Sequence record: MT932213.1
DNA from: Escherichia phage VEc74
Length of the DNA: 64,000 nucleotides
Direction: 5' to 3' (one strand)
Shown: piece after piece, positions 1 through 64,000 of the stretch
Layout of the letters: every line of letters begins with the position of its first letter
Position numbering within the stretch: position 1 is the stretch's first letter
Program-made: the position numbers and the translations under genes
The notes under the pieces: generated by a model
Database searches by the model: none
Told to the model about the DNA's origin: nothing
What the model saw: the letters and a program-made list of their open reading frames with translations, nothing else

Positions 1-2
1 AA

Positions 3-749
3 TTAGCACAAGACCTCCGCGCTGTTCACGGTATGGATGCTGATGCTGAACTGTCTGGTATTCTGGCTACAGAAATTATGCTGGAAATCAACCGTGAAGT
101 TGTTGATTGGATTAACTACTCCGCTCAGGTTGGTAAATCTGGTATGACCCTGACTCCGGGTTCTAAAGCTGGTGTATTTGACTTCCAGGACCCAATCGAT
201 ATTCGTGGTGCTCGCTGGGCAGGTGAATCCTTTAAAGCTCTGTTGTTCCAGATTGACAAAGAAGCAGTTGAAATTGCTCGTCAGACCGGTCGTGGTGAAG
301 GTAACTTCATTATCGCTTCCCGTAACGTAGTTAACGTTCTGGCTTCAGTTGATACCGGCATTTCTTATGCTGCACAGGGTCTGGCTACCGGATTTAACAC
401 TGATACTACCAAGTCAGTATTTGCTGGTGTTCTGGGTGGTAAATACCGCGTATATATCGACCAGTATGCTAAACAGGATTATTTCACTGTAGGTTATAAA
501 GGTCCGAACGAAATGGATGCTGGTATTTACTATGCTCCATATGTAGCTCTGACTCCGCTGCGTGGTTCCGATCCGAAGAACTTCCAACCGGTAATGGGAT
601 TCAAAACTCGTTACGGTATCGGTATCAACCCATTTGCAGAATCCGCTGCTCAGGCTCCGGCTTCTCGCATCCAGAGCGGTATGCCTTCTATTCTGAATAG
701 CCTTGGTAAAAACGCTTACTTCCGCCGTGTATATGTTAAAGGTATCTAA
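3..749 (+). CDS. 23: Major capsid protein gp23, C-terminal part (5' end lies upstream of window)
   Basis: Open frame runs from window edge; translation ...LAQDLRAVHGMDADAELSGILATEIMLEINREV...YFRRVYVKGI matches the T4 gp23 C-terminus as I recall it. Confidence 0.93.
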   Translation, partial: LAQDLRAVHGMDADAELSGILATEIMLEINREVVDWINYSAQVGKSGMTLTPGSKAGVFDFQDPIDIRGARWAGESFKALLFQIDKEAVEIARQTGRGEGNFIIASRNVVNVLASVDTGISYAAQGLATGFNTDTTKSVFAGVLGGKYRVYIDQYAKQDYFTVGYKGPNEMDAGIYYAPYVALTPLRGSDPKNFQPVMGFKTRYGIGINPFAESAAQAPASRIQSGMPSILNSLGKNAYFRRVYVKGI

Positions 750-764
750 TCTTTGACGATTTAA

Positions 765-780
765 GGGACCTTCGGGTCCC
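765..780 (+). terminator. GC hairpin (gggaccttcgggtccc, UUCG loop) followed by T-run, downstream of gene 23
   Basis: Perfect inverted repeat plus T-rich tail read directly. Confidence 0.7.
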
Positions 781-797
781 TTTAGTTGTTTTTATGG

Positions 798-805
798 TAT
801 AAATA
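798..805 (+). promoter_or_regulatory. T4-type late promoter TATAAATA upstream of gene 24
   Basis: Exact TATAAATA about 28 nt upstream of gene 24 ATG. Confidence 0.6.
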
Positions 806-832
806 AATCATATAAACCAAAAGGAAAGCGCA

Positions 833-2116
833 ATGGCTAAAATCAACGAACTTCTGCGCGAATCAACCACAACGAATAGCAACTCAATCGGTCGCCCAAA
901 TCTCGTTGCTTTGACTCGCGCTACCACTAAATTAATATATTCTGACATTGTAGCAACACAAAGAACTAATCAACCTGTTGCTGCTTTTTATGGTATCAAA
1001 TACCTTAACCCAGACAATGAATTTACATTTAAAACTGGTGCTACTTACGCTGGCGAAGCTGGATATGTAGACCGAGAACAAATCACAGAATTAACAGAAG
1101 AGTCTAAATTAACTCTCAATAAAGGCGATTTATTCAAATATAATAATATCGTTTATAAAGTATTAGAAGATACTCCATTTGCTGATATTGAAGAAAGCGA
1201 CTTAGAGTTAGCTCTTCAGATTGCAATTGTTCTTTTAAAGGTTCGTCTATTTTCTGATGCAGCATCAACAAGTAAATTTGAAAGCTCCGATAGCGAAATT
1301 GCGGATGCTAGATTCCAGATTAATAAATGGCAAACCGCAGTTAAATCTCGCAAACTTAAAACTGGTATCACAGTTGAATTAGCACAAGATTTAGAAGCAA
1401 ATGGATTCGATGCTCCTAATTTCTTGGAAGATTTGCTTGCAACTGAAATGGCAGATGAAATTAATAAAGATATTCTGCAGTCTTTGATTACAGTGTCAAA
1501 ACGCTATAAAGTTACAGGAATTACTGATAGTGGATTCATCGATTTGAGTTATGCATCTGCTCCTGAAGCTGGTCGTTCATTATACCGAATGGTATGTGAA
1601 ATGGTTTCGCATATCCAAAAAGAATCAACTTATACAGCAACGTTCTGTGTTGCTTCAGCTCGTGCTGCTGCGATTCTTGCTGCATCAGGTTGGTTAAAAC
1701 ATAAACCAGAAGATGATAAATATCTTTCACAAAATGCCTACGGGTTCTTAGCTAATGGTTTACCGCTTTATTGCGATACTAACAGCCCATTAGATTATGT
1801 AATCGTTGGCGTAGTAGAAAATATCGGTGAAAAAGAAATTGTTGGATCAATTTTCTATGCGCCATATACAGAAGGTCTCGACTTAGATGACCCTGAACAT
1901 GTAGGTGCATTTAAAGTTGTTGTTGACCCAGAAAGCTTACAACCGTCTATCGGTTTATTAGTTAGATATGCTTTATCAGCAAATCCTTATACCGTAGCAA
2001 AAGATGAAAAAGAAGCAAGAATAATTGACGGTGGAGACATGGATAAAATGGCGGGTCGTTCAGATTTGTCTGTTTTATTAGGTGTTAAATTACCAAAAAT
2101 TATTATCGATGAATAA
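833..2116 (+). CDS. 24: Capsid vertex protein gp24
   Basis: 427-aa ORF, same length as T4 gp24, immediately after gene 23; capsid-fold paralog of gp23. Confidence 0.93.
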   Translation: MAKINELLRESTTTNSNSIGRPNLVALTRATTKLIYSDIVATQRTNQPVAAFYGIKYLNPDNEFTFKTGATYAGEAGYVDREQITELTEESKLTLNKGDLFKYNNIVYKVLEDTPFADIEESDLELALQIAIVLLKVRLFSDAASTSKFESSDSEIADARFQINKWQTAVKSRKLKTGITVELAQDLEANGFDAPNFLEDLLATEMADEINKDILQSLITVSKRYKVTGITDSGFIDLSYASAPEAGRSLYRMVCEMVSHIQKESTYTATFCVASARAAAILAASGWLKHKPEDDKYLSQNAYGFLANGLPLYCDTNSPLDYVIVGVVENIGEKEIVGSIFYAPYTEGLDLDDPEHVGAFKVVVDPESLQPSIGLLVRYALSANPYTVAKDEKEARIIDGGDMDKMAGRSDLSVLLGVKLPKIIIDE

Positions 2117-2122
2117 AACAAA

Positions 2123-2138
2123 GGGACCGAAAGGTCCC
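2123..2138. terminator. Bidirectional GC hairpin (gggaccgaaaggtccc) between convergent genes 24 and rnlB
   Basis: Perfect stem with GAAA loop, T-run on plus strand. Confidence 0.7.
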
Positions 2139-2145
2139 TTTTTAT

Positions 2146-3150
2146 TTAGCTCACCAACTCAATCCAAGCTGGACGAAGTACATCTTGCACCATTTTAACT
2201 AATTCCTTTTTAATCAAAGAAGGATTATCTGCTTGAGTTAGAGTAATACCTTCACGAGAAGTTTCTTCCAAAATATCTTGAACAGTTAACCCCATCACCT
2301 TTCCAAAATCCTTTGGACCAATTTCGCCAATTTTAGAAATAACGTTATTTACGCGGTTCAGTGTAACGTAACAAGCTAAAATTCCAACCAATTTGTTATC
2401 AGCTTCTGATAGCTCAACTTTAGCTTTAATAGGCTTATCAGACTTTTTCTTTTCACTAAATTTGGAATTCTTGCATTTGATGGCTACACGATTTCCATTA
2501 TGAAGCCAAGAAGGATAACACGGTTTCAATACATATCCTTCGGCAGTAAATACTTCACCTTTTGCTTCGGCATTCCAAACGCATTTATTTGCATCAACTA
2601 ATCCAGCATGGTCTACTGTAAAATTATAATCTTGGACGACAGAATCTAAATCATTTGGCAATTTAATAAGCTCTTCAAATTTACCGCGACCTAAAAGTGG
2701 AGCCATTTTAAATTTAAATGTATTACAGAATGATTCCATCATATAATCGTCGACATAAGTCACATCACCACTTTCTGTAGTGACAATAATGTCAAATACA
2801 TAAAAATCTTTATCGCCATAATCAACATTCTTCTGAATGCCAGGTCCAGCGAATTCGCCAAAGACTTGATAAGATACAACCGCTGAGGTTTCCATAATAT
2901 CTTGTACTGCTTTAATGGAATCAGCGTAATTCTTTAAAATAATTTCATACCCAAAGAAATCTTCAGCGGGAAGAATCGGTCCAGTACGTTTAGCGCAAGT
3001 TACTTTATCACGCTCAATAATCAATGAGAAATTTGTACCGTGAATCTTTTCACGAGCTACCCACTCCCCACCAGTCAATCCCAAGCTATAAAGTTTTTCA
3101 ATAAATTTAGAGTTGTAATGATTTTCAAGACTGCTATACTTTTTAAACAT
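2146..3150 (-). CDS. rnlB: RNA ligase 2 (Rnl2, gp24.1)
   Basis: 334-aa ORF; N-terminus [43 protein letters not shown] with KxHG-type nucleotidyltransferase lysine motif matches T4 Rnl2. Confidence 0.9.
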
Positions 3151-3159
3151 AATTAATCC

Positions 3160-3438
3160 TCAAAACGTAATTTCTAACCAATCACCATCACGCTGATCAC
3201 TATTGACTTTAAAGCTAAATCCTTCTTTTCTCAGCCAATCACCAATTTCTTCAGTAATCAATTTATCACGAGCAATACAATAATAACTAAAATGTGTTTT
3301 ACCTTGTTCAGCTGCTTTATTAGCAAGTTCCGAAAAATCTTTAATAAAGCACTCTAGTTTAAACTGTTTACTTTTGAATGCTTTTTCGCGTAATTGATTA
3401 GCAAAAGATTCATTTTCATAAAGATCATACTGTTCCAT
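3160..3438 (-). CDS. Hypothetical protein (T4 24.2 position)
   Basis: 92-aa ORF, translationally coupled to neighbours; position between rnlB and hoc. Confidence 0.55.
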   Translation of the reverse strand: MEQYDLYENESFANQLREKAFKSKQFKLECFIKDFSELANKAAEQGKTHFSYYCIARDKLITEEIGDWLRKEGFSFKVNSDQRDGDWLEITF

Positions 3439-3640
3439 TTTTCACCTTTTTATTGATATGTCTTTTTCTATAGACAACTTTTTCTCGAGTTTCAAATTTA
3501 TTCTTAGCAGTCATAGCTCGAGCCCATAATACAGCCACTTCTTTTGCCTGTAAGTTTAATTCACGAGCAATTTCAATGAATGACTTTCCAGACTCATGAA
3601 GAGTAAACACCACAACCTCAGTTCTCATAATCAATCTCAT
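3425..3640 (-). CDS. Hypothetical small basic protein, possible HTH (T4 24.3 position)
   Basis: 71-aa ORF overlapping downstream ORF start; ARELNLQAKEVAVLWARA resembles a helix-turn-helix. Confidence 0.5.
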   Translation of the reverse strand: MRLIMRTEVVVFTLHESGKSFIEIARELNLQAKEVAVLWARAMTAKNKFETREKVVYRKRHINKKVKNGTV

Positions 3641-3709
3641 GTTATCGAGTTGGTGCCATTATATACATCATTTTCTGATTGTGTTTTGTGTGCTTTCAAA
3701 ACGAAGAAA

Positions 3710-3723
3710 GGGGCCGAAGCCCC
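3710..3723 (-). terminator. GC hairpin (ggggccgaagcccc) just downstream of hoc on minus strand
   Basis: Perfect stem; T-rich tract on minus strand after hairpin. Confidence 0.6.
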
Positions 3724-3729
3724 TTATGA

Positions 3730-5148
3730 TTATGGATAGGTATAGATGATACCAGTTTCTAAAGCAGTTTTATGAATGATGTATCCATTACGCGATTCTT
3801 GGACATCAACTTCTGGATAATCTTTCATCATCTTCTGAAGAGTGTAACGATGCAGGTAGTATTTACTATCTGGATCTTCAGTTTTCCAATCTTTACCTTC
3901 TTCAGTCATTTTTTGAATTTCATCCATAACCCACCAACCACACCAGATGTAAGCTGAGCTACGGTGTGGAAGAGGATGAACATAAGGTAATTCACCTTCT
4001 GGTTCTGGAGCAACTTTATCAGTTACCTGAACTTGACCTTCTGCCGTAATAGTTTTGCTATCATAATCAGCAGCAGTAACAGTTGCAGTAACTTCAATAG
4101 TTTGACTTCCAATAGATGAGGTATCAACGGTATATACATTAGTTGACCCTTCTACAGGAGAAGAATCTTTCTTCCATGAATATTCAATTTGCGCTTCTTC
4201 TGGAGCATCAGTGACATTAGCAGTAAATGTAGCCGAAGCATCTTGTTGAACGTTAATAGAAGGAGGAGTCAATGTAACCTGTGGATTCATTGTCTTCTTA
4301 TTAACCGTTAATGATACTTCATTAGAAGTAACTTCCTTTTCATTGTAATTTTCAGCAGTTACTTGAGCTACGCATTTAATTCTTTTTACTCCACTTGTAG
4401 TTGGAGTATAGTTAAATGTAGAGTTAGTTTCTCCACCAACTTGTGAATCATCTACATACCACTGATACGTAGCAGATGCTCCATCAGGTTGAGAAGCTAA
4501 GGCAGCAGTAAATTGAACTGGGGTTCCGATAACTCCCGCTGGAGGACTATCAGGAGTTACTGCCAAAGTAGTTGTCTGCTCCTTTTTATTAACAGTCAGT
4601 GATACTTCATTAGAAGTAACTTCTTTTGCATCATAATCTGTCGCGGTTACTTGAGCCACACACTTAATTGTTTTAACTCCGCTTGTGGTAGGAGTGTAAT
4701 TGAATGTAGCAGAAGTTGCTTCGCCCACAGGAGAACCGTCAACGTGCCATTGATACGTAGCAGATGCACCTGGTGGCTGCGAAGTTAAGGCAGCGGTAAA
4801 TTCAACAGCTGTTCCAATCACTCCAGCAGCAGGACTATCAGGAGTTACAGCTAAGGTGGTCGTTTGTGTCTTATTTTGAACTGTGATAGTTGTAGTAGCT
4901 TCTGCTGTTTCAGCATCAGTATCTGGGACTGGGTTTGTTGCAACTACTTTAATAGTCTTTTGACCGGCAGGTCCTTTTAGTACATAATTAAAAGTTGCTT
5001 CAGCTCCATCTTGTGGAACATCATCTACAGTCCAAGCATATGTAATAGGTCCATCTCCAGTTTGACCACTGGGTGTAGCAGTAAACTGCTGAGTCTGATC
5101 TATAACTCCAGTAGGTGTTTTAGGAGTTATATCAACTGTAAAAGCCAT
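3730..5148 (-). CDS. hoc: Highly antigenic outer capsid protein Hoc, with one extra Ig-like domain relative to T4 Hoc
   Basis: 472-aa ORF; N-terminal MAFTVDITPKTPTGVIDQTQQFTATPSGQTG and C-terminal capsid-binding region ...YIWCGWWVMDEIQKMTEEGKDWK... match T4 Hoc (376 aa in T4 as I recall). Confidence 0.88.
   Translation of the reverse strand: MAFTVDITPKTPTGVIDQTQQFTATPSGQTGDGPITYAWTVDDVPQDGAEATFNYVLKGPAGQKTIKVVATNPVPDTDAETAEATTTITVQNKTQTTTLAVTPDSPAAGVIGTAVEFTAALTSQPPGASATYQWHVDGSPVGEATSATFNYTPTTSGVKTIKCVAQVTATDYDAKEVTSNEVSLTVNKKEQTTTLAVTPDSPPAGVIGTPVQFTAALASQPDGASATYQWYVDDSQVGGETNSTFNYTPTTSGVKRIKCVAQVTAENYNEKEVTSNEVSLTVNKKTMNPQVTLTPPSINVQQDASATFTANVTDAPEEAQIEYSWKKDSSPVEGSTNVYTVDTSSIGSQTIEVTATVTAADYDSKTITAEGQVQVTDKVAPEPEGELPYVHPLPHRSSAYIWCGWWVMDEIQKMTEEGKDWKTEDPDSKYYLHRYTLQKMMKDYPEVDVQESRNGYIIHKTALETGIIYTYP
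4288..4863. repeat. In-frame tandem duplication (2 x 288 bp) inside hoc encoding two near-identical 96-aa Ig-like domains
   Basis: Protein repeats TTTLAVTPDSP[A/P]AGVIGT...EVTSNEVSLTVNKK occur twice consecutively; DNA copies are visibly near-identical. Confidence 0.85.
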
Positions 5149-5157
5149 AAGTTATCC

Positions 5158-5838
5158 TTATTTTAATGTTACGAAAGAAGAATTGCGTGTTTCACGAATT
5201 AAAACTGATCCGTCACGGTTAATGTAATAAATTAAGCTAAATAAAGTTTGGTGTGCTGACGCATGCTCAAAACTTGTTGGGTGAGATTTCCAATCCGGAG
5301 TTTCAGCGATCCATTGATAAATCCACCAAGGAACAGTGCAGAATCCTGGATTTTTTCCAATCAGCTGAAGATTCGGACTAAAGTTTTCCGGAAGAGTAAA
5401 TACAGACGGCTTTTCAGATTCAATAATCTCAGCTACAGCCTGTTCGAATTTTTCTTCAACAAAAGGAGTATCTTCAATCAAAACATCGGTATTTTCAGGA
5501 ATTTTATCCGTTTCTACTACTTCAATTTTAATGTCAGATTTAACTGGAGAATCAATCAGAAGTACTGCTTCTGGATTGACTTCTTCATCGTCATATTTTA
5601 ATCCCTCTGCGGCATCAGCAGCATCAATTAAGTCTTTAATAGATAACCCATCAGTCTCTGGCATAGGTTCACTAGCGAGCTTCTGGAGGGCTTCTTCAAT
5701 ATCAACAACGATATTATCAAAAGATTTATTCTTTTTGACCTTTATACCAAACTGTTCAGCATATTCAGCTAATTTAGCTTTAGCTTCTTTATTATCATCA
5801 AGAGCCTTCAGCTCTGCAATATAATCTTTATCTATCAT
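5158..5838 (-). CDS. inh: Inhibitor of prohead protease (Inh, hoc.1 position)
   Basis: 226-aa acidic ORF directly upstream of hoc, size and position as T4 inh. Confidence 0.7.
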   Translation of the reverse strand: MIDKDYIAELKALDDNKEAKAKLAEYAEQFGIKVKKNKSFDNIVVDIEEALQKLASEPMPETDGLSIKDLIDAADAAEGLKYDDEEVNPEAVLLIDSPVKSDIKIEVVETDKIPENTDVLIEDTPFVEEKFEQAVAEIIESEKPSVFTLPENFSPNLQLIGKNPGFCTVPWWIYQWIAETPDWKSHPTSFEHASAHQTLFSLIYYINRDGSVLIRETRNSSFVTLK

Positions 5839-5851
5839 AATATTTCCTCAG

Positions 5852-5859
5852 TATAAATA
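5852..5859 (+). promoter_or_regulatory. Possible late promoter TATAAATA upstream of segE
   Basis: Exact TATAAATA 29 nt upstream of segE ATG; function not certain. Confidence 0.35.
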
Positions 5860-5887
5860 TAGATATATTTATTACTCGGAAAATAGT

Positions 5888-6505
5888 ATGTACCACTTTG
5901 TATATGAAACAACAAATCTAATAAACGGTAAAAAGTATATAGGAAAACACTCTACTGATGACTTGAATGATGGTTACCTTGGTTCCGGTAAGGCAATTCA
6001 GCAGGCTATAAAGAAATATGGTGAAAACAATTTCTCTAGAACAATACTAAAAGAGTTTAAAACTTCCGAAGAAGCGTACATGTATGAAGAAGAAATTATA
6101 ACTCCTGAAATAATAAAAAGCAAAAATTATTATAATATGAAACCTGGTGGAATTGGTGGAATTGTTATGACTACAGAGGTTATAGCAAAGATGAAAGAAT
6201 CTTCCGCTAAGAGATTTGAAAACTCACCGGGCACGGTATTAGGTACAACTTGTTACACTAATGGAACTAAAAATATTTTTATTAAACCTGGAGAACTTGT
6301 TCCAGAAGGATTTGTAAAAGGAATGGTTCATCCTAATAGAAAGTCCAGAAAAGGATGTAAAGTCAAACCGACTACCACAGGAACTTTTTGGGTCAATAAC
6401 GGTGCAATAAATAAATTAATACAACCAGACGGTATTATTCCCGACGGATTTATTAAAGGTCGTCTCATGAAAAGAGATTCTAAAGGCAAATTTAGTAAGG
6501 CATAA
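5888..6505 (+). CDS. segE: GIY-YIG homing endonuclease SegE
   Basis: 205-aa ORF between inh and uvsW (T4 segE position); N-terminal GIY-YIG-type motif (HFVYETTNLINGKKYIGKH); basic C-terminal DNA-binding region. Confidence 0.75.
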   Translation: MYHFVYETTNLINGKKYIGKHSTDDLNDGYLGSGKAIQQAIKKYGENNFSRTILKEFKTSEEAYMYEEEIITPEIIKSKNYYNMKPGGIGGIVMTTEVIAKMKESSAKRFENSPGTVLGTTCYTNGTKNIFIKPGELVPEGFVKGMVHPNRKSRKGCKVKPTTTGTFWVNNGAINKLIQPDGIIPDGFIKGRLMKRDSKGKFSKA

Positions 6506-6507
6506 TT

Positions 6508-8016
6508 ATGGATATTAAAGTACATTTTCACGACTTCAGCCATGTACGCATCGATTGTGAAGAGAGCACGTTCCACGAATTAAGAGATTTCTTTTCGTTT
6601 GAGGCCGATGGATATAGGTTTAATCCTCGCTTCAGATATGGCAACTGGGATGGACGAATCCGTCTTTTAGATTATAATCGTCTTCTTCCATTCGGCTTAG
6701 TCGGGCAAATTAAAAAGTTCTGTGATAATTTTGGCTATAAAGCCTGGATTGACCCGCAAATTAACGAAAAAGAAGAATTATCAAGAAAAGATTTTGATGA
6801 ATGGCTTTCTAAATTAGAAATCTATTCAGGAAATAAAAGAATTGAACCGCACTGGTATCAAAAAGATGCAGTGTTCGAAGGATTAGTTAATCGTCGTAGA
6901 ATTCTTAATCTTCCAACATCTGCAGGTAAATCTTTAATTCAAGCTTTGCTTGCGCGATATTATTTGGAAAATTATGAAGGTAAAATTCTTATCATTGTTC
7001 CAACAACTGCTCTGACAACTCAGATGGCTGATGACTTCGTTGACTATCGTTTATTCAGTCATGCAATGATAAAGAAAATTGGCGGCGGAGCATCAAAAGA
7101 TGATAAATATAAAAATGATGCACCAGTCGTTGTTGGTACATGGCAAACTGTAGTTAAACAACCAAAAGAATGGTTCTCACAGTTTGGAATGATGATGAAT
7201 GATGAATGCCATCTTGCTACAGGAAAAAGTATTTCATCTATCATATCAGGTTTAAACAACTGCATGTTTAAATTTGGTCTATCAGGTTCATTACGTGATG
7301 GCAAAGCCAATATCATGCAGTATGTTGGAATGTTTGGTGAAATATTTAAACCAGTAACGACTTCTAAATTAATGGAAGATGGACAAGTAACTGAGCTAAA
7401 AATTAATAGTATTTTTCTTCGCTATCCCGATGAGTTCACTACTAAATTAAAGGGAAAAACTTACCAAGAAGAAATAAAAATTATTACTGGGCTTAGTAAA
7501 AGAAATAAATGGATCGCTAAATTAGCTATTAAGCTTGCGCAAAAAGATGAAAACACTTTTGTCATGTTTAAACATGTATCACATGGTAAAGCTATTTTCG
7601 ATTTAATTAAAAATGAATACGATAAAGTTTATTACGTATCAGGGGAAGTTGATACCGAAACCCGCAATATAATGAAAACCTTAGCTGAAAATGGTAAAGG
7701 AATAATTATAGTAGCTAGTTATGGTGTATTTTCTACTGGTATTTCAGTTAAAAATCTGCATCACGTTGTTTTAGCGCACGGTGTTAAATCAAAAATCATT
7801 GTATTACAAACAATCGGTCGTGTATTACGTAAGCATGGTTCTAAGACAATAGCAACCGTCTGGGACCTCATAGATGATTGTGGTGTTAAGCCAAAATCTG
7901 CTAATACGAAAAAGAAATATGTTCATTTGAATTATCTTTTAAAACACGGCATTGATCGTATTCAGCGCTACGCAGATGAAAAATTTAATTACGTAATGAA
8001 AACAGTTAATTTATAA
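6508..8016 (+). CDS. uvsW: UvsW RNA-DNA/DNA helicase (SF2)
   Basis: 502-aa ORF, T4 UvsW length; Walker A-type motif LPTSAGKS and DEAH-box-like MMMNDECH. Confidence 0.9.
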   Translation: MDIKVHFHDFSHVRIDCEESTFHELRDFFSFEADGYRFNPRFRYGNWDGRIRLLDYNRLLPFGLVGQIKKFCDNFGYKAWIDPQINEKEELSRKDFDEWLSKLEIYSGNKRIEPHWYQKDAVFEGLVNRRRILNLPTSAGKSLIQALLARYYLENYEGKILIIVPTTALTTQMADDFVDYRLFSHAMIKKIGGGASKDDKYKNDAPVVVGTWQTVVKQPKEWFSQFGMMMNDECHLATGKSISSIISGLNNCMFKFGLSGSLRDGKANIMQYVGMFGEIFKPVTTSKLMEDGQVTELKINSIFLRYPDEFTTKLKGKTYQEEIKIITGLSKRNKWIAKLAIKLAQKDENTFVMFKHVSHGKAIFDLIKNEYDKVYYVSGEVDTETRNIMKTLAENGKGIIIVASYGVFSTGISVKNLHHVVLAHGVKSKIIVLQTIGRVLRKHGSKTIATVWDLIDDCGVKPKSANTKKKYVHLNYLLKHGIDRIQRYADEKFNYVMKTVNL

Positions 8017-8028
8017 GGGCTTCGGCCC
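8017..8028 (+). terminator. Short GC hairpin (gggcttcggccc) after uvsW; weak or partial terminator
   Basis: Perfect 4-bp stem with UUCG loop, short T tract. Confidence 0.35.
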
Positions 8029-8029
8029 T

Positions 8030-8272
8030 TTGGAGAAAAAGATGTTACTAGAATTTAAACAATTTCTTTATGAAGCTTCTATTGATGAATTTATGGGTAA
8101 AATTGCCTCTTGTCAAACATTAGAAGGTTTAGAAGAACTTGAAGCTTATTATAAGAAAAGAGTCAAAGAAACTGAATTAAAAGATACTGATGACATCTCT
8201 GTGAGAGATGCTTTGGCAGGAAAAAGAGCTGAATTAGAAGATTCAGACGATGAAGTAGAAGAAAGCTTTTAA
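8030..8272 (+). CDS. uvsW.1: UvsW.1 small acidic protein
   Basis: 80-aa ORF immediately downstream of uvsW with RBS; position as T4 uvsW.1. Confidence 0.6.
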   Translation: MEKKMLLEFKQFLYEASIDEFMGKIASCQTLEGLEELEAYYKKRVKETELKDTDDISVRDALAGKRAELEDSDDEVEESF

Positions 8273-8327
8273 ATTAAAAAAGGCCCAACCAAAAAGGAAG
8301 GGCCAAAACTATAGACTAAAGGTCACA

Positions 8328-8495
8328 CTATAGCAAAAGTTGTGTTTCATTTAATTGTTCTTCCGAACTTTCTGAAACTGGTAGTTCTTTAATGTAATTA
8401 TAGCAAGGCCCAGGATGTACAGGACCTTTGTCTGTTTCAACAACCAATGCAGAATCGATTGGAGTTTTACAGACAACACAAATCTTATCTGACAT
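8328..8495 (-). CDS. Small Cys-containing protein (55 aa; T4 uvsY.-2 position), not in the supplied ORF track
   Basis: Hand translation of minus strand: MSDKICVVCKTPIDSALVVETDKGPVHPGPCYNYIKELPVSESSEEQLNETQLLL; RBS GAGGAG upstream; late-promoter motif upstream. Confidence 0.45.
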   Translation of the reverse strand: MSDKICVVCKTPIDSALVVETDKGPVHPGPCYNYIKELPVSESSEEQLNETQLLL

Positions 8496-8520
8496 GATTG
8501 TCTCCTCTGAATTATATATC

Positions 8521-8528
8521 TATTTATA
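8521..8528 (-). promoter_or_regulatory. Late promoter TATAAATA (minus strand) upstream of the 55-aa ORF
   Basis: Plus-strand tatttata is the reverse complement of TATAAATA. Confidence 0.45.
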
Positions 8529-8618
8529 ACCCCATCTTAAAACGCATTTCTTGTACACGCTTTAAACATGCTTCCATTTCTGCTAAAAGTCTAAATACTT
8601 CTTTATAATTTGTCATAT

Positions 8619-8846
8619 TTACCCCATATCTCTCATATGCATATCAATGCCCATATCTTTAGAATAAAAATATTCATCAAGATATCCGGCAAATTTTCCT
8701 TTAATATAAAGGACATCTTCACCACACGGGTGGTCGGCCAGGATACGAATATCCTGACGCTTGAGATTATACTTTTTCATTAAGAATTGAATTTCCGTTT
8801 CAAATTCTTCTTCATAATTAAAAGCATCATCAATGCTATATCTCAT
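8619..8846 (-). CDS. Hypothetical protein (T4 uvsY.-1 position)
   Basis: 75-aa ORF translationally coupled to uvsY stop. Confidence 0.55.
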   Translation of the reverse strand: MRYSIDDAFNYEEEFETEIQFLMKKYNLKRQDIRILADHPCGEDVLYIKGKFAGYLDEYFYSKDMGIDMHMRDMG

Positions 8847-9259
8847 TATTTTCCAGCCTCAAATGCTCGCATGTCTTGAATATGCTTAATAGCAAATCCA
8901 CGTGATTTAATAGCATCAAGAGCTCCGCTACAGAAATCTAATAAAATCCCCCAATACTGTAACGAGGTATCAACCTTTAAAACATCCTTATCAGCTGATA
9001 GAACTGTCTTCATTTCTGATTTCTCGTAACGATCCATACTAAATTCATCACCATCTCCTCGTCCCGAGTAGTAGTCTAATTTAGCTTTAAGAGCAACTTT
9101 TTTCTGTGCTTCAATTCTAAGCATTTCCTTTTTAATACTTGAATGCTTATTAAGCCATTTACTATATAACATCACATTATTAGCTGCTTCATATTGTAAT
9201 TTAGTCGAATCTATAAACACATCTTTCTTCAATTCTTCTTGAAGATCTTCTAATTTCAT
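8846..9259 (-). CDS. uvsY: Recombination mediator UvsY
   Basis: 137-aa ORF; MKLEDLQEELKKDVFIDSTKLQYEAANNVMLYSKWLNKH matches T4 UvsY. Confidence 0.9.
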   Translation of the reverse strand: MKLEDLQEELKKDVFIDSTKLQYEAANNVMLYSKWLNKHSSIKKEMLRIEAQKKVALKAKLDYYSGRGDGDEFSMDRYEKSEMKTVLSADKDVLKVDTSLQYWGILLDFCSGALDAIKSRGFAIKHIQDMRAFEAGK

Positions 9260-9300
9260 ACTGTTCTCTATTCAATTGTTATTGGATGGACTTAGATTCA

Positions 9301-9326
9301 TTATACCACGTTTATACGTGAAGCAT
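9301..9326 (-). promoter_or_regulatory. MotA-dependent middle promoter upstream of uvsY
   Basis: Minus strand reads aaTGCTTCA, 13 nt, TATAAT: MotA box at about -30 with a sigma70-like -10. Confidence 0.55.
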
Positions 9327-9724
9327 TATACTCTATTACTGGAAGCCAGTTGCAGTTTTATCTGCTCAATATCATCAGGGTTATCAATGACCGAAAAGCG
9401 TATTTCTACTATCAGAGTATAATCATCATAAACCGGTATTACATTAACTGCTAATTTATCAATACGTGGCTCATAGTTTCTTACTGCGCTTTCGATATTG
9501 CGCTCGACTGTGTCAGCAGTAAGAGGAGTCATATTTTCAAAAAGCTGGTCTGATAAATCACATCCAAATTCAGGGTCAAACGGTCTTGAACCTTTTCTTG
9601 TTGTAATAATTCCCAAAAGACTGTTTTTAATTGACCTTAATCCAAGCGATCTGGAAACGTCTTTGTTCCAATCCATTTTCATTTCCGGGTCAATATCAGA
9701 ATAAAGCTTATTAATATTTGCCAT
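9326..9724 (-). CDS. 25: Baseplate wedge protein gp25 (lysozyme-fold)
   Basis: 132-aa ORF, T4 gp25 length and sequence pattern. Confidence 0.88.
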   Translation of the reverse strand: MANINKLYSDIDPEMKMDWNKDVSRSLGLRSIKNSLLGIITTRKGSRPFDPEFGCDLSDQLFENMTPLTADTVERNIESAVRNYEPRIDKLAVNVIPVYDDYTLIVEIRFSVIDNPDDIEQIKLQLASSNRV

Positions 9725-10350
9725 TATAGTAACTCAAAGAACTCTTTGAGGCCTCTTATTACGTGAGCATGGGTTTTTCCACACTCTGGACACTTAATTG
9801 GAACAGCCAAATAAACGGTAGGCTTTAAAAGCATATCTTTTATAGCTACAATATCTGACTCTGTGATGATAGAATATAAATCTTCTAGTTCCTTTTCATT
9901 TAAGTCTTCAACTGGAATGCTTTCCCCGTTAGCATGAATCGTTTCTATGCATGATACTATCATGTGGGCTATATTTTTATCATCAAAAATTTTAGGGTAT
10001 CGGAATTTAATTTTAATGTCACCCAGTGTATACCAGAGGTCTTCTGGTGCATCTATTTGTGTATGTAATAGATTTATATGGGTTGGTATTTCAGTTCCAC
10101 AGGTGCACTTCCAGGAGTTTTCGTGATTAACTTCACCGAGAGAATGTGCCCATAAATGAATCAACAATAGTTCTGATTCTTGGCGGTTTAAATCTTTTGC
10201 ATTTGTGCAGTCTTTGATTAGCTTTTTAACAATTACTTCTACGGAACCATTATTTTTGGCAGTAATAAGTTCTAGATATTCTTTAAGCGTGAATGCGCGA
10301 CAATTGATTATTTTAGAACCAACTCTCACGTCAAATTTGTATTCATACAT
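9724..10350 (-). CDS. 26: Baseplate hub protein gp26
   Basis: 208-aa ORF, T4 gp26 length, coupled to gene 25. Confidence 0.8.
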
Positions 10351-10371
10351 ATTTAGCTCCTTTATTTATCA

Positions 10372-10383
10372 TATTTATAAATA
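10372..10383. promoter_or_regulatory. Overlapping divergent late promoters (tatttataaata) for genes 26/25 (minus) and 51 (plus)
   Basis: 12-bp element contains TATAAATA on both strands, placed in the 50-bp divergent intergenic region. Confidence 0.6.
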
Positions 10384-10400
10384 GAATAAAAGGAGCATCT

Positions 10401-11150
10401 ATGGCAAACATTATTCGTTGTAAATTACCAGATGGTGTTCATCGTTTTAAACCATTTACGGTAGAAGATTATCGAGATTTTTTGTTAGTTCGAAACGATA
10501 TAGAACATCGGTCACCACAAGAACAAAAAGAAATAATTACTGATTTAATTGATGATTATTTTGGAGACTATCCGAAGACTTGGCAACCATTTATATTTTT
10601 GCAGGTATTTGTAGGGTCGATAGGTAAAACTAAAGTACCGGTCACATTTGTATGTCCAAAATGTAAAAAAGAAAAGACAGTTCCATTTGAAATATACCAA
10701 AAAGAATTAAAGGAACCTGTTTTTGATGTAGCTAATGTTAAAATTAAATTAAAGTTTCCTTCTGAGTTTTATGAAAATAAAGCAAAGATGATTACTGAAA
10801 ATATTCATTCTGTTCAAGTAGATGAAATTTGGTATGATTGGAAGGAAATTAGTGAATCAAGCCAAATAGAACTTGTTGATGCCATCGAGATAGAAACATT
10901 AGAAAAAATTCTCGATGCAATGAATCCTATTAATTTAACTCTACATATGTCATGTTGTAATAAGTACATTAAAAAATACACTGATATAGTAGACGTGTTT
11001 AAGCTATTAGTTAACCCGGATGAGATATTTACTTTTTATCAAATTAATCACACACTCGTAAAAAGTAATTATAGCTTAAATTCAATAATGAAAATGATTC
11101 CTGCCGAGCGCGGATTCGTATTAAAACTGATTGAGAAGGATAAACAATAA
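10401..11150 (+). CDS. 51: Baseplate hub assembly protein gp51
   Basis: 249-aa ORF, T4 gp51 length and position. Confidence 0.8.
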
Positions 11151-12325
11151 TGAGTATGTTGCAACGCCCCGGATATCCAAATCTCAGCGTTAAATTATTT
11201 GATAGCTACGACGCTTGGAGTAATAATAGATTTGTTGAATTAGCTGCTACTATTACCACATTAACTATGCGGGATTCTCTTTATGGCCGAAATGAAGGAA
11301 TGCTGCAGTTTTATGATTCTAAAAACATCCATACAAAAATGGATGGAAATGAAATAATTCAGATTTCTGTAGCTAATGCAAATGATATTAATAATGTTAA
11401 AACACGAATTTATGGATGTAAGCATTTTTCCGTGTCAGTAGATTCAAAAGGTGATAACATCATTGCTATTGAATTAGGAACTATTCATTCTATAGAAAAT
11501 CTTAAATTCGGTAGACCATTTTTCCCTGATGCAGGTGAATCTATAAAGGAAATGCTTGGCGTCATTTATCAGGATCGCACATTATTAACTCCAGCAATAA
11601 ATGCTATAAATGCTTATGTTCCTGATATTCCATGGACTAGCACATTTGAAAACTATTTGTCATATGTAAGAGAAGTTGCTCTAGCTGTAGGAAGCGACAA
11701 ATTTGTATTTGTATGGCAAGACATCATGGGAGTTAACATGATGGACTATGATATGATGATAAATCAAGAACCATATCCAATGATTGTCGGTGAGCCATCT
11801 TTAATAGGTCAATTTGTCCAAGAATTAAAATATCCATTAGCATATGATTTCGTTTGGTTGACTAAATCGAATCCTCACAAACGTGACCCAATGAAAAATG
11901 CTACTATCTATGCTCATTCATTTTTAGATTCTTCACTGCCAATGATTACTACAGGAAAGGGTGAAAACTCTATTGTAGTGTCAAGGTCAGGTGCTTATTC
12001 TGAAATGACTTATAGGAATGGATATGAAGAAGCTATTCGTCTTCAAACTATGGCACAATATGACGGCTATGCTAAATGTTCTACTGTCGGTAATTTTAAC
12101 TTGACTCCTGGTGTTAAAATTATTTTTAATGATAGTAAAAACCAATTTAAAACAGAATTTTACGTTGATGAAGTTATCCATGAATTATCCAATAATAATT
12201 CAGTAACTCATCTATATATGTTCACTAATGCAACGAAACTGGAAACAATAGACCCAGTTAAGGTTAAAAATGAATTTAAATCTGATACTACCACTGAAGA
12301 AAGTAGTTCTTCCAATAAGCAATAA
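11150..12325 (+). CDS. 27: Baseplate hub protein gp27
   Basis: 391-aa ORF, T4 gp27 length; ATG overlaps gene 51 stop. Confidence 0.88.
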
Positions 12326-12803
12326 AGAAGTTTCTATTCCTAAAATGGGTCTTAAACATTATAACATTTTAAAAGATGTTAAAGGTCCTGATGAAAATTT
12401 AAAACTTCTTATTGATTCTATTTGTCCGAATTTATCACCGGCAGAAGTTGATTTCGTTTCTATTCATTTATTGGAATTTAATGGAAAGATTAAATCTCGT
12501 AAAGAAATAGATGGTTATACTTATGACATTAATGATGTTTATGTGTGCCAAAGATTAGAATTTCAATACCAAGGAAATACATTTTATTTTAGACCTCCTG
12601 GAAAATTTGAACAATTTTTAACGGTGAGCGATATGTTATCTAAATGCTTACTTAGGGTCAACGATGAAGTTAAAGAAATTAATTTTCTTGAGATGCCAGC
12701 ATTCGTTTTAAAATGGGCAAATGATATTTTTACAACTTTAGCAATTCCTGGCCCTAATGGTCCAATAACTGGAATTGGCAATATTATTGGATTATTTGAA
12801 TGA
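12270..12803 (+). CDS. 28: Baseplate hub distal subunit gp28
   Basis: 177-aa ORF overlapping the 3' end of gene 27, as in T4. Confidence 0.78.
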
Positions 12804-14572
12804 AAAAGCCACAAGAAATGCAAACGATGCGTAGAAAAGTTATTTCAGATAATAAACCAACACAGGAAGCGGCTAAATCCGCTTCTAACACTTTATCTGG
12901 ACTTAATGATATATCTACGAAATTGGATGATGCTCAAGCTGCTTCTGAATTAATAGCTCAAACTGTCGAAGAAAAATCGAATGAAATAGTTGGAGCAATT
13001 GGTAACGTAGAAAGCGCAGTGAGTGATACTACTGCTGGTTCTGAGTTAATTGCTGAAACTGTTGAAATTGGCAACAATATTAATAAAGAAATAGGTGAAT
13101 CGCTCGGAAGCAAATTAGATAAATTAACAAGTTTACTAGAGCAAAAAATTCAGACAGCTGGAATTCAACAGACAGGAACCAGTTTAGCCACTGTTGAAAG
13201 CGCTATTCCTGTTAAAGTCGTTGAGGATGATACTGCCGAATCTGTGGGTCCTTTATTACCAGCTCCTGAAGCAGTTAATAATGATCCTGACGCTGATTTT
13301 TTCCCTACCCCTCAACCAGTTGAACCCAAACAAGAATCGCCAGAAGAAAAACAGAAAAAAGAAGCATTTAACTTAAAATTATCTCAAGCTTTAGATAAAT
13401 TAACAAAGACTGTTGATTTTGGATTTAAGAAATCTATTTCAATTAGTGATAAAATATCAAGCATGTTATTTAAGTACACCATCAGTGCTGCTATTGAAGC
13501 CGCTAAAATGACTGCAATGATATTGGCTGTTGTTGTTGGAATAGATCTGCTGATGGTTCACTTTAAATATTGGTCAGATAAATTTTCAAAAGCCTGGGAT
13601 TTATTTAATACTGACTTTACTAAATTCTCTAGCGAAACCGGAACATGGGGTCCTTTATTACAGAGCATCTTTGATTCTATTGATAAAATTAAACAACTTT
13701 GGGAAGCGGGAGATTGGGGCGGATTGACAGTAGCTATTGTTGAAGGGCTTGGAAAGGTTCTTTATAATTTAGGAGAACTTATTCAATTAGGTATGGCTAA
13801 ATTATCTGCGGCAATTCTTCGAGTTATTCCTGGAATGAAAGATACCGCTGATGAAGTAGAAGGAAGAGCGCTGGAAAATTTCCAAAATACTACAAATGCT
13901 TCTCTTAGCAAAGAAGATCAAGAAAAAGTTGCAAATTATCAATATAAAAGAATGAATGGCGATCTTGGTCCAATAGCAAAAGGATTAGACAAAATTGCGA
14001 ACTGGAAAACTCGTGCTTCTAACTGGATTCGTGGTGTTGATAATAAAGAAGCACTAACGACTGATGAAGAGAGAGCAGAGGAAGAAGAAAAATTAAAGCA
14101 ACTTTCTCCGGAAGAAGCTAAAATTGCTTTAATGAAAGCTAATGAAGCTCGTGCTGCTATGAATCGTTTTGAACAATATGCCGATTCAGCTGATATGAGT
14201 AAAGACTCAACAGTTAAATCAGTTGAATCTGCCTATGAAGACCTTAAAAAACGGATGGATGACCCGGATTTAAATAATTCACCGGCAGTTAAAAAAGAAC
14301 TTGCTTCTAGATTTGCTAAAATTGATGCTACTTATCAAGAGCTCAAGAAAAATCAGCCTAATGCCAAACCTGAAACTTCTGCTAAATCACCAGAAGCGAA
14401 ACAGGTTCAGGTGATTGAAAAGAACAGAGCACAGCAAGCTCCTGTTCAACAAGCATCTCCTTCAATCAATAATACTAATAATGTTATTAAGAAAAATACT
14501 GTCGTTCATAATATGACACCTGTCACAAGCACAACTGCTCCTGGTGTATTTGGCGCGACTGGAGTTAATTAA
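12800..14572 (+). CDS. 29: Baseplate hub / tail length determinator gp29
   Basis: 590-aa ORF, T4 gp29 length; ATGA overlap with gene 28. Confidence 0.88.
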   Translation: MKKPQEMQTMRRKVISDNKPTQEAAKSASNTLSGLNDISTKLDDAQAASELIAQTVEEKSNEIVGAIGNVESAVSDTTAGSELIAETVEIGNNINKEIGESLGSKLDKLTSLLEQKIQTAGIQQTGTSLATVESAIPVKVVEDDTAESVGPLLPAPEAVNNDPDADFFPTPQPVEPKQESPEEKQKKEAFNLKLSQALDKLTKTVDFGFKKSISISDKISSMLFKYTISAAIEAAKMTAMILAVVVGIDLLMVHFKYWSDKFSKAWDLFNTDFTKFSSETGTWGPLLQSIFDSIDKIKQLWEAGDWGGLTVAIVEGLGKVLYNLGELIQLGMAKLSAAILRVIPGMKDTADEVEGRALENFQNTTNASLSKEDQEKVANYQYKRMNGDLGPIAKGLDKIANWKTRASNWIRGVDNKEALTTDEERAEEEEKLKQLSPEEAKIALMKANEARAAMNRFEQYADSADMSKDSTVKSVESAYEDLKKRMDDPDLNNSPAVKKELASRFAKIDATYQELKKNQPNAKPETSAKSPEAKQVQVIEKNRAQQAPVQQASPSINNTNNVIKKNTVVHNMTPVTSTTAPGVFGATGVN

Positions 14573-14580
14573 GGAATAAT

Positions 14581-15675
14581 ATGGCAATTGTTAAAGAAAT
14601 AACTGCTGATTTAATTAAAAAGTCTGGTGAGAAAATTTCAGCCGGACAGAGTACTAAATCGGAAGTAGGAACTAAAACATACACTGCCCAGTTTCCAACT
14701 GGGCGTGCTAGTGGTAATGACACTACAGGGGACTTCCAGGTAACAGATCTGTATAAGAATGGATTATTATTTACTGCATACAATATGTCATCTAGGGATT
14801 CTGGAAGTCTTAGATCGATGAGATCTAACTACTCTTCTTCATCTTCGAGTATTTTACGTACAGCAAGAAACACTATTAGTAGTACAGTATCAAAACTATC
14901 AAATGGATTAATATCAAATAATAATTCAGGAACAATAAGTAAAGCTCCTATCGCAAACATTCTTTTACCGAGATCTAAATCTGATGTTGATACATCATCA
15001 CATAGATTTAATGATGTTCAAGAAAGCCTTATCAGTAGAGGCGGAGGTACTGCTACTGGAGTGCTAAGTAATATTGCTTCAACCGCAGTATTTGGGGCGC
15101 TGGAAAGTATAACACAAGGTATAATGGCTGATAATAATGAACAGATTTATACGACAGCCAGAAGTATGTATGGTGGTGCTGAAAATAGAACTAAAGTGTT
15201 TACATGGGATTTGACTCCACGTTCAACAGAAGATTTAATGGCTATTATTAATATCTATCAATATTTTAATTATTTTTCTTATGGTGAAACGGGTAAATCT
15301 CAATATGCTGCTGAAATAAAGGGGTATTTAGATGATTGGTATCGTTCTACGTTAATTGAACCTTTATCTCCGGAAGACGCAGCTAAAAATAAAACACTAT
15401 TTGAGAAAATGACATCGAGTTTAACTAACGTTCTAGTAGTTTCAAACCCGACAATTTGGATGGTGAAAAACTTTGGTGCAACATCTAAGTTTGATGGAAA
15501 AACGGAAATATTTGGCCCATGTCAAATCCAGAGTATCAGATTTGATAAAACACCCAATGGTAACTTTAACGGATTAGCTATTGCTCCAAACCTCCCTAGT
15601 ACATTTACTCTCGAGATTACTATGAGAGAAATTATCACGTTAAACCGTGCTTCTTTATATGCGGGGACTTTTTAA
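14581..15675 (+). CDS. 48: Baseplate tail-tube junction protein gp48
   Basis: 364-aa ORF, T4 gp48 length and position. Confidence 0.85.
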   Translation: MAIVKEITADLIKKSGEKISAGQSTKSEVGTKTYTAQFPTGRASGNDTTGDFQVTDLYKNGLLFTAYNMSSRDSGSLRSMRSNYSSSSSSILRTARNTISSTVSKLSNGLISNNNSGTISKAPIANILLPRSKSDVDTSSHRFNDVQESLISRGGGTATGVLSNIASTAVFGALESITQGIMADNNEQIYTTARSMYGGAENRTKVFTWDLTPRSTEDLMAIINIYQYFNYFSYGETGKSQYAAEIKGYLDDWYRSTLIEPLSPEDAAKNKTLFEKMTSSLTNVLVVSNPTIWMVKNFGATSKFDGKTEIFGPCQIQSIRFDKTPNGNFNGLAIAPNLPSTFTLEITMREIITLNRASLYAGTF

Positions 15676-16640
15676 TGTATTCTTTAGAGGAATTTAATAA
15701 TCAAGCAATAAACGCAGATTTCCAACGTAATAATATGTTTAGCTGCGTTTTTGCAACAACTCCATCAACTAAAAGCTCTTCGTTGATAAGTTCAATTAGC
15801 AACTTTTCTTATAATAACTTGGGCCTAAATTCAGATTGGTTAGGATTAACTCAAGGCGATATTAATCAGGGAATTACCACGCTAATTACAGCTGGCACAC
15901 AAAAACTGATAAGAAAATCAGGGGTTAGTAAATATCTTATTGGTGCCATGAGTCAACGTACAGTTCAAAGTTTATTAGGCTCATTTACAGTTGGTACATA
16001 TTTAATTGACTTCTTTAACATGGCATATAACTCATCTGGATTGATGATATACTCTGTAAAAATGCCAGAGAATAGATTATCATATGAAACTGACTGGAAC
16101 TATAATTCTCCTAATATTCGTATAACTGGGAGAGAATTAGACCCTTTGGTTATTTCATTTAGAATGGACTCAGAAGCTTGTAACTATCGTGCAATGCAAG
16201 ACTGGGTTAACTCTGTTCAAGACCCAGTAACTGGATTACGTGCTTTGCCACAAGATGTCGAGGCAGATATTCAGGTTAATCTTCATTCTCGTAATGGATT
16301 GCCTCATACTGCGGTGATGTTCACCGGATGCATTCCAATATCAGTTAGCGCTCCTGAGTTATCATATGATGGAGATAACCAAATAACTACATTTGATGTT
16401 ACTTTTGCGTACAGAGTGATGCAGGCTGGAGCAGTTGATAGGCAAGCTGCGCTTGAATGGCTTGAATCTGCTGCTATAAATGGTATTCAAAGCGTTCTCG
16501 GAAATAGTGGAGGTGTTACTGGACTATCTAATTCGCTTTCACGACTCAGTAGATTAGGGGGAACTGCAGGAAGCATTTCAAACATTAATACTATGACAGG
16601 AATTGTCAATTCGCAAAGTAAAATATTAGGAGCAATATAA
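15675..16640 (+). CDS. 54: Baseplate tail-tube initiator gp54
   Basis: 321-aa ORF, TAATG overlap with gene 48; T4 gp54 position. Confidence 0.85.
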   Translation: MYSLEEFNNQAINADFQRNNMFSCVFATTPSTKSSSLISSISNFSYNNLGLNSDWLGLTQGDINQGITTLITAGTQKLIRKSGVSKYLIGAMSQRTVQSLLGSFTVGTYLIDFFNMAYNSSGLMIYSVKMPENRLSYETDWNYNSPNIRITGRELDPLVISFRMDSEACNYRAMQDWVNSVQDPVTGLRALPQDVEADIQVNLHSRNGLPHTAVMFTGCIPISVSAPELSYDGDNQITTFDVTFAYRVMQAGAVDRQAALEWLESAAINGIQSVLGNSGGVTGLSNSLSRLSRLGGTAGSISNINTMTGIVNSQSKILGAI

Positions 16641-16644
16641 CAAT

Positions 16645-16662
16645 GGGGACCGAAAGGTCCCC
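16645..16662. terminator. Bidirectional GC hairpin (ggggaccgaaaggtcccc) between convergent gene 54 and minus-strand ORF
   Basis: Perfect 7-bp stem, GAAA loop, T-run on plus strand. Confidence 0.7.
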
Positions 16663-16668
16663 ATATTT

Positions 16669-16959
16669 TTATTTACGGAATGAAATGAAAGCAGCAACTG
16701 AAGCAACTAAACTGTCTTCAATATAAACTTCAATTTTTACCGGAGCTTCTGACTCAAATTTACCTGTTACTACACCCTGGAAAATACTTTCAGTCTGTTC
16801 TGGCTTTGAAAAATTTTCAGAAGGAAAAATTCCGAACTTTTTATCTGTTCCAAAAATTTTAATAAATTCATCGTAAACTGCTTCATTAAAAGCGTTATCA
16901 GCAGGAATAACGCCTTCAACTACAAGTTCTTGACCTAAAAAGCGCAAAGAAGATTTCAT
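16669..16959 (-). CDS. Hypothetical protein (T4 alt.-3 position)
   Basis: 96-aa ORF with its own early promoter and RBS. Confidence 0.55.
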   Translation of the reverse strand: MKSSLRFLGQELVVEGVIPADNAFNEAVYDEFIKIFGTDKKFGIFPSENFSKPEQTESIFQGVVTGKFESEAPVKIEVYIEDSLVASVAAFISFRK

Positions 16960-16990
16960 TTTGTGTTCCTCATGTTATGTCAGTAAGACT

Positions 16991-17020
16991 ACTATAACAC
17001 AACATAAGGAACTTGTAAAC
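16991..17020 (-). promoter_or_regulatory. T4-type early promoter (-35 GTTTAC, 18-bp spacer, -10 TATAGT)
   Basis: Read on minus strand; part of a 50-bp promoter-leader module also present at 32517-32566. Confidence 0.6.
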
Positions 17021-19077
17021 TACATTTTGAACTTTTTAGACATTCCGTTGATGTTAACCAAAGAAGCTAAGATTTGAGAAACTTCGTTTTCCTCTTCTTT
17101 TGATTCTTCTACAAGGAATTGATTAAATCCAACCATTGGACGAACTTCACCAGTTTCCATTAGATGGTCGCCATCATATACTGATTCTTCTAATTGTTCA
17201 GAAGGAGGAACGATTGTACCTTCGATTAGATACTTGTTATAAGCCGTTTCTTTCATAAAGTACGTACTTACTTTATTAATCTTCAGTAAAATTCCACGAG
17301 GTAGAATAACTTCAGCTTCTGATGGAAATCCTGATAAATGACCTGGAACGATAACTTTGATTCGCTCAGCTCCTTTAATTACCATACCCACGCTAGTTTC
17401 AGCATCTTCATTGGCATATGTAGAATGACTACCCATATGCATCAAATGTTCTGCATCAACGGAACCTTCTCCTTCACCAGAAAATACTGCGCCGGAATCA
17501 TCTAGAGCCATATAGTTTTTACCATGCTCACCGAAGATATTTGGTTTAAGCGATGTCGATACGAAGTTCTTGAAATAGAACATTTTGTTTTCAATGTTAT
17601 GACGCAAAGTTTTAAAGGTAACTTCTTGTCCACGGTAAAGTGTAGTTCCTGGAGGAAGAACTGAACCTTTAGCGAATGCAGAATCCAACGTCTCGATGTG
17701 CTTAATAGCTCGTTCCATATATTCTTCACGGGTAGAATCTGGTTTACCCAAAAGGAACGAGTTCATTTCAACATATGAATCTGCACAATAATCTTCAATT
17801 ACATCAGACTCAGCCTGAGTCAGTCCTTTTGGAGTTACTTCAGTACTTGCATATTCATATGCCTGAGCAGCAGATTCATTAATCAATTTATAAATGCCAT
17901 TCATGACAAATTGAATAATAGCTGTCTTTTCATCTGGCGTAGCATTAGAACCTTTAACCAAATCATTGATAATTTTCTTAATAACATCAAAGCTATTAGA
18001 AATATTAATGTCAGCAAGATCGCTTAAAATTTTATCAGTTTTATAATCAAAGAATTCTTTATTCTTTAAATATTCTTGAGAACCTTGATATGTTATATCG
18101 CTTTGCAACTTGATAGATGGATCACGTAAACGTGCATGGGCTAATGCAATATGATTTCGGAAGTTTTCTAGTTCATAATCGCTAGATTTAAAACGAGAAG
18201 CACTTCTCATACCACCAATAGCTCCTTTGTTGAAGTTTGAACCAATCTGAATAACGCCAGAGTTCATTGGTCCTTCTGCTTTATATACCGGAACTTTAGA
18301 TTCAAACTCTTGATATTTCTTAGCAGCGAAGCTATCACCCTGAAGTGAAGCATCAACAGTAGAATATTGAGCTTGTGCTGCTAATCGACGACTAATTTTA
18401 GTTTTCTGAATAACAGCTTGATCCGTGCGCTTATCATTTTCTAAAGCAATAGAAGCAGCAACAGCGACAGCTTTAGGAACAGCATTACCTGTTTTAACGT
18501 CTACATAAACATCACCGACCTTTGATTCAACTTTTGTGAATAACTCAGTTGAAATAGGAGGTACACCTGGAATGTCTTCTAAATTGGCATTTTTACGGTA
18601 AACCATAATATATGCGTACTTTTTATCATAGTCCCAGATTTCCTTTAAAAGAACATATCGACCTGCTCCTTTAGTACGTACTAAACGGTCAGCAATAACT
18701 TGCATTTGACGAGCTGCGCCATTTGTTTTACTTTTTAGTACGCGGAATAAGCATGCGTCGATTTTATACTGCTTCATTGTTTGAAGAGCAGTATCAAAAA
18801 CCGCATTAATGACGCCAATTGGATTTCCACCCAAGTTTCTAAGCTTAACCAGCGATAATTTCTCGTTGACGCCTATCATTACGATATGCATCATTTTGTC
18901 GCCTGGCTTAACGTTTTTATTTGTATCACCGCCAGAGGTGTATGTACAAAATCTAAATCCAGGAAGCACACTTTCTTCGCCGGCTTGAATAGCAAAAATT
19001 TGTGGTATTTTATGCTTAGGATTTAAGTTAACAACCGGCGCCGAAGCGCCGTCAAATAATTCTGTAATAAGTTCCAT
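17020..19077 (-). CDS. Alt-like ADP-ribosyltransferase paralog (T4 alt.-2 position)
   Basis: 685-aa ORF; N-terminus MELITELFD... and blocks GxGRYVLLKEIWDYDKKYAYI, EDIPGVPxISTELFTKVESKVGDVY shared with Alt; C-terminal R / STS / EAEVILPRG ART motifs (YRGQ, FVSTSL, SEAEVILPRG). Confidence 0.8.
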   Translation of the reverse strand: MELITELFDGASAPVVNLNPKHKIPQIFAIQAGEESVLPGFRFCTYTSGGDTNKNVKPGDKMMHIVMIGVNEKLSLVKLRNLGGNPIGVINAVFDTALQTMKQYKIDACLFRVLKSKTNGAARQMQVIADRLVRTKGAGRYVLLKEIWDYDKKYAYIMVYRKNANLEDIPGVPPISTELFTKVESKVGDVYVDVKTGNAVPKAVAVAASIALENDKRTDQAVIQKTKISRRLAAQAQYSTVDASLQGDSFAAKKYQEFESKVPVYKAEGPMNSGVIQIGSNFNKGAIGGMRSASRFKSSDYELENFRNHIALAHARLRDPSIKLQSDITYQGSQEYLKNKEFFDYKTDKILSDLADINISNSFDVIKKIINDLVKGSNATPDEKTAIIQFVMNGIYKLINESAAQAYEYASTEVTPKGLTQAESDVIEDYCADSYVEMNSFLLGKPDSTREEYMERAIKHIETLDSAFAKGSVLPPGTTLYRGQEVTFKTLRHNIENKMFYFKNFVSTSLKPNIFGEHGKNYMALDDSGAVFSGEGEGSVDAEHLMHMGSHSTYANEDAETSVGMVIKGAERIKVIVPGHLSGFPSEAEVILPRGILLKINKVSTYFMKETAYNKYLIEGTIVPPSEQLEESVYDGDHLMETGEVRPMVGFNQFLVEESKEEENEVSQILASLVNINGMSKKFKM

Positions 19078-19080
19078 GAT

Positions 19081-21171
19081 TTATCCTTGAACGAACTTGT
19101 AAGGCATGTTTGTAATATCTATGCAAGACGCAATAATTCCAAGAGATGATTCTACTTTCTGTTTAACATTTGATGAAACAAATGATGCAAAGTCAACTCT
19201 ATCTTCTATATCACCTGTCATTGTAACCAATTCACCAGTTTCCATTAAATGGTCTCCGTCATAGATTACCGATTCAGTGAGTTCTTCTGTGGTCATAACT
19301 TCAGCTTGAATGAGTTTTGTATTATTAGACGTGGTTCCGTCATTATTAGAAGCATCAATTATTTTATTAACTTTGACCATCAATCCGCGCGGTAGAATAA
19401 CTTCAGCTTCTGTTGCTATTCCGAGACTTCCTGGATATACAACATTAACTTTATGAGCTCCATCAATTGCCCATCCTATTTGAACTTTAACGTATTCAGG
19501 ATTTTCTTTATACGCTCTTATTTCGTTTGGATTAATAGTTATTCCTTCTTCATTTTTATCAACTGTTAATTCATTACGAGCTTCTGGTTCTAAAAGACCA
19601 ATACCAGCATGTGTAATTCCAAAACGTCCAAAAATGATAGGAGTTAAAGAAGTAGATACAAAATTTCTGAAATAGAACACTTTATTTTTAACTAGTGCTT
19701 CGTATATAGGAGCAGTCATACTTTGAGCACGATAAACTGTAATGCCTTCCGGTATGCGGTCACCATTTTCAAAAGCTGAATCTAAATTATTTATAGCAGA
19801 TTCAATTTCTTTTTCACTCATTACATCATATCGTTCTGGATTGTAACGACCTAAAAGAAGATTATTAATGTCTGTATATCCTGAACCGCAATATTCTCTA
19901 ATGCCACGCTTTTGTGATGGAGTATATTTAGAACCATCACGGGCAATAGTAATATCAATCATTGGACCAGCACCAATTCCAGAAAAGCTATAAATCATTC
20001 GTTTGAGGAATTTAGTTTTTGCTGCATTCCAGGCATTTTTAGTTATTTCTCCCCAGACTTCATCTGGCTGCCCTTTACGAGTTTTATTATGTTTATCAAG
20101 CCAATTATCTTTATATTCTTCAAAGAGTTGATTAACAGCTGCTGCGTATTTCTCTAAACATTTTATTGAAGTAGTTGGTTCATTTTTAATCGCATTAAGA
20201 ATTACATCTTTAATTTTTTCAGAAACTTCATCAACCTCACTTTTTGAAAAGAATTTATATTCATAGTGAAGTTCATTTGCAGTTCCTTCAGCAATAATTT
20301 TTGCTGCCTTAGTTTTAGAAGCTAATGAATTAATTCCAAGCTTCATTTCTTCTGCTTCGGGAATTAAAGGAGCAGTAGCAGGTTTATTAAAATTAGCTGC
20401 GGTAGATTCATACTTCTGGAATAATTCACTTTCAAATCTAGAAGATTCTAATGATTGACTTTGCGCAATTGCTCTACGGGAAATTTTAACTTTAACGATT
20501 ACAGCTTGATCAGAACGTTTATCATTTTCTTGCGCAATAGATGCTGCAATTGCCTCATTTTTAGTTACTTGAGCTCCAGTATCTTTATTGATATAAACAT
20601 CACCGACCTTCGATTCAACTTTAGTAAAGAGTTCGGTACTAATTTCCGGAACTCCTGGAATGTCTTCTAGTGATACATTTTTGCGATGTATAAGAATATA
20701 TGCATACTTTTTATCATAATCCCAGAGTTCCTTAAGAAGGACGTATCTGCCACCTGAACGACTACGGATAAGTCTATCAGCAATAACTTGAATTTGTCGA
20801 GCTTGACCAGCAGTTTTAGACTTAAGAATACGGAGCATACAAGCATCAATTTTATATTGACGCATTGTTTGCATTGCAACAGTAAAAACTGAATTGATAT
20901 AATTAATTGGACTTGGACCAAGACCTTTCAATTTAGCAATTGAACCTTTAGCAGTTAATGTAAAAGGAACAATATGCATCATTTTATCGCCCATCTTTAA
21001 ATCACGATTAGTATCACCTCCAGATGTATAGGTACATAAACGAAAGCCTGGTTGTTCAATTGCATCATCAACGTGAACTGAAAAAATTTGCGGTATTTTC
21101 TTCTTTGGATTTAAGTTTGTAATCGGAAGAGTAGTATCTTCGTCAAATAATTCTGTAATGAGTTCCATCAT
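19081..21171 (-). CDS. alt: Alt ADP-ribosyltransferase (head-packaged, RNA polymerase-modifying)
   Basis: 696-aa ORF; MELITELFDEDTTLPITNL...KKKIPQIFSVHVDDAIEQPGFRLCTYTSGGDTNRDLKMGDKMMHIV matches T4 Alt; ART motifs YRAQ, FVSTSL, ATEAEVILPRG. Confidence 0.9.
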   Translation of the reverse strand: MMELITELFDEDTTLPITNLNPKKKIPQIFSVHVDDAIEQPGFRLCTYTSGGDTNRDLKMGDKMMHIVPFTLTAKGSIAKLKGLGPSPINYINSVFTVAMQTMRQYKIDACMLRILKSKTAGQARQIQVIADRLIRSRSGGRYVLLKELWDYDKKYAYILIHRKNVSLEDIPGVPEISTELFTKVESKVGDVYINKDTGAQVTKNEAIAASIAQENDKRSDQAVIVKVKISRRAIAQSQSLESSRFESELFQKYESTAANFNKPATAPLIPEAEEMKLGINSLASKTKAAKIIAEGTANELHYEYKFFSKSEVDEVSEKIKDVILNAIKNEPTTSIKCLEKYAAAVNQLFEEYKDNWLDKHNKTRKGQPDEVWGEITKNAWNAAKTKFLKRMIYSFSGIGAGPMIDITIARDGSKYTPSQKRGIREYCGSGYTDINNLLLGRYNPERYDVMSEKEIESAINNLDSAFENGDRIPEGITVYRAQSMTAPIYEALVKNKVFYFRNFVSTSLTPIIFGRFGITHAGIGLLEPEARNELTVDKNEEGITINPNEIRAYKENPEYVKVQIGWAIDGAHKVNVVYPGSLGIATEAEVILPRGLMVKVNKIIDASNNDGTTSNNTKLIQAEVMTTEELTESVIYDGDHLMETGELVTMTGDIEDRVDFASFVSSNVKQKVESSLGIIASCIDITNMPYKFVQG

Positions 21172-21191
21172 ATCCTCTCTAGTGTTTATTC

Positions 21192-21199
21192 TATTTATA
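21192..21199 (-). promoter_or_regulatory. Late promoter TATAAATA (minus strand) upstream of alt
   Basis: Reverse complement of plus-strand tatttata, about 20 nt upstream of alt ATG with RBS AGAGAGGA between. Confidence 0.6.
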
Positions 21200-21206
21200 A
21201 AATTAA

Positions 21207-21220
21207 AGGCCCGAAGGCCT
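21207..21220 (-). terminator. GC hairpin (aggcccgaaggcct) downstream of the gene 30 operon
   Basis: Perfect stem, T-rich on minus strand. Confidence 0.5.
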
Positions 21221-21409
21221 TTAATAATCTATAGGTAAGAGAGTACGATATATTTCAAACTTTGGACCTTTTTCATAAGCATCAAAAGTTTCTGTGAATT
21301 TATTATAAGCATATGCATCGATAAATTCAATCATGATTTGTGATACAGAAGTAGAAACATCTCCACCTTCTTTTTGAGCCACGACAATTGTTTCTAAGTA
21401 AGCTTTCAT
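21221..21409 (-). CDS. Hypothetical small protein
   Basis: 62-aa ORF, ATGA overlap with the ligase stop. Confidence 0.4.
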   Translation of the reverse strand: MKAYLETIVVAQKEGGDVSTSVSQIMIEFIDAYAYNKFTETFDAYEKGPKFEIYRTLLPIDY

Positions 21410-22869
21410 AAACCAGTTACCTCATGAAAATCACCAAATACATCTTCGAACGTATTAGCTTTAGTTTTATCTTCGCGTAAACGAATCGCAATTGGAAGAA
21501 ATAATTTAACGTAATCAGTGCGGCCATCAGATTTTAACCAACCGTTGCATTCGCACTCTAGAATTTTTCCAATATAATAATTTTGGTTTTCCATAATGCG
21601 AGTACGGTCAAGTTCATGCGATTTTACACCGGCTTTATCTTTTAAGCCTGAACCAGCATTTACTTTAATTTTTCCACACTCTGACTCAAGAATAAATCCA
21701 CCTGCTTTAGTAGGGTCTTTACGGTGAGGATAAATTCCTACAATTTTTAAATCAACATCAATTACTTCTTTAAATTTATAGAGATTTTTTGAACGAGCAT
21801 TTTCCCATAATCCATCGATATTTTTGAGAATAATACCTTCAAGACCTTGGTCAATATACTTTTTATAAATTACCTTAGCTTCATCTAGGTTATTTACTAC
21901 CTGGTTTTCAATTAAAATTACTTTATCATATCCCGATGTCATTTGTTCTAGTTTAGAAAAACGTACATCATATTTCAAACGAAATGCTGGAAGACCGTAT
22001 ATTTCTACTAATGGAACATAATCCCAGACCTGAAACTTCATGCATTGTGCTTCTTTTTCTGAAATAGTTCCCTTTAAAGATTTATTGGCGATTCCATTAG
22101 AAGCAGTACGTGATTCAGCTACTTCAGCGAATTCTTTAACTTTACTGTTTTCAGGATGAGCATCAAAAAGAAAATCTAGGCCTTCTGGCTCCTTTTTAAC
22201 TTGCTCATGGTATACCAATTCGCCATCAATTAACACACCTTCTGGATGAATCTGGCGGGCTTCAGCGGTCATTTTGATTAACTCTTCTTTAAGAAGATCT
22301 AATCCTAGATATTCATTACCAGCTCGTGATAAAAGACGAACATCATCTAATTCATCGCCTCGGACTTCAGCAAAACACCGAGCTCCATCAGCTTTTAACT
22401 GCGCAAAAGCTGGAAACTTGATATTCTTACTAATGCCTTTTTCATCATAAGAACTTGCCAGCATTTGAGGTTGTTCAGGAATTAAACCTGGCCAAACTTT
22501 GTTTGCAATAGATACTGAAGCACCGCATTCAAGGTCTCGCATCATCACTCGACGCAAAACTTCAACATCATCTTTTTTACCATCGGTGATATATCCAGTT
22601 AATTCCTCAATTGCTGCATTTCCAGTCAATTTCCGAGTAGCTAATGTAAATTCAATGAAGTCAAGCATATCGGTAAGAGTCAACATTCCAAAACTCTGGG
22701 TAGCAATACCCGGTTTAGGCCATTTCTTGATATAATACTGTAACCCACGAGAATAAGTCAGACGATATACTCGTTTAAGCAATTCATTATCTTTATTCTT
22801 TTCAAGAATTGCTTGCTTCTGCTTAGTTGAACCAATAGATGCTATTTCGTTCAGAATTTTAAGAATCAT
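21406..22869 (-). CDS. 30: ATP-dependent DNA ligase gp30
   Basis: 487-aa ORF, T4 ligase length; N-terminus MILKILNEIASIGSTKQKQAILEKN; adenylation motif KADGAR. Confidence 0.95.
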   Translation of the reverse strand: MILKILNEIASIGSTKQKQAILEKNKDNELLKRVYRLTYSRGLQYYIKKWPKPGIATQSFGMLTLTDMLDFIEFTLATRKLTGNAAIEELTGYITDGKKDDVEVLRRVMMRDLECGASVSIANKVWPGLIPEQPQMLASSYDEKGISKNIKFPAFAQLKADGARCFAEVRGDELDDVRLLSRAGNEYLGLDLLKEELIKMTAEARQIHPEGVLIDGELVYHEQVKKEPEGLDFLFDAHPENSKVKEFAEVAESRTASNGIANKSLKGTISEKEAQCMKFQVWDYVPLVEIYGLPAFRLKYDVRFSKLEQMTSGYDKVILIENQVVNNLDEAKVIYKKYIDQGLEGIILKNIDGLWENARSKNLYKFKEVIDVDLKIVGIYPHRKDPTKAGGFILESECGKIKVNAGSGLKDKAGVKSHELDRTRIMENQNYYIGKILECECNGWLKSDGRTDYVKLFLPIAIRLREDKTKANTFEDVFGDFHEVTGL

Positions 22870-23135
22870 TGTTCATCCTTTAGAGTTTGGTTTACAGCTC
22901 TATTATAAATCAATTCATCATTAAGCTCAGTCAAAGACCTGTGGTACGTGGTTCTAACTTTATTTCCTTGCATCCAGTGCTTGACGTAAATGAAACCTTG
23001 CTCTACACATTTTTTAAAAATTCGTTCGTCTTTTTGAGCTCGGAATTCTGGATTGCATCTAAAAAATTGATTTACGTGACCGTAATCACGTGTAGTATTA
23101 CCTTCATTTTCATAAATAGTATGAACGACAAACAT
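22866..23135 (-). CDS. Hypothetical protein (T4 30.1 position)
   Basis: 89-aa ORF, ATGA overlap. Confidence 0.5.
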   Translation of the reverse strand: MFVVHTIYENEGNTTRDYGHVNQFFRCNPEFRAQKDERIFKKCVEQGFIYVKHWMQGNKVRTTYHRSLTELNDELIYNRAVNQTLKDEQ

Positions 23136-23989
23136 TAGAATGCTCCTTGGAAAATATTATCACCACTACCACTAGTAAGTCTATTAAAATACCCTGCGTC
23201 GCCAGGCTTAATATAACTCCACGTATGGAATGGATGCATCTGATGTGAGTGTGTATAATATGGATGATATGGATTATAAGGATTAAATCCAGGAGTTCTC
23301 CAGGTAGTGTTCCAACGAAAAGAATCATTTTTAATCATCTTTTCAATTACATCTTTTATAGCTTTTTCACTATCAAAACTTTCTTTATTTTCCTTCGGTG
23401 AAAAAAGCTTATTCTCTACATCGTTCCATGTATAAACTCGCTGAGCGATTTTTGGAATACTGTCACGTTCCCCTCGAGCCATCCAATACACAGGAACACG
23501 TAATATTTCACTCGCATGATCGCAGTGGTGAGCGAGATCGTCAATATAACAAATTACGTTATATTTCTCTTTTGCCTTTTTGAACAACTCTTCTTTTGAA
23601 GAATCATGACCACACATCATTACTTCTGAGAAGGCACCAGGAAAAAGAGCATTCAAATTAAATTGGCGATTCAACAGAGCGTCAATAGAATCACCCAATG
23701 CTGTAACAGCTACAAAATTATAATCTTCTTTTAATTTGTTAATTACACACAGAGCATCTTTATATGGAGACAAGTAACGAATAAAATCTGATCGATTGTA
23801 TTTTTCAATTAACTTGACGCCAAGTTCTTCATCACAGTTAAAGAGTTTACCAGGAGAAATAAATTTCTCATCCTGGATCATTTTTAAAATATGTTCTAAC
23901 GGAAGATTATATTTCTGAGCAAAATAAGGAAGGCCTGATTGCCAGCTTAAACATACTCCATCAATATCAGTTAAAATAGTAGGCTTCAT
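23135..23989 (-). CDS. HAD-superfamily phosphatase / 5'-nucleotidase-like protein (T4 30.2 position)
   Basis: 284-aa ORF; N-terminal LTDIDGV resembles HAD motif I (DxDG). Confidence 0.55.
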   Translation of the reverse strand: MKPTILTDIDGVCLSWQSGLPYFAQKYNLPLEHILKMIQDEKFISPGKLFNCDEELGVKLIEKYNRSDFIRYLSPYKDALCVINKLKEDYNFVAVTALGDSIDALLNRQFNLNALFPGAFSEVMMCGHDSSKEELFKKAKEKYNVICYIDDLAHHCDHASEILRVPVYWMARGERDSIPKIAQRVYTWNDVENKLFSPKENKESFDSEKAIKDVIEKMIKNDSFRWNTTWRTPGFNPYNPYHPYYTHSHQMHPFHTWSYIKPGDAGYFNRLTSGSGDNIFQGAF

Positions 23990-24450
23990 AGAGAGTCTCT
24001 TAATAGGTTTAACACATCAATAAATTCAGCTTCGGTTAGTATTGTATCATCTTTTGTTAGACCACTAGCCATGCTGTGCTTCAAAACTTTTCCTTTCGAG
24101 GCTTGTAATGCATCACGAAAGCCCTTGTTTTGGATCGCTGCTTCAAAATATGCATTTGTGTATAATTCTTTCCACGCTGGGGAGTATCTTGAAAACGGAA
24201 CTCCAAGCCAGAAGAGGGTCCCACGGTCCTGAGCTCTAGCATAAGACCTTCCAGCTTGTTGGGCGGCAAGCCCGGATAACCCAAATATACGACGTTGTTG
24301 TTCAACATTTTTCACCTTACACCCTTGGAGGAATCCTTCGAGACCTCCAAATTGAATACCATCCATAACGAAAGGCCAATGGGCGAAATTACTTAATGCG
24401 CATGATGGCCATCTAAAATTGCTTCTAATCTCTAACTCAGACATTTTCAA
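23986..24450 (-). CDS. NADAR/YbiA-like (DUF1768-type) protein (T4 30.3 position)
   Basis: 154-aa ORF; ALSNFAHWPFVMDGIQFGGLEGFLQGCK resembles the YbiA signature FSNFAAWP..DG...EHYFQAQK. Confidence 0.5.
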   Translation of the reverse strand: MKMSELEIRSNFRWPSCALSNFAHWPFVMDGIQFGGLEGFLQGCKVKNVEQQRRIFGLSGLAAQQAGRSYARAQDRGTLFWLGVPFSRYSPAWKELYTNAYFEAAIQNKGFRDALQASKGKVLKHSMASGLTKDDTILTEAEFIDVLNLLRDSL

Positions 24451-24643
24451 TGCTTATAATTTCAACATCAGCCCAATGACCATAGCAAGGAAGACGAAAT
24501 TCAACTGGCCAGTCACTGCCTTTTTCTAATATAATAGACTTAACTTGTGGTTCTTCGTGTTCATCGGTATACGGATTTTTATCTGTTACTTTATATGTGA
24601 CCTTAATGTACTGAATTCCAAAAATCTTATTAATTATATTCAT
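24437..24643 (-). CDS. Hypothetical protein
   Basis: 68-aa ORF in coupled small-gene array. Confidence 0.45.
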   Translation of the reverse strand: MNIINKIFGIQYIKVTYKVTDKNPYTDEHEEPQVKSIILEKGSDWPVEFRLPCYGHWADVEIISIENV

Positions 24644-24837
24644 ACTAATTCCTTTAATCCGTAAATAGGAGATAATTCATCACCCATACGAAGGTCTTCA
24701 TTTCCATCTACCCAGGAAACAATATAAGCCTCTTTTATTTGAATACCACTCCATTTAAATGGAGGTAGAACCTTAGAAATTAATCCAGGTATACCAACTC
24801 CCTTTAATTCAACAGTTTGACCTAAAAAGAATTTCAT
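24640..24837 (-). CDS. Hypothetical protein
   Basis: 65-aa ORF, ATGA overlap. Confidence 0.45.
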   Translation of the reverse strand: MKFFLGQTVELKGVGIPGLISKVLPPFKWSGIQIKEAYIVSWVDGNEDLRMGDELSPIYGLKELV

Positions 24838-25124
24838 TAGAACCTCATCTGAAAACCGTGCGATTTAACATTACCGCCGCCAATATCAGAAATGTTAATT
24901 TCACGCGCAATTGAAGGGTCAATGTCAATTTCGCGATTGAGTTTAGTGATAGCTAAAGTATCACGCCCATTTACTGTACGGAATTCTAAAGGACAAACCA
25001 CATCAACGTAGTTTTTAATCGATTCGCTAGTAGGTTGCAAATGTGCAGGAAGGTCTTTAGGTGCCTTTGAGAAAACCACTTCACAGAAATTTTTGCGGGT
25101 ATCAAAATAAGTAGTCATAAACAT
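24837..25124 (-). CDS. Hypothetical protein
   Basis: 95-aa ORF with RBS GAGGAAAA. Confidence 0.5.
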   Translation of the reverse strand: MFMTTYFDTRKNFCEVVFSKAPKDLPAHLQPTSESIKNYVDVVCPLEFRTVNGRDTLAITKLNREIDIDPSIAREINISDIGGGNVKSHGFQMRF

Positions 25125-25165
25125 AATATTTTCCTCAGTAAGGGGCCGAAGCCCCTCATTTATTT

Positions 25166-25543
25166 TTAAATATCAAATTCGTTAAGAACTACATCAAAGA
25201 TTGCTTCAAGATGCTCAGGTTTAGCTCTGTTACTCAGAATATGACGAATCCAAGTTTTAACTAAGAGTTTACGATTAACACCATTCCAGCAAGGATGAGT
25301 CCCTAAATCACGTTGACGGAAATCATCATCCAGAGCGATTTTAAAGTTGGAACCTTCCATCGTGATTGAAACCGTGATACCGTTTTCAAATCGCATATAA
25401 ACGTAGTTAGGAATCATATACTGTTCAATTTCGCATACTGATCCGTTTTGATGTTTCCAGAGGCAAATAGTATCAATAGAACCTGCAATACCATTAGAAA
25501 CATATTTACGTTCAAAGTTGATGTAGTTCATTTTATTCTCCAA
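25166..25543 (-). CDS. Hypothetical protein
   Basis: 125-aa ORF with RBS and upstream early promoter. Confidence 0.5.
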   Translation of the reverse strand: MENKMNYINFERKYVSNGIAGSIDTICLWKHQNGSVCEIEQYMIPNYVYMRFENGITVSITMEGSNFKIALDDDFRQRDLGTHPCWNGVNRKLLVKTWIRHILSNRAKPEHLEAIFDVVLNEFDI

Positions 25544-25579
25544 GATGTTTAATTACGGTACAGGTATATAATATCATAT

Positions 25580-25608
25580 CCTGTACCAAAGTAAACAATT
25601 ATTTTACT
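25580..25608 (-). promoter_or_regulatory. Early promoter (-35 GTTTAC, 17-bp spacer, -10 TATTAT) embedded in a perfect 8-bp inverted repeat
   Basis: Inverted repeat ggtacagg...cctgtacc at 25569-25599 brackets the -10 region. Confidence 0.45.
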
Positions 25609-25931
25609 ACTTTCCAATGCTGCATGTCAAGTTTACCAACTTTTTTCATCTTCTCAATTAAGCGTTCGGCACGTTGGCGAGCTGTAACATAATACCATTC
25701 ACCTAATTCATTTTGTTCAATTTTTCCAACGATTACTGTATTCAATTCATAAATCCAACCAGTAAAGAAATTATGAACTTGAATTGTAAAGGTGAAATCT
25801 GTTCCCATACCTTCTGTTGTTTCTACTTCAATAATATCACCTTCAACCGCCATTAAGAACCACATAGTTTCATCATATTTACCATTGAAGCATTTAGTTT
25901 TAACTGTAGCGTTCAGATTAATCGTTTTCAT
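25599..25931 (-). CDS. Hypothetical protein
   Basis: 110-aa ORF with RBS AAGGAGAA. Confidence 0.5.
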   Translation of the reverse strand: MKTINLNATVKTKCFNGKYDETMWFLMAVEGDIIEVETTEGMGTDFTFTIQVHNFFTGWIYELNTVIVGKIEQNELGEWYYVTARQRAERLIEKMKKVGKLDMQHWKVVK

Positions 25932-25958
25932 TTTATTCTCCTTTGTTTGTGTAAGATA

Positions 25959-25988
25959 ATACTATCACAAAGGAACCGTACTGTAAAC
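25959..25988 (-). promoter_or_regulatory. Early promoter (-35 GTTTAC, 18-bp spacer, -10 TAGTAT)
   Basis: Read on minus strand, just downstream of a terminator hairpin and A/T-rich UP-like tract. Confidence 0.55.
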
Positions 25989-26018
25989 AACTTTGTGCAA
26001 TCTTTGGAAAATAAAAAA

Positions 26019-26036
26019 GGACTCCCGAAGGAGTCC
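26019..26036 (-). terminator. GC hairpin (ggactcccgaaggagtcc) plus T-run
   Basis: Perfect 7-bp stem followed by TTTTTTATTTT on minus strand. Confidence 0.7.
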
Positions 26037-26041
26037 TCAAC

Positions 26042-26260
26042 TTATGCTTTCTGCTTACCAAAACGAGAAGCATCATCTCGAAGAACCGCACGTGCTCGGC
26101 GCATGATCTTCTCAACAGTTTGATTGATACGAGAGTTCGACCCACGCTTGTAACCAGCGCGTTTAGAATCACCAACTTTCTTTTCAACTGCTTTCTTTGC
26201 TTTAGCTTGTTTTGCCATTATAAATTCTCTTTTAAATGAAAATGCAGGACTTATTGGCAT
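26042..26260 (-). CDS. Small highly basic protein (58-72 aa; start may be the internal Met at 26218)
   Basis: MAKQAKAKKAVEKKVGDSKRAGYKRGSNSRINQTVEKIMRRARAVLRDDASRFGKQKA; Lys/Arg-rich; terminator directly downstream. Confidence 0.45.
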   Translation of the reverse strand: MPISPAFSFKREFIMAKQAKAKKAVEKKVGDSKRAGYKRGSNSRINQTVEKIMRRARAVLRDDASRFGKQKA

Positions 26261-26439
26261 TGCCTGCGCAAGCCCTCAAGGGGGTACTTAGGTTTTGAAT
26301 ATTTACCGACAGGATAACCATAAACCTCGTCATCATACCACCAAGACTTACACAGATAACACTTTTCTGACGCATGATAGTAACATTCAAGAGGTACACC
26401 GTAAAACTGCCGGGGTCTTAAAACTATAATGATTCGCAA
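26251..26439 (-). CDS. Hypothetical Cys-rich small protein
   Basis: 62-aa ORF with CYYH...CYLC motif; weak evidence. Confidence 0.3.
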   Translation of the reverse strand: MRIIIVLRPRQFYGVPLECYYHASEKCYLCKSWWYDDEVYGYPVGKYSKPKYPLEGLRRQCQ

Positions 26440-26506
26440 ATCATTAATCAGACAGTTCGACGGCTCCTCGATTTAGCTCACACTAAGGCAGTGAATCTCC
26501 AATAAA

Positions 26507-26755
26507 TTACTTCAATGTTACCACAAAGTGACGAACTGCTTTTCGTGCAGCAGAAGCCAGAGGCTTAGCATACTTAAGTTCATCTTTTTCCTGAAGCTCA
26601 GCAGCTAATGCAGTTTGAGCAGGATTCAGATGTTTGAAATAACGCAGGATTTCAAGAGCTTCGGCTTCAACATCAATAGATGCGCCATAGTTTTCGTGAC
26701 CATTATTCCATGCGTTTCGTTGCAGTTCAAGAGCGTGTTGTAATTGTTTAATCAT
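26507..26755 (-). CDS. rIII: rIII lysis-inhibition accessory protein
   Basis: 82-aa ORF; MIKQLQHALELQRNAWNNGHENYGASIDVEAEALEILRYF matches T4 RIII. Confidence 0.85.
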   Translation of the reverse strand: MIKQLQHALELQRNAWNNGHENYGASIDVEAEALEILRYFKHLNPAQTALAAELQEKDELKYAKPLASAARKAVRHFVVTLK

Positions 26756-26902
26756 TTAAAAATTCTCGTTAGAGATTAAAACTCGGTAGTCACGTTCTTC
26801 TGAATTTCATCTTCTTTCGACAGATCTCTCAGTTGTAGACTACCACATAGAATTGTTCGGTTAACTTATTATTCCGACACCCAATTCATATTATTATTTA
26901 TA

Positions 26903-27238
26903 TCACTTATAAAGACACGGAATAGCTTTATAGTGACAAGTAACGAATTTTTGTTTAATTTCTTTTGGCTGCTTAAGACCCAGAGCTACAAAAGGATGCG
27001 GAACATTTCGAATTTGACCAACTGGAAGAGAAGTCAAATCACCAACTTCGCAGAAACCTTCAGGAACATCAGGACCGACAGAGTGAACTACACACAGTTC
27101 AGGAACTTCACCTTGAACACGTTTACCGATAATAAGTCCTGATTCTGTGACTTCTTCATCGCCAGCTTGTGCAGGTTCAGAAACTAAAATAACATATTCA
27201 CCGACAGCACGAATTGGTAGCTGTTGTACTTCAGACAT
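26903..27238 (-). CDS. 31: Co-chaperonin gp31 (GroES-like, capsid folding)
   Basis: 111-aa ORF; [40 protein letters not shown] matches T4 gp31. Confidence 0.9.
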
Positions 27239-27294
27239 CGTTTTTCCTTTTTGTTAACAGATGAATTAATAATAACAAATAATTCTTAAAGCAT

Positions 27295-27603
27295 TTATTT
27301 ACCAATAAATTGGAGCAAATGCTCAACTTTCATACCATTAACGGAAATCAATTTGTCAATAGAAAAACCTCGCCATGCACCAAGTTCAACATCAAATACT
27401 GGAATCATGTCAGTAGATTCTTTCCTAGTAGATTCAGTCAATTTACCAGTTTGCATGGTTGGCATAAAGTCTGCATCACGAGTACCTTTCATAGTACGAA
27501 TAGTACCATCAGACTTTTCAAAAACTACGTTTGAAACACCCATGGACAATTTAGTTTTCAAAATTTCACGAATTGCTACTTTCTGCTCAGTTGTCAGTTT
27601 CAT
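27295..27603 (-). CDS. Hypothetical protein (T4 31.1 position)
   Basis: 102-aa ORF. Confidence 0.5.
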   Translation of the reverse strand: MKLTTEQKVAIREILKTKLSMGVSNVVFEKSDGTIRTMKGTRDADFMPTMQTGKLTESTRKESTDMIPVFDVELGAWRGFSIDKLISVNGMKVEHLLQFIGK

Positions 27604-27840
27604 TTATTTACCTATCACAGTTTTAATATGAGTTGTTCCACGTTCTTTAAGGGTGGAAAGTAATTTTTGGCATTTTTCTAAATCAGATTTCCAACTATAT
27701 GGTCTATCAATACTAGTCCAATCAGTTTTATAATACTGTTTCCATTTAGAGAAAAAATATTTCTTATACTCTACAGCAAATGAGATGTTCTCGTTAGAAT
27801 AAGAACTAATTGCTGTGAGCTTTACCAAACGAAATTTCAT
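27604..27840 (-). CDS. Hypothetical protein (T4 31.2 position)
   Basis: 78-aa ORF coupled to cd. Confidence 0.5.
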   Translation of the reverse strand: MKFRLVKLTAISSYSNENISFAVEYKKYFFSKWKQYYKTDWTSIDRPYSWKSDLEKCQKLLSTLKERGTTHIKTVIGK

Positions 27841-28421
27841 TATTCACCACAGAATTCGTTGATATTTTCCCAGTTTAACTTATTCAAGTTTTTCTTAGGA
27901 ACATTAAACACTTCAATACCTGCATTTCGCAGAATATCATCCCAACCGGGTTTATTTTTATCGTATGTTTCACAATAAACCAGCTTTTTAATACCAGATT
28001 GAGCTATCGCTTTTGCGCAATCTGGACAGGGAGAAAGTGTTACATACATAGTAGCACCTTCAATAGAAGAACCATTTCGTGCAGCAAACAAAATTGCATT
28101 TAGTTCAGCATGAATTTCATTTTTAGATGACCATTCCGAGTGAGCACTACGATGTTCTTTCGCCAAAACAAAACGATCAGTTGAACCAAATGATACGCAT
28201 TCAGGCTTATGACCTTTAATGATAGTATGTTTAGGCTTATTCAACAACCAACCTTGCTCAGCAGCATAATCACAACAGTTCACTCCCCCTGCGGGTGAAC
28301 CATTATACCCAGTAGAAATAATACGTCCATTCTTTTCAATTACTGCTCCTACCTTCCAGGAGCAACATTTTGATTCCTGCGATACTAAATATGCAATTTG
28401 AAGTACTGTACTCGCTTTCAT
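27840..28421 (-). CDS. cd: dCMP deaminase
   Basis: 193-aa ORF; zinc-binding deaminase motifs HAELNAI and PCPDCAKAI. Confidence 0.9.
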   Translation of the reverse strand: MKASTVLQIAYLVSQESKCCSWKVGAVIEKNGRIISTGYNGSPAGGVNCCDYAAEQGWLLNKPKHTIIKGHKPECVSFGSTDRFVLAKEHRSAHSEWSSKNEIHAELNAILFAARNGSSIEGATMYVTLSPCPDCAKAIAQSGIKKLVYCETYDKNKPGWDDILRNAGIEVFNVPKKNLNKLNWENINEFCGE

Positions 28422-28756
28422 TTCATAATCACCAGATAAGCAGATTTAGTAGTTTCAACACGATAAATTTCGTGACGAAGTTTAGTTATACTTTTAATAA
28501 CAGAACTAATTATATTCTGCCCATCTTTAAAGCGGTTTTTCTTATCAATAAAAACTGCGCCAGTCATCTTTTTGTGAAGCTCAACTGGATACTTCGTCAC
28601 AATAATAGCATCATACACAGAAGGATGAATACTATTCACCAGAGTATCATTCATTAAAGTTATTCTAATGAACTGTGCTGTTTCAGAATCAAGCGCTCTA
28701 TGATCGCCAGTATCATTTTCAAGACAATTATCAATTATATCAGTTAAATTCATCAT
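28418..28756 (-). CDS. Hypothetical protein (cd.1 position)
   Basis: 112-aa ORF, ATGA overlap with cd. Confidence 0.5.
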   Translation of the reverse strand: MMNLTDIIDNCLENDTGDHRALDSETAQFIRITLMNDTLVNSIHPSVYDAIIVTKYPVELHKKMTGAVFIDKKNRFKDGQNIISSVIKSITKLRHEIYRVETTKSAYLVIMK

Positions 28757-28989
28757 AGTACGCCATACACCCTTTGTGCTTCAACTAATCCATCAAAATC
28801 CAGTTTAAGATGCGATATTTGATCGCCATCGCCTGGATTCACAATTACTAATACTGAACGAGGAGTTTCGGTAATAACACGAACCGATGTTTCAGGAAAT
28901 CGTTCAGAAACCTTATTTACTAATTCCTGTGCAAATAGTTTAACTTTTTCTTGGAATTCTTTAACAGTAATTGGTTTTTCACTTAGCAT
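28753..28989 (-). CDS. Hypothetical protein (cd.2 position)
   Basis: 78-aa ORF. Confidence 0.5.
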   Translation of the reverse strand: MLSEKPITVKEFQEKVKLFAQELVNKVSERFPETSVRVITETPRSVLVIVNPGDGDQISHLKLDFDGLVEAQRVYGVL

Positions 28990-29510
28990 GTTGATCCCAG
29001 CTCCTTACTTTCAACATTTTTAACTAATTTGACAGAAACTAATTCAGCATCTTGAGTAATCATTACCGGACCTTCTTCATACTCTTCAAGATATTCTAGA
29101 GCTTTCTTTTTAGCTTCTTCCTTCGTATCAGTTTGAGCATAGATATAAAACATACAACCAGTAATACCTACTACTTTCCACTTAATTTCTTTATCAGTTT
29201 TAATTTCAAATTTACTGGCAGAATCATCTTTTTGAACTTCTTCGAAAAAAGAATATTCTAACATATAAGCAATTGAAAATAACGGGCTAACTTTATAGGA
29301 TTCGCCCATTACATCAACAGCTTTATACCAACAGTCATCAATTTCGCGTTTAATGCTAATAACATTTTTCGCAGGATCTATTTTTACTTTAAATGAATTT
29401 TCTCCAATAAACTGAGCAATTCGTTTATTAGCCCCGCAAGTTTCATTAAAAATATCTTTATATCCAGCTTTAAAGCGATAAACCTTATCTTCTTCAAACC
29501 ATTCGCTCAT
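28983..29510 (-). CDS. Hypothetical protein (cd.3 position)
   Basis: 175-aa ORF with RBS and early promoter. Confidence 0.5.
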   Translation of the reverse strand: MSEWFEEDKVYRFKAGYKDIFNETCGANKRIAQFIGENSFKVKIDPAKNVISIKREIDDCWYKAVDVMGESYKVSPLFSIAYMLEYSFFEEVQKDDSASKFEIKTDKEIKWKVVGITGCMFYIYAQTDTKEEAKKKALEYLEEYEEGPVMITQDAELVSVKLVKNVESKELGSTC

Positions 29511-29540
29511 TTCAATTTCCTCATTTGTTTTGGTAGAGCT

Positions 29541-29570
29541 ATAATATCACAACTCTACCGTAAAGTAAAC
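29541..29570 (-). promoter_or_regulatory. Early promoter (-35 GTTTAC, 18-bp spacer, -10 TATTAT)
   Basis: Read on minus strand upstream of the 175-aa ORF. Confidence 0.5.
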
Positions 29571-29572
29571 CA

Positions 29573-29848
29573 TTAAATCGCTTTGAATTCCGCAGTTTGA
29601 GATTCAAAACGAATGTCGCCTTTGATAACTAGCTCAGCATCAAGACCGAATACAACAATGATATGCGCGGAACCTGGATACAACGTGATGGCAACAGAAT
29701 CCACCTGGTCTGGAAGCAAAGTGTTCAATACATGAGTCACTTGAGCGTGGATTCGAAGCTCAGCTGCGTTATCAAGTTTTTCAAACATATTATTAGCGAT
29801 AATTTGGCTAAACACTACTTCTACGATTTTAGAGTAAGTCGGAAACAT
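29573..29848 (-). CDS. Hypothetical protein (cd.4 position)
   Basis: 91-aa ORF. Confidence 0.45.
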   Translation of the reverse strand: MFPTYSKIVEVVFSQIIANNMFEKLDNAAELRIHAQVTHVLNTLLPDQVDSVAITLYPGSAHIIVVFGLDAELVIKGDIRFESQTAEFKAI

Positions 29849-29912
29849 ATTTACCTCACATAATTTTCTTCAAGCCAATTAATAATATCCCAAGTTTCAT
29901 GGTGCAAAGCCA

Positions 29913-31134
<1,222 letters not shown>

Positions 31135-31138
<4 letters not shown>

Positions 31139-31365
31139 TTATTTTTCTCAACCAATGATTGAATATAATCATGCAGGTCTTTAGATGCTTTGCCCCACTT
31201 ATTTTGGTATTCATTTTTAAGATTAGCACGTGATTGAGCTAATAAAACATCATTAGTTGGAGGTAAAGATTCCAACCGCTGAATTTGGCGTCCATAAATC
31301 ATTGCAGCCATCTCGGATTCATAAATCAATCCTTTGAGATGTTCAAATTGATGCCATGAAATCAT
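31135..31365 (-). CDS. Hypothetical protein (pseT.2 position)
   Basis: 76-aa ORF. Confidence 0.5.
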
Positions 31366-31661
31366 TTACATTTATCCTCTTTTAACTCTTGACGATAATA
31401 ACATATCATAGTTTTCTGGTCATGTACATATCGTTTTACATCATTAAGCCAAATACGAAATTCCTGAGAATCTTCAAATGGCATACCGACCCAAGCTTTA
31501 CCATCAATAACTTTAACTTGCCAAGATAATTTAGCTTCGTCATATGACTTTATTTGTACAGGCCAATTAGGATGAACTGTTTCTTTCTTTACTTCTAGAG
31601 GCTTTGTCGAACAACCAACTAGAAGACCAATAGATAATATTACTGCTGATAGTTTAATCAT
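31362..31661 (-). CDS. Predicted lipoprotein
   Basis: 99-aa ORF; N-terminal signal MIKLSAVILSIGLLVGC with lipobox-like LVGC. Confidence 0.55.
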   Translation of the reverse strand: MIKLSAVILSIGLLVGCSTKPLEVKKETVHPNWPVQIKSYDEAKLSWQVKVIDGKAWVGMPFEDSQEFRIWLNDVKRYVHDQKTMICYYRQELKEDKCK

Positions 31662-32011
31662 TTAGAAAGGTCCTGGATGTCTTCTGCGAACTTGTTGAAG
31701 GAGTTGTTGATTTGTTTTTCAACCAATCCTGGCTTATGAGCCACCACATCCGCCTTCTTTGCATCTTTGCGCAGTTTTTCATTTTCACGCTCAATAGCAG
31801 CAATTGCCTCACGATTTTTATTATTCATCGCATCAATATAATTATACTGAATTTGCAAATTATTTAACGCTAAGGCGTTTTCATTGGCCGTTTTTGTAAT
31901 TTCAGTAACTGATGTTTCTAATCTTTCTACCTTATTTTTTAAAATAATAGATGTTCCGCCAAATGCTATTACAAGTAATAGCAATCCAGCTGTAAAATTA
32001 CTTACATGCAT
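31658..32011 (-). CDS. Predicted membrane-anchored coiled-coil protein
   Basis: 117-aa ORF; N-terminal hydrophobic helix FTAGLLLLVIAFGGTSIIL then heptad-like charged region. Confidence 0.5.
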   Translation of the reverse strand: MHVSNFTAGLLLLVIAFGGTSIILKNKVERLETSVTEITKTANENALALNNLQIQYNYIDAMNNKNREAIAAIERENEKLRKDAKKADVVAHKPGLVEKQINNSFNKFAEDIQDLSK

Positions 32012-32508
32012 AAAGTTTTAATAACCTCTATAATATCGTCTTGGGAAAGACCGTTAATTAAAATATGATGCTCAGCTGGAGATTTAGAAATTTTAAAGCA
32101 TGCCTCAACATCTTCTGCCATATCCGATGCACTACGATTTGGATTACTAATTCCAAGACGATGCTTTCCAGTCAAAGGATTAACAATAATGTAGCATTTA
32201 CAGCTATTGATATGAACATTAGGTTGAGTCTGATTAATGAACACTTCACAATCATACTTAGCGAGTTGATTTTCTAAAAAGACTTTCATCTCTTCAACCG
32301 CATCAGGAAGCATATCACGGGCTTGCTCAAGACGACGATTTCGATATTCTTTAATGGTCGTTTTCCGCTTGACTTGCTTAGCTAAATCTTTCTTAAGATC
32401 GGTGATATATCCAACTCGACGATTTCCTTTAAATACAGAAATCCCATCTGTAGTATCACCGTATGCTTCAACGACCATTTCAGTAGTAATGAGCTGCAAA
32501 TCCATCAT
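32002..32508 (-). CDS. alc: Probable Alc (inhibitor of host transcription on cytosine-containing DNA)
   Basis: 168-aa ORF at the T4 alc position between pseT.x and rnlA; T4 Alc is 167 aa as I recall; sequence identity not verified. Confidence 0.55.
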   Translation of the reverse strand: MMDLQLITTEMVVEAYGDTTDGISVFKGNRRVGYITDLKKDLAKQVKRKTTIKEYRNRRLEQARDMLPDAVEEMKVFLENQLAKYDCEVFINQTQPNVHINSCKCYIIVNPLTGKHRLGISNPNRSASDMAEDVEACFKISKSPAEHHILINGLSQDDIIEVIKTLCM

Positions 32509-32536
32509 AAAGTCCTCATGTTATGTCAGTAAGACT

Positions 32537-32566
32537 ACTGTAACACAACACGAGGGACTTGTAAAC
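32537..32566 (-). promoter_or_regulatory. Early promoter (-35 GTTTAC, 18-bp spacer, -10 TACAGT), copy of the 16991-17020 module
   Basis: 45 of 50 bp identical to 16971-17020, including leader and RBS. Confidence 0.6.
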
Positions 32567-32569
32567 AGC

Positions 32570-34157
<1,588 letters not shown>

Positions 34158-34165
34158 AATAAAAT

Positions 34166-34179
34166 GGGCCTTGCGGCCC
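34166..34179 (-). terminator. GC hairpin (gggccttgcggccc) after nrdB
   Basis: Perfect 5-bp stem, T-rich on minus strand. Confidence 0.55.
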
Positions 34180-34184
34180 ACTCC

Positions 34185-35354
34185 TTAAAAGTATTTTTTA
34201 AAACTCATCATAACTTTATCATCAACATCATTATCAATCTGCGCTACAAGATAAGATGACAGTTCTACTTCTTGCGGTGCAGATTGAACATTATCAGAAT
34301 TAAGATATTCACGAATCCAAGGATATGGATGTTTAACCGGAGCATCGGTAATTGGGCATGGAAGACCACACTGTTTCATACGAGATACAGTTAAGTAATC
34401 AATAAAGCTCCACATGCTATTTGTATTTAATCCAGGAACATCGCCATCTTTAAATAAATGAACTGCCCAATCTTTTTCTTGGCGGTTAACTTCCATGAAA
34501 ATATCAACTGCTTCTTGTTCACACTCTTGAGCAATTTTAACCCATTCATCGCCATCAGTACCGGATTGAAGCTGACGAATAATATATTGGGTGCCTTTAA
34601 GGTGAAGCTGCTCATCACGTGCAATGAACTTCATAATCTTGGCATTACCTTCCATGATTTCCATGTTCTTATGGAAGTTAAAGGTACATGCAAAAGATAC
34701 ATAAAAACGAATAGCTTCTAAGGCATTAATAACGTGCAAACAGAGGTAAAGAGATTTCATTAAAGCACGTTTAGTACATGCAACAACTTTGCCTAACTCT
34801 TCTTTACGAAATCCTTCTGATAAAATTCCTTCATATTCTTCTTTAGCATTTTCCCAATAACGAGTTTTAACCAGAACATCATCATAATATCGTCCGATAG
34901 ATTCAGCGCGCTTCATAATTGCGTCATCTAATACAATCTCATCAAATACCTTCGATGGATCTGTATAAAGATTTCGCATAATATGAGTATATGAACGAGA
35001 GTGAATAGTTTCACTGAAAGTCCATGTAGCAACCCATGTATCTAATGAAGGGTCTGAAAGCAATGACATAAGTACAGCAGACGGCGCACGACCCTGAATG
35101 CTATCCAAAAGTGATTGATACTTCAGATTATTAGTAAAAATATTTTGCTGATACTGAGGAAGTTTATTAAATTGTGCAGCATCCATCATTAAGTTTACTT
35201 CTTCAGGCCGCCAGAAAAATGACAATTGCTTTTCGGTCAAATCTTCAAAAACTTTATGGCGTTGAATATCATAACGCGCAATACCAAGACCTGAACCAAA
35301 AAACATAGGTTCTTTTAAAACATCAACTGGATTTGTATTAAAAACTGTGCTCAT
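34185..35354 (-). CDS. nrdB: Ribonucleotide reductase small subunit, uninterrupted (no intron)
   Basis: 389-aa continuous ORF with di-iron R2 features; T4 NrdB is 388 aa. Confidence 0.9.
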   Translation of the reverse strand: MSTVFNTNPVDVLKEPMFFGSGLGIARYDIQRHKVFEDLTEKQLSFFWRPEEVNLMMDAAQFNKLPQYQQNIFTNNLKYQSLLDSIQGRAPSAVLMSLLSDPSLDTWVATWTFSETIHSRSYTHIMRNLYTDPSKVFDEIVLDDAIMKRAESIGRYYDDVLVKTRYWENAKEEYEGILSEGFRKEELGKVVACTKRALMKSLYLCLHVINALEAIRFYVSFACTFNFHKNMEIMEGNAKIMKFIARDEQLHLKGTQYIIRQLQSGTDGDEWVKIAQECEQEAVDIFMEVNRQEKDWAVHLFKDGDVPGLNTNSMWSFIDYLTVSRMKQCGLPCPITDAPVKHPYPWIREYLNSDNVQSAPQEVELSSYLVAQIDNDVDDKVMMSFKKYF

Positions 35355-35405
35355 AAATTTTCCACTTAGTTAATAGATAGTGACTCGTCCATGAGTCAAA
35401 TTATA

Positions 35406-37670
35406 TCATAATTTACAGGATGAACAATCTTCAGCTTTTGGAGTTTCTATTTCATAATCATCAGTACCAGAACCATCACGGGTATTATGATAATAGAAAT
35501 TTTTTCCGCCAAAATACCAGAAATACAAAAGGTCATCAATCATTATTGACATTGGAACCTTTCCCTTTGGAAAAATCTGCGGATCATAGTATGTATTTGC
35601 TGAAGCTGATTGACATACCCATTTCAGCATAATAGCTACCTGCGTAAGATAAGGTTTATTACCTTTCTTAGCTAATTTCCATGTATAATCATATAGGTCT
35701 ATGTTATGCTCAATATTGGGCACGACTTGATTAAAGGAGCCCTCTTTTGATTCTTTAACAGAGACTGGTCCACGTGGAGGCTCGATACCGTTTGTACTGT
35801 TAGAAACTTGGGAAGATGACTCACATGGCATAAGTGCTGATAATGTGCTATTACGGATGCCAAAGAGCTTAAGGTCTTCCCGCAGCGACGACCAGTCACA
35901 AACGTATTTTGGAGCTGCGATTTGGTCAATCTTTTTATTGTACCAGTCGATAGGTAATTCGCCTCGAGACCAACGAGTGTCTGAATAATATTCGCAAGGT
36001 CCTTTTTCTTTGGCGAGCTTAATGGATGCTTTAATGAGTCCATACTGTAATCTCTCAAATAGTTCATGTGTTAAATCGTTAGCATCTTCATAAGAAGCAA
36101 AGTTACTTGCCAGCCAAGCTGCATAGTTAGTAACACCTACACCGAGGTTACGACGCTTTTTAGCTTTTTCTGCTTCAGGAACTGGATATCCTTGGTAATC
36201 CAACAGATTATCAAGAGCACGAACTTGAACTTCTGCCAATTCATTAATTTTATCTTGGTCTTGCCAGTCAAAATTATCTAGTACGAATGCAGAGAGAGTA
36301 CACAATCCAATTTCAGCATCAGGACTATTTACATCATTTGTTGGAATAGCAATTTCACAACACAAGTTACTCTGACGAATAGGTGCCTTTTCACGAATAA
36401 ACGGAGTATAGTTATTCGTATTATCAATGAACTGTACATAAATCCTTGCTGTTCCTGAACGTTCAGTCATGAGCAATTCAAATAATTCACGGGCTTTAAT
36501 ACGCTTTTTACGAATATTAGGGTCTTTTTCTGCTGCTTCGTATAATTCACGGAAACGGTCTTGGTCTTTAAAATAAGAATAATAAAGCTCTCCACCCATT
36601 TCATGCGGACTGAACAAAGTAATGTAATCGTTCTTTCCAAAACGTTCCATCATTAGGTCATTCAGTTGAACACCATAATCCATATGACGGATACGGTTTT
36701 CTTCTACGCCTTTGTTATTTTTCAAAACGAGAAGATTTTCAACTTCCAAATGCCAAATAGGATAATAAGCAGTAGCAGCGCCGCCACGAATTCCACCCTG
36801 TGAACATGATTTAACTGCAGTCTGAAAATGTTTCCAAAAAGGAATAACACCAGTATGGCGTACTTCACCCATGCCAATCTTAGAACCTTCGGCACGAATC
36901 ATACCAACGTTAATACCAATTCCAGCGCGTTTAGAGATATATTCAACAATTGAAGCGGAAGCCTTATTGATAGACTTTAATGAATCACCTGCCTCAATAA
37001 CAACACATGAACTAAACTGTCGAGTCGGAGTACGGCAACCAGCCATAATAGGAGTTGGCAATGAAATCTGTCGAGTAGATACTGCTTCATAAAAACGGAT
37101 AACATGTTTTAATCTATCAACAGGTTCATCTTGATGTAATGCCATTCCAATAGTCATAAATGCAAACTGTGGAGTTTCATAAATTTGACCAGTGGTTTTA
37201 TCTTTAACTAGATATTTTTCTTTTAATTGCATCGCCCCGGAATAAGTAAATTCCATATCCCGCTCGTGCTTAATTTTTGATTCTAAAAATGTAATTTCTT
37301 CTGCTGAATATTTTGACAATAATTCAGGGTCATATTTACCTTCATTTACACAGTAAGAAATATGGTCAATAAATGAACGTGGTTCATACTGCCCATAAAC
37401 ATGCTTACGAAGAGCAAACATTAAACAGCGTGCAGCTACATATTGATAATCAGGCTCTTCAACCGAAATAGAATTCGCAGCGGCCTTAATGACAATAGTC
37501 TGAATATCATCAGTTGTCATTCCATCACGGAGATAAGATTTAATATTTTCATATAATTCATAAGGATCTACTGATGTTCCCTCAGCTGCCCAAGATAAAA
37601 CTTTAATAATTTTTTGTGGGTCAAAGCTCTGAGAAACACCACTACTTTTGATAACATTAATTAATTGCAT
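35406..37670 (-). CDS. nrdA: Ribonucleotide reductase large subunit
   Basis: 754-aa ORF, T4 NrdA length; class Ia active-site region NLCCEIA. Confidence 0.92.
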   Translation of the reverse strand: MQLINVIKSSGVSQSFDPQKIIKVLSWAAEGTSVDPYELYENIKSYLRDGMTTDDIQTIVIKAAANSISVEEPDYQYVAARCLMFALRKHVYGQYEPRSFIDHISYCVNEGKYDPELLSKYSAEEITFLESKIKHERDMEFTYSGAMQLKEKYLVKDKTTGQIYETPQFAFMTIGMALHQDEPVDRLKHVIRFYEAVSTRQISLPTPIMAGCRTPTRQFSSCVVIEAGDSLKSINKASASIVEYISKRAGIGINVGMIRAEGSKIGMGEVRHTGVIPFWKHFQTAVKSCSQGGIRGGAATAYYPIWHLEVENLLVLKNNKGVEENRIRHMDYGVQLNDLMMERFGKNDYITLFSPHEMGGELYYSYFKDQDRFRELYEAAEKDPNIRKKRIKARELFELLMTERSGTARIYVQFIDNTNNYTPFIREKAPIRQSNLCCEIAIPTNDVNSPDAEIGLCTLSAFVLDNFDWQDQDKINELAEVQVRALDNLLDYQGYPVPEAEKAKKRRNLGVGVTNYAAWLASNFASYEDANDLTHELFERLQYGLIKASIKLAKEKGPCEYYSDTRWSRGELPIDWYNKKIDQIAAPKYVCDWSSLREDLKLFGIRNSTLSALMPCESSSQVSNSTNGIEPPRGPVSVKESKEGSFNQVVPNIEHNIDLYDYTWKLAKKGNKPYLTQVAIMLKWVCQSASANTYYDPQIFPKGKVPMSIMIDDLLYFWYFGGKNFYYHNTRDGSGTDDYEIETPKAEDCSSCKL

Positions 37671-37987
37671 AAGTCCTCAACTTGAAAATCGTCTTTAAAC
37701 AATCGGTTAACTATATGAGCTATTATATCACCATGACACGGCTTTGGTTTACATGTGCATCCTAGCCTCATTCCACGTAAAGGCTCTAAATGCGCTTTAG
37801 TTATTTCTCCGGATTTAATTCGACGTATAAAATCTTTTTTAAATAATTCAATGGCAGCCTCCCGGCTGCCAGCATCTTTACCGACGTAATTTCCCCAAAA
37901 TGTACCGCGGTGAATATTAACATCAAAGTCGGATTTATATTTATTCACTACCCGGCATAGACGGCCCGCGCGGTGATAATTCAGCAT
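37661..37987 (-). CDS. Hypothetical protein (nrdA.1 position)
   Basis: 108-aa ORF overlapping nrdA start. Confidence 0.5.
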
Positions 37988-38216
37988 ATTGTTTTTCCGT
38001 CAAAACAGTAATATCGTAGTAACAGTCAGAAGAAGTTTTAACTGTGGAAATTTTATTATCAAAATACTCACGGGTCATTTTATGAGTATAATATTTTTTA
38101 CCATAAATGATAATAGGCTGATTTGGTCCTGGAACTTCTAACTCACTTGGGTTAGGAAGTGTAAAAAGAACGGCACCAGAAGTATCTTTAAATCGTAAAA
38201 TCATATATCCTCTCAA
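37941..38216 (-). CDS. Hypothetical protein (nrdA.2 position)
   Basis: 91-aa ORF. Confidence 0.45.
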
Positions 38217-38227
38217 TTAAATTAAAA

Positions 38228-39088
38228 TTATACCGCCATCTTTCCTTTAATTGGCGGGTGAGATACATAGTTGTTAAGAACGAAATCTTTAGGTCTAAGT
38301 TTAAGAACATATTTTAATTGTTCTTTAGTAGAAAGATATCGGAATTTATAAGGTAGACCACTTATTACCAGCTCACAAAGCTCTTTAGGTTCACGCCTCA
38401 AAATTTCTTTACACTGTTCTACGTGATTCATATAGATATGAGTATTACCACCAGAAAATATCAAATCTCCTGGAATAAGATTACACATCTTAGCTACAAT
38501 ATGAACTAACGTAGCATATGATGCAATATTAAATGGAAGACCGAGAAAAACATCTACCGAACGTTGATACCACTGCAAATCCAAATAGCCATTACGCACA
38601 TTAAACTGATAGAACATATGACAAGGCGGTAATGCCATATATTTAAGTTCAGCTGGATTCCATGCTGAAACAATTTGACGCCTATCATTTGGCAGTTTTT
38701 TAATACGATCAACAACTTCTATAATTTGGTCTACACCACCAAAATCACGCCACTGTTTTCCATAAATTGGACCAAGTTCACCGCTATGATACCCTAAATC
38801 TTTTGCCTGATTTTCGTAATTTTCATCCCAAACTGTTTTGCCTTGGATTAACGAATCGTGTTGAATTAATCGTAAATCATTGACATTTGTGCTTCCCGAT
38901 AAAAACCATATTAGCTCAGCGATGCAAGCTTTCCAAGCGAGTTTCTTAGTCGTTACTGCAGGAAAACCTTTAGTTAAATCCCAGCGTAATTTAGTACCGA
39001 ACAAAGCAATTGTTCCTGTGCCTGTTCGGTCATCGGTTTCATAGCCATTTTCAAAAATGTCTTTAATTAAATCTTGGTATTGTTTCAT
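38228..39088 (-). CDS. td: Thymidylate synthase, uninterrupted (no group I intron)
   Basis: 286-aa continuous ORF, T4 Td length; active-site region LPPCHMFYQF. Confidence 0.95.
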   Translation of the reverse strand: MKQYQDLIKDIFENGYETDDRTGTGTIALFGTKLRWDLTKGFPAVTTKKLAWKACIAELIWFLSGSTNVNDLRLIQHDSLIQGKTVWDENYENQAKDLGYHSGELGPIYGKQWRDFGGVDQIIEVVDRIKKLPNDRRQIVSAWNPAELKYMALPPCHMFYQFNVRNGYLDLQWYQRSVDVFLGLPFNIASYATLVHIVAKMCNLIPGDLIFSGGNTHIYMNHVEQCKEILRREPKELCELVISGLPYKFRYLSTKEQLKYVLKLRPKDFVLNNYVSHPPIKGKMAV

Positions 39089-39133
39089 TTAGTACCTTAT
39101 ATAAATTATAATACATTTTATGAAGCTAAATAA

Positions 39134-39493
39134 TCAATACGGTTTAGCATCAAATTTTCTTTCGATTTCAGGAGTGAAATATAATTCTTTACCGCGTTTA
39201 GAAAAGCGACCAATAATATGATAATTATTCTCATCAAACGTAATATTGCCAATATCCATGGCTTTCAACCAAATATCGATATTTCTATCCAGTTTTATAT
39301 CAAAATTCCAATACGGAGAACTATTACCGAAAATACTGCAAGCGGATTCAGTGAAACAACTACTATAAATCTTGTCTTTAGGAACTACTAATTGATAGAC
39401 GCCTTTAATAAACTGAGGACCCTGCCATTTAGGTTGTTTCGCGTCTTTTTCTAATAGAATAGGGTAATAATTAAAATTCATATTTTCCGCCAC
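39134..39493 (-). CDS. Hypothetical protein inserted between frd and td (ATG start at 39481 gives 115 aa; track start at 39493 is GTG)
   Basis: ORF MNFNYYPILLEKDAKQPKWQGPQFIKGVYQLVVPKDKIYSSCFTESACSIFG...; no recognisable motif. Confidence 0.5.
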   Translation of the reverse strand: MAENMNFNYYPILLEKDAKQPKWQGPQFIKGVYQLVVPKDKIYSSCFTESACSIFGNSSPYWNFDIKLDRNIDIWLKAMDIGNITFDENNYHIIGRFSKRGKELYFTPEIERKFDAKPY

Positions 39494-39501
39494 GTGTTAT
39501 T

Positions 39502-40328
<827 letters not shown>

Positions 40329-40338
40329 ATTATTTTCC

Positions 40339-40581
40339 TTAAACAGACTTTTTCACAATTTTCCAATCAGCTTTAAACTGCTCGACGTCAGAATGGTAAA
40401 TCCAGAATCCTGCGCTTTCTCCGTCTTCATAAAGAGGACATCCATCACATTCATCTTCCCACCCCATGTCACGTAAAAGATGTTCAGCTTTTTCAACAAG
40501 TTCAGAATCTTTACCGATGATATTAAAATACCATTTACCTCTAACTTCCGAATCTTTGATGCTATGGCGTTGTAATCTCAT
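40339..40581 (-). CDS. Hypothetical protein (frd.2 position)
   Basis: 80-aa ORF with early promoter upstream. Confidence 0.5.
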   Translation of the reverse strand: MRLQRHSIKDSEVRGKWYFNIIGKDSELVEKAEHLLRDMGWEDECDGCPLYEDGESAGFWIYHSDVEQFKADWKIVKKSV

Positions 40582-40607
40582 TTTATTCTCCTCAAGTTGA
40601 TAAGGCT

Positions 40608-40637
40608 ATAGTATCATTACAATAGCCTGTTGTAAAC
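40608..40637 (-). promoter_or_regulatory. Early promoter (-35 GTTTAC, 18-bp spacer, -10 TACTAT)
   Basis: Read on minus strand. Confidence 0.55.
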
Positions 40638-40639
40638 AT

Positions 40640-40867
40640 TTATTTTTGAATTAAGCCCATATAAAATTTAGCATCTTCAGGATACATGCCATCACAATAC
40701 TCATTGGTCATAAAACTGATAAGGTCTTCAAGAGGACCTTGGACTTCAATTTGAATACTAAAGAATTGGGTATCTTTAATGTAAGCCATACTCAAAGAAG
40801 GATAACGATTGCGGATAACTTCATAAGTGTATTCAAAATCAACAATATCAATATTAACCTTAGCCAT
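40640..40867 (-). CDS. Small acidic protein, paralog of the 41336-41566 ORF
   Basis: 75-aa ORF from [26 protein letters not shown]...; RBS GAGGAAAATAAA; track ORF is longer but its start lies upstream of the promoter. Confidence 0.55.
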
Positions 40868-40896
40868 TTTATTTTCCTCATGTAGTTGATAGGGTA

Positions 40897-40926
40897 ATAG
40901 TATCACACTATTACCATGATGTAAAC
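40897..40926 (-). promoter_or_regulatory. Early promoter (-35 GTTTAC, 18-bp spacer, -10 TACTAT)
   Basis: Read on minus strand. Confidence 0.55.
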
Positions 40927-41291
40927 TACTTTTTGAAAGTTTTTCGCAAAAGTTCAATGATTTCATCTACATTGTTTTCGTCTACAATGCAGTGAATTTT
41001 TGTTACGCCAGAAACTGTGTCTTCGGCTCCATCTTCTTCAGAAGTCGGTTCTTTATACTCGCGAAAACAATGAAATTCGTCTTCACAAACGTTAAAGTAA
41101 AAATGCTTTCCATTTGCGCATTCAATGTGTTTTATTACTCTAAATCCATCAACAAAGAAAGCTTCTTTAACTTCAAACCATCCACCATTTTCTTGAATAA
41201 TTTTAACTATTGATGAATTAGAACGTGGGCGATAATTAATAAATGTATCAATAAGTCTTGGAACAAGCTCATACTTTTTGCCAATATACAT
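40926..41291 (-). CDS. Hypothetical protein
   Basis: 121-aa ORF with RBS GAGGAAAAC. Confidence 0.5.
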
Positions 41292-41335
41292 TACGTTTTC
41301 CTCATTTTAACGGGGCTGTAATAGCCCCTTGATAA

Positions 41336-41566
41336 TTATTGTTCAATCAATCCCATGTAAAATTCTGCGTCTTCAGAATCCATACCATCACAATATTCAT
41401 TAGCCATAAAGCGGGTGAGGTCTTCAAGAGGACCTTCAATGACAATAGAAAAATTGCAATAATTGGGATCATCGTGAATACTTGTGATACTAAGTTCAGG
41501 ATAACGATTACGAATAATCTCTTCAATATATTCAAAATCAACGATGTCAATATCAACTTTAGCCAT
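41336..41566 (-). CDS. Small acidic protein, paralog of the 40640-40867 ORF
   Basis: 76-aa ORF from [26 protein letters not shown]...; RBS AGAGGAAAATAAT. Confidence 0.55.
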
Positions 41567-41609
41567 ATTATTTTCCTCTTTAATCATCAGCAGTATTGCC
41601 GATAGTTGT

Positions 41610-41639
41610 ATAGTACCACAGCATGCTTTGGTTGTAAAC
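41610..41639 (-). promoter_or_regulatory. Early promoter (-35 GTTTAC, 18-bp spacer, -10 TACTAT) within a repeated cassette
   Basis: 72-bp cassette 41601-41672 is near-identical to 58283-58354. Confidence 0.6.
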
Positions 41640-41670
41640 CGTTTTGTGAAAAAATTTTTGAAATAAAAAA

Positions 41671-41689
41671 GGGGACCTCTAGGGTCCCC
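41671..41689 (-). terminator. Rho-independent terminator after gene 32 (ggggacctctagggtcccc plus T-run)
   Basis: Perfect 8-bp stem followed by TTTTTTATTT on minus strand. Confidence 0.8.
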
Positions 41690-41711
41690 AATTAATTAGT
41701 AATATAATCTA

Positions 41712-42620
41712 TTAAAGGTCATTCAAAAGGTCATCCAGGTCCGTGTCATCAGCACTAGATGAACTGCCAGAGCTTGAGCTCATAAAATCATCTTCAGTTT
41801 TTGTTTTGAAGTCATCAACATTGAATGCATCCAAATCATCAGCAACTTTATCAGCTTTCTTAGCGGCAGTTGCTGCGGCACCACCCATAGCAGCAGTTCC
41901 CATAACTTGACTGAACTTAGTGCTCAGTTCTTCAAACGATTTGAATTTATCTTTAGAAGTCATTTCAGAAAGGTCAACCATTTGTTCGAACAGTTCTTTC
42001 TGGAAAGATTCATCATCAATGTTTGGAATCGCAGATTGATTCAGGAATTTAGATTCATCGTAGTTACTAAAACCAGAAACTTGTTTAACTTTCAGTACAA
42101 AGTTAGCACCTTCCCACGGACAAGTTACATCAACTGGAGTTTCACCCATTTCAACATCAACCGCAATCATTGCATTGATTTTATCCCAGATTTTCTTACC
42201 GAAACGGTATTTAAATACTTTACCTTCGTTTTCTGGAGCAGCTGGGTCTTTTACAACAAGAATATTAGCCCAGTAAGAAGTTTTACGTTTAACAAGACTG
42301 TACTCTTTATTGTCAGTGTTGTACAGATCATTTTTACTAATGTATTGACATACTGGGCAAGAATCGTAATCACCGTGGGTAGATGAACAATTTTCGATAT
42401 ACCATTTACCGTTTTTCTTGAAACCGTGATTTACAAGAATTGCGAATGGTGCTTGTTCATCATTTTTAGACGGAAGAAAACGAATTACTGCTTGACCGTT
42501 ACCCGCATTGTCGAGTTTCAGTTTCCACTCGCCTTTATCTTCAGAAGAAAAACCACCTTTATTTCCAGCCAGTTTAGCCATTTGTGCAGCGAGTTCAGCA
42601 GTAGATTTACGTTTAAACAT
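41712..42620 (-). CDS. 32: Single-stranded DNA-binding protein gp32
   Basis: 302-aa ORF; [50 protein letters not shown] and acidic Ser/Asp-rich C-terminus match T4 gp32. Confidence 0.95.
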
Positions 42621-42703
42621 TTTTATTTCCTTTTTAATTTAATTAACAGTTGGTGCTATGACGATGTATGACCTCATAGCTGGTCAGTGAGATAATTATA
42701 ATC
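42621..42703 (-). promoter_or_regulatory. Gene 32 translational operator: pseudoknot plus unstructured A/U-rich tract in the 5' leader
   Basis: Minus strand reads ...UGACCAGCUAUGAGGUCAUACAUCGUCAUAGCAC... then UUAAUUAAAUUAAAAAGGAAAUAAAAAUG, matching the T4 autoregulatory leader as I recall it. Confidence 0.65.
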
Positions 42704-42711
42704 TATTTATA
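42704..42711 (-). promoter_or_regulatory. Late promoter TATAAATA (minus strand) for gene 32
   Basis: Reverse complement of plus-strand tatttata, directly downstream of gene 59 stop. Confidence 0.6.
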
Positions 42712-42719
42712 ATAAGCAA

Positions 42720-43373
42720 TTAATACTTGCAAGATTTCACAGTTTCAATGAAAACATTTTTAGCTTTCTGTGAATCAATATTTAAAATTTTTCTATAAGC
42801 CTTTAACTTTATAGAATAATTATTCCAGACTAAATTATCAGTCTGTTCATCATGTTTATCAATTATATTTAAAAATGAATCAAGCAAGATAAACGTCTCA
42901 AACGAAATTATGTTCGATTGCAGAAGTTTAAAAATATAACTTGATTGAACTTTTGGATTATACTCAAAAATTTCTTTAAAAGCAGAAACTTCAACTTTTT
43001 TACTAAAATAATAAATGTTGCGAATATCTTCTTCAAACTTAAATTTAATTTGCTTTAAGCGTCCGATATATTCACGATAAAACACAAGTGCATCAGCGTC
43101 AGAGATGTCACCAATCCAAGCATCTTGGTTAGCAACAAGATTGCTTATAAAGATTAAAGCAAGTTCCTTTAATTTATATTTTTCTGATAACTTCTGGAAA
43201 AAATACTTATCCCTTCGCTTTTGATAAGCGGCATCAGACACCCGCATGCACCAATTATACTTAATTACATCATACTTTCCATTCATATGTTGTTTTATCA
43301 TTAAGTATAATTTATAAACTGATTTACCATCAATGTATCTTTCACCACCAGCAGGCATGCGGAGTTTAATCAT
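42720..43373 (-). CDS. 59: Helicase loader gp59
   Basis: 217-aa ORF, T4 gp59 length and position. Confidence 0.8.
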   Translation of the reverse strand: MIKLRMPAGGERYIDGKSVYKLYLMIKQHMNGKYDVIKYNWCMRVSDAAYQKRRDKYFFQKLSEKYKLKELALIFISNLVANQDAWIGDISDADALVFYREYIGRLKQIKFKFEEDIRNIYYFSKKVEVSAFKEIFEYNPKVQSSYIFKLLQSNIISFETFILLDSFLNIIDKHDEQTDNLVWNNYSIKLKAYRKILNIDSQKAKNVFIETVKSCKY

Positions 43374-43717
43374 AGTAGAAAATCTAATGTATTAGTTTTT
43401 TCACAACGAACAACAGAAGGACGTAAAAGATTTTCGTCAATAGCTTCTGACTGAATTTTTTCAATTATACCCGAAGGAATAAATTTAGCAAATTGAGTTT
43501 CAGGAATAGAATTTTCTTCTAAGAATGCTGTTGTAGCTTCAAGATAACTCATACCAAACTCTTCTACCATTTTTTCAATAATAAATCCATTTTCTTGACG
43601 ATCAAGAAGCTTTGCTATTTCATCCTTTTCTTTCTTAATTGAAAGTTCTTTTTCTGAAAGACCGGTCTCATCGACCGGACGAATATCATTTAGAGAAAAC
43701 TGTGTCATAAAGTTCAA
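43370..43717 (-). CDS. 33: Late transcription co-activator gp33
   Basis: 115-aa ORF (T4 gp33 112 aa; true start may be the Met 3 codons in), acidic; position between dsbA and 59. Confidence 0.72.
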   Translation of the reverse strand: MNFMTQFSLNDIRPVDETGLSEKELSIKKEKDEIAKLLDRQENGFIIEKMVEEFGMSYLEATTAFLEENSIPETQFAKFIPSGIIEKIQSEAIDENLLRPSVVRCEKTNTLDFLL

Positions 43718-43955
43718 CTACCTCTTCAGTTTCAGCTTCAAACACATCACGGTTATCTTTATGATACAAAGCTAATAGACGATTAAACATCTTACCATCA
43801 ACGCCAAGTTCATCTTTGGCACGAATTCGAATATCTTTAATCAGTTCATTATAACCGGAAATTTTCAGTTTATGATCAGATGCTTCTTTAATAAATTTAG
43901 CCAAGTCTTCGCCATGGATAGCTTCATCAAATTCAACCATTTCTTTTTTAGCCAT
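43686..43955 (-). CDS. dsbA: dsDNA-binding protein DsbA
   Basis: 89-aa ORF, T4 DsbA length and position. Confidence 0.7.
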   Translation of the reverse strand: MAKKEMVEFDEAIHGEDLAKFIKEASDHKLKISGYNELIKDIRIRAKDELGVDGKMFNRLLALYHKDNRDVFEAETEEVVELYDTVFSK

Positions 43956-43963
43956 TATTCACC

Positions 43964-44881
43964 TCAAAATTCATTAATGCTATTAGTTAATTTAGAAAGA
44001 CCCGCTTTTACAAAATATGAATAAATTTTGCCACGCGGTGGTAATTTATATGAATTATAGTAATTCACAATGTTTGAAGCAATATTATCAGGAATATAAT
44101 CAAAATCAATTAGAACTAAATTTTCTTTATAACGATTATATTCAGATTCTGTGAGAAGCACCTTAGCTTGCTCACGGTCATTAGCAATAGCTTCAACGAT
44201 TGAAGTTTTCATTGAAGGAGTTCGTTCACCTTCAACTCTGGTAAACCAAAAGTCAGATCGTACTTTAACTGAAGCAACGTTATCCTTTTTGTCGCCTTTA
44301 AGAATTTTAGTCATACAGTCAATTTCAGCAGAACCGCTTTTAATTTTAACCCATTTCTTATGCATCGGAGACCATTGCTTAACATTTGGATATTTGTGAA
44401 GCTGTGTAAAGTCACCATCAGATGAAATGATTAAAATTTTATGTCCTTCTAAAGAGAACTTTTTAACAAGAACAGCAATGTGGTCATCTGCTTCATACTT
44501 ATCAATATCCATAACAATGTATGGCATATAAGCTTTTAATTCATCTATAACTTTATGGCTGGATTCAAAATAACCTTCCCAGTCCCAAGTAGATTCTTCT
44601 CGCGCTTTTCCACGGTTTTTCTTATAGTAATAAGCGAAATCACGACGCCAGTATCCAGATTTCGCGTTATCAATACACAGTACAATTTTAGTGTATCCAA
44701 GCGTTTTTGCTTTTTTGACATTAAACTTAATTGAGTTCAATATCAAATGACGAACCATTGATAAATTAATTTTTTCTTTATCTGGGAAGTTTACAAGAGC
44801 AGTTGAAAGCGCAATTTGACTAAAGTCAATAAAGCAAATTCCTTCTTTGTAGTCTTCATCCAGCATCATTTCTAAATCCAT
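43964..44881 (-). CDS. rnh: RNase H (5'-3' flap exonuclease)
   Basis: 305-aa ORF from MDLEMMLDEDYKEGIC...; RBS GAGG 5 nt upstream of this ATG; track start is 5 codons upstream. Confidence 0.85.
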   Translation of the reverse strand: MDLEMMLDEDYKEGICFIDFSQIALSTALVNFPDKEKINLSMVRHLILNSIKFNVKKAKTLGYTKIVLCIDNAKSGYWRRDFAYYYKKNRGKAREESTWDWEGYFESSHKVIDELKAYMPYIVMDIDKYEADDHIAVLVKKFSLEGHKILIISSDGDFTQLHKYPNVKQWSPMHKKWVKIKSGSAEIDCMTKILKGDKKDNVASVKVRSDFWFTRVEGERTPSMKTSIVEAIANDREQAKVLLTESEYNRYKENLVLIDFDYIPDNIASNIVNYYNSYKLPPRGKIYSYFVKAGLSKLTNSINEF

Positions 44882-44910
44882 ATGAACCTCGTTCAATTAG
44901 TGAGATTTCT

Positions 44911-44940
44911 ATTATATACCATCCAAATCTTAAAGTAAAC
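44911..44940 (-). promoter_or_regulatory. Early promoter (-35 GTTTAC, 18-bp spacer, -10 TATAAT) for rnh
   Basis: Read on minus strand. Confidence 0.55.
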
Positions 44941-44943
44941 AAG

Positions 44944-44951
44944 TATAAATA
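44944..44951 (+). promoter_or_regulatory. Late promoter TATAAATA for gene 34
   Basis: Exact motif 35 nt upstream of gene 34 ATG. Confidence 0.65.
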
Positions 44952-44985
44952 CTTATTATTGAAAACACAATAGGAGCCCGGGAGA

Positions 44986-47900
44986 ATGGCCGAGATTAAA
45001 AGAAAGTTCAGAGCAGAAGATGGTCTGGACGCAGGTGGTGATAAAATAATCAACGTAGCTTTAGCTGATCGTGCCGTAGGAACTGACGGCGTTAACGTTG
45101 ATTACTTAATTCAAGAAAACACAGTTCAACAATATGATCCAACTCGTGGATATTTAAAAGATTTTGTAATCATTTATGATAACCGCTTTTGGGCTGCTAT
45201 AAATGATATTCCAAAACCAGCAGGAGCTTTTAATAGCGTACGATGGAGAGCGTTACGTACTGATGCAAACTGGACAACTGTTTCATCAGGACCTTATCAA
45301 TTAAAGTCAGGCGAATCAATTTCAGTTGATACTGCAGCCGGTAATGACATTACATTTACTTTACCATCTTCCCCAATTGATGGAGATACTATCGTTCTCC
45401 AAGATATTGGAGGAAAACCTGGAGTTAATCAAGTTTTAATTACAGCACCGGTACAAAGCATTGTAAATTTTAGAGGTCAGCAAGTACGTTCAGTACTAAT
45501 GACTCATCCAAAATCACAGATAGTTTTAATTTTTAGTAATCGTCTGTGGCAAATGTATGTCGCTGATTATAGTAGAGAAGCTGTAGTTGTAACGCCTGCG
45601 AGTCTCTATCAGGCGCAATCAAACGATTTTATCGTACGTAGATTTACTTCTGCTTCAGCAATTAATATTAAACTTCCAAGATTTGCCAATCATGGCGATA
45701 TTATTAATTTCGTTGATTTGGATAAATTAAATCCTCTTTATCACACAATTGTTACTACATATGATGAAACAACTTCAGTACAAGAAGTTGGAACTCATTC
45801 CATTGAAGGTCGTACATCGATTGACGGTTTCTTGATGTTTGATGATAATGAGAAATTGTGGAGATTGCTTGACGGGGATAGTAAAGCACGTTTACGCATT
45901 ATAACAACTAATTCTAATATTCGTCCAAATGAAGAAGTTATGGTATTTGGTGCGAATAACGGAACAGCTCAGACAATTGAACTTCAGCTTCCGACTGATA
46001 TTTCTGTTGGTGATACTGTCAAAATTTCCATGAATTACATGAGAAAAGGACAAACGGTTAAAATCAAAGCTGCAGGTGAAGATAAAATTGCTTCTTCAGT
46101 TCAATTACTGCAATTCCCAAAACGCTCAGAATATCCACCTGAAGCTGAATGGGTTACAGTTCAAGAATTAGTTTTTAATGGTGAAACTAATTATGTTCCA
46201 GTTTTGGAGCTTGCTTATATAGAAGATTCTGATGGAAAATACTGGGTTGTACAGCAAAACGTTCCAACCGTAGAAAGAGTAGATTCTTTAAATGATTCTA
46301 CTAGAGCAAGATTAGGCGTAATTGCTTTAGCGACACAAGCTCAAGCTAATGTCGATTTAGAAAATTCTCCACAAAAAGAATTAGCAATTACTCCAGAAAC
46401 ATTAGCTAACCGTACTGCTACAGAAACTCGTAGAGGTATCGCAAGAATAGCAACTACTGCTCAAGTTAACCAGGATACTACATTCTCTTTTGCTGATGAC
46501 CTTATCATTACTCCTAAAAAGCTGAATGAAAGAACGGCTACTGAAACTCGTAGAGGTGTTGCTGAAATTGCTACGCAGCAAGAAACTAATACAGGAACCG
46601 ATGATACTACAATCATTACTCCTAAAAAGCTTCAAGCTCGTCAAGGTTCTGAATCATTATCTGGTATTGTAACCTTTGTATCTACTGCAGGTGCTACTCC
46701 AGCTTCTAGCCGTGAATTAAATGGTACGAATGTTTATAATAAAAACACTAATAATTTAGTTGTTTCGCCTAAAGCTTTGGATCAGTATAAAGCTACTCCA
46801 ACGCAGCAAGGTGCAGTAATTTTAGCAGTTGAAAGTGAAGTAATTGCTGGACAAAGTCAGGAAGGATGGGCAAATGCGGTTGTAACGCCAGAAACGTTAC
46901 ATAAAAAGACATCAACTGATGGAAGAATTGGTTTAATTGAAATTGCTACGCAAAGTGAAGTTAATACAGGAACTGATTATACTCGTGCAGTCACTCCTAA
47001 AACTTTAAATGATCGTAGAGCAACTGAAAGTTTAAGTGGTATAGCTGAAATTGCTACACAAGTTGAATTCGACGCAGGCGTCGACGATACTCGTATCTCT
47101 ACACCATTAAAAATTAAAACTAGATTTAATAGTACTGATCGTACTTCTGTTGTTGCTCTATCTGGATTAGTTGAATCAGGAACTCTCTGGGACCATTATA
47201 CCCTTAATATTCTTGAAGCAAATGAGACACAGCGTGGTACACTTCGTGTAGCTACACAGGTCGAAGCTGCTGCAGGAACACTAGATAATGTTTTAATAAC
47301 TCCTAAAAAGCTTTTAGGTACTAAATCTACCGAATCGCAAGAAGGTGTTATTAAAGTTGCAACTCAGTCTGAAGCTGTGGCTGGAACGTCAGCAAATACT
47401 GCTATATCTCCAAAAAATTTAAAATGGATTGTGCAGAGTGAACCTACCTGGGCAGCTACTACTACGATAAGGGGATTTGTTAAAACTTCATCTGGTTCAA
47501 TTACGTTCGTTGGTAATGATACAGCTGGTTCTACCCAAGATTTAGAACTGTATGAGAAAAATAGCTATGCAGTATCACCATATGAATTAAACCGTGTATT
47601 AGCAAATTATTTGCCGTTAAAAGCAAAAGCTGTAGATAGTAATTTATTGGATGGTCTAGATTCATCTCAGTTCATTCGTAGGGATATTGCACAGACGGTT
47701 AATGGTTCACTAACCTTAACCCAACAAACGAATCTGAGTGCCCCTCTTGTATCATCTAGTACTGGTGAATTTGGTGGTTCATTGGCCGCTAATAGAACAT
47801 TTACCATCCGTAATACAGGAGCCCCGACTAGTATCGTTTTCGAAAAAGGTCCTGCATCCGGGGCAAATCCTGCACAGTCAATGAGTATTCGTGTATGGGG

Positions 47901-48855
47901 TAACCAATTTGGCGGCGGTAGTGATACAACACGTTCGACAGTGTTTGAAGTTGGCGATGACACATCTCATCACTTTTATTCTCAACGTAATAAAGACGGT
48001 AATATAGCGTTTAACATTAATGGTACTGTAATGCCAATAAATGTTAATGCTTCAGGAACATTGAATGCAAATGGTGTAGCAACATTTGGTAATTCAGTCA
48101 CTGCAACTGGTGAAATTATTTCTCGAAGCGCAAATGCTTTCCGTGCTATTAACGGAAATTATGGTTTCATTGTTCGCAATGATGGACCAGTAACGAATTT
48201 TATGCTTACTGCATCGGGTGATCAGACTGGCGGATTTAATGGATTGCGTCCTTTAGCTATCAATAATGCATCTGGTCAAGTAACGATTGGTGAAAGCTTA
48301 ATTATTGCCAAAGGTGCTACTATAAATTCAGGCGGTTTGACTGTTAACTCGAGAATTCGTTCTCAGGGTACTAAAACATCTGATTTATACACCCGCGCTC
48401 CAACATCTGACACAGTAGGATTCTGGTCAATTGATATTAACGATTCAGCCACTTATAATCAATTCCCTGGTTATTTTAAAATGGTTGAAAAAACTAATGA
48501 AGTGACTGGACTTCCATATTTAGAACGTGGCGAAGAAGTTAAATCTCCTGGTACATTGACTCAGTTTGGTAACACACTTGATTCGCTTTACCAAGATTGG
48601 ATTACTTATCCAACGACCCCAGAAGCGCGCACCACTCGCTGGACACGTACATGGCAGAAAACCAAAAACTCTTGGTCAAGTTTTGTTCAGGTATTTGACG
48701 GAGGTAACCCTCCTCAGCCATCTGATATCGGTGCTTTACCATCTGATAATGCTATAATGGGTAATCTTACTATTCGTGATTTCTTACGAATTGGTAATGT
48801 TCGCATTGTTCCTGACCCAGTGAATAAAACGGTTAAATTTGAATGGGTTGAATAA
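44986..48855 (+). CDS. 34: Long tail fibre proximal subunit gp34
   Basis: 1289-aa ORF, exactly the T4 gp34 length; internal ~33-aa tail-fibre repeats. Confidence 0.93.
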   Translation: MAEIKRKFRAEDGLDAGGDKIINVALADRAVGTDGVNVDYLIQENTVQQYDPTRGYLKDFVIIYDNRFWAAINDIPKPAGAFNSVRWRALRTDANWTTVSSGPYQLKSGESISVDTAAGNDITFTLPSSPIDGDTIVLQDIGGKPGVNQVLITAPVQSIVNFRGQQVRSVLMTHPKSQIVLIFSNRLWQMYVADYSREAVVVTPASLYQAQSNDFIVRRFTSASAINIKLPRFANHGDIINFVDLDKLNPLYHTIVTTYDETTSVQEVGTHSIEGRTSIDGFLMFDDNEKLWRLLDGDSKARLRIITTNSNIRPNEEVMVFGANNGTAQTIELQLPTDISVGDTVKISMNYMRKGQTVKIKAAGEDKIASSVQLLQFPKRSEYPPEAEWVTVQELVFNGETNYVPVLELAYIEDSDGKYWVVQQNVPTVERVDSLNDSTRARLGVIALATQAQANVDLENSPQKELAITPETLANRTATETRRGIARIATTAQVNQDTTFSFADDLIITPKKLNERTATETRRGVAEIATQQETNTGTDDTTIITPKKLQARQGSESLSGIVTFVSTAGATPASSRELNGTNVYNKNTNNLVVSPKALDQYKATPTQQGAVILAVESEVIAGQSQEGWANAVVTPETLHKKTSTDGRIGLIEIATQSEVNTGTDYTRAVTPKTLNDRRATESLSGIAEIATQVEFDAGVDDTRISTPLKIKTRFNSTDRTSVVALSGLVESGTLWDHYTLNILEANETQRGTLRVATQVEAAAGTLDNVLITPKKLLGTKSTESQEGVIKVATQSEAVAGTSANTAISPKNLKWIVQSEPTWAATTTIRGFVKTSSGSITFVGNDTAGSTQDLELYEKNSYAVSPYELNRVLANYLPLKAKAVDSNLLDGLDSSQFIRRDIAQTVNGSLTLTQQTNLSAPLVSSSTGEFGGSLAANRTFTIRNTGAPTSIVFEKGPASGANPAQSMSIRVWGNQFGGGSDTTRSTVFEVGDDTSHHFYSQRNKDGNIAFNINGTVMPINVNASGTLNANGVATFGNSVTATGEIISRSANAFRAINGNYGFIVRNDGPVTNFMLTASGDQTGGFNGLRPLAINNASGQVTIGESLIIAKGATINSGGLTVNSRIRSQGTKTSDLYTRAPTSDTVGFWSIDINDSATYNQFPGYFKMVEKTNEVTGLPYLERGEEVKSPGTLTQFGNTLDSLYQDWITYPTTPEARTTRWTRTWQKTKNSWSSFVQVFDGGNPPQPSDIGALPSDNAIMGNLTIRDFLRIGNVRIVPDPVNKTVKFEWVE

Positions 48856-48863
48856 GAGGTATT

Positions 48864-49982
48864 ATGGAAAAATTTATGGCAGAGTTTGGACAAGGATATG
48901 TCCAAACGCCATTTTTATCGGAAAGCAATTCAGTAAGATACAAAATAAGTATAGCGGGTTCTTGCCCGCTTTCTACTGCAGGACCACCATATGTTAAATT
49001 TCAGGATAATCCTGTAGGAAGTCAAACATTTAGCGCAGGCCTTCATTTAAGAGTTTTTGACCCTTCCACCGGAGCATTAGTTGATAGTAAGTCATATGCT
49101 TTTTCGACTTCAAATGATACTACATCTGCTGCCTTTGTTAGTTTCATGAATTCTATTTCAAGCAATAGACTTGTTGCTATATTAACTAGCGGAAAGGTTA
49201 ATTTTCCTCCTGAAGTAGTATCTTGGTTAAGAACAGCAGGAACGTCTGCTTTTCCATCTGACTCTGTATTGTCAAGATTTGATGTATCATATGCTGCTTT
49301 TTACACTTCTTCTAAAAGAGCTATCGCATTAGAGCATGTTAAACTGAGCAACAGAAAAAGCACGGATGATTATCAAACTATTTTAGATGTTGTATTTGAC
49401 AGTTTAGAAGACGTCGGAGCTACCGGGTTTCCAAGAAGAACATATGAAAGCGTTGAGCAGTTTATGTCAGCTGTTGGTGGAACTAATAACGAAATTGCAC
49501 GTCTACCAACTTCATCCGCGATAAGTAAACTTTCTGACTACAATTTAATTCCTGGCGATGTTCTTTATCTTAAAGCACAACTATATGCTGATGAAGATTT
49601 ACTCGCTCTTGGAACTACGAATATATCTATTAGATTTTATAATGAATCGGATGGATATATTTCTTCAACACACGCTGAGTTTACTGGTCAAGCTGGGTCA
49701 TGGGAATTAAAGGAAGACTATGTAGTTGTTCCTGAAAATGCAGTAGGATTTACGATATATGCACAAAGAACTGCACAAGCAGGTCAAGGTGGCATGAGGA
49801 ATTTAAGTTTTTCTGAAGTATCAAGAAATGGCGGAATTTCAAAACCTACAGAATTTGGCGTCAATGGTATTCGAGTTAATTATGTCTGTGAATCTGCTTC
49901 ACCTCCAGATATAATGGTACTTCCTACACAAGCATCGTCTAAAACTGGTAAAGTGTTTGGACAAGAATTTAGAGAAGTATAA
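48864..49982 (+). CDS. 35: Long tail fibre hinge protein gp35
   Basis: 372-aa ORF, T4 gp35 length. Confidence 0.88.
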   Translation: MEKFMAEFGQGYVQTPFLSESNSVRYKISIAGSCPLSTAGPPYVKFQDNPVGSQTFSAGLHLRVFDPSTGALVDSKSYAFSTSNDTTSAAFVSFMNSISSNRLVAILTSGKVNFPPEVVSWLRTAGTSAFPSDSVLSRFDVSYAAFYTSSKRAIALEHVKLSNRKSTDDYQTILDVVFDSLEDVGATGFPRRTYESVEQFMSAVGGTNNEIARLPTSSAISKLSDYNLIPGDVLYLKAQLYADEDLLALGTTNISIRFYNESDGYISSTHAEFTGQAGSWELKEDYVVVPENAVGFTIYAQRTAQAGQGGMRNLSFSEVSRNGGISKPTEFGVNGIRVNYVCESASPPDIMVLPTQASSKTGKVFGQEFREV

Positions 49983-49987
49983 ATTGA

Positions 49988-50005
49988 GGGAGCCTTCGGG
50001 TTCCC
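49988..50005 (+). terminator. GC hairpin (gggagccttcgggttccc) plus T-run after gene 35
   Basis: 7-bp stem with one G-U pair, UUCG loop, TTTTTCTTT tail. Confidence 0.65.
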
Positions 50006-50013
50006 TTTTTCTT

Positions 50014-50021
50014 TATAAATA
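50014..50021 (+). promoter_or_regulatory. Late promoter TATAAATA for genes 36-37-38
   Basis: Exact motif 24 nt upstream of gene 36 ATG. Confidence 0.65.
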
Positions 50022-50044
50022 CTATTAAAATAAAGGGGCATACA

Positions 50045-50710
50045 ATGGCTGATTTAAAAGTAGGTTCAACAACTGGAGGCTCTGTCATTTGGCATCAAGG
50101 AAATTTTCCATTGAATCCAGCCGGTGACGATGTACTCTATAAATCATTTAAAATATATTCAGAATATAATAAACCACAAGCTGATGATAACGATTTCGTT
50201 TCTAAAGCTAATGGTGGTACTTATGCATCAAAGGTAACATTTAACGCTGGCATTCAAGTCCCATATGCTCCAAACATCATGAGCCCATGCGGTATTTATG
50301 GGGGTAACGGTGATAATGCTACTTTTGATACAGCAAATATCGATATTGTTTCATGGTATGGCGTAGGATTTAAATCGTCATTTGGTACAACAGGCCGAAC
50401 TGTTGTAATTAATACACGCAATGGTGATATTAATACAAAAGGTACAGTGACTGCATCAAAACAAGTAAGAAGCGATGCGGCTGCTCCTATAGCAGCGAAT
50501 GACCTTACTAGAAAGGACTATGTTGATGGAGCAATAAATACTGTTACTGCAAATGCAAACTCTAGGGTGCTACGGTCTGGTGACACCATGACAGGTAATT
50601 TAACAGCGCCAAACTTTTTCTCGCAGAATCCTGCGTCTCAACCTTCACATGTTCCACGATTTGACCAAATCGTAATTAAGGATTCTGTTCAAGATTTCGG
50701 CTATTATTAA
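50045..50710 (+). CDS. 36: Long tail fibre distal connector gp36
   Basis: 221-aa ORF, T4 gp36 length. Confidence 0.88.
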   Translation: MADLKVGSTTGGSVIWHQGNFPLNPAGDDVLYKSFKIYSEYNKPQADDNDFVSKANGGTYASKVTFNAGIQVPYAPNIMSPCGIYGGNGDNATFDTANIDIVSWYGVGFKSSFGTTGRTVVINTRNGDINTKGTVTASKQVRSDAAAPIAANDLTRKDYVDGAINTVTANANSRVLRSGDTMTGNLTAPNFFSQNPASQPSHVPRFDQIVIKDSVQDFGYY

Positions 50711-50718
50711 GAGGACTT

Positions 50719-53700
50719 ATGGCTACTTTAAAACAAATACAATTTAAAAGAAGCAAAACTGCAGGAGCACGTCCTGCCGCTTCAGTATTAGCCGAAGGTG
50801 AATTGGCTATAAACTTAAAAGACCGTGTACTTTTTACTAAAGATGACCAAGGAAATATTATTGATCTGGGTTTTGCTAAAGGCGGTAGTATTGACGGGAA
50901 TGTTATTCATATAGGAAACTATAACCAAACTGGTGATTATACTTTAAATGGCGCATTAACTCAGACAGGTAATTTTAATTTAACTGGTATTGCTCGAGTA
51001 ACTCGCGATATTATTGCCGCTGGGCAGATTATGACTGAAGGCGGTGAACTTATTACAAAAAGTTCAGGTACAGCACATGTTCGTTTTTTCGATGGCAATA
51101 GTCGCGAACGTGGAATCATTTATGCCCCGGCTAATGATGGTTTAACTACACAAGTACTTAATATCAGGGTTCAAGACTATGCCGCTGGTAGCGAAAGCAC
51201 TTATGCATTTTCAGGCAGTGGCCTATTTACTTCACCTGAAGTATCAGCATGGAAATCTATTTCGTCTCCACAAATTCTGACCGATAAAGTTATTACAAAT
51301 GGGAAGAAGACAGGCGATTATGATATCTATTCATTATCAAATAACACTCCAATGGCAGAAGGCGAAACGGCTATTAACCACCTCCGTGTTATGCGAAATG
51401 CTGTAGGAGCAGGTATTTTCCACGAAGTTAATGTTAATGACGGAATAACCTGGTATTCCGGAGATGGCTTAGACACTTATCTTTGGTCGTTTAACTGGGC
51501 CGGTGGATTGAAAGCGGGTCGTTCTATTGCTGTTGGCCTTCCTCACGGTTCTAAAAATTATTCAGAAATGGGCACGGCTTCTATTGCTTTAGGAGATAAT
51601 GATACCGGATTTAAATGGCATCAGGATGGATATTATTTCAGCGTCAATAATGGAACGAAAACATTTTTATTTAGTCCTAGTGAAACAACTAGTCTAAGAA
51701 AATTTGTAGCTGGATATTCTACTAACGGAACCGATTTAACGACTCCTCCAACTGAAAACTATGCTCTTGCTACTGTCGTGACATATCACGATAATAACGC
51801 GTTTGGAGATGGTCAGACTCTTTTAGGATATTATCAAGGCGGTAATTATCATCACTATTTCCGCGGTAAAGGTACTACAAACATTAATACTCACGGCGGT
51901 TTGTTAGTTACTCCAGGTAATATTGATGTTATTGGCGGTTCTGTTAATATTGATGGTAGAAATAATGCTTCTACACTGATGTTTAGAGGTAACACGACCG
52001 GAGCTAGTTCAGTTGATAATATGACAATTTCTGTGTGGGGCAATACGTTTACTAATCCTAGTGTAGGTGATCGTAAAAACGTCATGGAAATTTCTGATGC
52101 AACTAGTTGGATGAGCTATATTCAAAGACTTACAACAGGTGAAGTAGAAATGAACGTTAACGGTTCATTTGAATCATCTGGTGTTACTGCTGGAAATAGA
52201 GGAGTTCACACAACGGGCGAAATTTCATCTGGGGCTGTGAATGCACTTCGTATTTGGAATGCAGATTATGGAGCCATTTTTAGACGTTCAGAAGGAAGTC
52301 TTCATATTATTCCAACTGCTTATGGTGAAGGCAAAAATGGTGATATCGGTCCACTTCGTCCGTTTAGTATGGCTTTAGATACCGGTAAAGTTACTATTCC
52401 AGATTTACAATCAAGTTACAATACGTTTGCTGCTAACGGTTATATTAAATTTGTTGGTCATGGAGCAGGTGCCGGCGGTTATGACATTCAATATGCTCAA
52501 GCAGCTCCCATTTTCCAGGAAATCGATGATGATGCCGTAAGTAAATATTACCCAATTGTTAAGCAAAAATACCTTCAAGGTAAAGCTGTTTGGTCTTTAG
52601 GTACTGAAATTAATTCGGGAACATTTGTTTTACACCATATCAAAGAAGATGGTTCACAAGGCCATACATCAAGATTTAACGCTGACGGTACAGTTAACTT
52701 CCCGGATAACGTTCAGGTCGGTGGTGGTGAAGCTACTATTGCTCGTAATGGTAATATTTTCTCGGATATTTGGAAATCGTTTACTTCTGCCGGTGATACT
52801 ACAAATATTCGCGATGCTATTGCGACTCGTGTTTCGAAAGAAGGCGACACGATGACCGGTAAGTTGACTTTATCTGCTGGAGATGATGCCCTTGTTTTAA
52901 CTGCAGGCGTGGGTGCTTCATCACACATCCGTAGTGATGTAGGTGGTATAGGTAACTGGTATATAGGCAAAGGCGGCGGCGACAATGGTCTAGGTTTTTA
53001 CAGTTACATTACACAAGGCGGTGTATACATAACAAATAACGGCGAAATAGCGCTTTCTCCTCAAGGTCAAGGAACATTTAATTTTAATAGAGACCGCCTT
53101 CATATAAACGGTACACAATGGACTGCGCACCAGGCCGGCGATTGGGGAAATCAATGGCGCCAGGAAGCTCCTGTATTTGTGGATTTTGGTAATGTTGGTA
53201 ATGATAGTTATTATCCTATTATTAAAGGAAAATCTGGTATTACTAATGAAGGTTATATATCTGGTGTAGATTTTGGTATGCGCCGTATCACTAATACATG
53301 GGCCCAAGCTATTATCCGTGTTGGTAACCAGGAAAACGGTCATGACCCACAAGCTGTCTACGAATTCCACCACAATGGAGTTATGTATGCTCCTAACATG
53401 GTTAAAACTGGAGCAAGATTATCAGCTGGCGGTGGTGACCCGGTATGGACTGGGCCATGTCTTGTTATTGGTGATAATGATACTGGATTAGTTCATGGTG
53501 GTGATGGACGAATTAACATGGTTGCAAATGGAGTGCATATTGCTTCATGGTCAGCTGCTTATCAGATCCATGAAGGTCTTTGGGATTCAACTGGTGCTTT
53601 ATGGACTGAAACAGGAAGAGCTATTATTTCTTATGGGCATTTAGTCCAACAAAGTGATGCCTATTCCACATATGTTCGAGATGTTTATGTCCGTTCTGAT

Positions 53701-54030
53701 ATTCGTGTTAAAAAAGACCTTGTTAAATTTGAAAATGCTTCTGAGAAACTTTCCAAAATTAATGGTTACACTTATATGCAGAAGCGAGGCCTAGATGAAG
53801 AAGGCAATCAGAAATGGGAACCTAACGCCGGTTTAATTGCTCAAGAAGTTCAAGCTATTTTACCAGAATTAGTTGAAGGCGACCCGGATGGTGAAGCTTT
53901 ACTTCGTTTGAACTATAACGGTGTAATTGGTTTAAATACAGCTGCAATCAATGAGCATACCGCAGAAATTGCAGAACTTAAGTCAGAGATTGAAGAACTT
54001 AAAGCATTAGTTAAATCATTGTTAAAATAA
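50719..54030 (+). CDS. 37: Long tail fibre distal subunit gp37 with C-terminal intramolecular-chaperone-like domain
   Basis: 1103-aa ORF; N-terminus [52 protein letters not shown] as T4 gp37; C-terminus ...SDIRVKKD...[38 protein letters not shown]. Confidence 0.9.
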
Positions 54031-54035
54031 TAAGA

Positions 54036-54049
54036 GGGGCTTCGGCCCC
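54036..54049 (+). other. GC hairpin (ggggcttcggcccc) between genes 37 and 38 without a strong T-run
   Basis: Perfect 5-bp stem; immediately followed by the gene 38 RBS GGAGG. Confidence 0.4.
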
Positions 54050-54061
54050 TTGGAGGTTTAT

Positions 54062-54835
54062 ATGGCAGTTGAAGGACCGTGGGTAGGATGGTCTGCAAGG
54101 GTACAGACTGGAGACCCTTGGATGGCAGGAGCAGCCGTAAGATTAAGAATGGGTGTTCCATTTTGGATGAGTAATATGATAGGTCGATCTGTTGAAGTAA
54201 TTCACACGCTTGGAGCAGACCATAACTTCAATGGTCAGTGGTTCCGAGATAGATGTTTTGAGGCAGGTAGTACACCTATAGTGTTTAATATCACTGGAGA
54301 TTTAGTATCATATTCTAAAGATGTTCCTTTATTCTTCATGTACGGAGATACACCGAATGAATATGTTCAACTGAATATACATGGTGTAACGATGTATGGC
54401 CGTGGCGGGAATGGCGGTAGCAATAGTCCTGGCTCAGCTGGGGGTCATTGTATTCAAAATGATATTGGCGGGAGACTAAGAATTAATAATGGCGGAGCTA
54501 TTGCTGGAGGCGGCGGAGGCGGTGGCGGCGGTAACAGGGGTAGACTAGTATTTGGTGGTGGCGGTGGTCGCCCATTCGGTAGTGGCGGGTCTTCCTCTCA
54601 TATGAGTGCTGGTGCAACCGCCGGCACTATTTACGCTCCGGGTGCAGGATCTGTCGGTGAGGGGTCTCTTAGTGCATATACAGGCGGGAATGGCGGTGAA
54701 GTTGGCTCCGCAGGAGGTAGATGTAATACTCACGGTACCGGTGCAGAATATGACGGCGGCGCTGGTGGTTATGCCGTCATAGGGTCTGCTCCAACGTGGA
54801 TAAATGTTGGAGCAATATATGGTCCAAGAGTATAA
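54062..54835 (+). CDS. 38: T2-type receptor-recognising adhesin gp38 with glycine-rich motifs
   Basis: 257-aa ORF from ATG 54062 (track start 54050 is TTG); [43 protein letters not shown] and C-terminal [15 protein letters not shown] typical of T2-family gp38. Confidence 0.85.
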
Positions 54836-54865
54836 TTTGAATAAATATCCTTAAAAGGAGGGTCT

Positions 54866-55522
54866 ATGGCAGCACCTAGAATATCATTTTCGCCCTCTGA
54901 TATTCTGTTGGGTGTTCTAGATCGCTTGTTCAAAGATAACGCTACCGGGAAAGTTCTTGCTTCCCGGGTAGCTGTCGTAATTCTTTTATTTATGATGGCG
55001 ATTGTTTGGTATAGGGGAGATAGTTTCTTTGAGTACTATAAGCAATCAAAGTATGAAACATACAGTGAAATTATTGAAAAGGAAAGAAATGCACGCTTTG
55101 AATCTGTCGCCCTGGAACAACTCCAGATAGTTCATATATCATCTGAGGCAGACTTTAGTGCGGTGTATTCTTTCCGCCCTAAAAACTTAAACTATTTTGT
55201 CGATATTATAGCATATGAAGGAAGATTACCTTCAACAATAACAGAAAAATCACTTGGAGGATATCCTGTTGATAAAACTATGGATGAATATACGGTTCAT
55301 TTAAATGGACGTCATTATTATTCCAACTCAAAATTTGCTTTTTTACCAACTAAAAAGCCTACTCCCGAAATAAACTACATGTATAGTTGTCCATATTTTA
55401 ATTTGGATAATATCTATGCTGGAACGATAACCATGTACTGGTATAGAAATGATCATATAAGTAATGACCGCCTTGAATCAATATGTGCTCAGGCGGCCAG
55501 AATATTAGGAAGGGCTAAATAA
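54866..55522 (+). CDS. t: Holin T
   Basis: 218-aa ORF; MAAPRISFSPSDILLGVLDRLFKDNATGKVLASRVAVVILLFMMAIVWYRG matches T4 holin. Confidence 0.95.
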   Translation: MAAPRISFSPSDILLGVLDRLFKDNATGKVLASRVAVVILLFMMAIVWYRGDSFFEYYKQSKYETYSEIIEKERNARFESVALEQLQIVHISSEADFSAVYSFRPKNLNYFVDIIAYEGRLPSTITEKSLGGYPVDKTMDEYTVHLNGRHYYSNSKFAFLPTKKPTPEINYMYSCPYFNLDNIYAGTITMYWYRNDHISNDRLESICAQAARILGRAK

Positions 55523-55795
55523 TTATTTGTTCGTATACATCTCTAGATATCGATATACACCCTCAAAACCCTCGTTGAATTCGTCGATGAGGGTTTTCTT
55601 ATCTTCTTGGGTTAATTCAGAAACAATTTTACGGAATGAATTCTGATTTAACTTTCTACCTTCATGCGTTACTCCAATCTCATTCAGAAATGCAATAAAA
55701 TTAACACGATTCTCAACAATATCTTCTCTGGAAAATTTAATCAAAATAGACGCAACAGTAATAATTTCACGAACTGTATCAATGTTTTTATTCAT
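55523..55795 (-). CDS. asiA: Anti-sigma70 factor AsiA
   Basis: 90-aa ORF; MNKNIDTVREIITVASILIKFSREDIVENRVNFIAFLNEIGVTHEGRKL matches T4 AsiA. Confidence 0.92.
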   Translation of the reverse strand: MNKNIDTVREIITVASILIKFSREDIVENRVNFIAFLNEIGVTHEGRKLNQNSFRKIVSELTQEDKKTLIDEFNEGFEGVYRYLEMYTNK

Positions 55796-55826
55796 TAACT
55801 ATACCACTCAATTAGTTGACTTTGTT

Positions 55827-55856
55827 ATAATATCATCAGACGCTTGATTTGTAAAC
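55827..55856 (-). promoter_or_regulatory. Early promoter (-35 GTTTAC, 18-bp spacer, -10 TATTAT) for asiA
   Basis: Read on minus strand. Confidence 0.55.
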
Positions 55857-55956
55857 TGGTCTGTGTTATTTTCTTCAAAAATTTTTTCTACGAATTCCTT
55901 GAACGACTCACGTTCCTGAGCTACATTATGCTCGATTACCTTTTCAAGATTATGAC

Positions 55957-56235
55957 TCATTCGAAATAATCTTCAATTTCGTAATCATGGACGTAAATCA
56001 TTATAGTTTTTAATACATCATCAATACTTTTTCCTGGAGCTGGAATTACGTAGAAATATCCTTCTTTTGAGAGGTCTTTATAAGTTCCAATTAAGAAATC
56101 ATTATTCTCAAGATGTAGTTCTTCAACTAATTCATTAACAATTGAATGGTATAAATTTGGTAGAAACTTATATAGCTTTTCTAGAATATCAATTTTGATT
56201 GTGTATTGAACCACGGACTGAGAATCAATAATCAT
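55957..56235 (-). CDS. arn: Probable Arn (anti-restriction protein inhibiting McrBC)
   Basis: 92-aa ORF at the T4 arn position with T4 Arn length; sequence recall moderate. Confidence 0.55.
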   Translation of the reverse strand: MIIDSQSVVQYTIKIDILEKLYKFLPNLYHSIVNELVEELHLENNDFLIGTYKDLSKEGYFYVIPAPGKSIDDVLKTIMIYVHDYEIEDYFE

Positions 56236-56318
56236 AGACCTTCCCCTTATGTTTCTGTTTGCGATTAGATTCTTTAAACGCTTTCTTCTTATCCTTATGA
56301 ACAGAAGCTTTATTAAAA

Positions 56319-56537
56319 TTATGTTTTGCGACTAAATTGTTCATAGTGCTGAATCACCTCTCTCAAACATTTGCATGTGAATGAAAACTTTTTAGCTACA
56401 CCACATTCAAATATATGTTCTCTTAAATCGCGTGTATCGGTATATCCCATCTCAACAATAAAATGCCGTATTAGATTTTTATCTTTATCATTGAGAGAAT
56501 TAAAATAATCAGATTTTGAATTAATTTCCCTGGCCAA
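56319..56537 (-). CDS. Hypothetical protein (arn.x position)
   Basis: 72-aa ORF. Confidence 0.45.
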   Translation of the reverse strand: MAREINSKSDYFNSLNDKDKNLIRHFIVEMGYTDTRDLREHIFECGVAKKFSFTCKCLREVIQHYEQFSRKT

Positions 56538-56817
56538 ATTGAATCACCTTCAGTTGACGTTTTAATTCTTTTATCATTTCTTCGTTCATCGCAATATAAA
56601 GATCACGTAAAGCGGGTTTTAGCATTCCATTTACTGGAGAACTAAATGGACATACATAATCTTTTCCTACGAGCTTTTTAGTGAATTCCATATCACAGAA
56701 CTGAAATGCCGGTTCATTAGCATAAATTCCCCAATTAGTTGACATCATTTTATTGGCATATTCCAACGCCTGGATTTGATTCTTAATTCCATCAATTTGA
56801 AACTTTTTAATATTCAT
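56521..56817 (-). CDS. Hypothetical protein (arn.x position)
   Basis: 98-aa ORF. Confidence 0.5.
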   Translation of the reverse strand: MNIKKFQIDGIKNQIQALEYANKMMSTNWGIYANEPAFQFCDMEFTKKLVGKDYVCPFSSPVNGMLKPALRDLYIAMNEEMIKELKRQLKVIQFGQGN

Positions 56818-57278
56818 TAGTAAAGGTCCTCAGAGTAAAGTTCTTTTTCATTACCACCACGTTCAATACGTACTTGTCCAGCGTAAGTTGCAATAATCAT
56901 TGCTTCTTCACGTGTCCAATAATTACTATATTGGTCAATAAACCCTTGGTCATCATCACAAACTTGTTGAGTAACTAATTGAGGTTTAACTACATCTAAA
57001 ACTTCTGCCATATCTTTAGAATAATGACGAGCACCAGGAATAACAAGAGTTCGTCCATCTTTTAATTTAAAACGATTAGCTGCGCAAACAATCCGTCGTT
57101 GATACTTTTGGTTTTCATCCCAGTATGCAGACTGCCAACAGATTTCAGGAACTTCTTTTAGAATATCTTCTTCTGTGCATTTATAACCATGCGCTTTAAA
57201 TTTTTCAGCAAGACTTTCTGGAGTTTCACGAGATAAAGGAACATTCAGCATTTTTAAACGATTGATAAATGGGTTCAT
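56817..57278 (-). CDS. Hypothetical protein (arn.x position)
   Basis: 153-aa ORF, ATGA overlap. Confidence 0.5.
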
Positions 57279-57604
57279 TTAAACCATCCTTTAATACGTT
57301 GCCACAAAGTTTTCTGTTGAGCTTTGTTAACACCAATTGAGCGAATAACTGGTTGAGATTCCTGGAATTCTTTATAATCAGCAAGGTAAATTTCGTAAGC
57401 TGAATCTGTAAAGGAACTTATAGCTGCCATGAAATTATTGCGAATACCTACTGGAGCATCTTTACTTTCACGAATAATCATGTATTTGCCAGTCTTAATC
57501 TTTACAATAGTTCCAAGATAAGCCCCATGGTACCAGATGTCCCATCCCTCTTGAGTAGGTTCTGCGCAACGACGAAGTTCATTAACAATTTCTAACTTGT
57601 TCAT
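57275..57604 (-). CDS. Hypothetical protein
   Basis: 109-aa ORF with RBS. Confidence 0.5.
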
Positions 57605-57614
57605 TATTTATTCC

Positions 57615-58250
57615 TCACAGTTCAGATGCTACAGCGATTACTACTTCAATGTTTTCTGCCGAGCGTTTAATGTCAAGATACACATTACCGTTTTTAGCGA
57701 TTTTACATGACATTCCGATGTCAGTAAATTTCTGAATATGATGTTCCATCATTTTGTATCCAAAAATTCGCATATTTCCATTGTTGTTAATTTCAAAATT
57801 ACGAATTCCGTGAGTGCGTTTTTCTAAAATAGCAAGATAGTTACTGCGATAAGTTTCAACCTTTTTAAGAACAAATCCATTTTCATCTAAAAGTTTTAAC
57901 ATGAGGTCTTTATCTTCTTCCATATCGGAAGTAATCTCGCGAGCTTTACGAGTTGCTCGTTTTTTCAGCAGTTCCGGAGCATTTTCCTGTGCATATAAAG
58001 TTGCTGCATTTGAAATAATATCCTGAGCTTCGCCAGTAATGATTAATCCATCACCAGATTTCTCCACCAGGCCTTTTTTAATCAATACCCCAATATTACT
58101 ATTAACTACTGCGTTACCTAAATCTGGATGCACCTCACGAACTTCTGCAGCTGTAATGAAATCTTTCTTAGCAATAGTAATTAAAATCGCAGCAGTTTTT
58201 TCATTCAGAACATCGTTAGAAGCTTTGATGATGTAAGTTACTTTAGACAT
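57615..58250 (-). CDS. motA: Middle transcription activator MotA
   Basis: 211-aa ORF; MSKVTYIIKASNDVLNEKTAAILITIAKKDFITAAEVREVHPDLGNAVVNSNIGVLIKKGLVEKSGDGLIITGEAQ matches T4 MotA. Confidence 0.92.
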   Translation of the reverse strand: MSKVTYIIKASNDVLNEKTAAILITIAKKDFITAAEVREVHPDLGNAVVNSNIGVLIKKGLVEKSGDGLIITGEAQDIISNAATLYAQENAPELLKKRATRKAREITSDMEEDKDLMLKLLDENGFVLKKVETYRSNYLAILEKRTHGIRNFEINNNGNMRIFGYKMMEHHIQKFTDIGMSCKIAKNGNVYLDIKRSAENIEVVIAVASEL

Positions 58251-58291
58251 TTTCTAATCTCCGTAATTCTGTATCAGTAGTTGATAGTTGT

Positions 58292-58321
58292 ATAGTACCA
58301 CAGTATGCTTTGGTTGTAAAC
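58292..58321 (-). promoter_or_regulatory. Early promoter (-35 GTTTAC, 18-bp spacer, -10 TACTAT) for motA, within repeated cassette
   Basis: 72-bp cassette 58283-58354 near-identical to 41601-41672. Confidence 0.6.
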
Positions 58322-58352
58322 CGTTTTGTGAAAAAATTTTTGAAATAAAAAA

Positions 58353-58372
58353 GGGAGAGCCTCGGCTCTCCC
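58353..58372 (-). terminator. GC hairpin (gggagagcctcggctctccc) plus T-run
   Basis: Perfect 8-bp stem followed by TTTTTTATTTC on minus strand. Confidence 0.75.
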
Positions 58373-58377
58373 TAAAA

Positions 58378-58527
58378 TTACTGCATGACTGTGATAACTG
58401 TCATGATAACACGTTGAATTCCGAACGCAAGAAGACCTCCTGCTACGGCTGGAACAACACCTAACCCCACCAGTAAAATGCTACCAGATACTAATGCAGC
58501 GCTTGTAATACCAATGAATGGACTCAT
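58378..58527 (-). CDS. Small hydrophobic peptide (49 aa; motA.1 position), not in ORF track
   Basis: Hand translation MSPFIGITSAALVSGSILLVGLGVVPAVAGGLLAFGIQRVIMTVITVMQ; ATGA overlap with gene 52 stop. Confidence 0.4.
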   Translation of the reverse strand: MSPFIGITSAALVSGSILLVGLGVVPAVAGGLLAFGIQRVIMTVITVMQ

Positions 58528-59852
58528 TTGATTTCCTCTAAATCTTTAGTGTATTCAGTAACTACATCAGTAGTTTTCCAATATTCGTTTTCTTCTTTTT
58601 TAGCTTTAGCTTCTTCAGCAAGTTTCTTTGCTTCATCGGAAGTCATATGAAAAATATTCATTCCAACTAGTTTATCAACATAAGAAGAATACATATCGAT
58701 TTTCGAAAGTTCTTCGGTCAGTTCTTTACGAGTTTTACCCTGTACAACAATTTCACCTGAAATTACTTTCTTAATGAAATGTGCCTTGGCAAAGGCTAAA
58801 CGAAAAGCTGACTCAGTTTCTTTAATTTTGTTATCAATTCGTTTTTGGACATAAGTTTTACGAACTTCAACGAAGTCTTTAATTAAATCAACTACGTTAT
58901 CGTAAACTTGCAGTTTTCCTTTCTCATTAATGACGGTAATATTCTGAGAACGACGTTCAATCAATCCGAAGTCTTTCATAATTTTTGCATGACGTTCTTC
59001 TTCATTATCGCTCAAAGAATATTCTTTGCGGAATTTAACTTTGAATCCAAAACCGTGCTCACCGCAAGCATCATCCCATGTAATGAAGCCTTTATCTTCA
59101 AGTGGGTCTAAAATTTTACTCACGTAAGTTTCACGATCATACTTATATGGAATCTCAGTGATATGCATTTGAGTTCGTGAAGTAAACTTATATGTTCCAC
59201 GAATTTCATACTGCCCATCAATTTCAACAACTTCACCACGAAATTCTGGGAATTCTACTTTCGGTTTAGTTACTTTCTTTCCTTGAAGAGCTTGCAATAC
59301 AGCTTTCTTGACAGAAGAAACACTATGAGGAAGAATGTAAGTTGCATAACCAGTTGCAATACCGGAAACACCATTAAGAAGAACGGTAGGAATAATAGGC
59401 AAATAGAAAGCAGGCGGAATGTGTTCTTTATCTTGATGTACCGGAGCATATTCAGTATCTTTATATACGTTATAGAAATTTTTACTTACACGAGCAAAAA
59501 TATAACGACTTGCCGCTGCCTTTTGGACAGTACGAGAACCGAAGTTTCCTTGGCCATCTAACAAAGGAAAGTTATTATTCCAAGTGTTAGCCATCAAAGC
59601 ACCTGCGTCTTGTGCAGAGTTTTCGCCATGGTGATATCCAAGGTCCGCTACACCACCTGCAATAGAAGCGAGTTTGTGAAACTTATCTTTATTTCCTCGT
59701 GCTAAATCAAGGGCTCGAGCAATAACAAATCGTTGAACTGGCTTAAATCCATCAATCATATTTGGAATGGCACGATTTTCAACCGTGTACATAGCATAAG
59801 CCAATGCTTCATTATCAATGATACTTTTTAAATCGCGATTATTCAGTTGCAT
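58524..59852 (-). CDS. 52: DNA topoisomerase II medium subunit gp52
   Basis: 442-aa ORF, T4 gp52 length; GyrA-like active-site Tyr region AASRYIFARV. Confidence 0.9.
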   Translation of the reverse strand: MQLNNRDLKSIIDNEALAYAMYTVENRAIPNMIDGFKPVQRFVIARALDLARGNKDKFHKLASIAGGVADLGYHHGENSAQDAGALMANTWNNNFPLLDGQGNFGSRTVQKAAASRYIFARVSKNFYNVYKDTEYAPVHQDKEHIPPAFYLPIIPTVLLNGVSGIATGYATYILPHSVSSVKKAVLQALQGKKVTKPKVEFPEFRGEVVEIDGQYEIRGTYKFTSRTQMHITEIPYKYDRETYVSKILDPLEDKGFITWDDACGEHGFGFKVKFRKEYSLSDNEEERHAKIMKDFGLIERRSQNITVINEKGKLQVYDNVVDLIKDFVEVRKTYVQKRIDNKIKETESAFRLAFAKAHFIKKVISGEIVVQGKTRKELTEELSKIDMYSSYVDKLVGMNIFHMTSDEAKKLAEEAKAKKEENEYWKTTDVVTEYTKDLEEIK

Positions 59853-59856
59853 AAAT

Positions 59857-59997
59857 TTACCATACTAGTGAATGTAGTGCCATAATAACATCAGAAATGA
59901 AAAGCACGACTTGAATTAATCCGAACATTACTCCATAATATAGTGCTACCAATAAAGTAGCAAGGGCTAATGAATAGCCCAAGATTTTCTTAATCAT
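59857..59997 (-). CDS. Small hydrophobic peptide (46 aa), not in ORF track
   Basis: Hand translation MIKKILGYSLALATLLVALYYGVMFGLIQVVLFISDVIMALHSLVW. Confidence 0.35.
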   Translation of the reverse strand: MIKKILGYSLALATLLVALYYGVMFGLIQVVLFISDVIMALHSLVW

Positions 59998-60148
59998 TAG
60001 TAGATAACAACACAAATGTTAAATATGCACACATACCCTGAGCTAAAGCTTGCGAAAACACACTGCTGGCATCAATACAGATAGTTAAAACACATGCTAC
60101 TATCCAACAAATAAATGAAATAACTCCTAATAATTTTGCAATATTCAT
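59990..60148 (-). CDS. Small hydrophobic peptide (52 aa; possibly ac-like), not in ORF track
   Basis: Hand translation MNIAKLLGVISFICWIVACVLTICIDASSVFSQALAQGMCAYLTFVLLSTND; RBS GAGGAA. Confidence 0.4.
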   Translation of the reverse strand: MNIAKLLGVISFICWIVACVLTICIDASSVFSQALAQGMCAYLTFVLLSTND

Positions 60149-60155
60149 ATTTTCC

Positions 60156-60236
60156 TCACTGGCGTCCGAAGACGCCTTTAGTTTTAAGATTATTACGATA
60201 GAACTGCATCACGTGTTCGTTGTGGAAATTACTCAT
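60156..60236 (-). CDS. stp: Stp peptide (26 aa; activator of the host PrrC anticodon nuclease)
   Basis: Hand translation [26 protein letters not shown] matches T4 Stp as I recall it; TAATG overlap with ndd stop. Confidence 0.6.
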
Positions 60237-60694
60237 TAATATGCCTGCAAAACGAATTTAAAGTTATCAGCCAACATACGGTTCATTTCTTCAAGTGTTT
60301 GATATTCAGAATGATGATTACGTGTAAACGCTAAAGCTAACTGTCCTTTTCCAAATCCCGTCGTCAGAGGTTTCATCTTAGAAGCAGGCAGATAAAACAC
60401 TGTGTATGGAACATTGTTATTTGCAATAGTACGCGCAAGTTGAGACCGGCGTTGACGAATATGACTTAAAACCGCACTGAATCCTTGCTTAGAACGCTGA
60501 TTACCTGCATAAAATCGTGCAGACACACATGGATTACTAAATGGACGACCATCTAATTTACTTACTAAAAAGTAAAATCCAGGTTTAGATAAAATATCTT
60601 TATGCGGAGTTCCTAAAAACCATTCACCACCCTTGATTGTACCAATAACAGTAGCGCCTGCGTTGTTCAGATCAGTAACAGTCATATATTTCAT
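60236..60694 (-). CDS. ndd: Nucleoid disruption protein Ndd
   Basis: 152-aa ORF from [33 protein letters not shown] (T4 Ndd start); RBS GAGGAA; track ORF is 16 codons longer. Confidence 0.85.
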
Positions 60695-60754
60695 TTTAAT
60701 TTCCTCTAAATTATTTTCTACTCCAAGGCCGCATGAATACACACGGCCATTAAA

Positions 60755-60970
60755 TTAATCGTCGCAGTCGACGCTCAATTCCCAGAATTCTTCTACGGTA
60801 TAAGTTTCAGTATCATTTTCAATACAGAAACGTTCATTACTGTTATTTGCTAAAGTAGCGTTAACTGTCGGTTTCTCACTAGTGCTCTTAAGAGGTGAAA
60901 TACGAATTAACTGATCACCGTTATCTAAACAGAAAATTTCACCAACTTTTACATCTTTAAAACTTTTCAT
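60755..60970 (-). CDS. Hypothetical protein (ndd.1 position)
   Basis: 71-aa ORF with RBS. Confidence 0.45.
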   Translation of the reverse strand: MKSFKDVKVGEIFCLDNGDQLIRISPLKSTSEKPTVNATLANNSNERFCIENDTETYTVEEFWELSVDCDD

Positions 60971-61085
60971 AATTCACCTCAGGGAGTATAAAATCCGAAT
61001 GCAGTTGTTGACCATCCCATCCAGTATGGGAAATTTGCACCAATGTAAAACATAAGAATATAAAACCAAATGCTTAGTAAATTCA

Positions 61086-61304
61086 TTATTTTACACCATT
61101 CCAAATTGTTTCAACCACAGATTTTAAGCCATTTTGATGAATGTCCATTCCGACAACTGCCATCAAATAGATTCCAACCACAACTGAACCCAAGGCGAAA
61201 ATCAGCATGAAAATGAATAAAGCCGGAAAAATATTATCGAAAAACCATTCAATAAATGTAAAAGCACTACGTTTACGCTTCATATTTTCCTCACATAAAT
61301 CCAA
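61086..61304 (-). CDS. Small membrane protein
   Basis: 72-aa ORF with hydrophobic segment FPALFIFMLIFALGSVVVGIYLMAVVGM. Confidence 0.45.
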   Translation of the reverse strand: MDLCEENMKRKRSAFTFIEWFFDNIFPALFIFMLIFALGSVVVGIYLMAVVGMDIHQNGLKSVVETIWNGVK

Positions 61305-61404
61305 AGTAAGCGTTTAATACATCAATCATTAAAACGATTGGGAATATACTCAAAACTACTAGTATTATAACTACATTCCATATAGCTTTAATAATCTTTT
61401 TCAT
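61291..61404 (-). CDS. Small hydrophobic peptide (37 aa)
   Basis: MKKIIKAIWNVVIILVVLSIFPIVLMIDVLNAYFGFM with RBS GGAGGA; the longer track ORF (to 61539) would start upstream of the promoter. Confidence 0.35.
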   Translation of the reverse strand: MKKIIKAIWNVVIILVVLSIFPIVLMIDVLNAYFGFM

Positions 61405-61432
61405 TTTATGTTCCTCCGTAGTTGATAGGGTA

Positions 61433-61462
61433 ATAATACCACAGAGGAACAGTCTTGTAAAC
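61433..61462 (-). promoter_or_regulatory. Early promoter (-35 GTTTAC, 18-bp spacer, -10 TATTAT)
   Basis: Read on minus strand; flanking sequence gtagttgatagggtaata resembles the 40885 copy. Confidence 0.5.
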
Positions 61463-61679
61463 AACTTTTTTAAAAATATTCGTAATAAATGTGAATACCA
61501 ATCACTACTGCCGAAACTTGCGCAACCCACCACGCACAAGCAATAAGTACAGAATTAAAAATTTTCATAATAACCTCATCACAAAAGTAAATGTTAAACA
61601 AATCAATGGAATACTAATTAACCAAACAAAACACCACCATAATGAACTCATAGTTCAATCTCAACGATTTTCATTTTAC

Positions 61680-61886
61680 TCAATAATCCGCTAAAAGATC
61701 AACGATTGCATCACGAAGACACTTATTCGCAATACGTTTAAGAGCAATTTCAGTTTCTGGAGCATTTTGAATAATCATCGAATTCAACTCAGCCTCAGCA
61801 AACTGAAGTTCTTTAACTAATTCAGCTTTATATTTTCCTTGCCCTTTCTTAGCTTTTGCTCGTTTTAATTCAGCTGTAGTAAACAT
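61680..61886 (-). CDS. Hypothetical protein (68 aa from internal Met; track ORF extends to 61985)
   Basis: MFTTAELKRAKAKKGQGKYKAELVKELQ...; RBS GGAGAA; promoter at 61921-61950 lies inside the longer track ORF. Confidence 0.45.
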   Translation of the reverse strand: MFTTAELKRAKAKKGQGKYKAELVKELQFAEAELNSMIIQNAPETEIALKRIANKCLRDAIVDLLADY

Positions 61887-61920
61887 TTTATTCTCCAAAT
61901 CCGTATCAGTTGATAGTTGT

Positions 61921-61950
61921 ATAGTACCACGGTCCTTGTGGTATGTAAAC
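61921..61950 (-). promoter_or_regulatory. Early promoter (-35 GTTTAC, 18-bp spacer, -10 TACTAT), third copy of the ttgatagttgtatagtaccac cassette
   Basis: Read on minus strand. Confidence 0.55.
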
Positions 61951-61966
61951 TGTTTTGTGAAATTTT

Positions 61967-62524
61967 TTAAATGGAAAGATACCATCCGTTGTAGTTGCTT
62001 TTTCTTACAACTTTACGAAGGTCTTCTCTGTCACCGATGAACTTCGGAGTGTACTGGATGACACCTGGATGAATTTCTTTAGTGTTGAATATAATTATAC
62101 AGTCCGCGACCTGGTGATTTAGAATGGGCCCTAGATTTATTCCAGAACCATATGGATACTCTCCGCTGCATCCTGTTGTTACCGAAATCCAACGTGAGTC
62201 AGTTTGATGTGTCTTAACTTCTACACGAAGCCCACAGTATTTTGGATGTGCCAAAACATCCCATGCATATGTGTACGGATCATCGACATCTTCTTGGCCT
62301 TTATTGACATATCCGCTTAGCCAATCTGCCACAAAAAACTCTGCGTACACAGCTATACGGCATCTTTCGATAACTTCTGCCTTATCCTGATTTGGATTTT
62401 GTTTTAAAGAGTATCTTGCAGTATCAGCAATTTTTACCTTCATTTCACCGGTTAAATCATTGTTCGATAGGGTAAATGTCGGAATCTGAAATAGTCTCTG
62501 TAACCCCGGATTCGTTTTCTGCAT
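61967..62524 (-). CDS. denB: Probable endonuclease IV DenB
   Basis: 185-aa ORF, T4 DenB length, at the T4 denB position between ndd.x and rIIB; sequence identity not verified. Confidence 0.65.
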   Translation of the reverse strand: MQKTNPGLQRLFQIPTFTLSNNDLTGEMKVKIADTARYSLKQNPNQDKAEVIERCRIAVYAEFFVADWLSGYVNKGQEDVDDPYTYAWDVLAHPKYCGLRVEVKTHQTDSRWISVTTGCSGEYPYGSGINLGPILNHQVADCIIIFNTKEIHPGVIQYTPKFIGDREDLRKVVRKSNYNGWYLSI

Positions 62525-62786
62525 TTAAACTTTCCTTTTTACCACTAAGATAAGCGTTATACACTTTAAGAGTACCATAGTAAATTCGATCATTTTCATC
62601 TAAAGAATTACGATCAAGTTCATCGAGATTCTTTTTGTCCATGACTATAACATCATTGCAGTAAAGAACTCCAAGTTTTTCATGCCCAAACTCGAATTTA
62701 TTGCAGTACACAATATTAGCATAATGATTACCATGTAGAGAAATTTCTTTTATGTCGGAATCACCGATATTCATACAATAAATCAT
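62457..62786 (-). CDS. Hypothetical protein (denB.1 position)
   Basis: 109-aa ORF overlapping denB 5' end by 68 nt. Confidence 0.4.
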   Translation of the reverse strand: MIYCMNIGDSDIKEISLHGNHYANIVYCNKFEFGHEKLGVLYCNDVIVMDKKNLDELDRNSLDENDRIYYGTLKVYNAYLSGKKESLNAENESGVTETISDSDIYPIEQ

Positions 62787-62805
62787 AATTTACCTTAAAA
62801 CAAAA

Positions 62806-62817
62806 GGGCCGAAGCCC
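62806..62817. terminator. GC hairpin (gggccgaagccc) with T-rich flanks on both strands
   Basis: Perfect 4-bp stem, GAAG loop. Confidence 0.5.
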
Positions 62818-62827
62818 TCTTTTACTT

Positions 62828-63022
62828 TTACTTGAATTGTGCAATTCTTTTCTCTAGACATTCAGCATAAGATTTCATTGAGATGAACTGTGAAAGTAGC
62901 AGTTCTTGCTCAACTACACTAACTGTTAGAAACTTTGCGCTTTCTAAAAATTTACTCAGTGCATTAATTTTAAGCATTAATTGATCGTATTCTTCTTTTA
63001 CTCGTGCTTGATAACCTAACAT
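62828..63022 (-). CDS. Hypothetical protein
   Basis: 64-aa ORF downstream of rIIB. Confidence 0.45.
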   Translation of the reverse strand: MLGYQARVKEEYDQLMLKINALSKFLESAKFLTVSVVEQELLLSQFISMKSYAECLEKRIAQFK

Positions 63023-63038
63023 AATTTTCCTTAGTTAA

Positions 63039-63050
63039 GGGCCGAAGCCC
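63039..63050 (-). other. GC hairpin (gggccgaagccc) immediately after rIIB stop
   Basis: Same stem-loop sequence as 62806-62817. Confidence 0.45.
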
Positions 63051-63989
63051 TTATTTAAATTGTTCAGTAACGTCTTCAACTACTTCGTATTGGCAGGTAC
63101 GCATTTTAGCATCGTTGTAATCAATCGGAATTGATACTACATCGCGAGGATGAACTTTAACTTTTACAACTCGGCTGGTTGAACTGCCAAAGTGACGAAT
63201 ATAAGATTTAGAACACACATGCAGACCACGAGAACAAGTTTGTGTATCATCGTCATTCACACGAGTACGTGGCATTTTAACTACTTTACCCGGACTGTTA
63301 TCAAAGGTGTTTGAGTGACAGTCAAAGTAATTGCTACGAACTACTTTCCAAGCATAGAAGTAACCATCTTCTGTAATTTCAATATCGTTTGCTACCAAGA
63401 AATCAAAGAGTCGAGATACCGCTTTTTGGCTTGGGTTTTCCAGCAGATTTTCCAAGAACGGAAAATAAAATTCAAAGTTTTCGCCTTTTTCCATCGAGTC
63501 AAGAATACGATCAACTAAACCAGATCGCAATTCAATATTTTGATAGAACAAGCTTCCACCTTCAATTCGAACATCGCCGGAAATATATTTTTCAACAGCG
63601 CGACGAACATTAATTTTTTGTGCAGCTTCTTCCAACTTATCTGCTACGAGCAGATTAAGAATTTCCTGGAAGTTTGAATGAGTATTAGGAGTTGCGTTAT
63701 AAGTTACACCGTCAACAGTAATTGAAATGAATTTTTTAGATGCATTCCAAATAATGTCAGATTTAGCAACTGGAGCAATAACTGCATCGCTATTAACTTT
63801 AACTGTAATATCACCGCTAATAGTAACTTTAGGGCGTTTAGCTTCTTCAGCATTTTTCAAAACACGACGGATTGTGTCAACCGATACACCTTGCCAATCA
63901 GCCAATTCCTGCTGAGTGTAATTACCACTTGAATATAGTTTAACAATTTCAGCTTGTTCGTTTTTGGTCAGGCATTTAATATTGTACAT
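63051..63989 (-). CDS. rIIB: Membrane-associated rIIB protein
   Basis: 312-aa ORF; MYNIKCLTKNEQAEIVKLYSSGNYTQQELADWQGVSVDTIRRVLKN matches T4 rIIB. Confidence 0.92.
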   Translation of the reverse strand: MYNIKCLTKNEQAEIVKLYSSGNYTQQELADWQGVSVDTIRRVLKNAEEAKRPKVTISGDITVKVNSDAVIAPVAKSDIIWNASKKFISITVDGVTYNATPNTHSNFQEILNLLVADKLEEAAQKINVRRAVEKYISGDVRIEGGSLFYQNIELRSGLVDRILDSMEKGENFEFYFPFLENLLENPSQKAVSRLFDFLVANDIEITEDGYFYAWKVVRSNYFDCHSNTFDNSPGKVVKMPRTRVNDDDTQTCSRGLHVCSKSYIRHFGSSTSRVVKVKVHPRDVVSIPIDYNDAKMRTCQYEVVEDVTEQFK

Positions 63990-64000
63990 AATTTTCCTTA

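What the first reader, a model, noticed from the sequence alone, without database searches (positions are those of the whole stretch)
53695..54835. Mosaic tail-fibre tip: T4-like gp34-36 but T2-type gp37 C-terminus and glycine-rich gp38 adhesin
gp34, gp35 and gp36 have exactly the T4 lengths (1289, 372, 221 aa), but gp37 is 1103 aa against 1026 aa in T4 as I recall. Its last ~110 residues ([27 protein letters not shown]...[38 protein letters not shown]) look like a C-terminal intramolecular chaperone/autoproteolysis domain of the kind found on many phage fibres. gp38 is a 257-aa protein with polyglycine stretches separating variable segments, typical of T2-family adhesins that sit on the fibre tip and set host range. 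In T4, by contrast, gp38 is only an assembly chaperone. Receptor specificity therefore probably resides in gp38 here, and the adhesin module looks horizontally exchanged.
Basis: partly seen in the sequence, partly recalled or inferred. Interest (0 to 1): 0.45.

Follow-up and report, generated by a model that had tools for sequence, protein, structure and literature searches.

The report
T2-type phage tail-fibre adhesin module
This is the ordinary, well-studied "T2-type" tip of a T4-like coliphage's long tail fibre: a fibre protein that cuts off its own folding domain, capped by a small glycine-rich adhesin that most likely binds the E. coli outer-membrane protein OmpA. It is a new allele and a new combination of modules, but not a new kind of thing.

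Summary
g34, g35, g36, g37 and g38 encode 1289, 372, 221, 1103 and 257 aa, and T4's lengths are 1289, 372, 221, 1026 and 183. The finding's start, 53695, is the first base of the Ser993 codon of gp37.

- **gp37 C-terminus:** the last 111 aa are a Peptidase_S74 intramolecular-chaperone domain with the Ser993/Lys998 dyad (SDIRVK). They are 100% identical to PP01 and 57% to the solved S16 domain.
- **gp38:** it is a T2-type adhesin (PF05268 and PF21721; PDB 9V85 and 6F45) and is unrelated to T4's gp38 chaperone.
- **Predicted receptor:** the receptor-binding domain is 94-95% identical to those of EV240 and FL12, both experimentally OmpA-dependent. It is 77-78% identical to Tsx binders and about 50% to OmpC or FadL/OmpF binders. 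OmpA ("type 2") is therefore the predicted receptor.
- **Mosaicism:** this is real and fine-grained. g36 is T4-type. The g37 body, tip and chaperone domain and the gp38 N-terminus are PP01/Ac3/G2133-type, not T2's own allele (33%). The hypervariable cassette is EV240/FL12-type.

All of this is textbook T-even biology, and 840 phage records carry gp38 homologues. The only new elements are the allele (A228 and G235 are private) and the pairing of a T4-type g36 with a PP01-type g37. Interest is low.

The parts
50014..50021 (+). T4-type late-promoter motif TATAAATA upstream of g36. It is the only such motif between g36 and t, so g36-g37-g38-t are probably co-transcribed (inference).
   Evidence: pattern search. 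Another copy lies at 44944, before g34.
50045..50710 (+). g36, the distal hinge connector (221 aa). It is the T4-type allele.
   Evidence: Pfam Phage_T4_gp36 E=2.3e-50. Identity is 95.9% to T4 gp36 against 70-82% to T2, T6, PP01, FL12, G2133 and Ac3. The centre, 50236-50535, is 90-97% identical in DNA to T4 and 47-66% to the others.
50719..53694 (+). g37, the predicted mature distal half-fibre (residues 1-992). It ends in ...YVRDVYVR, the predicted docking tip for gp38.
   Evidence: 92.3% aa to G2133, 90.2% to PP01, 85% to Ac3, and 35-39% to T4, T2, T6 and FL12. DNA homology to T4 ends at 50885. The Gp34_trimer domain covers residues 449-550. The last 60 aa before the cleavage site resemble PP01, G2133 and Ac3 only.
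53695..54030 (+). g37 C-terminal intramolecular-chaperone (Peptidase_S74) domain, residues 993-1103 plus the stop codon. It carries the Ser993/Lys998 dyad. Predicted self-cleavage is R992^S993.
   Evidence: PF13884 E=1.1e-12 at residues 993-1052. PDB 6F45_A E=3.2e-35 and MYRF 7DC3 E=0.018, both aligning the dyad. 100% identical to the PP01 and G2133 domains, 57% to S16, 27-33% to T2 and T6.
54034..54051 (+). Intergenic UUCG-tetraloop hairpin GAGGGGC-UUCG-GCCCCUU between g37 and g38.
   Evidence: It is annotated as a putative terminator in G2133. It is conserved in position in T4, T2, T6, PP01 and FL12, with stem differences that keep the pairing. There is no T-run on the + strand, so it is not a canonical terminator for the late transcript.
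54052..54056 (+). Shine-Dalgarno GGAGG, 5 nt before the g38 ATG.
   Evidence: sequence. The same site is annotated as a ribosome-binding site in Ac3.
54062..54181 (+). g38 N-terminal attachment domain (aa 1-40), with Trp7, Trp20 and Trp35 conserved. It is the PP01/Ac3/FL18/FL23 class, which co-varies with the gp37 tip type.
   Evidence: PF21721 E=2.1e-19. W7, W20 and W35 are invariant in A1. Identity is 37/40 to Ac3, FL18 and FL23 but 18-22/42 to T2, T6, EV240 and FL12.
54182..54397 (+). g38 conserved beta-helix core (aa 41-112).
   Evidence: PF05268 covers aa 45-257. Identity is 69-71/72 to every T6/PP01-group adhesin. This is the stretch in which homology switches from PP01-like to FL12/EV240-like DNA.
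54398..54835 (+). g38 receptor-binding polyglycine (PGII sandwich) domain, aa 113-257 plus the stop codon. Glycine-rich motifs GRM1-5 alternate with HVS1 54419-54490, HVS2 54533-54553, HVS3 54590-54682 and HVS4 54719-54754.
   Evidence: Aligned to the crystal structures 9V85 and 6F45_D. HVS1-3 are identical to FL12, and HVS1-4 are 96% identical to EV240, FL12, G2133 and Ac3. GC content rises to 0.50 here because of GGN codons.
54866..55522 (+). Gene t (holin), the conserved right-hand flank of the module.
   Evidence: PF11031 E=1.4e-116. 96-99.5% identical to all references. T4 DNA homology resumes at 54841.

Best explanation
The interval holds the distal tip module of a Tequatrovirus long tail fibre in its common T2-type form.

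- **Assembly (inferred by homology to S16, T2 and PP01).** gp37 (1103 aa) trimerises with the help of its own C-terminal Peptidase_S74 intramolecular-chaperone domain. The Ser993/Lys998 dyad then cuts the chain between Arg992 and Ser993 and releases 111 residues. This exposes the flat ...DVYVR tip.
- **Capping.** One copy of gp38 (257 aa) docks onto that tip through its N-terminal attachment domain (aa 1-40, with conserved Trp7, Trp20 and Trp35). gp38 remains in the virion as the receptor-binding protein.
- **Receptor binding.** The gp38 C-terminal domain is a polyglycine-II sandwich built from five glycine-rich motifs. The hypervariable segments protrude from it as loops. Because HVS1-3 are identical, and HVS4 nearly identical, to those of the OmpA-dependent phages FL12 and EV240, the primary receptor is most likely E. 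coli OmpA (the narrow-range 'type 2' class of Lutz et al.).
- **Origin.** The locus was assembled by homologous recombination at conserved stretches. It joins a T4-type g36, a PP01/Ac3/G2133-type g37 with a matching gp38 N-terminus, and an EV240/FL12-type hypervariable cassette.

Shown here: the domain identities, the dyad, the motif architecture, the identity patterns and the breakpoints. Inferred: cleavage, capping stoichiometry and receptor.
For: - **Gene lengths and order:**
- **Pfam:** Peptidase_S74, GP38, Gp38_N, Phage_T4_gp36 and Phage_holin_T are all far above their cut-offs. In the controls, T2 and T6 gp37 and T2 gp38 hit the same families, while T4 gp37 and gp38 do not.
- **Solved homologues:** 9V85 (PP01 gp38 receptor-binding domain, E=1.5e-79), 6F45_D (S16 gp38, E=1.2e-52, full length) and 6F45_A (S16 gp37 tip plus chaperone domain, E=2.7e-44).
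- **Dyad and cleavage context:** DVYVR^SDIRVKK here, against S16 DLNVS^SDRRIKK, where the last 113 residues are autocleaved (PMC7917993).
- **Receptor class:**
  - The C-terminal domain is 95.2% identical to EV240, 94.5% to FL12, 88.3% to FL20 and 84.8% to FL18. All four are experimentally OmpA-dependent.
  - It is 77-78% identical to FL23 and T6 (Tsx), 54.9% to PP01 (OmpC), 50.9% to AV119 (OmpA type 1) and 48.1% to T2.
  - Receptor data come from PMC12032242 and from bioRxiv 10.64898/2026.04.02.716166. In the latter, putting EV240 gp38 from HVS2 onwards into CM8 switched it from Tsx to OmpA.
- **Mosaicism:** blastn breakpoints and 150-nt sliding identities, and discordant nearest neighbours for the gp38 N- and C-domains.
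- **Co-variation of the gp37 tip with the gp38 N-terminus:** one search compared. This fits the reported incompatibility of PP01 gp38 with T2 gp37 (PMC12892980).
Against: - Nothing in the sequence contradicts the module assignment.
- The receptor call rests on similarity alone. A single hypervariable-segment substitution can retarget a gp38 (RB68 Q206L, OmpF to OmpW).
- This gp38 has a private Ala228 in HVS4, where the OmpA-type relatives have Thr and the Tsx types have Ser. The position aligns with PP01 Tyr230, a residue that crosslinks to the receptor. It also has a private Gly235 in GRM5.
- HVS1 is shared with the Tsx binders.
- Cleavage and virion incorporation were not observed.
- If the window came from a mixed-population assembly, some junctions could be chimeric. 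This cannot be tested without reads.
Confidence: 0.9

Rival explanations
1. The module assignment is the same, but the primary receptor is Tsx (T6-like) rather than OmpA.
For: HVS1 and all glycine-rich motifs are identical to T6 and FL23. The gp38 N-terminal 112 aa are 96.4% identical to the Tsx phage FL23. Tsx is the commonest gp38 receptor (PMC12032242). Type 2 OmpA adhesins are phylogenetically close to the Tsx adhesins.
Against: - HVS2 matches Tsx types at 3/7, HVS3 at 14-15/31 and HVS4 at 7-8/12.
- Against FL12 and EV240 the same segments match at 6-7/7, 30-31/31 and 9-11/12.
- The Tsx types carry a 5-residue insertion (YYSPF) before HVS2 and a 4-residue deletion in HVS3, and both are absent here.
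- Exchanging gp38 from HVS2 onwards is sufficient to switch Tsx to OmpA.
Confidence: 0.06
2. The private substitutions (Ala228 in HVS4, Gly235 in GRM5, Ser174 shared with Ac3) have shifted specificity. The shift could be to a different spectrum of OmpA loop variants, to a dual receptor (OmpA plus LPS, as in RB32 or Ox2), or to another porin.
For: Single-residue changes retarget gp38 (RB68 Q206L; Ox2 host-range mutants; PST compared with T6). Ala228 aligns with PP01 Tyr230 in loop E, the loop that governs PP01 specificity. No identical gp38 is on record.
Against: Thr to Ala is a conservative loss of one hydroxyl and one methyl group. 71 of 74 hypervariable positions match proven OmpA binders. 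FL20 and FL18 differ from FL12 at many more positions and still use OmpA with the same variant spectrum.
Confidence: 0.12
3. gp38 here is a T4-style assembly chaperone that is absent from the virion, and gp37 itself binds the receptor.
For: The gene name and position are the same as in T4. Nothing else supports this reading.
Against: There is no sequence relationship to T4 gp38. T4 gp38 matches neither PF05268 nor PF21721. This gp37 lacks the T4 C-terminal Collar and Phage_fiber needle domain and ends instead in an S74 chaperone domain. The homologous S16 complex has been solved with gp38 capping gp37 (6F45).
Confidence: 0.01
4. The junction between the T4-type g36 and the PP01-type g37 is an assembly chimera of two co-occurring Tequatroviruses, not a natural recombinant.
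For: No record in the 50,697-phage collection carries both parts at high identity. The best full-length hit to 50045-51600 is 91.1%. The switch lies in a stretch conserved among all T-evens (50536-50885), which is where assemblers can cross over.
Against: The same conserved stretches are the natural recombination sites (PMC3157838). Comparable patchwork is seen all along g34 and g37, against several references. All reading frames are intact and the gp36/gp37 lengths are canonical.
Confidence: 0.08

Closest known systems
Escherichia phage PP01 gp37/gp38 (LC348379; gp38 receptor-binding domain crystal structure 9V85; receptor OmpC of O157)
   Same: - gp37 is 90.2% identical, and its tip and 111-aa S74 chaperone domain are 100% identical.
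- The intergenic hairpin is the same.
- The gp38 N-terminal 112 aa are 90% identical.
- The fold family and the glycine-rich-motif scaffold are the same.
   Different: - The hypervariable segments are only 38% identical and the C-domain is 54.9% identical, so the predicted receptor differs (OmpA, not OmpC).
- PP01 g36 is not the T4-type allele (80.7%).
Escherichia phages vB_EcoM_G2133 (MK327928) and Ac3 (OK040907 / AF060870; Tetart et al. 1998)
   Same: - These are the nearest overall relatives.
- gp37 is 1103 aa and gp38 is 257 aa in both.
- gp38 is 94.6-96% identical.
- The gp37-tip class is the same, and the hypervariable set is the same OmpA-type-2-like one.
   Different: - g36 is only about 81% identical, and its centre is 66% identical in DNA.
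- Segments of g37 drop to 63-80%.
- The residues V26, A228 and G235 are private to the window.
- I found no receptor experiment for either phage in the papers read.
Escherichia phages EV240 (LR597657) and FL12 (PP400786): experimentally OmpA-dependent gp38 adhesins ('type 2')
   Same: The receptor-binding domain is 95.2% and 94.5% identical. HVS1-3 are identical to FL12, and HVS4 differs from EV240 by one residue.
   Different: - Their gp38 N-terminal attachment domains belong to the T6 class (EV240) or the T2 class (FL12), matching at 19-22/42.
- Their gp37 proteins, tips and chaperone domains are of other lineages (31-32% identity in the chaperone domain; 117 and 99 aa removed rather than 111).
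Salmonella phage S16 gp37-gp38 complex (PDB 6F45; Dunne et al. 2018)
   Same: - This is the structural prototype. An S74 chaperone domain is autocleaved at S^SDRRIKK, and a monomeric gp38 then caps the trimer through Trp prongs.
- It has the beta-helix plus PGII sandwich architecture.
- gp38 aligns over its full length (E=1.2e-52), and the chaperone domain is 57% identical (PMC7917993; PMC12032242).
   Different: The genus and host differ, the receptor is OmpC, and the hypervariable loops are unrelated.
Phage T2 gp37/gp38 (AP018813), the namesake of the 'T2-type'
   Same: The architecture and Pfam families are the same: an S74 chaperone domain with SDIRLK, GP38 plus Gp38_N, and gene order 37-38-t.
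   Different: gp37 is 1341 aa and 38.7% identical. The chaperone domain is 33% identical (99 aa). gp38 is about 48-52% identical, with the hypervariable segments at 25%. The receptors are FadL/OmpF.
Phage T4 gp37/gp38 (NC_000866)
   Same: g34, g35, g36 and t are 95-98% identical. The first ~55 codons of g37 and the intergenic hairpin are shared.
   Different: T4 gp37 ends in the Collar/needle receptor-binding domain and has no S74 domain. T4 gp38 (183 aa) is an unrelated chaperone that is not in the virion.

Membership tests
Peptidase_S74 / C-terminal intramolecular chaperone domain (endosialidase, T5 pb1, S16/T2 gp37, MYRF) | Sequence match to the family profile above the curated threshold | tested here: met
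   PF13884 scores 48.5 bits against a cut-off of 22, E=1.1e-12, residues 993-1052 on profile positions 1-57 of 58.
Peptidase_S74 / C-terminal intramolecular chaperone domain | Catalytic Ser-Lys dyad in the S-D-x-x-x-K spacing at the very start of the domain | tested here: met
   S993-D-I-R-V-K998. It aligns to S16 SDRRIK, T2 SDIRLK, T6 SDSRLK and PP01 SDIRVK, and to ADLRAK of MYRF 7DC3.
Peptidase_S74 / C-terminal intramolecular chaperone domain | Located at the extreme C-terminus of a trimeric fibre or spike protein and ending in a helical, heptad-like segment | tested here: met
   The domain is the last 111 of 1103 residues and ends in [22 protein letters not shown], which aligns to the S16 C-terminal segment. 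Helicity itself was not modelled.
Peptidase_S74 / C-terminal intramolecular chaperone domain | Autoproteolytic release after trimerisation | not testable with these tools
   This needs virion SDS-PAGE or mass spectrometry, or S993A/K998A mutants. It has been reported for S16 (PMC7917993) and for T2/T6 gp37 (PMC3157838).
T2-type gp38 tail-fibre adhesin (PF05268 + PF21721) | Profile matches to both the adhesin body and the N-terminal attachment domain | tested here: met
   GP38 scores 232.4 bits (cut-off 25) over aa 45-257 on profile positions 1-218 of 218. Gp38_N scores 69.6 bits over aa 1-40. T2 gp38 gives the same pair of hits.
T2-type gp38 tail-fibre adhesin | Five conserved glycine-rich motifs alternating with four hypervariable segments in the C-terminal half | tested here: met
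   GRM1 is aa 113-119, GRM2 144-157, GRM3 165-176, GRM4 208-219 and GRM5 starts at 232. HVS1-4 lie between them. The glycine-rich motifs are invariant or nearly so across 10-12 adhesins, while the hypervariable segments diverge.
T2-type gp38 tail-fibre adhesin | Conserved tryptophans in the N-terminal attachment domain that plug into the gp37 tip | tested here: met
   W7, W20 and W35 are invariant in alignment A1. Their role is described for S16 (PMC7917993).
T2-type gp38 tail-fibre adhesin | Homology to solved gp38 structures (beta-helix plus PGII sandwich) | tested here: met
   9V85 E=1.5e-79 over aa 36-257, and 6F45_D E=1.2e-52 over aa 1-254. No structure was predicted here because sequence homology at this level makes it unnecessary.
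T2-type gp38 tail-fibre adhesin | Genomic context: directly downstream of a g37 that carries an S74 chaperone domain, and upstream of holin t | tested here: met
   The order is the same in T2, T6, PP01, FL12, G2133, Ac3 and AV119.
T2-type gp38 tail-fibre adhesin | Present in the virion as a monomer capping the gp37 trimer, and determining host range | not testable with these tools
   This needs virion proteomics, cryo-EM and a g38 swap.
OmpA-binding 'type 2' gp38 (FL12, FL18, FL20; also EV240) | A hypervariable set that clusters with experimentally OmpA-dependent adhesins and away from the Tsx, OmpC, OmpF/FadL and OmpA-type-1 sets | tested here: met
   HVS1-4 are 96% identical to EV240 and FL12, 88% to FL20 and FL18, 66% to T6 and FL23, 38% to PP01 and 25% to T2. 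The C-domain is 50.9% identical to AV119. The NJ tree places the window inside the EV240/FL12 clade.
OmpA-binding 'type 2' gp38 | Loss of infection on an ompA deletion, and infection restricted to OmpA variants 1, 3 and 4 | not testable with these tools
   This is a plating experiment, defined in PMC12032242.
T4-type gp38 (tail-fibre assembly chaperone) | Sequence homology to T4 gp38 | tested here: not met
   A global alignment gives only 27 aligned columns at 18.5% identity. T4 gp38 hits no Pfam family, and in particular not PF05268 or PF21721.

The most novel reading that the evidence does not exclude
The one hypervariable substitution private to this adhesin is Thr to Ala at residue 228. 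It lies in HVS4, in the equivalent of loop E, and aligns with PP01 Tyr230, which contacts the receptor. Together with Gly235 in GRM5 it may retune recognition. The outcome could be a different set of OmpA loop variants or a second receptor, giving a natural example of minimal-change host-range shift on an otherwise EV240/FL12-type cassette. In addition, the T4-type gp36 joined to a PP01-type gp37 may be a natural fibre chimera not yet represented among sequenced phages.
Probability: 0.1. Interest if true: 0.3.

Novelty: new member of a known kind. Interest (0 to 1): 0.1.

Why it matters
It matters little for basic biology. The gp37 self-cleaving chaperone domain and the gp38 adhesin system have been known since the 1980s, have been solved structurally (6F45, 9V85), and are the majority arrangement in T4-type phages. 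The practical value is in annotation. This phage can be labelled as carrying a T2-type fibre tip with a predicted OmpA ('type 2', narrow-range) receptor, which is useful for designing phage cocktails. The locus is also a clean illustration of three-level modularity. The gp36 allele, the gp37 tip together with the gp38 N-terminus, and the hypervariable cassette each have different nearest relatives.

Tried and rejected
- **Public scans for the private HVS4 allele.** I scanned IMG/VR and JGI metagenomes with exact and degenerate DNA patterns and found no hits. A positive-control pattern for the common Thr allele also gave none in IMG/VR, and IMG/VR holds only 16 gp38 relatives, the best at 84%. 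These negatives say nothing about how rare the allele is.
- **Exact-sequence lookup of gp38** in the 15-billion-protein collection found nothing on record.
- **Whole-protein gp38 identity as a receptor predictor** was rejected. The conserved N-terminal half dominates it: the Tsx phage FL23 scores 88.9% overall and the OmpA phage FL12 scores 87.5%. I used identities restricted to the C-domain and the hypervariable segments instead.
- **My first C-domain extraction** missed AV119, because its GRM1 reads GRGGQG. I redid it from the full-length alignment.
- **The intergenic hairpin as a rho-independent terminator of the late transcript** was rejected. It has no T-run on the + strand, and the scan only scores it on the - strand. 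Its folding z-score of -1.27 is unremarkable on its own, so its conservation across phages is the only argument that it has a function.
  - I did not run structure prediction, because solved homologues match at E=1e-52 to 1e-79.
  - I did not run the 5.8-billion-protein homology search, because the answer could not change the classification.
- I could not retrieve the K3, Ox2 or M1 gp38 sequences (the classical OmpA binders), because I had no accession for them.

Full report
**1. What is at the coordinates**

The + strand of window 44986-55522 carries six consecutive ORFs:

| Gene | Coordinates | Length |
|---|---|---|
| g34 | 44986-48855 | 1289 aa |
| g35 | 48864-49982 | 372 aa |
| g36 | 50045-50710 | 221 aa |
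| g37 | 50719-54030 | 1103 aa |
| g38 | 54062-54835 | 257 aa |
| t | 54866-55522 | 218 aa |

- g38 starts at the ATG at 54062, which follows GGAGG at 54052-54056.
- The mechanical ORF list extends g38 to TTG 54050.
- The finding's start, 53695, is the first base of the codon for Ser993 of gp37, and 111 residues follow it.
- The interval therefore covers the gp37 C-terminal domain, a 31-nt spacer and g38.
- The backbone is a Tequatrovirus. It is about 97% identical in DNA to RB3 and AdolfPortmann in the conserved part, and 93-95% identical to many records across the fibre region.

**2. The gp37 C-terminus**

- **Profile match.** Pfam places Peptidase_S74 ('chaperone of endosialidase') on residues 993-1052, E=1.1e-12, starting at profile position 1.
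- **Dyad.** The domain opens with S993-D-I-R-V-K998, the Ser-x4-Lys dyad. T2 (SDIRLK), T6 (SDSRLK), PP01, G2133 and Ac3 (SDIRVK) carry the same motif at the same place, and T4 gp37 has none.
- **Solved relatives.** The last 121 residues match the S16 gp37 chain of PDB 6F45 at E=3.2e-35. They also match, weakly, the MYRF autoprocessing domain 7DC3, where the Ser position reads Ala and the Lys aligns.
- **Cleavage site.** In S16 the last 113 residues are autocleaved at DLNVS^SDRRIKK, which exposes the docking surface for gp38 (PMC7917993). The homologous site here is DVYVR^SDIRVKK.
- **Precedent.** C-terminal cleavage of gp37 in T2 and T6 is stated in PMC3157838.
- **Controls.** T2 and T6 gp37 hit PF13884. 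T4 gp37 instead hits Collar and Phage_fiber.

**3. gp38**

- **Family.** It hits PF05268 (E=7e-69, full profile) and PF21721 (E=2e-19), exactly as T2 gp38 does.
- **Structures.** It aligns over its full length with S16 gp38 (6F45_D, E=1.2e-52). Over residues 36-257 it aligns with the crystal structure of the PP01 gp38 receptor-binding domain (9V85, E=1.5e-79) (9V85 is identified in PMC12892980).
- **Not T4's gp38.** T4 gp38 is unrelated: 27 alignable columns at 18.5% identity, and no Pfam hit.
- **Architecture.** An alignment with ten to twelve adhesins shows the canonical layout:
  - an attachment domain at aa 1-40, with invariant W7, W20 and W35;
  - a conserved core at aa 41-112;
  - five glycine-rich motifs separating HVS1 (120-143), HVS2 (158-164), HVS3 (177-207) and HVS4 (220-231).
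- **Composition.** The GC spike to 0.50 over 54250-55000 is the GGN codon load.

**4. Receptor class**

Whole-protein identity misleads, because the N-terminal half is conserved. The Tsx phage FL23 scores 88.9% and the OmpA phage FL12 scores 87.5%. Restricting the comparison to the receptor-binding domain gives this ranking:

| Reference | Receptor | C-domain identity to window |
|---|---|---|
| G2133 | not found in the papers read | 95.9% |
| Ac3 | not found in the papers read | 95.9% |
| EV240 | OmpA | 95.2% |
| FL12 | OmpA type 2 | 94.5% |
| FL20 | OmpA type 2 | 88.3% |
| FL18 | OmpA type 2 | 84.8% |
| FL23 | Tsx | 78.0% |
| T6 | Tsx | 77.3% |
| PP01 | OmpC | 54.9% |
| AV119 | OmpA type 1 | 50.9% |
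| T2 | FadL/OmpF | 48.1% |

- HVS1-3 are identical to FL12, and HVS4 differs from EV240 by one residue.
- FL12, FL18 and FL20 lose infectivity on an ompA deletion and infect only OmpA variants 1, 3 and 4 ('type 2'; PMC12032242).
- EV240 is OmpA/HepI by RB-TnSeq. Moving its gp38 from HVS2 onwards into CM8 switches CM8 from Tsx to OmpA (bioRxiv 10.64898/2026.04.02.716166).
- I therefore predict OmpA, with about 0.75-0.8 confidence.

The caveats are as follows.
- One substitution can retarget a gp38, as RB68 Q206L does from OmpF to OmpW.
- This protein has three residues not seen in the eleven references: V26, A228 and G235.
- A228 aligns with PP01 Tyr230, the loop-E residue that crosslinks to OmpC.

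**5. Mosaic structure**

The following comes from blastn breakpoints and 150-nt sliding identities.

- **T4 homology.** It runs from upstream of g34 to window 50885 (g37 codon ~55) at 94.4%. It stops there and resumes at 54841, just before t.
- **g36.** Its centre (50236-50535) is 90-97% identical to T4 but 47-66% identical to T2, T6, PP01, FL12, G2133 and Ac3. The protein is 95.9% identical to T4 against about 81% to the others.
- **g37 body.** From 50836 onwards g37 belongs to the PP01/Ac3/G2133 family (85-92% aa), and the best match switches among these three every few hundred bases.
- **gp37 tip and chaperone domain.** They are 100% identical to PP01 and G2133 and 57% to S16, but only 27-33% identical to T2, FL12, T6 and EV240.
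- **gp38 N-terminus.** Its attachment domain follows the same grouping: 37/40 to Ac3, FL18 and FL23, 31-33/40 to PP01 and G2133, and 18-22/42 to T2, T6, EV240 and FL12. This fits physical co-adaptation with the gp37 tip and the reported failure of PP01 gp38 to function on T2 gp37 (PMC12892980).
- **Hypervariable cassette.** It has a different affinity, to EV240 and FL12. PP01 DNA homology ends at 54528 (GRM2), while FL12 homology begins at 54155. The conserved core and glycine-rich motifs are thus the crossover zone, as proposed in PMC3157838 and earlier work.
- **g34.** It is also a patchwork. Positions 47686-47985 are T4-like and 47986-48285 are T6/PP01-like.

'Horizontally exchanged' is therefore correct, but three points qualify it.
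- The lengths of gp34 and gp35 are uninformative, because T6 and PP01 gp34 are also 1289 aa.
- The adhesin arrangement is the predominant one in the T4 superfamily, with T4 as the exception (PMC3157838 abstract). 840 phage records give a tblastn match to this gp38.

**6. How it most likely works**

This is inferred by homology.
1. Late transcription starts from the TATAAATA motif at 50014 and yields g36-g37-g38-t.
2. gp37 trimerises with the help of its S74 domain.
3. Ser993 and Lys998 cleave R992^S993 and release 111 residues.
4. The DVYVR tip accepts the Trp prongs of one gp38.
5. The PGII-sandwich loops of gp38 bind the OmpA surface loops reversibly, before baseplate triggering.

**7. Novelty**

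- No identical gp38 is on record, and the nearest is 94.6-96% identical.
- No phage record combines the T4-type g36 with this g37 family. The best full-length hit to 50045-51600 is 91.1%.
- These are allele-level and combination-level novelties inside a thoroughly characterised system.
- The IMG/VR and JGI pattern scans were uninformative, because the positive control also failed.
- An assembly chimera at the g36/g37 junction cannot be excluded without reads, but nothing suggests one.

**8. Verdict**

This is a new member of a known kind, and interest is low (0.1).

Noticed in passing
window 54034-54051 (g37-g38 spacer): A UUCG-tetraloop hairpin, GAGGGGC-UUCG-GCCCCUU, lies between the double stop of g37 and the g38 Shine-Dalgarno. 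An equivalent hairpin sits at the same place in T4, T2, T6, PP01 and FL12, although the flanking coding DNA of the T4 and T2 types is non-homologous. The stems differ by changes that keep the pairing. It has no T-run on the + strand, so it is more likely an mRNA-stability or processing element, or a micro-homology for recombination, than a terminator.
   Followed up: partly
window 47686-48285 (inside g34): There is a sub-genic patchwork in the proximal half-fibre gene. Positions 47686-47985 are 98-100% identical to T4 but 63-83% to T2, T6, PP01 and FL12. The next 300 nt are 92-96% identical to T6 and PP01 but 72-78% to T4.
   Followed up: no
window 50836-53700 (g37 body): The best DNA match alternates among PP01, Ac3 and G2133 every few hundred bases. 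For example, 51286-51435 is 100% to PP01 and Ac3 but 73% to G2133, and 52036-52185 is 95% to G2133, 75% to PP01 and 63% to Ac3. This indicates repeated recombination within one gp37 family.
   Followed up: partly
window 54743-54745 (gp38 Ala228) and 54764-54766 (Gly235): These residues are private to this adhesin among the 12 compared. Ala228 replaces Thr (OmpA types) or Ser (Tsx types) at the position aligned with PP01 Tyr230, which crosslinks to OmpC. Gly235 replaces an otherwise conserved Ala in GRM5.
   Followed up: partly
window 55565-55597 (+ strand): A strong terminator-like hairpin (14 pairs, followed by a T-rich tail) lies 43 nt downstream of the t stop codon, inside the 3' end of the convergent 90-aa ORF 55523-55795. 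That ORF is asiA, judged by position and by the annotation of related records. The hairpin is possibly the end of the late fibre/holin transcript.
   Followed up: no
window 42621-42719: Only 99 nt separate the 302-aa ORF (41712-42620, -) from the 217-aa ORF (42720-43373, -). By length and synteny these correspond to g32 and g59. T4 has the homing endonuclease gene segG between those genes, and the window lacks it, as do T2, PP01 and AV119.
   Followed up: no
L010 (Ac3, OK040907) 4501-5271 compared with AF060870: The two public Ac3 gp38 sequences differ slightly (92.2% and 92.6% to the window by tblastn). The OK040907 version shows an extra Leu in HVS3 and a missing Cys in HVS4 relative to all relatives. 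This suggests sequencing or indel differences between the records.
   Followed up: no
window 44944-44951 and 50014-50021: T4 late-promoter motifs (TATAAATA) lie immediately upstream of g34 and g36 only. The window-wide count of 12 is not above chance (expected 9.2), so position, not number, is the argument.
   Followed up: no
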